Assembly: GCF_001465295.1 (NCBI RefSeq)
Contig: NZ_CP011034.1
Location: 1,710,001-1,742,000, forward strand
Direction: 5' to 3'
Length of the DNA stretch: 32,000 bases
Origin: Pseudoalteromonas translucida KMM 520
Lineage (GTDB): Bacteria > Pseudomonadota > Gammaproteobacteria > Enterobacterales > Alteromonadaceae
In this document: in pieces, positions 1 to 32,000 of the stretch
Position numbering within the stretch: the first letter of the stretch is position 1
Layout: each line of letters opens with the position of its first letter
Position numbers and translations under genes: made by a program
The notes under the pieces: generated by a model
Told to the model about the DNA's origin: nothing
The model's database searches: none
Seen by the model: the letters and a program-made list of their open reading frames with translations, nothing else

Positions 1-965
1 CCTTCTACTTTTAGCATTGCTAGCGCGCCTTTGTTAAATGCTCTAAAAATAGAATGATCGACCAAAATAAAAGTACCCGGTACTTCTACTTTAAATTCAA
101 CAATGGCAGCGCCGCCAGCGGGGATCAATGTGGTTTGTACGTTGTGATTTTTTAAACTGCCGCCTTCTACATAAACGGTATCAAAAATTTCGCCTATTAC
201 ATGAAAAGATGAAACCAAATTAGGGCCACCATTGCCAATATATAACCGAACTGTTTCACCTACCTTAGCGATTAAAGAATTTTCATCTGTGGTACTGCCT
301 ACTGAGCCATTAAATACTACGTAGTCTGCGTCTTCATCAATTGCTTTTGCCATATCAAAAGGTTGCAAGCCAGCTTCACCAAATTCACCTTTAGTATAAA
401 AATCCCCTTGTACTAAATAATACTCACGGTCTACAGGCGCAAGGCCTTCTTTTGGTTCAACTAAAATTAAGCCATACATGCCATTGGCTATGTGCATACC
501 AACAGGAGCAGTGGCGCAATGGTAAATATAAAGCCCTGGGTTAAGTGCTTTAAAATTAAATGTAGAAGTGTGCCCTGGGGCTGTAAATGACGACTCCGCG
601 CCACCACCAGGGCCTGTTACTGCATGTAGGTCAATATTGTGCGGCATTTTTGAACTAGGGTGATTTGAGAGGTTAAACTCTATTTCATCTCCTTCTCTAA
701 CTCTAATAAAGCTCCCTGGTACGGTTTCACCAAATGACCAAAATACATATTCAACGCCATCGGCAATTCTGCCTACTTGTTCTCTTGTTTCTAGGTTGAT
801 AACTACTTTTGCACTGTGATCTCTATTAATGGCGGGTGGCACCATAGGAGGAGGCGTTAGTATTGCTTGTTCAGTTTTTAAATTACTGGCAGCAAGTAGG
901 TTACCACTAAATAAAATAGCTAATAGAGGGAGCCATAGAGTGTGCTTATTAGGTTGTATTTTCAT
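1..965 (-). CDS. nirK: Copper-containing nitrite reductase (NirK family), N-terminal ~321 codons; the C-terminus runs off the window start
   Basis: Absent from the supplied ORF track because there is no stop in the window. My reverse-strand translation from ATG (965-963) gives [26 protein letters not shown] (signal peptide) ... [18 protein letters not shown] ... [21 protein letters not shown] ... [11 protein letters not shown] ... [14 protein letters not shown]. These are the type-1/type-2 copper ligand blocks characteristic of NirK. Confidence 0.88.
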
Positions 966-1216
966 TTTATATTTTCCATTATAAATGACGATTAACTTAG
1001 TATTGCGCTTAAGTGCAAAAATGTATTGATGCAGATCAATTAACTGCCGATGAACAAAAGTTTAGTACTGATCAGCAATGTTAACGAGTTTGATTTTAGG
1101 CCTACAGTTTGTTTTTATTGAGGTATAGATTTTTATCAGTCAGTTAGCGATTTATTGTTGTAAGCATACTGTTAACTTTCTTTGGAAACGATATAATAAA
1201 GTTAATATCAATAAGG

Positions 1217-1696
1217 ATGATGATGACAAATCAAGTAGAGGTTTCGGCCAAAAATGGAATGCATTTTAAGTTTTATAGTGATGACGTAGAAGTTACCTAT
1301 TACTGCTCGCCCGTATCGGGAAAAGAAGTTGTAAAAGTTAACGGTGAGATAGTTAGCGAAGCACAAAACTTTAAGTTTAGCTCTACTCATCAGTTTGAAG
1401 TAAATGGCAACCCAGCCAAAATTAGGTTAAATGCCCACGGTTTAACTAAAAGCGTAACACTTTGTGAGTTTTTTGTGGCTGATGAATTAGTTAAAGCTTA
1501 TAAACTTACTTACGGTACCAAAGGTAAAGTTCCGCTTATGGCTCAGCTTGTTATTAGTGTTATTGCCGCTGCAGTGGGTTGGTTTTTTGCAGCACAGCTT
1601 TTATCATCTTGGTTAGCTTTTGCAATAGTGATAGCACTTTTAGGATTAGCACTGTTTAAATTTGAAAAACCAAACTGGGAGTGCGAAGAGCTTTAG
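1217..1696 (+). CDS. Hypothetical membrane-anchored protein
   Basis: 159-aa ORF with three consecutive ATGs at its start. A soluble N-terminal ~110 aa is followed by two hydrophobic segments (LMAQLVISVIAAAVGWFFAAQLL, WLAFAIVIALLGLALF). A hairpin terminator follows. No family recognised. Confidence 0.6.
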   Translation: MMMTNQVEVSAKNGMHFKFYSDDVEVTYYCSPVSGKEVVKVNGEIVSEAQNFKFSSTHQFEVNGNPAKIRLNAHGLTKSVTLCEFFVADELVKAYKLTYGTKGKVPLMAQLVISVIAAAVGWFFAAQLLSSWLAFAIVIALLGLALFKFEKPNWECEEL

Positions 1697-1745
1697 TAAC
1701 GCATTTATAAAATTTTAAATTACCTACATTATATTCCGTATTTTT

Positions 1746-1778
1746 AACACTGTAGCTAGCCCTAGCTGCAGTGTTTTT
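1746..1778 (+). terminator. Rho-independent terminator candidate after the 1217..1696 gene
   Basis: AACACTGTAGCTAG (1746-1759) pairs with CTAGCTGCAGTGTT (1762-1775): 14 bp with one G-U position and a very short loop. It runs into TTTTT (1774-1778). Confidence 0.6.
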
Positions 1779-1891
1779 ATTTAATAAAGTTAACAAAATT
1801 TATTGCTCATTTACCTATTCGAGTAGTAGTATAGCCGACCTTTTTAGCTCAGTAACTGAGCTAAATACTACTATAAAAATTTAGGTTATTA

Positions 1892-2701
1892 ATGAAGTTA
1901 TGTATTTTCGGTTTTTTATTTGCGTTTAGTGTCTGTTTTAGTTCCCTTGCTTTAGCGCAAACTACGCAAGAGTATAGTGCTGTGCAAAATGTTTCAGCAG
2001 ATGCAGCGGGTCATATAAAAGTTGAGACGTTAACTAACATTGAACCTAATAACAGCTACGACTGGCACATTCACTCCTATTGGGAAAACCGCTATGTTAC
2101 TGAGGGGCGTGATAATTTAGCAAATAAAGGGATTGCATCTGTATCTACAGAGCTAAATTATGAAAATTTCATAATTATTCCTTGGTTTGCTAAAGGTATT
2201 AATACCGACTATTCAGAAGTTAATTTAAATATAATATATGCAACGGCCTTATCAAAAAACCTTGAGCTATTAAGTGGGTATAGTGCAATTGCCTCGCGCG
2301 AAGAAAGCAGTAACGCTTACGATAATGAGGTTAGCCTTGAGCTTATTTACTCTTTTGCACAGCAGATTCAGCTTATAAGTAGTTTATATTATTCTTTTGA
2401 TGCACAAGGTGCTTTTTTAGATGTTGCGCTAAATAAACAGTATCAATTAACGCCAGTAATGCAGCTTGATTTTAAAACCAGTGTTGGCTTTAATTCGGGG
2501 TATGTGGCCGATGGGCATAATGGTGCTAATCATGTGCAATTTAGTACCAATTTATCTTACTCAGTAATAAAAAACATACAGTTATACGCATATAGCAACT
2601 ACAGTTTGGCTATTAATAAAGATTCTAACCGCTATGCCGATGATGAATTATTACAAGATGTATTTTGGGCGGGACTTGGTTTAAGTTATCAATACCGATA
2701 G
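1892..2701 (+). CDS. Putative outer-membrane beta-barrel protein
   Basis: Signal peptide MKLCIFGFLFAFSVCFSSLALA/Q. The body is Tyr/Asn/Ser-rich with alternating hydrophobic residues, and the C-terminus is aromatic (GLGLSYQYR). Family not recognised. Confidence 0.6.
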   Translation: MKLCIFGFLFAFSVCFSSLALAQTTQEYSAVQNVSADAAGHIKVETLTNIEPNNSYDWHIHSYWENRYVTEGRDNLANKGIASVSTELNYENFIIIPWFAKGINTDYSEVNLNIIYATALSKNLELLSGYSAIASREESSNAYDNEVSLELIYSFAQQIQLISSLYYSFDAQGAFLDVALNKQYQLTPVMQLDFKTSVGFNSGYVADGHNGANHVQFSTNLSYSVIKNIQLYAYSNYSLAINKDSNRYADDELLQDVFWAGLGLSYQYR

Positions 2702-2851
2702 TGCCGATAGATATAAATTAAATAGTCATTGTGCTAGATCATTAAAAGCTTACTTTAAACACTGTAAAAGTTTTAAACGCGCTAAACTTCTTAAGTACGG
2801 TGTGCTTGAGAAGTACACAGCGCATTTATTTCTTAGATTTTTAGAGGTTTT

Positions 2852-3400
2852 ATGGCTATAAAAAACACATCTACCCATTACAATAAATTCTCAATAACCT
2901 TGCACTGGCTAATGCTATTAGTATTAATTGCTGTGTATGCATCTATTGAACTACGGGTTTTATTTGATAAGGGCACAGAAACTCGCGATTTATTTAAAAT
3001 GTGGCATTTTATGCTGGGGTTATCAGTTTTATTGCTTGTTACTATTAGGCTATTTATTCGTTTAAAAAGTGGTTCTAAACCATTAATAACGCCCAGACCA
3101 GCAAAATGGCAAACCATGGCAGCTAGTATTACGCACATTGCACTTTATGCTTTTATGTTTGCAATGCCTTTGGCTGGTTGGTTTATGCTGAGTTTATTTG
3201 ATGCGCCAATCCCTTTTTATGGCTTTGAATTACCCGCATTAGCGGCAAAAAACACTGATCTGGCAAAACAAATTAAATACATACACGAAACAACGGGCGT
3301 ACTTGGTTATTACTTAATTGCATTACATGCCAGCGCAGCACTTTTGCATCATTATATTATTAAAGACAATACACTTAAGCGCATGCTGTTTAAAAAATAA
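2852..3400 (+). CDS. Cytochrome b561 family protein (CybB-like)
   Basis: 182 aa with four predicted TM helices. N-terminal FSITLHWLMLLVLIAVY plus later conserved His residues (WHFMLG, ITHIALY, ALHASAALLHH) fit the bacterial cytochrome b561 family. AGAGG lies 4 nt upstream of the ATG. Confidence 0.8.
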   Translation: MAIKNTSTHYNKFSITLHWLMLLVLIAVYASIELRVLFDKGTETRDLFKMWHFMLGLSVLLLVTIRLFIRLKSGSKPLITPRPAKWQTMAASITHIALYAFMFAMPLAGWFMLSLFDAPIPFYGFELPALAAKNTDLAKQIKYIHETTGVLGYYLIALHASAALLHHYIIKDNTLKRMLFKK

Positions 3401-3687
3401 CGGTTAGTAAAAAATGTCGCCTTATAACTTAAGTCGGCATTTTAATATAAAAGGTATTATTTAATAACAGCATGTTGCAGTTTCTTACCCAGTATTCCAC
3501 CAAGCAGTAATAAAACGAGGTAAATCCAACCAGACAATGAAAAATTAGCGATGGGGGAGATAAAGCAAGCTATACGTCATAATGCTCTATGTTGTAAGTA
3601 ATTGAAGTAGATGATTAAAAATATATTAGAGATTAAAAGTGGACTTAACTGGTAGGGAAGTATTTAAAGTAAATAATTATAAAAATA

Positions 3688-3723
3688 ATATAAACACTCT
3701 ATTTGCCAATAAAGTGTTTATAT
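3688..3723 (-). terminator. Rho-independent terminator candidate for the SCO1/SenC gene
   Basis: Perfect 11-bp inverted repeat: ATATAAACACT (3688-3698) and AGTGTTTATAT (3713-3723), with a 14-nt loop. On the minus strand it is followed by a U-rich tract (complement of 3670-3687). It lies 35 nt downstream of the stop at 3758. Confidence 0.5.
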
Positions 3724-3757
3724 TTGTATTTTTAGTAATAGTGAATAGGTTAGAAGT

Positions 3758-4417
3758 TTAAAAATTGGCAAGTTCCTTAGCAGTGAAAGTTGCATTACTA
3801 ATTAACCCCGTTTTTTGAAACTTGATCCTGCCTTGCTTATCAAGCACCGTCATTAAATTAGAGTGCTCTACCTCGCTATCCCCTATATTTTGATACTTAA
3901 TGTTTAATACCTCAGCTAAGCTGCGCACATCATCGGCTGAGCCTGTTAATAAGCTCCAATTATGTGCACTTAGTTTTCTGCTTTGTGCAAAGCTTTGTAA
4001 TACCGTCGGGGTGTCTGTATCAGGGGTAAGCGAGACTAATATAAACCCAACATTGTTTTTTTCTTCATCACTAAGCTTATTTTCAATAGCTTGCATGGTC
4101 GACACTATAGTAGGGCAGGTATGCGCACAGTGTGTATAAATAAGGCTCACTATTTGCTTTTTACCACTAAAGCTACTTAATAAACGCTCGTGGCCGTCTT
4201 GATCTAACCAGGTATTATTTAATTGGTATACCGAGTTTTGAGGAATGTTTTGAGCTGGAGCTTGCTTGCTATCTTTAGATGAAGCTTGAGCATAGGCTTG
4301 TAAGTAAGCCTGTGTGTAGGTTTGTGAGAAGCCTAATGAGTAAGAGGCTGAACTGCTTAATAATGCCGTAACAGTACACATTTTAAAAAATAGTGTTATC
4401 GATTTAAATTTTATCAT
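3758..4417 (-). CDS. SCO1/SenC family copper chaperone (thioredoxin-like)
   Basis: Signal/anchor sequence followed by the CxxxCP motif (YTHCAHTCPT) and a downstream His (VEHSN). The size is typical of SCO1/SenC. Confidence 0.8.
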   Translation of the reverse strand: MIKFKSITLFFKMCTVTALLSSSASYSLGFSQTYTQAYLQAYAQASSKDSKQAPAQNIPQNSVYQLNNTWLDQDGHERLLSSFSGKKQIVSLIYTHCAHTCPTIVSTMQAIENKLSDEEKNNVGFILVSLTPDTDTPTVLQSFAQSRKLSAHNWSLLTGSADDVRSLAEVLNIKYQNIGDSEVEHSNLMTVLDKQGRIKFQKTGLISNATFTAKELANF

Positions 4418-4767
4418 TTTGATACTCCATTAAAAAACCACAATTAACTTGGTGTTGCGCTATTAAGCAAAAGGGTTTATGCAGAACAACTAACTAAATG
4501 TAAATTATGTTAACATTATTTAGTGTTGATTATTGATACTATCGAGTTTTAATAGCTGCACATCGTTTATTTGTACTATATAAATCGTCTAAAAGCATTT
4601 AAATGTAAAATTATTGTTTTATTTATGTTGGGTGTTGTTTGCCTGTTGTGCTCAGTTTTTAGCTGTTAAATATTTTCAAGTATCTAAAAATTAAAACTAA
4701 TAATTTATATACTGATATTTACTTAACTACGCTATGAAGCATATTTATAAACAATGGCGAGTTATTA

Positions 4768-5121
4768 ATGAGTGATGCAGCAACATTAAAAAGTGCAGAC
4801 GAAAAGTTTTGTTCGGACTGTGGAGGCGTAATTAGTTTAAAAGCAGAGATTTGTCCTAAATGTGGGGTAAGACAAACAGCGCAACCTAACTCATTAGGTG
4901 GTACTGCGCCCAATGGTAAAAGTAAAATAGCTGCAGCACTGCTTGCGGTATTTTTGGGTGGCTTTGGTGTTCATAAGTTTTACTTAGGGCAAATTGGCTT
5001 AGGCTTTATTTATCTGTTGTTCTTTTGGACAGCTATTCCGGCGATCATTGCATTTGTAGAGTTTATTATTTTATTAACCATGAGCGATGAAGCGTTTAAT
5101 AATAAGTATGGTTACGACTAG
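4768..5121 (+). CDS. Zinc-ribbon plus TM2 domain membrane protein
   Basis: N-terminal CSDCGG-x12-CPKCG zinc-ribbon pattern. C-terminal AALLAVFLGGFGVHKFYLGQ...FWTAIPA matches the TM2-domain two-helix signature. Confidence 0.75.
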   Translation: MSDAATLKSADEKFCSDCGGVISLKAEICPKCGVRQTAQPNSLGGTAPNGKSKIAAALLAVFLGGFGVHKFYLGQIGLGFIYLLFFWTAIPAIIAFVEFIILLTMSDEAFNNKYGYD

Positions 5122-5171
5122 AAGGTGTTTGACCTTCTAGGTTAAGGGTTATATTGCTTTAACTAACAATA

Positions 5172-5209
5172 AAAAACGCCAAAAGCATGTATGCGCTTTT
5201 GGCGTTTTT
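5172..5209. terminator. Bidirectional rho-independent terminator between convergent genes
   Basis: AACGCCAAAAGC (5175-5186) pairs with GCTTTTGGCGTT (5195-5206): 12 bp with an 8-nt loop. It is flanked by an A-run on the left and TTTTT on the right. It sits between the TM2 gene (+) and the aminopeptidase gene (-). Confidence 0.8.
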
Positions 5210-5232
5210 GTGTTTTAGCCTAATGTGTATAT

Positions 5233-6750
5233 TTAATTACTAAGTAGCCATTCACTCAATAAACGCACGCCAAACCCGGTACCGCCTGCAGATACTTCGT
5301 CTTTGCCTTTTTTAGCTAATGCATTACCAGCTATGTCAATGTGTACCCAGCGAGTGTCACCGGCAAAATGCTCTAAAAAGCTTGCTGCAGTAGTTGCACC
5401 AGGGCCGCTGGAGCCAACATTGGTTAAATCAGCAATATCCGACTTTAAAGCATCTTTATAACCTAAAGGTAGGCGCCATAAGTTTTCGTTAACCTGTTTA
5501 CCGGCTAAGGTTAATTGCGTCACTAATTTATCATCTTGTGAAAATACTGCCGCATATTCATTGCCAACAGCACCTACTTTAGAGCCTGTTAAGGTAGCTA
5601 CATCAATCATAATTTCAGGATTAAAGTGCTTGCGCGCATACCACATTGAATCGCTAAGAACCAAGCGGCCCTCTGCGTCGGTATTAAGTATTTCTACACT
5701 TAAGCCTTCAGCGGTACGTACTACGTCGCCCGGTGCTACAGCAAATTGCGACACCATGTTAGCGGCCATCCCCATCACTGCAACTACGTTTTTATCTGCT
5801 TTAGCAAGGGCCATAGCTTTTACTGTACCCAGCACCGCTGCTGCACCTGCCATGTCTGATTTCATTCGTGCAATAGATGCACCTGTTTTAATGCTGTAGC
5901 CGCCAGAGTCAAATGTAATACCTTTACCTATTAGGGCAATAGGTGCGTCGTTAGAGCCTTTATAATGAGCAACTACAAGGCGAGCGCCTTGTTCGCTACC
6001 ACGACCAACGGCTTCAAGCGCTCCCATGCCTAGCTCTTTTAATTGGGCTGGCTCAAGTACGCTAATAGTAACGCCAAGAGACTCTAATTCTTTAGCTGCA
6101 TTTGCAAAGTCGACCGGGGTCATGTGGGTAGCAACTTCAGAGGTTAAGTCGCGGGCTAAAAACACCCCTGCTTGAATGCTTTGCAGCAACTGATATGTTT
6201 TTTGTGTTTGCTTAGTATTGGTAACATCAAATGTGTAACTAATGGTTTCTGTGTTGGCTTTTTGCTTATACTTTTCAAAGCGGTGGTCACGTAAATTAGC
6301 ACCATGAGCAAAGTTAGCTGCTAACTCGGCATTATTATTTAAGCCGGTTACGTCATCAAATATTACACTTGCGGTTGTTACTTTATTGCCAAGTAAGCGA
6401 GCATGTATATTGCCACCTAATTTTGCAATACGGGCTTTATCTAGTTCTTTTTGTTTACCCGTACCTACCACTAATATACGATCATATTTACTGTTTTGTG
6501 GTGCTATAAGTTCGGCAACACTGGCGTAATCGCCCTTAAAATTTTCAATGTCTATTACGCGCTGTAAATGCTGTTTAAACTCTTTATTAAGTGCTTTAAA
6601 CTGTTTGTTTTTTCCATCTTGGCTATAAAATACGACTAATGTTTGTGCATCTTTGTTTATGTTTGATGAGAAAGTAAACTCAGCTGCGTGCGAACTCATG
6701 CCAGCACAAAGCGCTATAGCTAAGGAAGAGGCTTTAATTATGTTTGTCAT
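5233..6750 (-). CDS. M17 family leucyl aminopeptidase with N-terminal signal peptide
   Basis: Contains GKGITFDSGGYSIK, MKSDMAGAA and the NTDAEGRL motif diagnostic of M17 (PepA-type) aminopeptidases. The N-terminus MTNIIKASSLAIALCAGMSSHA looks like a secretion signal. Confidence 0.88.
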   Translation of the reverse strand: MTNIIKASSLAIALCAGMSSHAAEFTFSSNINKDAQTLVVFYSQDGKNKQFKALNKEFKQHLQRVIDIENFKGDYASVAELIAPQNSKYDRILVVGTGKQKELDKARIAKLGGNIHARLLGNKVTTASVIFDDVTGLNNNAELAANFAHGANLRDHRFEKYKQKANTETISYTFDVTNTKQTQKTYQLLQSIQAGVFLARDLTSEVATHMTPVDFANAAKELESLGVTISVLEPAQLKELGMGALEAVGRGSEQGARLVVAHYKGSNDAPIALIGKGITFDSGGYSIKTGASIARMKSDMAGAAAVLGTVKAMALAKADKNVVAVMGMAANMVSQFAVAPGDVVRTAEGLSVEILNTDAEGRLVLSDSMWYARKHFNPEIMIDVATLTGSKVGAVGNEYAAVFSQDDKLVTQLTLAGKQVNENLWRLPLGYKDALKSDIADLTNVGSSGPGATTAASFLEHFAGDTRWVHIDIAGNALAKKGKDEVSAGGTGFGVRLLSEWLLSN

Positions 6751-6965
6751 TGTTTAACCCAAAAGAATACAAAGCCCTGTTTTACCTTATTTTAGCCCAA
6801 TAGGTTAAGCCCTATACGTTGAATGCGCAATTTATAGCGATATGTAGCCTTTAAATTTAAACGAGCGCTATTACTTGAGATAAAACTTTAAATAAAATAG
6901 AGTATTACACAGCTAAAAGGGTTATTAATTTAAGCCGTTATTACTTCCTTAATTGAGAAAATACA

Positions 6966-8780
6966 GTGCAAGCCAAAGAAATTCGTAACTTTTATATTAA
7001 CGAAGAGCAATCTGTTTATTTGCTCTCACACCACGATGCTAAAAAGCATCGGCAGTGGCTTAATATATGTATTAAAAAACTTACCTTACTTGGTTACGAA
7101 AATGTAGAAATGATTGGCTCAGGCGCTTTTGGTTTTGTATTTGCGGGGCATGACGATACCGGCTTACCTTGGGTATTTAAGTTTTCGCGTATTACACTAG
7201 CGCAAAGTATACGCGACCGCCTAGAAGACGAAGCTTACATGCTATCGCAAATTAACAATCCACTTGTACCTGAATTTTATGCATTTGAGCGAATTAAAAA
7301 ACAAGGTATTTTAATGATGGCTCGCGCTATGGGCGAAGACCTTGAAAAAGTATCGTTAAAAAAAGGCCGAATTGGCGCTGCAAAAATTATGACGCTGGCA
7401 GTGCGACTCAGAAACGTGCTGCTCGATCTGCGTAATCATAATACGGGTATAACAGCGCAACCTATTGTGCACGGCGACATTAAACCTTCAAACTTAGTAT
7501 GGGACGAAGCCAGTGATGCACTGTCGTTAGTGGATTGGGGAAGCTCGGTATACGCGCAAATAGACAGTGACGGCAACCCTATTGCCAGTAATTTTATGGA
7601 TTTAATGTCGGCAGACCTAAGCACAACTAACGCACGTATGGGCGATGTGTACTTTATTGGTGAAGCACAAATGTCGGGAGAGCAATCATCTCCGCGTTTT
7701 GATGAGCAAGGCGTAGCGGCAACTTTGTACGCGCTTGCTTCTGCACAGTCTTGCCGGTTTGGAGTAGACGTTATTCCGGCCAGCAGTTTAGGGCTTCCAA
7801 TAGAGCTGGCTAAAGTAATTGACGGTATGCTCTCTAAAAACAAACAAGTGAGAAATAGCGCAGGTGACTACTTTATGCGTAACATTACTAATATGGCGAA
7901 AGCCTACTTACCCGAGTTGCCTAAAAAAGTAGTTAAAGCCGCTATTCCGTTTTGGTTTAGTTATGACGAAGAGCCCGAAACCGTTGTATACAGTTCACGA
8001 AAACAGTTTTTACGCCAAGCGGATCATAAGCAGCAATTACTTGATGTAAACGATGCCCAATTAGATCGTTACTATAAAGAATTTTTGTTTGATACCGGGG
8101 ATACCGAAAAAGCATTTTTAGCTTCAATTAGTCGTTTAGCAAAATACCCTGCTGTAGGCGGGTTAAGCTTTCATTGGAAAGATGAGTCACTGTTTGTTGA
8201 ATCATCGCTAATTTTGTATAACGAAACGTTAGCCGCTGCATTTACCGATGCAGTAAATAACACCGTAATGCTGGCACAAGCAATTAGCCAAAAAGGACTG
8301 TTTAAATGTTGTTTGTTTGACGCGCGTAAAACTATTCAGCTAGAGCGCGACAGAACCGGCGCTTTTAAGTTTGAAAGTTTACCCGAACTTGATTTTGAAA
8401 CGGTGAATGTAAATGCCAGTGATGTAACCCGGTCACATTCTTACTTTGAAGATGGTAAAGATCCCGACGAGCAACTACAACTGCCTAAAAAAGTAATTAA
8501 ATGTGTGTTTGAACTAAACCAAATACATCACACTGGCTGTATTATTTTTGAAGCGCTGCCCGATAGGCTCAAAATACATCATTACTACCGACTGCTCGAT
8601 GCCAGTAAAGAAGATGAGTTTAGGCGGCTGCTTAATAAGTTGATGCAATACGCAGTTAATATTACCGATGTAGGGGTAGCCGGTTTTATGAAGTTACCTT
8701 ACAAAAATACTCGTGAGTTTAGTTTGTGTGAGCAGCAGGGCAATCATTACTATCCTAAAAACCCAAAAGTGACAGTTTAA
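6966..8780 (+). CDS. Hanks-type Ser/Thr protein kinase-like protein with an uncharacterised ~300-aa C-terminal region
   Basis: GTG start. It carries a glycine loop (IGSGAFGFVF), a catalytic loop (HGDIKPSNLV) and a DFG-equivalent (VDWGSS). No TM segment. The C-terminal half is unrecognised. Confidence 0.75.
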   Translation: MQAKEIRNFYINEEQSVYLLSHHDAKKHRQWLNICIKKLTLLGYENVEMIGSGAFGFVFAGHDDTGLPWVFKFSRITLAQSIRDRLEDEAYMLSQINNPLVPEFYAFERIKKQGILMMARAMGEDLEKVSLKKGRIGAAKIMTLAVRLRNVLLDLRNHNTGITAQPIVHGDIKPSNLVWDEASDALSLVDWGSSVYAQIDSDGNPIASNFMDLMSADLSTTNARMGDVYFIGEAQMSGEQSSPRFDEQGVAATLYALASAQSCRFGVDVIPASSLGLPIELAKVIDGMLSKNKQVRNSAGDYFMRNITNMAKAYLPELPKKVVKAAIPFWFSYDEEPETVVYSSRKQFLRQADHKQQLLDVNDAQLDRYYKEFLFDTGDTEKAFLASISRLAKYPAVGGLSFHWKDESLFVESSLILYNETLAAAFTDAVNNTVMLAQAISQKGLFKCCLFDARKTIQLERDRTGAFKFESLPELDFETVNVNASDVTRSHSYFEDGKDPDEQLQLPKKVIKCVFELNQIHHTGCIIFEALPDRLKIHHYYRLLDASKEDEFRRLLNKLMQYAVNITDVGVAGFMKLPYKNTREFSLCEQQGNHYYPKNPKVTV

Positions 8781-8840
8781 GCATAGAAAATTCAACCATT
8801 TAGTTGGTTACAATAAAGGTTAAATATAAAGTTAGGTAAT

Positions 8841-9272
8841 ATGGCTAAAATAAAACCGATAATTACGCTGCAAAGCTACGGTATATACTCAACATGGGAT
8901 AACGACAGTAAAGCATTGCCACAAATAGAGCAATTTACTACTGAGGTCATCGCTACTCTTGATGTTGAATTTGGTTTGATCATAAATATTAAAAAAGCCA
9001 AAGGCGAAAAACTACATTACTGTATTTATCATCCTAATATACCTGATGACGAAGGCGATATAATGCCTCCTTTTTCCGGAGTAGTGTATGTTAAAGACAG
9101 CGACTGGCATTTTTATTTAGGCGATACTTTATGGCCACCAATTAATAATAAACTTGGTAATTGGCGCATGACCATAGAGTACAATGGCAAACTTATAGCG
9201 GATAAAACATTTAATGTAGCACTGGCTACAGAGCGCTCAGATGTAGATTTTTGGCAAGATAGGGGCTACTAA
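8841..9272 (+). CDS. Hypothetical small protein (possibly DUF3859-like; recollection only)
   Basis: 143-aa ORF beginning 60 nt after the kinase stop on the same strand. No catalytic motif recognised. Confidence 0.55.
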   Translation: MAKIKPIITLQSYGIYSTWDNDSKALPQIEQFTTEVIATLDVEFGLIINIKKAKGEKLHYCIYHPNIPDDEGDIMPPFSGVVYVKDSDWHFYLGDTLWPPINNKLGNWRMTIEYNGKLIADKTFNVALATERSDVDFWQDRGY

Positions 9273-9338
9273 GTTACTAAAGTGGAGTTTATATAGCTGT
9301 TGTAGTTAATTTACATGGTATGAGTAGATTAGCGTAAT

Positions 9339-9362
9339 AAAAAAGCCGGCAATGCCAGCTTT
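9339..9362 (-). terminator. Rho-independent terminator candidate for the 9389..9805 gene
   Basis: On the minus strand, AGCUGGC-AUU-GCCGGCU (7-bp stem with one G-U) is followed by UUUUUU (complement of the A-run at 9339-9344). Confidence 0.6.
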
Positions 9363-9388
9363 AATAGTGTGTACTGTAACCTTGTGGT

Positions 9389-9805
9389 TTAGTTACCCCA
9401 AGGGTTAGTTGAGCTAACACGCTGTTTACGGGTACGCGCACGTTGCTTAGTCTCTTTTTTCTCCATGATACGCTTTGCATCAGTAAAGCTTAACTCACAC
9501 GGCTCACCAGGTTTATGATCAGCAGGGATCACGCGATCACGCGGTGGTAATTCGTATTGCACATCATCAGGACGTGGTAAGTTTTTAAGGCGATACAAAT
9601 AAAAGTTATCTACTTTTTCTTGTGCCCACTGTGTTTTACGTAAAAATTTAACCGCAGATTTAAGATCAGGATTATTTTTAAAGCAATTTAGCTGTAAATA
9701 AGCGTATAGGAGTTCCCACCCATATTGTTCAACCAGCTCTTCAACCACTTGTTCTAATTTTACGCCTTGCAGTGGGTTATTACTGAAAAGTTCTTGGTTG
9801 CTCAT
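9389..9805 (-). CDS. DUF2132 / VF530-like small putative DNA-binding protein
   Basis: NPLQGVKLEQVVEELVEQYGWELLYAYLQLNCFKNNPDLKSAVKFLRKTQWAQEKVDNFYL matches my memory of the DUF2132 (VF530) fold family. The track start at 9832 is a TTG. ATG 9805 is preceded by GAGG 8 nt upstream, so I prefer it. Confidence 0.65.
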   Translation of the reverse strand: MSNQELFSNNPLQGVKLEQVVEELVEQYGWELLYAYLQLNCFKNNPDLKSAVKFLRKTQWAQEKVDNFYLYRLKNLPRPDDVQYELPPRDRVIPADHKPGEPCELSFTDAKRIMEKKETKQRARTRKQRVSSTNPWGN

Positions 9806-9877
9806 AGGTGTTACCTCGTTATTAAAATACAAATTGTATTATAAATTTAATAACGAGGCTTTAACAGAGTAAATAGC

Positions 9878-10870
9878 TTAACTTTGACAATTAACTACAA
9901 CACGGCCACGAATTTTACCTTCCATAAGCTGCTCGGCGTTATCAATTACTTGTTCAAGCGTTATTTCAGTCGATATTTTATCAAGGTAATCAGCTACTAC
10001 CAAAGACGCTAAACGATCCCATGCTTCAATTCGGTCGGCTTTTGGGCGCATTACACTATCAATGCCTATTAATCGAATGCCACGTAATATAAACGGTGCT
10101 ACAGAGCCTGGTAAATCCATACCTTGTGCAAGTCCACATGCGGTTACAACACCACCGTATTTTAACGAGGCACAAATATTAGCTAAAGTATGGCTGCCCA
10201 CTGAGTCTATAGCAGCGGCAAAGCGTTCTTTTTGTAGCGGCTTGCCGGGGGTTGAAAGCTCATCACGATTAATTACGTTTGTTGCCCCAAGCTCTTTTAA
10301 ATAATCACTTTGCTCCATACGTCCTGTGGCAGCGGTTACATTGTAGCCAAGCTTGTTTAGTAAATATATTGCAAAACTACCTACGCCACCATTAGCACCG
10401 GTTACCAGTACTTCGCCTGAATCGGGTGTTATGCCTTGTTTTTCAAGTGCAATTACACTGAGCATAGCGGTGTAACCCGCAGTGCCAATTTGCATAGCTT
10501 GTTTAGGTGAAATGCCAGCAGGCAAGGGTATTAACCAATCGCTATTAAGTGCTGCTTTTTGAGCAAGCCCACCCCAGTGTTTTTCGCCTACACCAAAGCC
10601 ATTTAAAATTACCTTGTCGGCACTTTTAAATTCATCGCTGGTGGAGTGGCTCACAGTGCCTACTAAATCTATGCCCGGCACCATAGGAAAACTGCGTACC
10701 ACAGGACCTTTTCCGGTTATTGCTAAGCCATCTTTATAATTTAAAGTGCTGTATAGCACATCAATATTCACATTTTCATTCGGCAAGTCACTACCATTAA
10801 TGCTGCTTAAAGAGGCGCTGTAGTTATTATCATCTTTATTAATAACAATGGCTTTAATTGGGTTACTCAT
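9878..10870 (-). CDS. acuI: MDR-superfamily NADPH-dependent oxidoreductase, YhdH/AcuI (acrylyl-CoA reductase) subfamily
   Basis: Colinear with E. coli YhdH as I remember it: LNYKDGLAITGKG, FPMVPGIDLVG, GVGEKHWGGLAQ, TAGYTAML, VLVTGANGGVGSFAI, YGGVVTACGLAQG, PFILRGIRLIGIDSV. Confidence 0.85.
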   Translation of the reverse strand: MSNPIKAIVINKDDNNYSASLSSINGSDLPNENVNIDVLYSTLNYKDGLAITGKGPVVRSFPMVPGIDLVGTVSHSTSDEFKSADKVILNGFGVGEKHWGGLAQKAALNSDWLIPLPAGISPKQAMQIGTAGYTAMLSVIALEKQGITPDSGEVLVTGANGGVGSFAIYLLNKLGYNVTAATGRMEQSDYLKELGATNVINRDELSTPGKPLQKERFAAAIDSVGSHTLANICASLKYGGVVTACGLAQGMDLPGSVAPFILRGIRLIGIDSVMRPKADRIEAWDRLASLVVADYLDKISTEITLEQVIDNAEQLMEGKIRGRVVVNCQS

Positions 10871-10881
10871 GGGATATCCTT

Positions 10882-10901
10882 TTAGACCGATCGTCTTTTA
10901 A
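10882..10901. promoter_or_regulatory. Candidate TetR operator, copy 1 (upstream of acuI)
   Basis: TTAGACCGATCGTCTTTTAA lies 12 nt upstream of the acuI start codon (10870). It shares TTAGACCGATCG-N-CTTT with the copy at 11562-11581 and contains the CGATCG palindrome. Confidence 0.55.
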
Positions 10902-10917
10902 TTGGTAAAAAAACGCA

Positions 10918-11553
10918 TTAGGTTAGTAATGCGCGTAAAAACATTTCTGTATATAAAGTAAGTGGGGTATTAGACTTAGTGAGCTTGGCACGCATAACCG
11001 CACCCTCCCAACCAATCCAAAAATACTCACTCATTAATTGGGTGTTTACACTGCTGGCAATTGTACCTTGCTGCTTTGCTTGGTTTAAACACACCTCTAC
11101 CAGGTTTTGCCAGCTAGTATAACTTTGCAATAAGCGGGTTTTAAACTCGTCACTTAAGTGATTCAGTTCTTGATTTAAATTACCTACCAAACAGCCACGC
11201 TTATAATCGTACTTTTTCATACCTTTAATGGCACTTTGGGTAAAGTTGACTATTCGCTCCAGCGGGGGAACGTCACTTTGTTGTAAATAATGATTAAGTT
11301 TGGCAATAAAATAACTGTCGTAAGCATCAACTAGGGCAATACCGTACGCTTCTTTACTTTTAAAGTAATGATAAAAAGAGCCTTTAGGCACGGCTGCTTT
11401 TTTTAATATGGTATCGAGACCGGTTGCGCTAAAGCCAAACTCGGTTAGTGTTTCTAGGCCTGTGCGAATAAGTAACGCTTTGGTATCAGCGTTTTCTCTG
11501 GCTACTTTGGGTGGGCGACCACGCCTTACTGGAGTTGATGTGTTTTTGTTCAT
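10918..11553 (-). CDS. TetR family transcriptional regulator
   Basis: N-terminal TetR-type HTH (LIRTGLETLTEFGFSATGLDTILKKAAVPKGSFYHYFKSKEA). 211 aa, all-helical C-terminal region. Confidence 0.85.
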   Translation of the reverse strand: MNKNTSTPVRRGRPPKVARENADTKALLIRTGLETLTEFGFSATGLDTILKKAAVPKGSFYHYFKSKEAYGIALVDAYDSYFIAKLNHYLQQSDVPPLERIVNFTQSAIKGMKKYDYKRGCLVGNLNQELNHLSDEFKTRLLQSYTSWQNLVEVCLNQAKQQGTIASSVNTQLMSEYFWIGWEGAVMRAKLTKSNTPLTLYTEMFLRALLT

Positions 11554-11561
11554 GCATCATA

Positions 11562-11581
11562 TTAGACCGATCGACTTTAAA
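11562..11581. promoter_or_regulatory. Candidate TetR operator, copy 2 (upstream of tetR)
   Basis: TTAGACCGATCGACTTTAAA begins 9 nt upstream of the tetR start codon (11553). It is near-identical to the copy at 10882-10901. Confidence 0.55.
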
Positions 11582-11928
11582 TAATCAAGCGTTAATTGTG
11601 TTGTTTATTAAATAAACTAAAAAAATTCAAAAATAGACTGAATTTATTTGGAACTAAGGCTAAATTAGCCGGTCACAATATGTACACAAGAGTGTAATAA
11701 AGCGATTGTTTAATCGTGTTTTTAAGTTAGTTTAAACCGGTCAATACAGTGCAAGTACGACCACTTACTTTTTAAAAAGCTAATTCATCATTGCATCAGC
11801 AACTTAGTTAAAGTCAAACTAATTAATTGCTTTTATAATTTGAATTAACCTTTTTTATTAGCTATTCATTACATGTAGATTTCACTAATGCTACAAAATA
11901 TATAAATACAAAGGTGAGGATATTACCG

Positions 11929-12099
11929 ATGAAGAGACAAAAAAGAGATCGTTTAGAGAGAGCACATTCTCAAGGATTTAAAGCAGGTTTAGCAGGTCGC
12001 TCTAAAGAGCATTGTCCCTATCAACAAGTTGATCCAAAATCAGAATGGTTAGGTGGTTGGCGCGAAGCAATAGATAATCGTAATCTTTATAAAACATAG
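11929..12099 (+). CDS. rmf: Ribosome modulation factor
   Basis: MKRQKRDRLERAHSQGFKAGLAGRSKEHCPYQ... is the canonical RMF sequence at ~56 aa. The track GTG at 11914 lies inside the SD (GGTGAGGA at 11912-11919), which is 9 nt before ATG 11929. It shows the conserved rmf-fabA convergent neighbourhood seen in E. coli. Confidence 0.9.
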   Translation: MKRQKRDRLERAHSQGFKAGLAGRSKEHCPYQQVDPKSEWLGGWREAIDNRNLYKT

Positions 12100-12120
12100 T
12101 ATATATAACTGAATTTAAGC

Positions 12121-12148
12121 AAAAATGCCTCCAAGTGGAGGCATTTTT
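12121..12148. terminator. Bidirectional rho-independent terminator between rmf and fabA
   Basis: AAAAA-TGCCTCC-AAGT-GGAGGCA-TTTTT: a 7-bp GC-rich stem (12126-12132 / 12137-12143) with a 4-nt loop, flanked by an A-run and a T-run. Confidence 0.85.
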
Positions 12149-12177
12149 GTATGTGTATTTTAATTATTAACAGTTAA

Positions 12178-12693
12178 TTAAAATGCACTGGTGTCTTGAA
12201 ATAGACCCACTTTTAAATCTTTCGCTTCGTAGATTACACGGCCATCTACTTCTACCGTGCCATCGGCAACACCCATAAATAATTTACGTTTAATTACGCG
12301 TTTCATTACCAGGCGGTAGGTTACTTTTTTAGCGGTTGGTAAAATTTGGCCGGTAAATTTAACTTCACCCACACCTAGCGCACGGCCAAGACCTGGGCCG
12401 CCAGACCAACCTAAGTAAAATCCAACTAACTGCCACATAGCGTCTAAACCTAAGCAACCAGGCATTACAGGGTCACCTTTAAAATGGCAGTCGAAAAACC
12501 ATAAGCTAGGGTCAATATCTAGCTCAGCAACAATTTCGCCTTTACCGTGTATTCCGCCATCGGCAGTAATAGAGGTAATGCGGTCCATCATTAACATATT
12601 GTCGCTTGGTAAACGGCAGTTACCTTCACCAAACATTTCACCTTCACCACATAGGATCAAGTCTTCTTTTGTATAGCTATTTTTAGGTTCCAT
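12178..12693 (-). CDS. fabA: 3-hydroxydecanoyl-ACP dehydratase/isomerase
   Basis: 171 aa. [43 protein letters not shown] and KVTYRL are canonical FabA blocks, including the active-site His region. Confidence 0.92.
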
Positions 12694-12896
12694 AACACTT
12701 ATCTTCGCTTATAAATTGCCAACTACTTTAGCGTACACTTGTACGCTGAACAACTCGGATCAGTTAAAAAAGCTAAATTTAGCAGGTTTTTTCATCAATC
12801 GATTGGTGTAATTGATTTTAGCCTGATTAAACCGCGCAATTACAATCATAAATCATTATAATTACAGCTGACTTTTAACCTGTTTAAAGGAAATTT

Positions 12897-13754
12897 ATGA
12901 TCCTTTTTGTTAACTCACTAACAGTGATAGATTTTTCTTACTTGTGTAATAAACGCGGCGCAGTTGGCGAAAGCTGGATTGTTGATTTAACTTTGCATGG
13001 CAAACTAAACGATGAGTCTATGGTATTAGACTTTGGGTTAGTTAAAAAGCAAATTAAAGGCATTATAGATGAGTGTATTGATCATCGTTTAGCTGTACCT
13101 AATAATCTAAATGGCATGGTTAGCGAGTTTAGCGACCATAAAACATTAGATTGTACTTTTGGTGATAACCACCATTTGGCTATGAGTGCTCCACATCAAG
13201 CTTATTGTATGATTAACGCTGATGAAGTAACTATTGCATCGGTTACTGATTTTTTAATAGCGACTATTTTGCCACAGCTACCAGATAATATAGAAAAAAT
13301 TGAGCTGTCATTAAAGCCAGAGCATAACCAAAGCTATTATTACCATTACAGTCATGGCCTTAAAAAGCATGATGGCAATTGCCAACGTATTATTCATGGG
13401 CACCGTTCTCAAATTGGCATTAGCTTAGATGGTATTTCTATGCCACGCTTGCAAAAAGAATGGTCACAAAAGTGGCAAGACATTTATTTAGCCACCGCTG
13501 AGGATCAAATTAAGGCAGACGAGTTACAACACGTTAGCGCAAAAGCCGGTGATGTATGTTTTGCATATACTTCAGCGCAAGGCTATTTTGAAATGGCTAT
13601 TAGCGAATCGCGTTGCGATATTTTACCTAGCGATACCACGGTTGAATGCATTGCCGAATACTTAGCGGGTCAGGTAAAAGCACAGTATCCAGAAAAAGCG
13701 GTAAAAATAACGGCCTACGAAGGAGTAGGCAAAGGGTCTATTAGCCATGCTTAA
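12897..13754 (+). CDS. 6-pyruvoyl-tetrahydropterin / 6-carboxytetrahydropterin synthase (PTPS/QueD) family-like protein
   Basis: 285 aa. CQRIIHGHRS resembles the Cys...HGH zinc/catalytic motif of PTPS/QueD proteins. AAGGA lies 5 nt upstream of the ATG. The subfamily assignment is uncertain. Confidence 0.55.
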   Translation: MILFVNSLTVIDFSYLCNKRGAVGESWIVDLTLHGKLNDESMVLDFGLVKKQIKGIIDECIDHRLAVPNNLNGMVSEFSDHKTLDCTFGDNHHLAMSAPHQAYCMINADEVTIASVTDFLIATILPQLPDNIEKIELSLKPEHNQSYYYHYSHGLKKHDGNCQRIIHGHRSQIGISLDGISMPRLQKEWSQKWQDIYLATAEDQIKADELQHVSAKAGDVCFAYTSAQGYFEMAISESRCDILPSDTTVECIAEYLAGQVKAQYPEKAVKITAYEGVGKGSISHA

Positions 13755-14565
13755 AACATTATTAGCAGCCGTGTTAATTTCCTCTACTAGCTTAAGTGCG
13801 ATGGCGCTTGAGCTAAAAGGGCAATTAACTCAAGGCGGTTTAGTAACCGGTAATATAAGTAACGCGCAGTCGGTTAGCTTTAACGATAAAGCACTTAAGC
13901 TTTCGAGTAAGGGTGATTTTGTATTTGGCTTTGGTCGCGATGCACCAACAAATCACACACTTAAATGGGTTGATAAAGCTGGTGTTGAGCACAGTGAAAG
14001 CCTAGTAATTACTAAGCGCGACTATCAAATTGATAAAATTACTGGCGTTGCTAAAAAGTATGTATCGCCGGCTAAAGAACTCAGCGCACGTATAAGTAAA
14101 GAGGCTGCTGCGATTAGAGCTGCGCGCCAAGTTAATTCTGACCTATTGTACTTTTTAGATCCTGTGCTAAAACCTGCACAAGGGCGTATATCTGGGGTGT
14201 ATGGTAGCCAACGTTATTTTAATGGCGAGCCACGCAGACCACATTTTGGCTTAGATATAGCCAATAAAACGGGCACACCTGTGTATGCACCTATAAGTGG
14301 CACTGTGGTGTTTTCGCAGCCTGATATTTATTACTCTGGCGGCACACTTATTTTAGACCATGGCCACGGCGTTACTTCTACTTATATTCATTTAAGTAAG
14401 CTTGATGTAAAGCTGGGCGATAAAATTGAGCAAGGTAGTAAAATAGCTGAAATAGGTGCAACAGGGCGAGTAACAGGCCCGCATTTAGATTGGCGTTTTA
14501 ACTGGCAAGGTCAACGCCTTGATCCGGCCTTATTAATGCAAGACAAATTAGCTAATAAAAAGTAG
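13747..14565 (+). CDS. M23 family metallopeptidase (secreted)
   Basis: Signal peptide MLKTLLAAVLISSTSLSAMA. It has the HxxxD motif (RPHFGLDI) and the HxH region (DHGHGVTSTYIHLS, GATGRVTGPHLDW). Its start overlaps the upstream stop by 8 nt. Confidence 0.88.
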   Translation: MLKTLLAAVLISSTSLSAMALELKGQLTQGGLVTGNISNAQSVSFNDKALKLSSKGDFVFGFGRDAPTNHTLKWVDKAGVEHSESLVITKRDYQIDKITGVAKKYVSPAKELSARISKEAAAIRAARQVNSDLLYFLDPVLKPAQGRISGVYGSQRYFNGEPRRPHFGLDIANKTGTPVYAPISGTVVFSQPDIYYSGGTLILDHGHGVTSTYIHLSKLDVKLGDKIEQGSKIAEIGATGRVTGPHLDWRFNWQGQRLDPALLMQDKLANKK

Positions 14566-14570
14566 ACATT

Positions 14571-15005
14571 ATGACACAAGTAGAGCGCGATGCTATTATC
14601 GCGCAACGTATTAAAGATTCCACCACGTCGGTAACTAAAACAGTGTTTCCGGGACGAACTAACCACCACAACACTTTATTTGGTGGCGACGCTTTAGCTT
14701 GGATGGACGAGGTTGCTTTTATAGCGGCAACGCGTTTTTGCCGTAAGCCTTTAGTTACCATTTCATCAGATAGAGTAGACTTTAAAGAAGCGATACCTGC
14801 TGGAACTTTTGCTGAACTTATAGCTAAAGTAGTGCATGTAGGTAATACCAGTTTAAAAGTTGATGTCGATATACTTCTTGAAACTATGCATAATGACAAC
14901 AAGCATTCTGCTATTAGTGGCAGCTTTACCTTTGTAGCAGTAAATGATGATCACAGACCAACACCTGTGGTTTGCGATAAAATGATTTATGGTTTTGACA
15001 AGTAA
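14571..15005 (+). CDS. Acyl-CoA thioesterase (hotdog fold, YciA-like)
   Basis: VFPGRTNHHNTLFGGDALAWMDEVAFIAA is the typical acyl-CoA hydrolase hotdog signature. 144 aa. Confidence 0.8.
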   Translation: MTQVERDAIIAQRIKDSTTSVTKTVFPGRTNHHNTLFGGDALAWMDEVAFIAATRFCRKPLVTISSDRVDFKEAIPAGTFAELIAKVVHVGNTSLKVDVDILLETMHNDNKHSAISGSFTFVAVNDDHRPTPVVCDKMIYGFDK

Positions 15006-15156
15006 AACATTAGAATAAAAAATTTTAATGTTATTAAAAGTAAGCACTTTAAGTAGTGCTTATTTAAAACCCATTAAAGAACACATCATACTATATAGTT
15101 ATAAATGCTATAAACTAAACAACAGTATAAGTTTTTTTAATAAATAATCAGAGATG

Positions 15157-15191
15157 GAGGGATAACCTAATCTATTATTAGGTTATCCCTC
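15157..15191. repeat. Perfect 15-bp inverted repeat (hairpin), possible terminator between convergent genes
   Basis: GAGGGATAACCTAAT (15157-15171), loop CTATT, ATTAGGTTATCCCTC (15177-15191). There is no clean U-tract on either side, so function is unassigned. Confidence 0.6.
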
Positions 15192-15214
15192 AATTTAGTT
15201 TTACGTTACTTAGA

Positions 15215-16537
15215 TTAAAGTACCATGGCGGCTATCCAGCCAAATATTAATAACGGTATATTAAAGTGAATAAAGGTAGGCACAACTGAGTCCCAAATAT
15301 GGTCGTGTTGACCATCAGCATTTAGCCCGGAAGTTGGCCCAAGTGTAGAGTCTGAAGCGGGGGAGCCTGCATCACCTAACGCACCGGTTGTTCCCACTAA
15401 GGCAGCAGTGGCCATAACCGAAAAGCCCAGCTCTAAACATAAAGGAACAAATAAAGTAGCTATAATTGGCACGGTAGAAAATGAACTACCTATACCCATG
15501 GTAATAAACAATCCAACTAATAAAATGACTGCCGCAGCAATGGGTTTATTCCCAGCAAATAACTCAGCGCCACTGTGTACTAAACTAGCCACATGACCTG
15601 TTGCTTGCATAACAGCTGCAAACCCTTGAGCTGAAATCATTATAAAACCAATCATTGCCATCATAGCGACGCCTTTACTAAATACGTCACCATTATCTTC
15701 CCATTTAACGATACCGAAAACGCTAAAAATCATCACACCAACTAAGCCGCCTAAAATCATTGAGCCGCTAGCATTTTGCGCAATAAGTGAAGCAAGTACA
15801 GCAAACAGGCCAACCAACATTACCTTTTTAGGGTTTTCTACCGTGGTTTCTTTACTTTCTATGGTAAGCGGGAGCGCTTTGTAATCACGACGTTTTCTGT
15901 AACTAAAAAATATCGCAATTAATAAACCAGCAAACATGCCCAAAGCCGGAATTATCATTGCTATAGGCACTTGGGTATTTATTATTTCTAACCCGTTATC
16001 GACTAAATTTTTATGTAGTATTGAATATAAATAAATACCACCAAAGCCATACGGTAGCACCATATAAGAAGTAGCTAAACCAAAAGTTAAAATACAGGCT
16101 ATGGCACGTCGATCTAGCCTAAGTTTATTAAAAATCACCAGCAGCGGTGGAATAAGAATAGGAATAAAGGCGATATGAACTGGCACTAAGTTTTGCGATG
16201 AAACGGCGCAGATCAATATTATAAATAAAATAAAATAACTGAGCAGGGTTTCACTGCCACTTTTTTGTGCATTAACTTTTGCTAATAATTTTGCGGCTAA
16301 AATACGTGTTAAACCTGACTTAGAAATAGCCACTGCAAAAGCACCTAACATGGCATAACTTAGTGCTATTTCAGCACCAGCCGACAACCCCGAATTAAAG
16401 GCGTCTATACTTTCTTTTAAGCCCAAACCAGCGGTTAAACCAGCAACTAGGGCACTTATTATCATTGCAACAATAACATTTACGCGGACCAAGGTTAGCC
16501 CAAGCATTAATAAAACGCCTATAACAACCGCATTCAT
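15215..16537 (-). CDS. NhaC/YuiF-type Na+/H+ antiporter family membrane transporter
   Basis: 440 aa and polytopic, with about 11-12 hydrophobic helices. The N-terminus [34 protein letters not shown] resembles the Na_H_antiporter-family proteins I remember. Substrate unknown. The start overlaps the upstream stop by 4 nt. Confidence 0.65.
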
Positions 16538-18516
16538 AGATTTCTCTGTTTCGTAGATTTAATTAATTTTATCAGATATTTTGCCTGAGTTTTACGTTGT
16601 TTATTAAATGGTTTCTTAGCATAACGTACTTGGTTAAATAATTGGCTAAACACGATTAATTGTTGCTCAATATGCGGCGCTTGTGCAGCTAAGTGGTGTA
16701 ATTGTTGGGTAGGCGTTAAATGATCGGCTATCTTAAATTTACGTTTTTTAGCCCATTTTATTAATTGTTCAAACTCTTTAACCATGGGGGCTAATTTAGT
16801 CGCGGGCTTAGGCCAATTTAAATAAACAAAATAACTAGCAAATGTCAGCCCTAAAGTAACAATTACAGCCAGCGGTATCAGCCAAATATTCTGGCTGCCA
16901 AAAATAGATTTTAAAAATTCGTTTTGTTTTTCATCATCAAAACCAAGTACCCAGCTAGACCACTTATAATCTAAGTTTTCTAGCTCTAGCCTTAACCAGT
17001 TAATAGCTGCAAAGTTACTTAAACTAACCAAACCAAAGTCGAGATTACTTTTAAACTCATTATTTAATTCATCATTTTGCGAAAGCGAACCTGTAAGTCT
17101 ATCGGGCGCAACCACCGCTGTGGCATCAAATATTTGCCAGCCTTCATTATCTAAATACACTTCTACCCATGCATGTGCATCATATTGGCGAACGGACAAT
17201 GTATTATTATCAGTATTAAGCTCACCACCTAAATAGCCACTGACAACTCTTGCAGGTATACCCGCACTTCTAAAAATATAAGCTGCGGCACTAGCATAGT
17301 GCCCACAAAAACCGCGTTGTTGCTCAAACATAAACTGATCAATAGTATTGTTACCGCTCATTGGCGTTGGATTAAGCGTATAACTAAATTTTTTGTCTAT
17401 AAAGTACTGTAGTAATACAGTATAAAAATCGCGATCGCTGGTTAAATTTTGCTTTAAATTGTGGGCAAGGGCACTTGCTTTGTTATTGTCGTTATTTATT
17501 AAATGTTTGTAATGCTTAGTTTGCCACTGTAATAAAGGGGCTAGTGTTAATGCAGAGCTACTTGCTGTGTACTGCACACTTTTAGCTTGGTAATTTTTTT
17601 TACGTAATAACCCCAGCGAATTACTCTCTACGTTATCGTTATTACTGGTTGCAAAGTTGAGCCCATATAACCATTTTTGACTTGAGGGCTCGGCAATAAT
17701 CGAATAGTCGTATTTTGTTAAACTACTAACTTGTTGCGCTTTAGTTTTAATTACGCTGTTATGTTTTAATAAATCGGAAGTGAGCCACGCATTACCGTTA
17801 AACTCATCGTGTACTAAGGCTCGCCAATATAGAGGTGCTTTAGGCGCTAGATCATTAAATTTAGCTCTAAAAACCAGTTCATCTGAATTAGATAACTTGG
17901 CAATATCAAACGGATCTATTTGCTCAGACAAGCCTGTTTTAGCTAACTTTGGCCCAGGAAGTTGCCAAAATGCCGGCATTTTTGGTAAAAATATTAATAA
18001 AAATATCGCCAGCGGTAATGCCAATAATAGTAATTTACCGCTTTGTTTAGATGCGACTTTTAAATTATGTTTTGATTCTAACAAGCCCAATACAGCAAAG
18101 TTTAAAATATACAAACTACTCACTACTAAAGTAGTTAAAATACTTTGGTTAAATAAATAAACCGCCGAAAGCGAAAAAAATGTCAGCGTTGTTATTACAT
18201 GATAATGTTTTTTAGTTTTCGCCTGTAATAACTTAAATAAGCTTGAAAGCAACAACATAGCCACAAATAAAATAACCGTGTCGCTAAATCCCACACTAAA
18301 AAGCATTAACCCTAAAGCAAGAGCTGCTAAAGCGTTAGCCAACCAGGCATTAGGTTTAGTTTTATTACTTATGGTTACATAAAAATTCCATGCACAAAGT
18401 AATGCTAATACACTAATAAATACAATTGGTAAGTGGGCAGTAAAAAACATTACTAAAGCGCTGTATATAAAACACAGTGAATAATTTATTACCTTTAAGT
18501 TTTTTAATGCCGTCAC
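16534..18516 (-). CDS. Transglutaminase-domain membrane protein (TgpA-like: N-terminal multi-TM region plus transglutaminase core)
   Basis: About six N-terminal TM helices. The Cys-His-Asp core is [42 protein letters not shown]. There is a C-terminal TM segment. GTG start within a GTGA overlap with the DUF58 gene stop. Confidence 0.85.
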
Positions 18517-19502
18517 TTTGTATCACCATTAAATGTACTAAGTGCTTCTAAGCAAAGTGTTTTATGTTTCACACCTACGTTGGTAGCTATTATTTTACTT
18601 GGTAGTTTTAGCATAAAGGGAGTGTTATTTTCTGTTGCTTCACATACTAAAAAGCACAGCTGGCTTAAGCGTTGCTCGGTATCGCCATGCATTAAATCAA
18701 AATCAAATAATGCATCAGCAGCTTTAAAATCAACAAACTCTTTAACTAATAACTGCTGTGTTTTAGCAAAATGTTTCCAAGAAATTCTTTGCAATCCCAT
18801 TTCAGGCAAGTGCGGTATTAATGTTTCAAACTCTTCACTACCAATTTGTTTGGCAATACCGTTTTCGGCTTGCTCGGCTAGGCTATTAATCTGAGCGTCA
18901 CTAAACACTTTTTCAAGTGAAGGGTAAACATAAACACGAGTGTGTAATTGAATATAGCTCCACACAGTGATCAAACCAAACGGATAATTACTGGCAATTT
19001 TTATTCGCTGTAGTGCGTAACACCCGCGTTTGTTATAAGGTAGTGGTAAGCTTAGCGTTTGGGTTGTATTAGTTATTTCATCATGATTAATTTGCGTTTG
19101 TTGATCGCCTTGATAAATTAGCATCACAGATTGGCAAATCGAGGGGCTTTGTACAGTAAACTGAACTTGTGGTTTTTGTGGTGCAAAGCTCGAAAGTGAA
19201 TTTTTAAAGGTAACAGTTAGCCCTTTTGCATTGCTGTAACCCAGTAGTACAGCAATAATCATAACCACAAACATTAAATAAGCCATGATCAAAATTAAGT
19301 TGTTTTGATAGTTAATTCCCATCACAAAATTTAAAATAGCTACACTAATAAAGTAGCAGCCAAGGGATGACGGGAAAACATAAATTGTTTTGTGCTCAAG
19401 TGTAATAGACTGCTTTAAATGTTTGTTTTTTAATAATTTATTAAATATCGCACGTTTAAACGACTTAAACAAAGCAGGGCGCTTAGCTGTTTTATTTGGC
19501 AT
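18513..19502 (-). CDS. DUF58-like protein (MoxR-associated)
   Basis: 329 aa with two N-terminal TM helices. It occupies the canonical position between a MoxR ATPase and a transglutaminase-domain protein. The call is by context and architecture, not by motif. Confidence 0.6.
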   Translation of the reverse strand: MPNKTAKRPALFKSFKRAIFNKLLKNKHLKQSITLEHKTIYVFPSSLGCYFISVAILNFVMGINYQNNLILIMAYLMFVVMIIAVLLGYSNAKGLTVTFKNSLSSFAPQKPQVQFTVQSPSICQSVMLIYQGDQQTQINHDEITNTTQTLSLPLPYNKRGCYALQRIKIASNYPFGLITVWSYIQLHTRVYVYPSLEKVFSDAQINSLAEQAENGIAKQIGSEEFETLIPHLPEMGLQRISWKHFAKTQQLLVKEFVDFKAADALFDFDLMHGDTEQRLSQLCFLVCEATENNTPFMLKLPSKIIATNVGVKHKTLCLEALSTFNGDTK

Positions 19503-19507
19503 AAATG

Positions 19508-20413
19508 CTATACCGGAACCAAAACAGCTTTTAATATTTGCATAACTTGCGCTTCGCCCGACTCATTATGTAACCCTAAACGGTGCTGACAAACGCTGGC
19601 GAAAACGGCTTGCACATCTTCAGGCATAACAAAATCACGACCATCTATATAAGCCCATGATTTAGCTGCTTTTGCTAATGCCATGCTAGCGCGTGGCGAT
19701 AACGATGCAGCAAAATTATTACTCTCGCGTGTGTAATTTACCAATTCAATAATATAATCAATCACAGGGTTACTTAGCGTAATATTGCTAATTTGAGCTT
19801 GGATTTGAGCTAATTGTTGCTCAGTAATGCGTTGTGGAAGCTGGGTGTAATCGCGTTTTTGCATATTTAGTAACAGCCTTTTTTCGGCTTCTTTTGGCGG
19901 GAAACCTAGGCTAATACGCATTAAAAAACGATCTAGCTGTGACTCAGGTAAAGGGTAAGTACCTGATTGATGTAATGGATTTTGTGTAGCAATAACAAAA
20001 AATGGGGTAGGAAGAGAGTGCTTTTTACCATCAACAGTAACTTGTTGTTCTTCCATTGCCTCTAGTAATGCGCTTTGTGTTTTAGGTCCTGCTCTGTTTA
20101 TTTCATCTGCTAAAACAACTTGACTAAAAATAGGCCCTTTATGAAAGCTAAAACTGTGTTCATTACTATTAAATACATTAATACCTAATATGTCGGCTGG
20201 GAGTAAGTCGCTGGTAAATTGTATTCGTTGGTACGACAAGCCTAAAACGGCTGCCAAGGCATGCGATAGTGTTGTTTTACCCATGCCAGGTAAATCTTCA
20301 ATTAGTAAATGCCCTTCACTAAATAAGCAGGTAAGTGCGAGCTTAATTTGCTGTTTTTTACCAAAAATAACATTAGATAAATCATCTATAATTGCGCTAA
20401 CAGAACTTTGCAT
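19508..20413 (-). CDS. MoxR-family AAA+ ATPase
   Basis: Walker A EDLPGMGKTT, Walker B and sensor region VVLADEINRAGPKTQSALLEAMEE, then ATQNP. The track start (20434) is a TTG. ATG 20413 is preceded by AAGG 6 nt upstream and is preferred. Either choice keeps it within 13 nt of, or overlapping, the receiver gene. Confidence 0.88.
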   Translation of the reverse strand: MQSSVSAIIDDLSNVIFGKKQQIKLALTCLFSEGHLLIEDLPGMGKTTLSHALAAVLGLSYQRIQFTSDLLPADILGINVFNSNEHSFSFHKGPIFSQVVLADEINRAGPKTQSALLEAMEEQQVTVDGKKHSLPTPFFVIATQNPLHQSGTYPLPESQLDRFLMRISLGFPPKEAEKRLLLNMQKRDYTQLPQRITEQQLAQIQAQISNITLSNPVIDYIIELVNYTRESNNFAASLSPRASMALAKAAKSWAYIDGRDFVMPEDVQAVFASVCQHRLGLHNESGEAQVMQILKAVLVPV

Positions 20414-20426
20414 ACTAACCTTATTG

Positions 20427-20810
20427 TTATTCAATGAGCTCTAAACGCTTCATTACTGTATCTACTTTTTGTACATTAAATGGTTTTGCTATAACCCCTT
20501 TAGCACCAAGTTCCCACGTGTTTTCTACATTTTCGAAACTGTTATGGCCAAAACAAATAACAACATGAATATGCGGATAGCGATTATTTATATAAGTTAA
20601 AATATCGCTACCTTCAGAATCAGGTATTTCGACATCTAAAAATATAACCTTTGGGGATTTTTCGCTAAGCAGCGGTTTTGCACAATCAAAATCTTCACAC
20701 TCAAGAATGTCTTCATAACCAAGATCCGTTAAAATTTGGTTTAGATAGTCGCGACTGCTTTTTGTATCATCAATGATTAAAATAGGTTCTAGTGGATGCA
20801 CAAATTCCAT
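20427..20810 (-). CDS. Single-domain response regulator (CheY-like receiver)
   Basis: 127 aa. It has an acidic pocket (ILIIDDT), a phospho-acceptor context (VIFLDVEIPD) and the conserved Lys (VIAKPF). There is no output domain. Confidence 0.8.
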   Translation of the reverse strand: MEFVHPLEPILIIDDTKSSRDYLNQILTDLGYEDILECEDFDCAKPLLSEKSPKVIFLDVEIPDSEGSDILTYINNRYPHIHVVICFGHNSFENVENTWELGAKGVIAKPFNVQKVDTVMKRLELIE

Positions 20811-21239
20811 ATGTTGGTTACTTCTATAGTTAATACCATTTGAGTACTTTCAATACTAAGCTAACCACCTCATAAGCTCAAGATAGTAACTAAAAAACAA
20901 TCATTAATAACTAATTTAAATAATTTTTAGCTACTTTGACGTTTTAGTAAGCAAGCAACGCGCATTACTTATCCTTTAATATTATAAAAAATTATGTTGA
21001 TAGCGTTTAACGCTAAATTCAAACCAACATGAGTTAACAAACCCCGCACTTTAACTTGCTGATATTATAGACTTATTTTGATTTCAAAAATAAATGTGAA
21101 CTTTTTGTTATTAAAAATGTTGACGCACAGAGTTCTTGCTGGGATTGTGACCACGCAAAGGGCTTATGCTCAAGCGGTGGGTTGGTACTGTACATTTAGA
21201 GCCAAACACAGGAACTTATACAACAAAAGAAGCATATTT

Positions 21240-21983
21240 ATGAAAACCAAACATGTATTAACACTCGCGGCCGCAATAGCAACTTATAGTAGCCAGGTGC
21301 ACAGCAATGATTTTAATTTAGGGTTAGAATTTAAAACAAATCATTTATGGCATGGCTCAATTGTAACGCCAGGTCCAATGGTTGCAGGTGAATTAACTTA
21401 TAAAACGCAGGATAATAAAACAACCCTAGGTTTATGGGGTGGGTCATCTTTTGATGGAGAGTATCAGGAGTTTACTTATTTTGCTTCTTATAAATTTTCA
21501 AAGCAGCTGTTCATTGAAATTGTAAATCATGGTAACCATTCATCAATTAACAATGTAGATATTTTTAACTATTCCAGCGATCCAGATAAAACTGGAAACT
21601 TTATTGATATCGGTCTTGGTTATACCTTTGCAGGCGAAATGCCATTATCACTTTACTACTCTGTAATAGTTCAAGGCATAGATACCTATTTAGATGAAAG
21701 TTCAGGAAAATATAAACAAGCTTACACTAACTATCTTGAAGCTAGCATGCCCGTGTGGAAGGGTAATGAATTAGATGAGCAAGTATCTGTATTTATTGGT
21801 GGTGCTTTTTCTTTTTTAGATCAGCAAAACTTTTATGACGATAACGCCAATATAGTTAACTTAGGTTTTACTTACTCCAAGAGCTTACAAATATTAGAGT
21901 ATAATTTTCCTATATCGGCAACAGCTATGTGGAACCCCGCGCAAAATAAAGGTGCATTACAGGTCGCATTTACGTTTTTATAA
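21240..21983 (+). CDS. Secreted / outer-membrane-like hypothetical protein
   Basis: The track ORF starts at TTG 21078, but a clean signal peptide (MKTKHVLTLAAAIATYSSQVHS) begins at in-frame ATG 21240. The body is Tyr/Gly/Asn-rich and beta-strand-like, and ends ...ALQVAFTFL (aromatic C-terminus). Confidence 0.6.
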   Translation: MKTKHVLTLAAAIATYSSQVHSNDFNLGLEFKTNHLWHGSIVTPGPMVAGELTYKTQDNKTTLGLWGGSSFDGEYQEFTYFASYKFSKQLFIEIVNHGNHSSINNVDIFNYSSDPDKTGNFIDIGLGYTFAGEMPLSLYYSVIVQGIDTYLDESSGKYKQAYTNYLEASMPVWKGNELDEQVSVFIGGAFSFLDQQNFYDDNANIVNLGFTYSKSLQILEYNFPISATAMWNPAQNKGALQVAFTFL

Positions 21984-22234
21984 TTTTTATAGCTGTTACC
22001 AAATTTTATTGACCACTACACATCGACTTATCCGTAATGGAACAATATGCAGTGTGCAAGATATAGCGTTAATTTAATTTCTATTAGTGCAATAACATGA
22101 AAATTCGACACTTTTATTCAATGAATGGTATATTTAGAGGGCTAATAACAATTAAATAATTCGTTCAATTAACAAAAATATTTTGCTGTTAATTAATTTT
22201 AATAGTCTATTTATTTTGATTTTAAGAGGTTTCA

Positions 22235-23194
22235 GTGGCCAAGCTATCTAATACAGAAATTAGAAAACTCGATGATGCAGCAAGAGCAGGGTGGTTGTAT
22301 TATGTTGCAGGTAAAACTCAAGAAGAAATAGCTAAAAAACTTAATACCTCACGCCAGTCGGCACAAAGAATGGTAGCGCTATCTGTTAGCCAAGGATTAA
22401 TAAAAGTAAGGCTCGATCATCCTATTGCTAAATGTATGGATTTGGCTGAACAAATTAAAACGCGTTTTGGTTTGATCTCTTGTGATGTAGTGCCTAGTGA
22501 TCCATCAGAGCCTTCATCTACATTGGGTTTGGCACAAGCTGGTGCGGCTGAAATAGAACGCCATTTAAAATCACCACAACCAAAAGTAATTGCAATGGGA
22601 ACCGGGCGAGTTTTACGTGCGTGCGTAGATGAACTGCGAACACAAGATTGCCAACAACATAAAATAGTAGCCATGTTAGGCAATATGGCATTAGACGGAT
22701 CGGCATCGCCATACGATGTAGTAGTTAGAATGGCCGAGCATATAAATGCCAAACATTACCCAATGCCATTACCAGTTTTGCCACGCACCATTGAGGAAAA
22801 GCAGCTACTGCATTCACAGCAAAACGTTGCTAGCAATTTAAAGTTGGCCACTAATGCAGATGTTACATTTGTAGGCGTAGGTAATTTAGGATTAAATTCG
22901 CCACTTCATAAAGACGGTTTTGTTAGCCTTGACGAACTCCAAGAGTTACAACAACAAGGTGCTGTTGGGGAAATGATAAGTTGGGTGTTTGATAAAAACG
23001 GTAAGTTATTAGATTGTAATGTTAATCAACGAGTAGCAAGTACGCCATTAAAAATTAATTCTGGAAAACAAATTTTTGCTATAGCTGCCGGAGAAGAAAA
23101 AGTGTTAGCCATTTTAGGTGCGCTAAGATCTAAAATGATTAGTGGGCTTATTACTAACGAATGCACGGCCGAGCGCTTACTCAGTATTGAGTAA
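22235..23194 (+). CDS. SorC/DeoR-type sugar-binding transcriptional regulator
   Basis: GTG start with AAGAGG 5 nt upstream. N-terminal HTH (AARAGWLYYVAGKTQEEIAKKLNTSRQSAQRMV), then a SorC-like sugar-binding domain (IAMGTGRVL, VAMLGNM, FVGVGN, IFAIAAGEEK). Confidence 0.8.
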   Translation: MAKLSNTEIRKLDDAARAGWLYYVAGKTQEEIAKKLNTSRQSAQRMVALSVSQGLIKVRLDHPIAKCMDLAEQIKTRFGLISCDVVPSDPSEPSSTLGLAQAGAAEIERHLKSPQPKVIAMGTGRVLRACVDELRTQDCQQHKIVAMLGNMALDGSASPYDVVVRMAEHINAKHYPMPLPVLPRTIEEKQLLHSQQNVASNLKLATNADVTFVGVGNLGLNSPLHKDGFVSLDELQELQQQGAVGEMISWVFDKNGKLLDCNVNQRVASTPLKINSGKQIFAIAAGEEKVLAILGALRSKMISGLITNECTAERLLSIE

Positions 23195-23312
23195 CTTATA
23201 TTTAAATGAAAACCTGAAATATAAAATTCCATGCATTAAATAATATTAAAGAGCATTAATTGAATTTAAAGGTTAAGCTGAGAATATCTAACCTTAGATA
23301 AAAACCTTCATT

Positions 23313-23340
23313 ATGTCCGATACCGTCTAGTATTGGACAT
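23313..23340. repeat. 11-6-11 imperfect inverted repeat; candidate recombinase core-type site
   Basis: ATGTCCGATAC (23313-23323), CGTCTA (spacer), GTATTGGACAT (23330-23340). The arms match at 10 of 11 positions. It lies 119 nt after the SorC stop and 233 nt before the first recombinase gene. Confidence 0.4.
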
Positions 23341-23383
23341 TAGGTGCGTGATAAGGAGTGTTATATATATCCTTATTTAACCA

Positions 23384-23398
23384 CACATGACTACCTAT
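23384..23398 (+). repeat. Direct repeat copy 1 (CA[C/T]ATGACTAC[C/T]TAT)
   Basis: CACATGACTACCTAT. It matches 23478-23492 at 13 of 15 positions, 94 bp apart, upstream of the first recombinase gene. Confidence 0.35.
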
Positions 23399-23477
23399 AA
23401 TTTATATTATGTTAAAAACAATATGATTCCTATTTAATACATATAGCTTAGTTCAATATAAACAATTCCCACAAAAT

Positions 23478-23492
23478 CATATGACTACTTAT
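23478..23492 (+). repeat. Direct repeat copy 2 (CA[C/T]ATGACTAC[C/T]TAT)
   Basis: CATATGACTACTTAT. See copy 1. Confidence 0.35.
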
Positions 23493-23572
23493 TTCCTCTA
23501 TTTTCTTGTGCTTCATAATCTTTGAGTCTAAGTTTATACACATATGTATGATTCTTCTAAGCCGCTGGTAAC

Positions 23573-24952
23573 ATGTACAAAGTAATTAACTGTAGCAATA
23601 GGTATTATTGTTTGCTGGATCGTCTAACAACATTGCCTGTGCTTTTAGCGTTAAGATATACAGAATCACAACTAATTATAAAATCACTAAACTATCAGAA
23701 GTACGAACTTGAATCTGTGAAAGCTTTTTATGAGTTTTGGTACGCAAAGCATAGAGTGACTCTCGACTATTCTTTTTACATTAGTGAGTATCAAGATATT
23801 TTGATGTTAGTTCAGGAAATTGAACCCTTCTTGGAGTGGCTATTAAGTGGTCGTGAATTCAATAACATAGTACAGCTAACTGAGAATAATTCTGTAAATA
23901 TGAGAACAGCCTCAGGCCGAGTAGCTTCAATTTGTCGATTCATTAATTTTTTGAACAAAACCTACATAACTACTTACTACAGTAATTTGCCTTTGCCTGA
24001 TATTTCAAATATTCAACAGTTGGTTTTAATACAACTCGATGGAATAAAGAAAAAATGCAATATATTTACAAAAAGCAGCTGCAAGCAACAACAAATTCGT
24101 AGTTTGACTAAAGAACAATTTAATGACTATACGGCTATTTTTGTTCCAGATAAAATTTCACTAAGAAACAACCAAATTAACCACTACGAAGTTATAACCC
24201 CCAACCCGCTTAATCCTATGACCTCATATGATATTCAACTTCGAAACTATCTAATAATGGTGTTAATGAGTGTATACGGCTTACGAGTAGGAGAAGTTTT
24301 GCTACTTCATAGGCTTTCATTTAAACATTATCGCAGTGATGAAACTAAAGTGTTAATGCTCGTTCGTAACATAGAAGATGAAGTTGATGAAGTAGAAGAT
24401 GTCCGTTTATACAAACCAGGTTTAAAAAGCGAATCATCGATCAGAATGCTCGATATCAGTAGCAAGCACTTCCGTTACATCAAAACATACATTGATATAT
24501 TTAGGCCATTGAAATGTGAGCATGATTACATATTCGTTTCACACAAAACACCATATCAGCCACTTTCATATAGCACTGTGGCAACTGAATTTGCAAGATA
24601 CTCTGAGTCATTTAAGAAGAATTTTAAACATCATTTTGATCCGCAATACAGTGAATCAATTCATGGTAACGTGAGCCCGCATTGGCTCAGGCATACTTGG
24701 GCTTATAATCAGTTAAGAGTGCAATTTTCAATGAATGAGTCACGATTTACTCATGATGGTATCGTTAGCATAAAAGGCATTATGGAAGACGCGATAGATT
24801 CTCTTCGAGTATTAGGTGGATGGGCACCTAATTCATGTATGCCTCATCGATATGCAAAACGATTTATTCATGAGCAGGCAAATAAAACATTATTGTCGGT
24901 ATTAACCTATGATACTAATTCACAGAAAATAGAGGTTGATGAAAATGACTAA
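23573..24952 (+). CDS. Tyrosine recombinase 1 of 3 (ginA-like position)
   Basis: 459 aa. It has the box I Arg in YGLRVGEV (R238, 24284-24286), HWLRH (24680-24694; H370/R373), LGGW, and a candidate nucleophile Tyr in PHRYAKRF (Y427, 24851-24853). Confidence 0.85.
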   Translation: MYKVINCSNRYYCLLDRLTTLPVLLALRYTESQLIIKSLNYQKYELESVKAFYEFWYAKHRVTLDYSFYISEYQDILMLVQEIEPFLEWLLSGREFNNIVQLTENNSVNMRTASGRVASICRFINFLNKTYITTYYSNLPLPDISNIQQLVLIQLDGIKKKCNIFTKSSCKQQQIRSLTKEQFNDYTAIFVPDKISLRNNQINHYEVITPNPLNPMTSYDIQLRNYLIMVLMSVYGLRVGEVLLLHRLSFKHYRSDETKVLMLVRNIEDEVDEVEDVRLYKPGLKSESSIRMLDISSKHFRYIKTYIDIFRPLKCEHDYIFVSHKTPYQPLSYSTVATEFARYSESFKKNFKHHFDPQYSESIHGNVSPHWLRHTWAYNQLRVQFSMNESRFTHDGIVSIKGIMEDAIDSLRVLGGWAPNSCMPHRYAKRFIHEQANKTLLSVLTYDTNSQKIEVDEND

Positions 24953-26492
24953 TGTATCTCATAGAATGTCTGTGGGCCCTCTGCCCCCCCTACTCCATGA
25001 TGAGCAAAAAGCATTTATTAAACTGCTTAATATCCCCTTAATAATGAAGATACCCTCCAATTCAAAATTTGACCAAAAATTTGTTCATACCACAGGTGAA
25101 CGTTGGGAGTTTAAACGTTTGGGTGTAAAGCACGTTTATATATTCAACATTGGATGTATATACCTTAATAAATTGCTTAAGTACGTGACAATCAAATATG
25201 CCTATGAGCATTCGGCACCTTTGACAGATACATTGTTTCATTGTGTCAGAAGGTTTTTAAGTTCAAGTGAGCTAAATGACAATGCTAGTTTAAATAATTT
25301 AGAAAAAGAGGCTATGTGTAATAATGCAGATGTACAGGCGCACTACGTAGTAAAATCGGTCATTAGGTCACTTTTTCGTATCGGATTTCCAGGGTTTGAA
25401 ATCAATCATTATCAAAAATTGAACTTTTTAAAAACGCCCGCGCAAGTCAATAATTTTTTGAAATATGAAGATATTGAGAATATCATGCCGTCTCATTTAA
25501 AATACCTCATAGTCAGAAGATTAGCGGAGTTTAGTACCAAAGAGGGGCTTGTATCATTATCCAATAACGAATTGAAATGCTTAGTAATTTTAGGGTTATG
25601 TTATTCCACAGGGATGCGTTCATCACAGTTTTCTATGTTGCATGGATCTTCGGTGTTAATGGTTTCACATAATAAATCATCTGGTCTTGCTAGGTATGAA
25701 ATTTTAATGCCGATAGCTAAGCAGCAAAAAATAACAGGCGACTTATCCCGTGTAGCAATTCCATATGAGGTAGGTCGGTTAGTAGATGAATATAAAACGA
25801 GAAATGCTATCGGTGAAGGTGACCAACTTTTTGTCTCCGTAACTAGCGACTTATCGCCTGAATTACATAGATTATTAAACGAAGCATTAAAGTTTATTCA
25901 ATCTGACGAGTTTAAGGCCGATTTAGCAAAAAATAAAGTGTTTCCTCCTCGTATAACTATATACGATTTTCGCCATAATATCGGACATTCAATGGCAATG
26001 CGAGGCGCTAGTGCTGAGGAAATTGCCCATATCCTTGGGCATACTAGCATAGTCGCTGCGAAGCACTATATTTCGGCGACACCTGAATTAGCGCTATTAA
26101 AACATAAAGCGCTTGGCAGTAACCCTATTTGGCTGAAAATGATTGGCTTGATGATGTCAGGCTATTCTGTTGAAGAGAATGACTGGTCTGGCAAAGTAGT
26201 TAATGGAGTCTTAGGCAGTAAACTCGTACTAAAAGTAGGAGGTTGTGAACGTAAGCAGGAGCAATGTCACTTATCCAAAGTGCGTTCCTGTTACGGTTGT
26301 TTTTACTTTCGTCCATTTACTGATTTGGAAAAACACAAGGAAGTTTTAAATATCATTACTAACGAACTTATTAATCAGATTGAAGTCTCCCAAATATCAG
26401 GGAATCATGTAAATCCATTGATCGATACAGTGACCTGCACCAAACACGAAGTTCAAATGGTTATTAATAGAATTTCTGGTGGACTCTTATGA
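24945..26492 (+). CDS. Tyrosine recombinase 2 of 3 (ginB-like position)
   Basis: The track ORF starts at TTG 24936. AGAGG (24931-24935) sits 9 nt before ATG 24945, which is preferred and overlaps the upstream stop as ATGACTAA. In track numbering: STGMRSSQ (R228, 25617-25619), YDFRHNIGH (R346, 25971-25973), ILGHTSIVAAKHY (Y378, 26067-26069). There is a C-terminal 4-Cys cluster at 26244-26300. Confidence 0.85.
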   Translation: MTNVSHRMSVGPLPPLLHDEQKAFIKLLNIPLIMKIPSNSKFDQKFVHTTGERWEFKRLGVKHVYIFNIGCIYLNKLLKYVTIKYAYEHSAPLTDTLFHCVRRFLSSSELNDNASLNNLEKEAMCNNADVQAHYVVKSVIRSLFRIGFPGFEINHYQKLNFLKTPAQVNNFLKYEDIENIMPSHLKYLIVRRLAEFSTKEGLVSLSNNELKCLVILGLCYSTGMRSSQFSMLHGSSVLMVSHNKSSGLARYEILMPIAKQQKITGDLSRVAIPYEVGRLVDEYKTRNAIGEGDQLFVSVTSDLSPELHRLLNEALKFIQSDEFKADLAKNKVFPPRITIYDFRHNIGHSMAMRGASAEEIAHILGHTSIVAAKHYISATPELALLKHKALGSNPIWLKMIGLMMSGYSVEENDWSGKVVNGVLGSKLVLKVGGCERKQEQCHLSKVRSCYGCFYFRPFTDLEKHKEVLNIITNELINQIEVSQISGNHVNPLIDTVTCTKHEVQMVINRISGGLL

Positions 26493-28909
26493 CTTTACAA
26501 CAAGAAAACCTTCAACTGTTAATAAGTCAGAGCAAAGCTTATTTCGAATCAGTCCTTGCTAAAGAGGCAAAATTAAAGTGGGAGGACAATAGATGGTTAT
26601 TTAATGCGTCACAAACAGGTTTCCTTATTAACCGCAAAAGGGAGAATATCGCATATGATTGCATAAACCTAGCCTATTTCAAAGGCATCCTGAAACAGGG
26701 AGAGTATTTTTCTTCACCCACAATCTTGGTTGAAAATGAATACATTGTATTTATGAAAGCTTATATTGTGAATCTGATGTCAAAGTCTTCTAACAAGCTA
26801 TCTTGTTCCACTTTAAAGACAAGACAATTGTTGCTCAAGCGTATTTATATTCGAATGCTACAAAATAATATCCCACCGTTTGCGACCAACATTACCAGTG
26901 AAGTGATTCAGGAAACGGTTGATATTTTAGTACGGATACGAAAAAATCAATCTAATGCCGCAGATGACTATACTCAAATGAACACAGTGGTTCAATGGTT
27001 AAATCATTTCCAGATAACGAGTGCTCCATTAGAGCTCAAAATAAATGTTACTGCCCCACCGCGAAATACCACTGAACGTGTGAGAAAAGATAAAGCTAAA
27101 TCTGGAGTATTAGCAGAATTTGCAGAGTGCTTCGGCGATCAAGATGACAAGCGAAACCTATCGATTCATACATTCTTAAATATTATTGCGCTACGAATTC
27201 TCGTTCGTTCAGACAGTGAAAAAATCATGTTAAATATGGTACTTCTTCTCATTGTCACGGGTATGCGTTTTGGTGAAGTTTATTCGTTGAGGCGTGATGC
27301 ATTGAAGAAACTGAAGGTTGAGGATCCAGATATCATAAAGTTACTCAGGGACCGTAAGCTACCAACATACTATATTGGTATTCAGTATTACGGAGAAAAA
27401 GGAGCTGGTGAGAGAACCCATTGGGTTGAACCTTTGGCCATAGGTATCGTAGAGAGTATATTCCACGACACCTTGGCTATGAGCTGTAGTCTCAGAGAGC
27501 AAGTTATATATGTACGTGAAAATAATTTCAAAACACTCCTTCCAAAGAAATATGATTTTAAATGTACAACATCATCTAAATTAAGTTTAATTAATTTAGA
27601 TGATGTTGTACGAGACATTTACGAGAGCACATCGAAGACAGCTTTAGCAAAAGGATGGTCGTCTATGAGGGAATACGCTAAAGCAAAATTAAAGAAGTTT
27701 GATATCAACCCGATTCGGGTAGAAATTAAAGGAAAAAATAAAACTATACATTATACTTTAGAGGATATAGATAAATATTTGAATTTGTCCCTTCAAGCTG
27801 ACTCGACTATATCTTCAGATTTTATCTTTAGAATGATCGATCATAGAAACAATATAAATTATGAAGTTAAGTATGAAGATATGTTATTTATCGTTCCACT
27901 AGGGAGTAATAAATTAAGTAAAACGGGGTATACAAAACCAATTCCACAGCTCGTTTCAATTAATAATATGATGTCCTTTTTAGGTAGTGGTAATACCAAT
28001 AGCAGTAATTCTATTTTTTCTAAGTACAAACTGATTGATGAATTGGGTCAAACAACATACCTAAATACTCATTTCCCAAGACACGCTATTAATACTTTCT
28101 TTGCTATTGCAGGCGTTGCTGATCATCTTCAGGCTATGTTTATGGGTCGAACCGATATACGTCAAAATGCTTACTATCAACATCTAGCTATACAAGAAAA
28201 AGCGCGTTCGAATCAGTTAATCACTCACAGTAAACCTAGTTCATGTTCACAAAATTCATCAGTTACCAAATCAAGTGGTAGCCTTAATAATGCTTTGCAA
28301 AAAGTTAAAGATACATCCCAAATATCTTTGACAACTAAGTTGCAACCTAACAATGCCTTTAACCAAACCTTGCATACATATACAACTAAACAAGATAGAA
28401 CAGACTTTATAGAGGATATTATTGATAAAACGTCATCTGATATCTTTTCTGAATTTGAAGATATGGACGTTACTGATGTGGTTAAAAAAGACATTATTTC
28501 GACTCACTCAGATCTATATCCACTGTATATTGGGAGTTGTATGAGAAAGTTAACAACGTTTGAATGCCCTTATAACACAAAGTGCCAAGATGGCAGCTAT
28601 TGCCCTTACTTTATTATTACTGGAAGAGAGGATGAGTTTGATAAAATGACAGCGCTAATAAGTGAAATTCACGAGCAAATAACTGTTTTAAATCAATTAA
28701 TTATTTCAAAATATATAGAAGAAAATACCGCAATTGAGCTTATAGAAGAACTTAAAGGTCGACTAAGTAATTTAGACTATCAACTCAGTCAGTCATCAAT
28801 CTTAGAATCTGAGAAATCAAAGGTGAATCTAGCTTCATTTGACGTCTTTAAAAAACCAAAGATGCTATCGGAATTATTCGCGGTTGAGCAAAGAAAGCTT
28901 AAGACTTAA
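26489..28909 (+). CDS. Tyrosine recombinase 3 of 3, large form with a long C-terminal extension (ginC-like position)
   Basis: 806 aa. ATGA start/stop overlap with the upstream gene (26489-26492). VTGMRFGEV (R260, 27266-27268), THFPRHAINT (R531, 28079-28081), MGRTDIRQNAYYQH (Y562/Y563, 28172-28177). A 4-Cys cluster lies at 28538-28603, followed by a coiled-coil-like tail. Confidence 0.85.
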   Translation: MTLQQENLQLLISQSKAYFESVLAKEAKLKWEDNRWLFNASQTGFLINRKRENIAYDCINLAYFKGILKQGEYFSSPTILVENEYIVFMKAYIVNLMSKSSNKLSCSTLKTRQLLLKRIYIRMLQNNIPPFATNITSEVIQETVDILVRIRKNQSNAADDYTQMNTVVQWLNHFQITSAPLELKINVTAPPRNTTERVRKDKAKSGVLAEFAECFGDQDDKRNLSIHTFLNIIALRILVRSDSEKIMLNMVLLLIVTGMRFGEVYSLRRDALKKLKVEDPDIIKLLRDRKLPTYYIGIQYYGEKGAGERTHWVEPLAIGIVESIFHDTLAMSCSLREQVIYVRENNFKTLLPKKYDFKCTTSSKLSLINLDDVVRDIYESTSKTALAKGWSSMREYAKAKLKKFDINPIRVEIKGKNKTIHYTLEDIDKYLNLSLQADSTISSDFIFRMIDHRNNINYEVKYEDMLFIVPLGSNKLSKTGYTKPIPQLVSINNMMSFLGSGNTNSSNSIFSKYKLIDELGQTTYLNTHFPRHAINTFFAIAGVADHLQAMFMGRTDIRQNAYYQHLAIQEKARSNQLITHSKPSSCSQNSSVTKSSGSLNNALQKVKDTSQISLTTKLQPNNAFNQTLHTYTTKQDRTDFIEDIIDKTSSDIFSEFEDMDVTDVVKKDIISTHSDLYPLYIGSCMRKLTTFECPYNTKCQDGSYCPYFIITGREDEFDKMTALISEIHEQITVLNQLIISKYIEENTAIELIEELKGRLSNLDYQLSQSSILESEKSKVNLASFDVFKKPKMLSELFAVEQRKLKT

Positions 28910-29017
28910 ATCTTATTGCGTAGATCCCCTGCTCCACATGAGTTTGTTTTTTGTGATTTAATGACATTAATTTAAACGTCGTAATCGTTAACTAAGTAAC
29001 TATCTGTGAGATTATAT

Positions 29018-29446
29018 ATGAAAGGTAAAGAATTAGATCGAGAAGTTGAGAAAATACTTATGGACATGCTTGTTGATGGGTATCATGTATCCCCTATTTC
29101 ACAAAAATCAGTATTTGAAAGATTACGTAGTAGAGGCATCATTAAATCTAAAGCTACGCTAACAAAAAGAATGCCTTTAATAAAAGAATATCTTGTTAAA
29201 CAGCAGGCAGAGGTTAAAGGGGTTTTGGGAGAATCATTAGTTGGTAGTAATAGCCAAACTAGAGCTAATTTAATTGCAAGTAATGCACGTCTAAAAGATG
29301 AACTAAGGGAGTCGAAGCAGCAACTTATAGTCAATACCAACGTGATTTTGGATATTGTAAAAACTATTAAAACACAAACGAACATTTTAAATATTGAACG
29401 TATTCTATCACCTAAGCTAATCAGAGAATTAAGAGAGAATGATTAA
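29018..29446 (+). CDS. Small HTH-like / coiled-coil protein following the recombinase trio (ginD-like position)
   Basis: The track start is GTG 29006; ATG 29018 gives MKGKELD.... The N-terminal segment (SPISQKSVFERLRSRGIIKSKATL) is HTH-like. The C-terminal part (ARLKDELRESKQQLIVNTNVILDIVKTIKTQ) has heptad character. It starts 108 nt downstream of recombinase 3 on the same strand. Confidence 0.65.
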   Translation: MKGKELDREVEKILMDMLVDGYHVSPISQKSVFERLRSRGIIKSKATLTKRMPLIKEYLVKQQAEVKGVLGESLVGSNSQTRANLIASNARLKDELRESKQQLIVNTNVILDIVKTIKTQTNILNIERILSPKLIRELREND

Positions 29447-29638
29447 TAAATTGGATTGTTGAGGTGTACGAGCTCTAAATGGGTCGCGATTTCGACTCTA
29501 CCAAAGATATTTTTGTGTTAGATCACTCTTCATATTTACGCACCTATCGCTTTTGTGGCTATACAGCGTCATCTAACATGTTATTAATCATACTCTACTT
29601 TATCTCTGCTACTGTATGAATATAGCTCGTATTAGTAG

Positions 29639-31018
29639 TTATAAAAATGCTTCAACAACTCTAGCTCTGAGTGACTTAATGTGTAAACTATCCATAGAGC
29701 AATAAGGCAACTCTCCAGTGCTAACCAGATAGTTACCTGAAGATAAACAATCTTCACTAAGTACATCAAAGTTCACTTTTAAGCTGCTATTTTTTCCTTT
29801 CTTATATGGTTTTAAATGTTTCAATGATTTATCTGACAATGAAAGAGTATTACATTCCATATCAACATAAGAGCAACAATCTGGTATATCAATATTAATG
29901 CGCTCAGCAAACTCAACTAAGCTTGTTTCTGCAAATGTGAATAACCAGGCGAGTTCAATTTTATTTTTGCCAGATCTAACAATACGCCCTAAAACTTGCC
30001 TAAAGTACAACTCTGTTTTTATAGAGCTTAGATGACAACATACTTGTAGTCTAGGTATGTCGGTACCTTCACTGATCATGCCTACACTAACAATCCACTG
30101 TTCAAAAGATGACTTAAATGAGTTGATCTTTTTTATTGAATTATCGTGTAAGTATGTGACTATCGTTGACGTTTGATTGAATTCTTCAATCAATATTTTG
30201 TTAATCATTTCTGCGTGTGCTACTGAAGACGCAACAACTAGACCTCCGGCAGTCGATTTTGAAGTTCTTATCTCCGACAATTTTAATACTGCTAATTTCA
30301 ATAGATATTTAAGTGCAGAGTGGTTATTAAGAACTTCTTGGTGCGTTGAGTGAGTTTGTTTAAGAAATTCAGCAATCGATCCGTAGGTTTCGTGACCATT
30401 CGAAATACTTTTGCTGTCAACTAAAACTATTTTTGGTTCTCTACACACATTATCCCCAATGGCCTGACTAAAGCTGTATTTATAATCGCAGATTAATTTA
30501 CCTTCGGGGTCTGAATAGTTTAGCAAAGCGATAGGAAGAGCATCTGATCGCCAAGGGGTGCCCGATAGCGCAAGCGTGTAGGTTGCAATATCCTGCAAGT
30601 TGAAAACCACTCTCTCACCCCACGTATTGATTTTAGATTTATCTTGCGAGAATGAGCAGTGATGTATTTCATCAAAAATAAAAAATGTACGATATTTACT
30701 AAGCCCAAACCAAGCACTCTGTGGAATTGAACATAAACTTTGATAAGTCATAGAGACACCTATAGACGTAAATGAGCCATCAAACGAACAGCCAATTATT
30801 TTTCCAAATGTTCTTCTAATATTATTAGCCACCTCAACCGATGGTGAAAAACAGACAACCCTATCTATCATTTTTTTATCAAATAACGTTTTTGCCAGTG
30901 ATGCTGCCATTATTGTTTTACCACTGCCAGGAGTAGCCTGACATAGAAAGTGCTTATCAGTAGCCGTGTATTTCTTTACTGCTAACTCCAGACATTCTTT
31001 TTGCCAACTTCTCAGCAT
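29639..31018 (-). CDS. Superfamily-2 helicase (ResIII/DEAD-like core plus Helicase_C-like domain) with an unrecognised ~90-aa C-terminal tail
   Basis: Ordered SF2 motifs:
- Q-like: LRSWQKEC
- I: ATPGSGKT (G31-T35 = 30914-30928)
- Ia: VCFSPSVEV
- Ic: TYQS
- II: FDEIHH (DEIHH = 30659-30673)
- III: LSGTPWRSD
- V: MISEGTDIP
- VI: QVLGRIVRSG
No nuclease or other effector domain recognised. Confidence 0.85.
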   Translation of the reverse strand: MLRSWQKECLELAVKKYTATDKHFLCQATPGSGKTIMAASLAKTLFDKKMIDRVVCFSPSVEVANNIRRTFGKIIGCSFDGSFTSIGVSMTYQSLCSIPQSAWFGLSKYRTFFIFDEIHHCSFSQDKSKINTWGERVVFNLQDIATYTLALSGTPWRSDALPIALLNYSDPEGKLICDYKYSFSQAIGDNVCREPKIVLVDSKSISNGHETYGSIAEFLKQTHSTHQEVLNNHSALKYLLKLAVLKLSEIRTSKSTAGGLVVASSVAHAEMINKILIEEFNQTSTIVTYLHDNSIKKINSFKSSFEQWIVSVGMISEGTDIPRLQVCCHLSSIKTELYFRQVLGRIVRSGKNKIELAWLFTFAETSLVEFAERINIDIPDCCSYVDMECNTLSLSDKSLKHLKPYKKGKNSSLKVNFDVLSEDCLSSGNYLVSTGELPYCSMDSLHIKSLRARVVEAFL

Positions 31019-31560
31019 TGCTGGGCACCATTGTTCAAAGAAGACAATACAGTAGTTAAAGCGTTAACTTTTCCTAATAACTTAGCTGAATTATTTTTAG
31101 CATCATCTAATGCAGAATAGAACAAGTTAAGGTGGTCAGGGAATCGCTTTTGTAGAGCCTTATATTCATCAACTTCCCCCAGTAAAATTGCAAGTTCAGC
31201 CTCAAACTGATTCTTTTCATTTAATAAAGTTTCTACAAGCGGTGATGCTTGATTATCAGTATTACAGCTAATAGATATTTCTTGTTCAATTGCAACCTGT
31301 TTAGGCTCAAAGGTAACTTTATTAAACAGCTCAGATTTAAAATACTTTTTATTGCGGCCACTTCCTTTTGAAATTAAGATCTCCTTCCGCTCAAGAGCTG
31401 TCGTTTGTCTATAAATAAATTTACGTGCCTCATCTATATCTTGATATGTATCAGTTACGGTTAGTAATTCATCCCTTAGCTCGACAATTGTGAAACCATT
31501 GCACTCTTTTTCGAGCAAAAGGGAATAAATGTGTTGGTTTAATTTGATAACTTGGGGCAT
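31012..31560 (-). CDS. Hypothetical protein: winged-helix-like N-terminus plus coiled-coil C-terminus, translationally coupled to the helicase
   Basis: 182 aa. The N-terminal ~85 aa (IYSLLLEKECNGFTIVELRDELL...ARKFIYRQTTALERKEILISKGSGRNKKYF) looks like a wHTH. The C-terminus has a heptad-like stretch (LLNEKNQFEAELAILLGEVDEYKALQKRF). Its stop (31012-31014) overlaps the helicase ATG (31016-31018) as ATGCTGA. Confidence 0.7.
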   Translation of the reverse strand: MPQVIKLNQHIYSLLLEKECNGFTIVELRDELLTVTDTYQDIDEARKFIYRQTTALERKEILISKGSGRNKKYFKSELFNKVTFEPKQVAIEQEISISCNTDNQASPLVETLLNEKNQFEAELAILLGEVDEYKALQKRFPDHLNLFYSALDDAKNNSAKLLGKVNALTTVLSSLNNGAQQC

Positions 31561-31585
31561 TTCTTATACTACAATATTTACGAAA

Positions 31586-31602
31586 ACTTAGGGTTGCTAA
31601 GT
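31586..31602. promoter_or_regulatory. Operator-like palindrome O1 (ACTTAG-N5-CTAAGT)
   Basis: ACTTAGGGTTGCTAAGT, 25 nt from the start codon of the 182-aa gene. It overlaps a possible leftward -10 (TATACT, complement of 31600-31605). Confidence 0.7.
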
Positions 31603-31619
31603 ATATAGAACAATGCAAA

Positions 31620-31636
31620 ACTTAGGAATACTAAGT
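31620..31636. promoter_or_regulatory. Operator-like palindrome O2 (ACTTAG-N5-CTAAGT)
   Basis: ACTTAGGAATACTAAGT. Its centre is 34 bp from the O1 centre. Confidence 0.7.
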
Positions 31637-31678
31637 TATGAATTTAAGAGTGATATTAAGAGCATACACACAAGCATA

Positions 31679-31695
31679 ACTTAGGATTCCTAAGT
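31679..31695. promoter_or_regulatory. Operator-like palindrome O3 (ACTTAG-N5-CTAAGT)
   Basis: ACTTAGGATTCCTAAGT. Its centre is 59 bp from O2 and 34 bp from O4. Confidence 0.7.
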
Positions 31696-31712
31696 GTACA
31701 AATCGTTGTAAA

Positions 31713-31729
31713 ACTTAGACAATCTAAGC
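31713..31729. promoter_or_regulatory. Operator-like palindrome O4 (ACTTAG-N5-CTAAGc)
   Basis: ACTTAGACAATCTAAGC, 27 nt upstream of the GTG start of the XRE gene. Confidence 0.65.
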
Positions 31730-31756
31730 TACTAGAGACTGAAAAATGATACTTTT

Positions 31757-32000
31757 GTGTTCCAAAATCCAATTCCAATTAAACTCAAACAAGCCCGCAC
31801 TAAATCAGGTATTACTCAAAAACAGCTGGGGGTACTTATCGGCATGGATGAAAACTCTGCGAGTGGTCGGATGAATCACTATGAGAAAGGCCGTCATATT
31901 CCTGACTTAGCTACCCTAAAAAAGATCGCTGATGAACTAAATGTTCCATTGAATTATTTTTTCTGTGAAGATGAGGCAACAGCAGAGCTAGTAATTGAAA
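31757..32000 (+). CDS. XRE-family helix-turn-helix transcriptional regulator (3' end cut by the window)
   Basis: Not in the ORF track because there is no stop in the window. My translation from GTG 31757 gives (M)FQNPIPIKLKQARTKSGITQKQLGVLIGMDENSASGRMNHYEKGRHIPDLATLKKIADELNVPLNYFFCEDEATAELVIE, a classic HTH_3/Cro-cI type domain. An in-frame stop at 31733-31735 bounds the 5' end. The nearby ATG at 31746 is out of frame. Confidence 0.8.
   Translation, partial: MFQNPIPIKLKQARTKSGITQKQLGVLIGMDENSASGRMNHYEKGRHIPDLATLKKIADELNVPLNYFFCEDEATAELVIE

Follow-up and report, generated by a model that had tools for sequence, protein, structure and literature searches.

A GInt-like recombinase module next to dif on chromosome I of Pseudoalteromonas translucida KMM 520, probably the left end of an integrative genomic island

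Genes and features of the locus

The window analysed here comprises 32,000 nucleotides of Pseudoalteromonas translucida KMM 520 (contig NZ_CP011034.1, positions 1,710,001 to 1,742,000), in which a four-gene recombinase module occupies 23573–29446 on the + strand. The Alteromonadales-like host proposed in the original prediction agrees with the actual one, a member of the Alteromonadales. The features of the module, its chromosomal flank and its cargo are the following:

22235–23194, + strand: SorC/DeoR-family regulator gene of the chromosomal flank, outside the island (Pfam Sugar-bind, 1.7e-64)
23390–23417, + strand: chromosome I dif (28 bp), putative attL, with the island start at or inside its XerD arm
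23418–23572, + strand: non-coding left-end leader, ~155 nt from dif to gene 1, common to the 93%-identical island in L005/L077
23573–24952, + strand: gene 1, GinA-like tyrosine recombinase, 459 aa (Pfam PF00589, 1.3e-7)
24945–26492, + strand: gene 2, GinB-like tyrosine recombinase, 515 aa (Pfam PF00589, 3.2e-9)
26489–28909, + strand: gene 3, GinC-like large protein of tyrosine-recombinase fold, 806 aa, with a C-terminal Cys cluster and a coiled coil
29018–29446, + strand: gene 4, small accessory protein of 142 aa, helical, that takes the position of GinD/Srap/TnpC
29639–31018, − strand: superfamily-2 helicase (ResIII/DEAD and Helicase_C), 459 aa (Pfam ResIII, 1.6e-14)
31012–31560, − strand: 182-aa VspR-like regulator, whose gene overlaps that of the helicase, named after the L005 product of 182 aa at the same position
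31585–31731, no strand: divergent promoter region with four boxes of the palindrome ACTTAG-N5-CTAAGT (repeat families D1/D2, inverted repeat I4)
31757–32000, + strand: start of a gene for an Xre-type, C-protein-like controller, continuing beyond the window

The observation of three overlapping, translationally coupled recombinase-fold genes followed by a small gene is confirmed, and the junctions between them lie where they had been placed. Gene 1 ends with the stop TAA at 24950–24952 and is overlapped by 8 nt by gene 2, with ATGACTAA present at 24945–24952 and a GAGG located 9 nt upstream of the ATG at 24945. From this ATG, the one originally chosen, gene 2 encodes 515 aa, and the alternative start TTG 24936 would give 518 aa. 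Genes 2 and 3 share the expected ATGA at 26489–26492, and the small ORF begins 108 nt past the gene 3 stop, at ATG 29018 (142 aa), with GTG 29006 as an alternative start (146 aa).

The Pfam Phage_integrase cut-off was passed by genes 1 and 2 and failed by gene 3. In family alignments of 40–46 sequences, R238, H370-x-x-R373, W417 and Y427 of gene 1 are invariant or nearly so, and R228, R346, H369 and Y378 of gene 2 are conserved. The attribution of Arg, H-x-x-R and Tyr blocks to all three products holds for genes 1 and 3; for gene 2 it is not literally true, because position 343, where the His of H-x-x-R was expected, is Tyr in KMM 520 and Ser or Thr in most relatives. Gene 2 also carries a four-Cys stretch at its C-terminus and matches NCBIfam NF041502 (2e-20), a model that scores 320.6 bits on the GinB of E. 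coli Sakai. In gene 3, R260, K304, H528-x-x-R531, R554, Y563, C684, C693, C699 and C705 are invariant in 46 sequences. The best structural matches of its AlphaFold model (pLDDT 79.9) are all tyrosine recombinases, namely Cre, XerH, XerA, Flp, lambda Int and Tn1549 Int, and as modelled the protein has a recombinase fold. In the KMM 520 copy of gene 3, substitutions specific to this strain are clustered and give rise to a perfect 21-bp hairpin.

Gene 4 always stands directly after gene 3 in the family loci, and just 30 clusters were found for it among 1.84 billion representatives. Its model contains two short helices (8–19 and 29–38) and one long helix (45–140); the HTH/coiled-coil label given to it earlier agrees with these helices and is just plausible, because the model rests on a two-sequence alignment.

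The dif site and the insertion

Bacteria separate joined chromosomes at dif, a universally conserved site for the resolution of chromosome dimers. The single dif-like site of the window, at 23390–23417, is made up of ACTACCTATAA (XerC arm), TTTATA (centre) and TTATGTTAAAA (XerD arm), and is identical at 26 of 28 positions to the dif predicted for chromosome I of P. haloplanktis TAC125, ACAACCTATAATTTATATTATGTTAAAT. In the 18 Pseudoalteromonas contigs where the search matched the site, positions 23390–23416 are invariant in 17, with 1–2 substitutions in the eighteenth, and the flanks of dif are only 70–80% identical.

The insertion had been described as lying downstream of the SorC-regulator gene. 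Its actual target is the dif at 23390–23417, which had been overlooked and which is a property of the whole clade; the regulator itself was found in 80 metagenome loci with the island present or absent. Comparison with sister strains sets the left end at dif, as the empty-site contigs of the closest relatives (L064 and L065) contain an intact dif and diverge from the window at 23417. An empty dif was also found in at least 14 further contigs. A 93%-identical island occupies the dif of another Pseudoalteromonas species, whose host flanks are only ~76% identical, and a further copy (L007) is found in other surroundings, where the neighbouring dif-like sequence is only a degenerate one and the outer ~50 nt of the leader are diverged. 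The near-identical island at the dif of another species, together with the empty sites in close relatives, indicates from sequence comparison a recent mobility of the KMM 520 island lineage. The right end and the remaining cargo lie past base 32000 of the window, and no related contig reached the right end.

Distribution and site use of the family

Related genome loci from other genera number 56. The order 1-2-3-4 is complete and on a single strand in 32 of them; contig ends or disruptions affect the remaining 24, and no locus shows a different order. Such recurrence of the module is more than chance, and the conservation of the trio, proposed earlier as a check, is thereby upheld. Many family loci contain frameshifted or IS-disrupted module genes. 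Enough upstream sequence was available in 41 loci, and 37 of them contain the taxon-typical 28-bp dif on the same strand upstream of gene 1, at a spacing of 80–295 nt (27 loci) or 2.5–3.2 kb (10 loci); the other four have no recognisable dif nearby. Targeting of dif is common to the clade across at least ten genera, and the element always lies beyond the XerD arm, with gene 1 pointing away from dif. The clade targets Xer sites: on chromosomes this is dif, and on plasmids it is a dif-like site whose central region differs.

An enterobacterial variant is present in 224 of 5,426 complete E. coli genomes (~4%) and adjoins hipA-dif where examined. E. coli CFSAN061762 shows the arrangement hipB-hipA-dif-module, and homology to K-12 ends 2 nt past dif. 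One enterobacterial element type, identical from the XerD arm inwards, was found at three combinations of XerC arm and central region (TGTATA, TCTATC and TCAGCA). Candidate attR sites, as short motifs only, were found in L011 and L048, where the 11-nt XerD arm TTATGTTAAAT recurs downstream in perfect form, preceded by an XerC-like arm and an aberrant centre of 1 and 7 nt, respectively. The right-end segment of L011 is common to L054 (99.7%). In E. coli L152 a second, degenerate dif-like site was absent from the 26 kb covered, and none was seen in the window.

Comparison with GInts

By profile comparison (hhalign), families 1, 2 and 3 pair position for position with GinA, GinB and GinC, with probabilities of 99.6, 94.7 and 97.9% for the proteins of E. 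coli Sakai and of 99.0, 98.3 and 99.1% for those of pCF39S, the gene 1 alignments with GinA being nearly full length. The two GInt references, set against each other, reach 98.6, 93.5 and 99.5% for A, B and C, and are thus about as close as families 1–3 are to either. All off-diagonal pairs and all comparisons with strand-biased circularizing elements (SEs) remained at or below 11.5% probability. The Sakai pair is entered as ginC/ginD in Additional file 10 of Idola et al. (2023; PMC10214605). Judged by these profiles, genes 1–3 are homologous to GinA, GinB and GinC, respectively.

The fourth gene had been read as the small gene of a GInt-type module, and this part of the proposal was not sustained. 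Its family profile (50–80 sequences) showed no similarity to GinD, with probabilities of 0.5–0.6% (Sakai) and 0.2–0.4% (pCF39S), although the two reference GinD proteins match each other at 97.4–98.5% in the control; against Srap the probability was <1%. Gene 4 agrees with GinD solely in size, position and helical/coiled-coil prediction. Excision of GInts as a circle and their integration need all four gin genes (Bardaji et al., 2017, PMC5385486). These islands are flanked by imperfect direct repeats of 10–17 nt, which form attL and attR, and their 3′ end is AT-rich. Extrapolation from GInt genetics is weaker for gene 4, because it is not detectably related to GinD.

Interpretation

The segment is probably the left end, with the recombination module, of a genomic island that has integrated at dif on chromosome I of P. 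translucida KMM 520. It belongs to a distinct GInt-related clade of Gammaproteobacteria with an Xer-site target. The module at the edge of an island is thus as originally described, with empty sites and cargo that varies between loci, and the GInt-type assignment stands for genes 1–3, homologues of GinA, GinB and GinC by position, and not for the fourth protein.

For strand exchange by Xer, the central regions have to match. The presence of the same element type at three different central regions therefore maps the crossover to the XerD arm or its edge, and argues against catalysis by Xer. Most likely, judging from the sequences, the clade is a branch of the GInt-like islands that targets dif and integrates by means of its own recombinases. 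The excised circle would carry an attP with an XerD-arm-like core, and the recombinases of the element, together with the small protein, would exchange strands within the XerD arm or at its outer edge, so that an intact dif would be left at attL. At attR, the dif-like site would be crippled, its central region aberrant, and the host XerCD-FtsK could not use it to delete the island.

To our knowledge, the host XerCD is used by all known dif-exploiting elements. This frames the first alternative, an Xer-dependent IMEX. On this reading a dif-like attP would let the host XerC/XerD insert the island, as with CTX-phi, TLC-phi, the gonococcal island or EcloIMEX, and the trio would serve another purpose: it might excise the element, activate or block Xer, or capture cargo. 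Like the described IMEXs (CTX-phi, VGJ-phi, TLC-phi, the gonococcal genetic island and EludIMEX-1/EcloIMEX), the island lies precisely at dif, with a functional dif on one side and, in two family loci, a candidate crippled dif-like site on the other, and these two candidate attR retain the XerC-arm-like half-site and perfect XerD arm of the IMEX layout (PMC5357621). Enterobacter dif elements have moreover been published as putatively Xer-dependent, and the host XerCD could catalyse or assist here. IMEXs, however, are defined by their use of the host XerCD and normally have no integrase, and in the parts of the IMEX literature consulted, including PMC5357621, no element-encoded integrase is mentioned. 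The present family has three recombinase genes with conserved catalytic residues, fixed in dif-proximal position in every locus; EcloIMEX is set apart from it by description only. The three central regions used by one element type are hard to square with Xer, and the homologous GinABC suffice for integration at sites other than dif. Integration by the host enzymes is therefore considered unlikely, albeit the strongest of the alternatives.

A second alternative, rather improbable, is that the island is an ordinary GInt in the sense of Bardaji et al., with dif as one more insertion specificity. GInts share with it a four-gene operon of three genes of tyrosine-recombinase fold and a small helical gene, located at the island's 5′ end, together with variable cargo that is often restriction or defence genes; the GinC of both references also has the R, H-x-x-R and Y residues, GinB and GinC likewise carry C-terminal Cys stretches, and GInt families are very divergent (24–40% identity) with differing targets. 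Nevertheless, gene 4 is not detectably GinD-like, even though GinD is recognisable between the two references, and gene 3 of this clade is larger (about 780–860 aa). The clade targets dif and plasmid Xer-like sites, across at least ten genera, in contrast to the ssb, ABC-transporter gene or nrd targets of GInts (PMC5385486), and a dif-like site was sought at two GInt and two SE reference loci and found at none of them. In the published PSI-BLAST survey for ginC-ginD pairs, Shewanella halifaxensis NC_010334.1, whose gene 3 is 43% identical, is entered with GInt = 0 and SE = 0. The protein accessions of the enterobacterial relatives are absent from the parts of the survey lists that were compared, and as far as these parts go the survey seems to have overlooked this clade.

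The island could also be an immobile remnant, acquired at dif earlier and now fixed or decaying in KMM 520, with genes that no longer cooperate. Excision of GInts is rare even when functional, the hairpin-forming substitutions in gene 3 mean that the KMM 520 copy could be inactive, and the frameshifted or IS-disrupted genes of many family loci point in the same direction. All four ORFs are nonetheless intact with their catalytic residues preserved, and the signs of recent mobility given above make this reading very improbable. The assignment to an SE, with its copy-out-like route, can practically be dismissed: SEs (intA-tfp-intB-srap; Idola et al., 2023, PMC10214605) are the commoner trio-type in Alteromonadales and Vibrionales, occur in 17% of Alteromonadales replicons, with several catalogued in Pseudoalteromonas among their gammaproteobacterial hosts, and look similar in their three large genes and small coiled-coil gene at the left end and in their small variable cargo, but the four proteins here have no significant BLASTP or profile match to IntA, Tfp, IntB and Srap of two SEs (pAQU1 and pBT2436), the order of catalytic and non-catalytic proteins differs, the middle protein, devoid of a catalytic motif in SEs, here keeps R228, R346, H369 and Y378, and the accessions of the enterobacterial relatives are missing from the complete SE list.

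Among other systems, the gamma-mobile-trio is likewise a curated set of three recombination genes from gammaproteobacterial mobile elements; its NCBIfam models (GmtY and partners) gave no match at E ≤ 0.1 for the four window proteins, and GinA and GinB of Sakai gave only weak GmtY matches. Tn554 (tnpA-tnpB-tnpC) encodes two recombinases and the small accessory TnpC, and RIT elements encode three ordinary-sized recombinases, with no fourth gene and with inverted-repeat ends. Both resemble the present module in having adjacent, overlapping tyrosine recombinase genes that act together, and are set apart from it by description only, their architecture differing by inspection.

Returning to a dif-targeting branch that integrates with its own recombinases, a broader proposal can be put forward tentatively. 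The clade may be a group of GInt-related islands specialised on dif and plasmid Xer-like sites, possessing, unlike every described dif-exploiting element, its own three-recombinase machine and a novel small partner. Its cut in or at the XerD arm would keep dif functional and disable the distal site. It would carry defence and other cargo in ~4% of complete E. coli genomes and in >100 sequenced plasmids of clinical Enterobacterales. If true, dif-specialised recombinase-trio islands would represent a hitherto unrecognised class; in the literature searched, no description was found of islands at dif with their own recombinase trio across Gammaproteobacteria.

Cargo

The cargo next to the module begins with the helicase gene, whose product matches PADLOC PbeA partially (1.2e-13), over the helicase core only. 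The 182-aa regulator of the window has no match in the Pfam copy searched, and its L005 counterpart of the same length has precomputed matches to VspR_N and VspR_C. The 102-aa L005 homologue of the controller matches PADLOC Control_protein (7.1e-33), and the ACTTAG-N5-CTAAGT boxes are putative operator boxes of this controller-protein gene. Cargo varies among the window, L011, L054, L144 and L152.

The recombination module

All four open reading frames placed by the original prediction at the edge of the island were found in the window as described, and so were their junctions. The stop codon of gene 1 (TAA, 24950-24952) sits within ATGACTAA and overlaps gene 2, genes 2 and 3 overlap as ATGA at 26489-26492, and the 142-aa gene 4 opens with ATG at 29018, 108 nt past the gene 3 stop. 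Gene 2 likely starts at ATG 24945, with GAGG at the right distance before it, giving 515 aa.

23390-23417: 28-bp dif site of chromosome I (XerC arm, 6-nt centre, XerD arm), attL of the island
23573-29446, + strand: genes 1-4, three tyrosine-recombinase-fold genes (459, 515 and 806 aa) followed by gene 4
27564-27611: inverted repeat inside the gene 3 coding sequence

The Arg ... H-x-x-R ... Tyr blocks attributed to each of the three larger proteins hold, as read from alignment, for genes 1 and 3, and nearly so for gene 2, in which Y343 stands in place of the histidine. Conservation in gene 3 was assessed with 25 homologues of identity down to 28%, and later with 40-46 members per family for each gene.

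Conserved residues of the three recombinase-fold proteins
Gene 1: R238, H370, R373, W417, Y427; canonical set
Gene 2: R228, R346, H369, Y378; the H position of H-x-x-R is Y343 in KMM 520 and S/T in most relatives
Gene 3: R260, K304, H528, R531, R554, Y563; all invariant

A C-terminal cluster of gene 3 (C684/C693/C699/C705) is likewise invariant in the family alignment. The gene 3 product, 100% identical to PTRA_a1905 of KMM 520 chromosome I, falls below the Pfam Phage_integrase cut-off (15.1 bits vs 27.1), above which genes 1 and 2 lie, and its profile gave no significant match to the sequences of solved structures. The fold search alone succeeded: the AlphaFold model (pLDDT 79.9, pTM 0.64) has only tyrosine recombinases as top structural matches, namely Cre, XerH, XerA, Flp, lambda Int and Tn1549 Int, with E-values from 2.5e-3 and a Foldseek probability of ~1.

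Within gene 3, the sequence 27564-27611 is a perfect inverted repeat, with arms of 21 nt and a loop of 6 nt (RNA fold -28.8 kcal/mol, z = -10.9). The copies on contigs L005 and L007, 89% identical, have 11 clustered differences in the left arm, which leaves only the inner 8 nt paired. The KMM 520 hairpin looks like the outcome of a template-switch mutation specific to this strain, which made a quasi-palindrome perfect and altered residues ~359-363.

Empty sites and the left boundary

The comparators were metagenome contigs carrying the neighbouring SorC-family regulator gene. In the closest pair, L064 and L065, whose regulators are 97-98% identical, the alignment with the window ends at 23416 and unrelated sequence follows, the flank on L065 being TAGAGTTTGAAATAAGCTATTCAGTATAAC; neither contig encodes any product of genes 1-4. 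At least 14 more distant Pseudoalteromonas contigs have a similar empty site. These insertion-free sister contigs, a comparison that the original prediction had proposed, fix the left junction at 23416/23417 and replace an estimate of ~23468 drawn from L007; with this boundary, the site was then recognised as dif.

An island of 93% identity occupies this point on one contig from a different species, in which the regulator is 83% and the flanks are ~76% identical, and a third copy, on L007, lies in another context, adjoining a phage-tail-like gene of 2,324 aa and not the regulator gene, with a protein identity of ~89-93%. At the level of sequence comparison, both empty sites and recent mobility of the island lineage are established, which disposes of the notion that all relatives carry the segment at this locus with no empty site anywhere.

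Beside the L007 island (6900-7085) there is only a degenerate dif-like sequence, CATAA-TTAAAT-AATTCTAAAAA, and the outermost ~50 nt of the leader have diverged; this copy could be part of a stacked array, or lie at a secondary site or on a second replicon. On L065, no ORF of at least 60 aa is present in the ~1.4 kb that follow the empty dif on its right (1100-2479), and in this Pseudoalteromonas lineage the flank near the terminus is non-coding or decayed. The direct repeat D5 (23384-23413 / 23478-23507) was treated as chance because it is not conserved in L005 and L007. Searches for tRNA genes and Rfam families at the junction gave nothing, and a promoter and terminator scan found sites no more numerous than in shuffles.

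The dif site as target

Being nearly universal, present in one copy and needed when cells divide, dif is an ideal place to land but also a risky one; from two functional dif sites, XerCD-FtsK would delete the DNA between them. Its known users are mainly filamentous phages and satellites that borrow the host XerCD. The present family targets dif despite having three recombinases of its own, and it offers a direct route to asking why three enzymes are used, which half-site each recognises, and how the island coexists with chromosome dimer resolution. For terminus islands it also provides an annotation rule, a four-gene module within ~200 nt of the dif XerD arm.

Of the 18 Pseudoalteromonas contigs with a site match, 17 have an unchanged copy of the 27 nt left of the junction, ACTACCTATAATTTATATTATGTTAAA, and the 18th has 1-2 substitutions in it; the surrounding flanks are only 70-80% identical. 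When the regions upstream of gene 1 were aligned within the Acinetobacter, Psychrobacter and enterobacterial subgroups, unrelated flanks became similar at the same motif, ...ATAATGTATATTATGTTAAAT. Its Enterobacterales form, GGTGCGCATAATGTATATTATGTTAAAT, equals the E. coli dif, confirmed by experiment, in the version quoted by Kono et al. (2011); for chromosome I of P. haloplanktis TAC125 these authors predicted a dif, ACAACCTATAATTTATATTATGTTAAAT, near mid-chromosome. Window positions 23390-23417 agree with this predicted site at 26 of 28 bases, and no other dif-like site is present in the window.

Of the 41 loci with gene 1 and 250 nt or more of sequence upstream of it, 37 have a 28-bp dif typical of their taxon, on the same strand. 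This dif precedes gene 1 by 80-295 nt in 27 of these and by 2.5-3.2 kb, with extra DNA between, in 10 (Psychrobacter, Photobacterium). In E. coli CFSAN061762 the order is lsrK ... hipB-hipA-dif-module-cargo, and K-12 homology ends 2 nt past dif. No link of GInts or recombinase trios to dif was found in the literature covered. KOPS motifs and GC skew over the 32 kb were uninformative.

Extra DNA of this kind was seen in Psychrobacter loci L020, L021, L024, L034, L042 and L061 and Photobacterium loci L046 and L051. In the aligned Psychrobacter loci (L020, L021, L024, L042, L061) it ends like the C-terminus of a further integrase, HGFRASAKT...LGH...GGAYNR, and may contain a fifth recombinase gene or else be another element stacked at dif. 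Both Pseudoalteromonas (22235-23194) and E. coli (L152, 9787-10740) have a regulator of the SorC/LsrR family, next to an ABC transporter operon, no more than a few kb from dif, which is probably a coincidence.

Distribution and synteny

Scanning one genome per species gave 56 loci with gene 3 relatives, in Shewanella, Aeromonas, Vibrio, Photobacterium, many Enterobacterales, Providencia, Acinetobacter, Psychrobacter and Moraxella. Four intact genes on one strand in the order 1-2-3-4 occur in 32 of them; in the other 24, contig ends cut the module or genes are split or IS-disrupted, and no deviating gene order was seen among the 56. The module is also found on 118 plasmids, mainly large conjugative ones of Klebsiella, E. 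coli and Salmonella. With trio-plus-one synteny across these loci and plasmids, the possibility that the proteins are relatives of stand-alone phage integrases lacking such synteny falls away. Viral contigs yielded 6 family loci among 2.9 million, and the family is therefore not phage-enriched. The enterobacterial variant is carried by 224 of 5,426 complete E. coli genomes, at 240 chromosomal and 7 plasmid places.

Relation to GInts and strand-biased circularizing elements

GInts have the layout ginA-ginB-ginC-ginD, all four genes being required for integration and excision (PMC5385486), and strand-biased circularizing elements (SEs) the layout intA-tfp-intB-srap (PMC10214605). The GInt references were E. 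coli Sakai (ginC/ginD listed in Idola's Additional file 10) and pCF39S, a Pseudomonas aeruginosa plasmid module with the GInt layout; the SE references were two elements with defined ends, pAQU1 and pBT2436. By BLASTP, gene 1 matched GinA (1e-11), gene 2 GinB (2e-5) and gene 3 GinC (5e-7), and the window proteins had no match to the proteins of pAQU1 and pBT2436. Profile comparison gave the same correspondence, with all cross-pairs and all SE pairs at or below 11.5%.

Hhalign comparison of the protein families (A to D; gene 4 compared as D)
Window families vs Sakai GInt: A 99.6%, B 94.7%, C 97.9%, D 0.5%
Window families vs pCF39S: A 99.0%, B 98.3%, C 99.1%, D 0.2%
Control, Sakai vs pCF39S: A 98.6%, B 93.5%, C 99.5%, D 97.4%

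The NCBIfam model NF041502 scores 320.6 bits on Sakai GinB and reaches 2e-20 on the C-terminal part of gene 2. Homologues of gene 4 formed only 30 clusters in a search of 1.84 billion cluster representatives, and a profile enlarged with those hits still gave no GinD match. Its model, built on a two-sequence alignment, has two short helices and one long helix, and gene 4 would fit the role of GinD/Srap/TnpC by position and shape only.

The description as a GInt-type island thus stands for the layout and for the GinA, GinB and GinC homology of genes 1-3; it does not extend to gene 4, which has no match to GinD, or to the target, dif, and no dif-like site was present in the fetched regions of the two GInt and two SE references. 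The family also differs from GInts in apparently having been missed by the published survey, as far as its lists could be compared. Shewanella halifaxensis HAW-EB4 has a 43%-identical gene 3, yet was scored 0 in the SE and GInt sheets (Idola's Additional file 4), and neither the complete SE list nor the compared portion of the GInt list (~85%) contains the common enterobacterial family accessions; within these lists the clade seems to have been overlooked. On sequence grounds, the family appears to be a dif-targeting, self-equipped branch of GInt-like islands, a GInt relative by layout and three-protein homology.

In GinC of the two GInt references (L002 4397-6028, L145 4899-7016), an R-x-x-E box, H-x-x-R-H, G-R and a Tyr are collinear with residues that are invariant in gene 3, and the C-terminal Cys cluster is also present in pCF39S GinC. 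These motifs sit uneasily with published claims of a GinC lacking the catalytic motif or the first arginine.

Mechanism of insertion and the right end

The island adjoins dif, which is intact, on the side of the XerD arm, and gene 1 reads away from dif. One enterobacterial element type, identical from the XerD arm inwards (TTATGTTAAAT-CACCTACTGTGG...), adjoins three XerC-arm/centre combinations: chromosomal ...CATAA-TGTATA, plasmid ...CACAA-TCTATC and plasmid ...TATAA-TCAGCA. Three different left halves with one XerD arm imply that the left part belongs to the target replicon and that the XerD arm is the shared core, so that the crossover would take place within this arm or at its edge. Insertion would be catalysed by the element's own recombinases, as by the homologous GinABCD at other targets.

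A real alternative is an Xer-dependent route of the kind used by IMEXs, elements that exploit host Xer at dif, or a cooperation of Xer with the element recombinases. The use of dif is common to the present family and to IMEXs including Enterobacter EcloIMEX and EludIMEX, described as putative Xer-dependent elements at dif. Unlike the present family, these elements are not described as encoding recombinases, and integrases go unmentioned in secondary papers and supplements on them; the two groups may overlap. Xer strand exchange, for its part, depends on matching central regions, and the occurrence of one element type at three different centres speaks against the Xer route and would favour catalysis by the element's own recombinases.

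Candidate right ends, defined by short motifs, combine a perfect XerD arm with an XerC-like one, the centre between them being abnormal: AACTGGCATAA-G-TTATGTTAAAT in L011 (element of 7.8 kb) and, with the same layout, GAAGTCGCATAA-CTTCATT-TTATGTTAAAT in L048 (15 kb). The L011 right-end segment is 99.7% common to L054, which has more cargo; as a check on attR, comparison of K-12 with the L011 flanks gave matches of 7-8 nt only and was uninformative. A crippled distal site of this type would be unusable by XerCD-FtsK, which would explain the survival of the island at dif. The right end of the KMM 520 copy lies past base 32000; of the related contigs, L005 and L006 stop ~950 bp past the end of the window and L007 stops within the helicase gene. 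The L005 tail matched none of the empty-site flanks, and a left-leader look-alike within it was dropped as chance. The mechanism of this dif-targeting branch is testable.

Cargo

29639-31560, - strand: superfamily-2 ResIII/DEAD helicase gene (459 aa) overlapping a VspR-like regulator gene (182 aa), a pair also conserved on L005, in the related island of a second species
31585-31731: four palindromic boxes, ACTTAG-N5-CTAAGT, between the VspR-like and controller genes
31757 onwards, running off the window: Xre/controller-protein-type gene

By PADLOC, the helicase/VspR-like pair falls into none of the known defence systems, the only match being a partial one of the helicase to PbeA, and the two may form an uncharacterised defence or regulatory pair. 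The boxes resemble C-box operators of controller-regulated restriction-modification systems, and the genes they regulate would lie beyond base 32000. Helicase, regulator, boxes and controller gene together suggest a regulated restriction or defence unit extending past that point. Plasmid relatives, which occupy Xer-like sites of large conjugative plasmids in Klebsiella, E. coli and Salmonella, have cargo of restriction, NACHT-type and other kinds, and the family may therefore constitute an unnoticed route for moving defence and resistance genes. Across the relatives, the cargo comprises a type I restriction system, AlbA and NACHT proteins, or a lipid A acyltransferase.

Follow-up and report, generated by a model that had tools for sequence, protein, structure and literature searches.

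A vspR-helicase operon and a divergent Xre gene as a putative control module of mobile defence islands

Introduction

What is a helicase gene doing in the same control unit as two DNA-binding regulators on a mobile island of Pseudoalteromonas translucida KMM 520? The stretch of DNA analysed here, referred to as the window, is 32,000 nucleotides long, and on its minus strand a 182-aa protein and a 459-aa helicase are encoded by overlapping genes, opposite a gene for an Xre regulator. A sequence-only reading of the window had treated the pair as island cargo, either a new defence pair or a replication/partition helicase module. On the evidence set out below, the pair is best read as an island control and establishment module.

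The question reaches beyond this one island. The helicase is dedicated to this unit and unstudied, and it shares its control unit with VspR and Xre; the module is found alongside at least four unrelated mobility systems, through which defence genes are disseminated in marine and clinical Gammaproteobacteria. Its carriers include IncHI2 resistance plasmids and the Vibrio parahaemolyticus pathogenicity island VPaI-7. Should the helicase influence how such elements become established or are controlled, it would bear on the spread of defence islands and on the biology, in their native setting, of CAST systems, which are now in use as genome-engineering tools. As a defence device, the pair would stand out for its lack of a nuclease.

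The helicase and its partner

The gene for the 182-aa protein (31012..31560, minus strand; ORF list and precomputed PF27213 and PF27192 annotations) runs into the helicase gene (29639..31018, minus strand; ORF list, Pfam, PHROG and Foldseek). As read from the sequence, the end of the first and the start codon of the second share the seven nucleotides ATGCTGA (31012..31018, minus strand), and both frames and their overlap are present as the sequence-only reading had them. This arrangement, which recurs with the same geometry in most of the 82 related loci, implies that the two genes are likely to be translationally coupled.

Judged by sequence and predicted structure, the 459-aa protein is an SF2 helicase, with motifs I, II, III, V and VI in order and two RecA-like domains. 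ResIII (1.6e-14), DEAD (6e-8) and Helicase_C (1.9e-5) were matched above their Pfam gathering scores, and the translation contains ATPGSGKT (including K34), DEIHH (116-120), SGTP, SEGTDIP and QVLGRIVR. Across 48 sequences G31, G33, K34, D116, E117, H119, H120, G153, T154 and P155 are invariant, as are Q341, G344, R345 and R348, which bears out the complete, ordered motif set recognised earlier. In the AF2 model (pLDDT 67.7) the two RecA-like domains, RecA1 and RecA2, make up a core of residues 1-385; residues 388-448 are variable and predicted to be disordered, and a conserved C-terminal helix follows at 449-458. A Cys-containing tail of ~90 aa had been singled out as an unassigned feature of this protein, but it holds no conserved Cys motif and is mostly predicted disorder. 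A zinc- or metal-binding motif was rejected because the cysteines are not conserved among the 48 homologues, C382 alone being invariant; a clamp-binding or PIP-like C-terminal motif was likewise discarded, since the window protein lacks the glutamine and only R453 and F458 are invariant.

Foldseek comparison with the PDB placed RadD first (1e-15), followed by XPB-II, SauUSI and LlaBIII, and a PDB sequence search returned XPBII (7.5e-8). An assignment as RadD itself failed: the NCBIfam model NF053632 gave 41.5 bits against an equivalog cut-off of 720, and the match covers the core alone at 16-17% identity. The best PHROG match was phrog_16, ‘DNA helicase’ (3.7e-33), which favours a reading of the protein as the island's own replication helicase, acting after excision with VspR as the origin-binding initiator. 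Against this, the fold is that of a monomeric RadD/XPB-type SF2 protein and not of a ring helicase. Searches of Pfam, PADLOC, PHROG and NCBIfam found no nuclease, primase or initiator domain in either protein, in agreement with the sequence-only reading, and no toxin domain was found in either by Pfam, PADLOC or NCBIfam.

The partner of the helicase is no orphan: its sequence places it in the VspR family, which takes its name from a repressor studied by experiment. VspR_N (PF27213) and VspR_C (PF27192) are precomputed on a 100% identical protein, P0121 (PTRA_a1909, Pseudoalteromonas translucida KMM 520), whose UniRef name is ‘Transcriptional regulator VspR’. Both domains, spanning the whole ~180-aa length, are present on every relative returned by the search and on the V. 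cholerae, Pseudomonas and Halomonas neighbours. This identification was drawn solely from precomputed annotations of homologues. The protein itself gave no match in our local copies of Pfam, PADLOC, PHROG and NCBIfam, in the case of Pfam because the local copy lacks the new VspR models. It is ~40% identical to Vibrio proteins named VspR; VC0177 is not among the best 120 profile-search matches for the family, which are mostly from Pseudomonas.

The AF2 model of the VspR-family protein (pLDDT 82) has a winged helix at residues 1-88, a disordered linker, and helices at 107-139 and 141-181, agreeing with the winged-helix N-terminus and heptad-rich C-terminus proposed from the letters. The two C-terminal helices may form a dimerising coiled coil. 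Structure prediction with Foldseek, suggested earlier as a check, thus recovered the winged helix and otherwise yielded only weak fold matches in the PDB, to regulators of PadR/AphA type; a PDB sequence search with the protein found nothing.

A divergent control region

Upstream of the pair, a motif scan defined a divergent control region (31585..31731) with four palindromic copies of CTTAG-N5-CTAAG, at 31587-31601, 31621-31635, 31680-31694 and 31714-31728. The four are arranged as a duplicated 54-nt unit of two operators (31585-31638 and 31678-31731), and the motif is absent elsewhere in the 32 kb window, in which ~0.03 copies are expected by chance. It is similarly concentrated in related loci, with 59 copies in 10.8 kb of Xre-VspR intergenic DNA versus 13 in 1.28 Mb outside; in CAST loci, paired palindromic operators lie in the Xre promoter region and single copies elsewhere. 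A scan of 28900-32000 for consensus promoters and terminators detected no terminator, and nothing resembling a promoter within the control region.

Across this region, the 5′ part of a gene for an Xre or C-protein-type regulator was found by translation from a GTG start at 31757 (31757..32000, plus strand), the gene running past the end of the window. The encoded protein is 62-95% identical to the ~100-aa Xre divergent from VspR in 67/82 loci, and a profile of the family scores 7.6e-27 against the controller protein C.Csp231I (3LFP). The predicted operators fit a divergent Xre regulator of the C.Csp231I type, and an HTH_3 Xre of ~100 aa with paired palindromes in its own promoter region has the make-up of a putative C-protein-type switch. 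The earlier description of a four-operator control region therefore stands as regards the four palindromes upstream of the pair, while the operators are now assigned to the divergent Xre gene. Palindromes of this kind are typical of dimeric C-proteins and are not iterons, a further point against a replication role.

Published work gives an indication of how such a switch behaves. The ~100-aa Xre of I-F3b CAST represses its own promoter and tniQ-cas, and an operator motif upstream of tniQ has been reported for I-F3b CAST. The V. parahaemolyticus Xre VPA1391 (VpxR) represses the divergent VPA1392 promoter ~24-fold, and that promoter is silenced by H-NS, ToxR and LeuO as well. By analogy with these homologous proteins, Xre bound to the window operators would hold down the vspR-helicase promoter once the island is established, with the consequence that a burst of vspR-helicase expression would be expected when the island enters a cell without Xre.

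A burst on entry to a naive cell is also what the Xre logic would predict for a pair engaged in anti-defence or in competition between elements, protecting the island from host immunity or excluding rivals at the site, and several genomes do hold two copies of the pair in different elements. We nevertheless regard such a role as quite unlikely: neither protein resembles any known anti-defence protein, the pair is all but absent from phages, where anti-defence genes are common, and a partner from a repressor family would not be expected.

Recombination module and island boundaries

The helicase gene converges with the gene for a small coiled-coil protein of 146 aa (29006..29446, plus strand; ORF list), which follows three overlapping recombinase-type genes for proteins of 459, 518 and 806 aa (23573..28909, plus strand; ORF list, Pfam and PHROG). 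The first two proteins match Pfam Phage_integrase (1.3e-7 and 3.2e-9) and PHROG integrases; the 806-aa protein has a faint integrase-like match only and no Pfam match. The 146-aa protein matched no family in Pfam, PHROG or NCBIfam, and its homologues occupy the same position in two V. cholerae loci (L001 and L002). From the descriptions of GInt and SE elements, we infer that it closes the recombination module in a GinD/Srap-like position. In gene sizes, order and domain matches the module fits the GInt/SE trio-recombinase class, the likeness being one of description. That class has two catalytic tyrosine recombinases, one recombinase-fold protein without the catalytic motif and a small coiled-coil protein.

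Since housekeeping genes lie to the left of the recombinase genes, the island should start near 23.2-23.57 kb. We considered whether the 3′ end of the helicase gene might be the attachment site of the trio element, which would leave the triad (vspR, helicase and divergent Xre gene) outside the island. This was rejected, because a complete island of ~18 kb with host genes on both sides contains the triad together with the trio element. The sequence-only reading was right that the pair comes directly after the recombinase module; the term ‘first cargo’ is not apt for what appears to be a conserved backbone or control module.

Staphylococcal SCC elements encode helicases beside recombinases and offer a parallel for the replication reading, as in the window too the helicase adjoins recombination genes. 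The same reading gains from the report that a copy-out-like route turns SE elements into double-stranded circles. For SE recombination itself, four core genes suffice, and a cargo-less SE exists.

Linkage and distribution

A VspR gene lies directly upstream of the helicase gene in 82/82 helicase-selected loci, none of these genome loci having a helicase without an adjacent VspR gene, and Xre is found opposite in 67 of them. Starting from VspR-family query proteins in Pseudomonas and Halomonas, the helicase was present at all five places found. Loci with more similar helicases tend also to have more similar VspR proteins (Spearman 0.76 between the pairwise identities). These counts confirm a genuine, uncharacterised two-gene unit, as had been supposed, and the two genes co-occur far beyond this genome. 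Vibrionaceae copies are ~48-57% identical to the Pseudoalteromonas query, and copies on enterobacterial and Pseudomonas plasmids 44-49%.

Metagenome loci selected through Xre include VspR without the helicase in 21 of 44 cases, one of which represents recent helicase loss, its VspR being 83% identical to a helicase-linked copy; in three metagenome loci the helicase partner fell below the VspR threshold used. The observations that count against a control-module reading include the dispensability of the pair for mobility and the loss of the helicase, at one locus, without other change.

The triad adjoins TnsABC with TniQ-Cas8-Cas7 (I-F3 CAST), GMT-type integrases, SE-like modules and, as in the window, GInt-like modules, that is, at least four unrelated mobility systems. 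In 26 CAST loci the Xre gene separates tnsC from the cargo, and the CAST-linked helicases form clades of their own, accounting for 18/19 members of one cluster. The pair is not universal in CASTs: according to a published report, two Neptunomonas CASTs have their transposition genes and an Xre in common and nothing else. Two loci with the same triad at the same insertion site carry different cargo (L087 and L088).

Replication predicts a different distribution. No primase, initiator or polymerase gene, annotated or clustered, was adjacent to the pair in any locus examined. A single helicase homologue, 31% identical, was found in 50,697 phage genomes, in which the VspR-family partner had no match, and the 2.9 million viral contigs of IMG/VR yielded one distant helicase locus. 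A setting in phage or plasmid replication modules, which would have pointed to a replication role, is thus not borne out. The same pair also occurs in Tn7-like CASTs, and Tn7-like transposition is cut-and-paste, without a circular intermediate. A replication or partition helicase, one of the two alternatives left by the sequence-only reading, is unsupported by these results, and we consider it very improbable.

In all four mobility settings the triad has defence genes as neighbours. They lie on either side of the pair, which through guilt by association favours a defence role. The neighbours comprise type I and III RM, Gabija, Lamassu, CBASS, BREX, Avs, DRT, Qat and PDC candidates. The pair could on this basis be a stand-alone anti-phage or anti-plasmid system, in which VspR would sense or regulate and the helicase would do the active work, that has become the most successful cargo at a fixed hotspot beside a regulator. 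Operons of a helicase and a small partner are common in defence, and the constant company of defence systems, the dispensability of the pair for mobility and a weak match to the core of the PbeA helicase (48.6 bits, 1.2e-13) all fit. In PADLOC-DB 2.0, however, no named defence system was matched by both proteins: the partner had no match at all, and the helicase gave only partial core matches to PbeA, type I REase, Cas3 and DinG fragments. The earlier impression that the pair is unlike any named system was therefore upheld. Furthermore, no effector domain, whether nuclease, toxin or other, is present in either protein, the pair keeps a fixed position in a slot that is never taken by alternative genes, conservation is high for a defence gene, inheritance is clade-wise with CAST lineages, and the partner belongs to a known repressor family. 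We consider stand-alone defence rather unlikely, although less so than anti-defence.

Proposed role

On our reading, the pair is neither a replicative helicase nor a complete known defence system. On balance, we favour the view that vspR-helicase, the divergent Xre gene and the operators are a portable control module that forms part of the backbone of mobile defence islands and is not variable cargo. With similar, slightly better than even confidence, we take vspR-helicase to be a translationally coupled operon that joins a member of a DNA-binding repressor family to a dedicated RadD/XPB-like SF2 DNA-dependent ATPase.

In the control and establishment reading, VspR would repress island genes, as has been shown for VSP-1 VspR. 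VspR might recruit the helicase, possibly via the conserved helix at the C-terminus of the latter, and the helicase could act as an ATP-driven translocase on island DNA. Its possible tasks would include remodelling complexes of repressors or nucleoid proteins and processing integration intermediates. A bolder reading, which we put forward tentatively, is a new kind of ATP-driven device in which an SF2 translocase without an effector is guided to DNA by the sequence-specific winged-helix protein; such a device might, as an accessory factor, set how efficiently CASTs and other defence islands become established in new hosts, or might provide nuclease-free defence or exclusion by stripping or blocking invading replicons.

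Comparison with known systems

In the literature searched, the Xre-VspR-helicase module is without description, and its parts find their counterparts in several different systems. The two-RecA-domain core of the helicase has its best structure and sequence matches in the SF2 ATPases RadD (E. coli) and archaeal XPB-II, at 16-19% identity. Neither the C-terminal domain of RadD nor the accessory domains of XPB were detected in the window helicase, which has instead the disordered tail and short conserved terminal helix.

Hachiman (HamA/HamB) and Gabija (GajA/GajB) are, like the window pair, two-gene units of a helicase and a smaller partner on defence-rich islands. Their partners are nucleases, whereas the window partner belongs to a winged-helix repressor family; neither window protein matched the PADLOC models of these two systems, and Gabija is found as separate cargo beside the triad.

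GInt (ginABCD) and SE (intA-tfp-intB-srap) elements have a four-gene recombination module at one end and cargo beyond, and the window island has a candidate module of this kind in the same layout. Published accounts of GInt and SE mention no helicase or VspR-like gene, and the window recombination module is divergent in sequence from the SE-like modules of most related loci.

Closer parallels come from the CASTs. The Xre of I-F3b CAST (RtbC) belongs to the same ~100-aa family as the Xre opposite VspR and is related to C.Csp231I. Published work on I-F3b CAST describes Xre and leaves the vspR-helicase operon across the promoter unmentioned; in the window, by comparison, the module resides on a putative trio-recombinase island, and duplication of the operator pair has given four operators. 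VPaI-7 of V. parahaemolyticus, an I-F3a CAST, has the divergent Xre VPA1391, the ‘hypothetical’ VPA1392 and the SF2 helicase VPA1393 (COG SSL2) directly beside tnsC. From published annotations and matching prevalence figures, VPA1392 and VPA1393 are probably homologous to the window pair. I-F3a elements have another kind of Xre, a 68-aa protein resembling C.AhdI.

The namesake of the partner, VspR (VC0177) of V. cholerae VSP-1, has the same VspR_N and VspR_C families and the same size as the window protein, as compared from published descriptions. It is reported to repress VSP-1 genes and to bind and repress the CBASS locus, and its gene, like the window vspR, sits on a mobile island, there beside defence cargo (CBASS). 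Unlike the window, published VSP-1 gene lists have vspR followed by capV, with no helicase. An island of an E. coli IncHI2 plasmid carries the full triad joined to capV-dncV-cap2-cap3 and a trio recombinase module, a layout that strongly recalls VSP-1.

Results

The helicase and its partner

In the ORF listing of the window both genes lie on the minus strand, the 182-aa ORF at 31012..31560 and the 459-aa ORF at 29639..31018, and the 7-nt overlap described in the sequence-only reading (ATGCTGA) was confirmed on that strand. The complete, ordered SF2 motif set of the 459-aa protein was likewise borne out, and Pfam helicase domains match it (ResIII, 1.6e-14; DEAD, 6e-8; Helicase_C, 1.9e-5), as does PHROGs phrog_16, ‘DNA helicase’ (3.7e-33). 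The sole NCBIfam match, to RadD, is far below threshold (41.5 bits vs a cut-off of 720). The cysteine-containing tail to which attention had been drawn holds no cysteine motif that is conserved: when 12 or 48 homologues are aligned, C382 alone is invariant, residues ~386–445 vary in both sequence and length, and the final ~12 residues form a conserved motif with the consensus LGxF(K/R)QRVISAF. An AlphaFold2 model (pLDDT 67.7) has two RecA-like domains, disorder over 388–448 and a terminal helix at 449–458. The closest solved structures are RadD, archaeal XPB-II and the SauUSI and LlaBIII motor domains, at 16–19% identity throughout.

Local family libraries gave no match for the 182-aa protein. 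A homologue search identified PTRA_a1909 of Pseudoalteromonas translucida KMM 520, which is 100% identical to it; two recent Pfam domains, PF27213 (VspR_N) and PF27192 (VspR_C), fall on PTRA_a1909 and on every relative, and some of these proteins are named ‘Transcriptional regulator VspR’ in UniRef. By its domain content the 182-aa protein belongs to the VspR family of regulators. VspR itself (VC0177) is encoded on VSP-1 and is reported to associate with, and repress, the CBASS locus. The model of the 182-aa protein (pLDDT 82) consists of a winged helix, a linker and two long helices, and a fold search with it returned weak PadR/AphA-like matches. The family is small and of a single architecture, since an exhaustive profile search among 1.84 billion representatives found just 555 clusters at 50% identity, all of ~170–190 aa.

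A divergent Xre regulator and its predicted operators

The proposed four-operator control region stood up to inspection: CTTAG-N5-CTAAG occurs four times at 31587–31728 and nowhere else in the window (chance expectation ~0.03), arranged as two copies of a 54-nt unit, each with a pair of operators. Opposite to the pair, the 5′ part of a divergent HTH (Xre) gene begins with a GTG at 31757 and runs past the window end. Of 82 related loci, 67 have a full-length homologue of ~100–106 aa opposite VspR, and the profile of these homologues matches C.Csp231I (3LFP), a restriction-modification controller protein, at 7.6e-27. Across these loci the palindrome is found 59 times in 10.8 kb of Xre–VspR intergenic DNA vs 13 times in 1.28 Mb, with single additional copies elsewhere in CAST (CRISPR-associated Tn7-like transposon) loci. 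C-type Xre proteins have been shown to bind operators of this kind and to repress neighbouring promoters as well as their own, and we assign the control region to a C-protein-type Xre with the palindromes as its predicted operators.

Petassi et al. had already described this ~100-aa Xre: in I-F3b CRISPR-associated transposons it is conserved between tnsABC and tniQ-cas, and there it shuts down tniQ-cas as well as its own promoter, leading to a burst of expression on entering a naive cell (Petassi et al.). The operon across the promoter from Xre is not mentioned in that study, later reviews or CAST surveys. The V. parahaemolyticus island VPaI-7 carries the Xre VPA1391, which lowers the activity of the divergent VPA1392 promoter about 24-fold; that promoter is also silenced by H-NS, ToxR and LeuO, and VPA1393 is an SF2 helicase. 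Two machine-learning studies placed ‘vspR’, VPA1391 and VPA1393 among the best separators of clinical and environmental V. parahaemolyticus, a ranking for which the simplest explanation is that these genes reside on the pathogenicity island, not that they themselves act in virulence.

Distribution and one-way linkage

One genome per species was scanned by pattern, yielding 397 helicase relatives, of which 80 were kept for analysis and joined by two V. cholerae loci to give 82. The 80 come from Vibrio, Photobacterium, Aliivibrio, Enterovibrio, Pseudoalteromonas, Shewanella, Neiella, Paraglaciecola, Alginatibacterium and Thalassolituus, and some genomes hold two helicase copies. The helicase is also present on 60 plasmid records, including Klebsiella, Enterobacter, Citrobacter, E. 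coli IncHI2 and P. aeruginosa plasmids, and in only 4 of 5,426 complete E. coli genomes.

In 82/82 loci the gene immediately upstream of the helicase encodes a VspR homologue, mostly with the same overlap, and the two proteins show correlated pairwise identities (Spearman 0.76). All five places from three look-ups started with VspR (P. aeruginosa, Halomonas and another Pseudomonas) have the helicase downstream. For the converse, 44 metagenome loci were selected by Xre and had enough flank: 13 held VspR and helicase, 21 VspR only, three the helicase with VspR below threshold, and seven neither. The linkage of helicase to VspR is strict and one-way, every genome locus of the helicase having its adjacent VspR gene. 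VspR evidently works without the helicase, given the VspR-only loci beside Xre. Sixteen of these 21 form a single divergent lineage from the gut, whose VspRs share ~23% identity with those linked to a helicase; another has lost its helicase recently, its VspR being 83% identical to a helicase-linked copy and its downstream cargo kept; and in one CAST hsdR-hsdM directly follows VspR.

The divergent lineage (L117–L140, e.g. L124 at 3700–5330) is abundant in human-gut metagenomes; Xre stands opposite the ~23%-identical VspR, the helicase is absent, and a second HTH_3 gene and a convergent Gabija pair follow (GajA-like, 578 aa; GajB-like, 472 aa). On the E. coli 14EC033 chromosome (L092, 9108–12251) an IS2 insertion separates the VspR-like and helicase genes.

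One module in unrelated mobile elements

In the window, housekeeping genes lie to the left of the island, whose left end is marked by a four-gene recombination module in GInt order (23573–29446), inserted after a SorC-type regulator gene (22235–23194). Two of its proteins have a Phage_integrase domain, the third (806 aa) has a faint integrase-like match only, and a coiled-coil protein of 146 aa completes the set. Within the coding sequence for the 806-aa protein, at 27564–27611, two perfectly matching 21-nt arms separated by 6 nt form an inverted repeat (GTACAACATCATCTAAATTAA / TTAATTTAGATGATGTTGTAC).

Neighbour clustering with Pfam scans of cluster representatives placed the triad (Xre, VspR and helicase) beside TnsA/TnsB/TnsC and TniQ/Cas8-5/Cas7, that is, in type I-F3 CASTs, at 26 loci. 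It adjoins an SE-like module (IntA, two large proteins and a small protein) at 16, the window's own GInt-ordered module at three, three further trio variants at eight, and GMT-type modules with an Integrase_2/INT_rpt protein at two loci and in P. aeruginosa; at 27 loci no mobility gene was found within 10 kb. Position beside different mobility systems is conserved, and the module is common to unrelated mobile elements. CAST helicases form their own clades, 18/19 in one cluster, and those of recombinase-type islands are intermixed.

Two V. cholerae loci reproduce the window layout exactly, followed by Lamassu and NACHT/Cap4 cargo. In a complete ~18 kb Pseudoalteromonas island between host genes, the triad is internal and an SE-like module occupies one end. 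The triad is terminal in the islands of Halomonas and E. coli, adjoining ligA or gorA, with different cargo behind the same triad in Halomonas; the host gene is gorA in L092 and in E. coli strain 100416 (L093).

In a type I-F3 CAST subgroup (L062, L066, L074 and L059, about 3000–16000 in each) tniQ-cas8-cas7-cas6 is followed by VspR–helicase and then by tnsC-tnsB-tnsA on the opposite strand. These four lack Xre, and the two transposition operons are separated by nothing longer than ~70 aa besides VspR–helicase. After cas6, L066 has a four-repeat CRISPR mini-array with 60-nt spacing (8826–9082); the same settings found no array in L062.

Discussion

The sequence-only reading proposed a new defence pair or an island replication module. 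Genes flanking the triad are mostly defence genes (type I and III RM, Gabija, Lamassu, DRT, Qat, Avs3, MADS and PDC candidates), a setting in which the pair might be a stand-alone defence device. It is not a recognised one, PADLOC giving partial helicase-core matches only (best PbeA, 1.2e-13) and nothing for the 182-aa partner, and we regard this reading as rather unlikely; an anti-defence or exclusion function seems more improbable still. In many CASTs the vspR–helicase genes and a type I RM system could possibly be transcribed in common. At 12 loci (L004, L013, L016, L024, L028, L031, L043, L052, L064, L070, L078 and L079) an ~815-aa HsdR-like gene lies just downstream of the helicase on the same strand, followed by HsdM/HsdS-like genes, in several with two small opposite-strand ORFs between.

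That the helicase serves island replication is highly improbable, in view of the absence of any primase, initiator or loader gene among triad neighbours anywhere examined, the near-absence of the pair from phages, and its presence in Tn7-like CASTs, which move by cut-and-paste. A phage module was also considered and rejected: 50,697 phage genomes gave one 31%-identical helicase match and none to VspR, and 2.9 million viral contigs one distant locus only. Nor is the pair required for mobility, as four genes are enough for SE recombination, and a cargo-less 6.3 kb SE exists. In two Neptunomonas CASTs the transposition genes and Xre are the sole common content.

On balance we favour, by a modest degree, the view that the pair and Xre together form an island control and establishment module. 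Xre would keep the vspR–helicase operon low in an established island and allow it to be expressed when the island reaches a new host; VspR, which represses VSP-1 genes, would set island-gene expression, and the helicase would be a VspR-dependent DNA translocase working on island DNA.

Each protein family is already catalogued, and Xre and VspR have been studied separately. In the GInt, SE, GMT, CAST and VSP-1 literature consulted we found no description of the obligatory VspR–helicase operon, of its pairing with the CAST-type Xre, or of its occurrence across CAST, GMT, SE-like and GInt-like elements. The window copy is one ordinary member of this putative control module of mobile elements, in which a helicase is the partner. 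An island on the E. coli IncHI2 NDM plasmid pWL297-blaNDM-6 (L083; NZ_CP128614.1, 195210–214358) carries a trio recombinase module, the Xre–VspR–helicase triad and a capV-dncV-cap2-cap3 CBASS operon. Its layout and composition are very close to those of V. cholerae VSP-1, and this closeness suggests that VSP-1 may be a helicase-less relative of the same island family.
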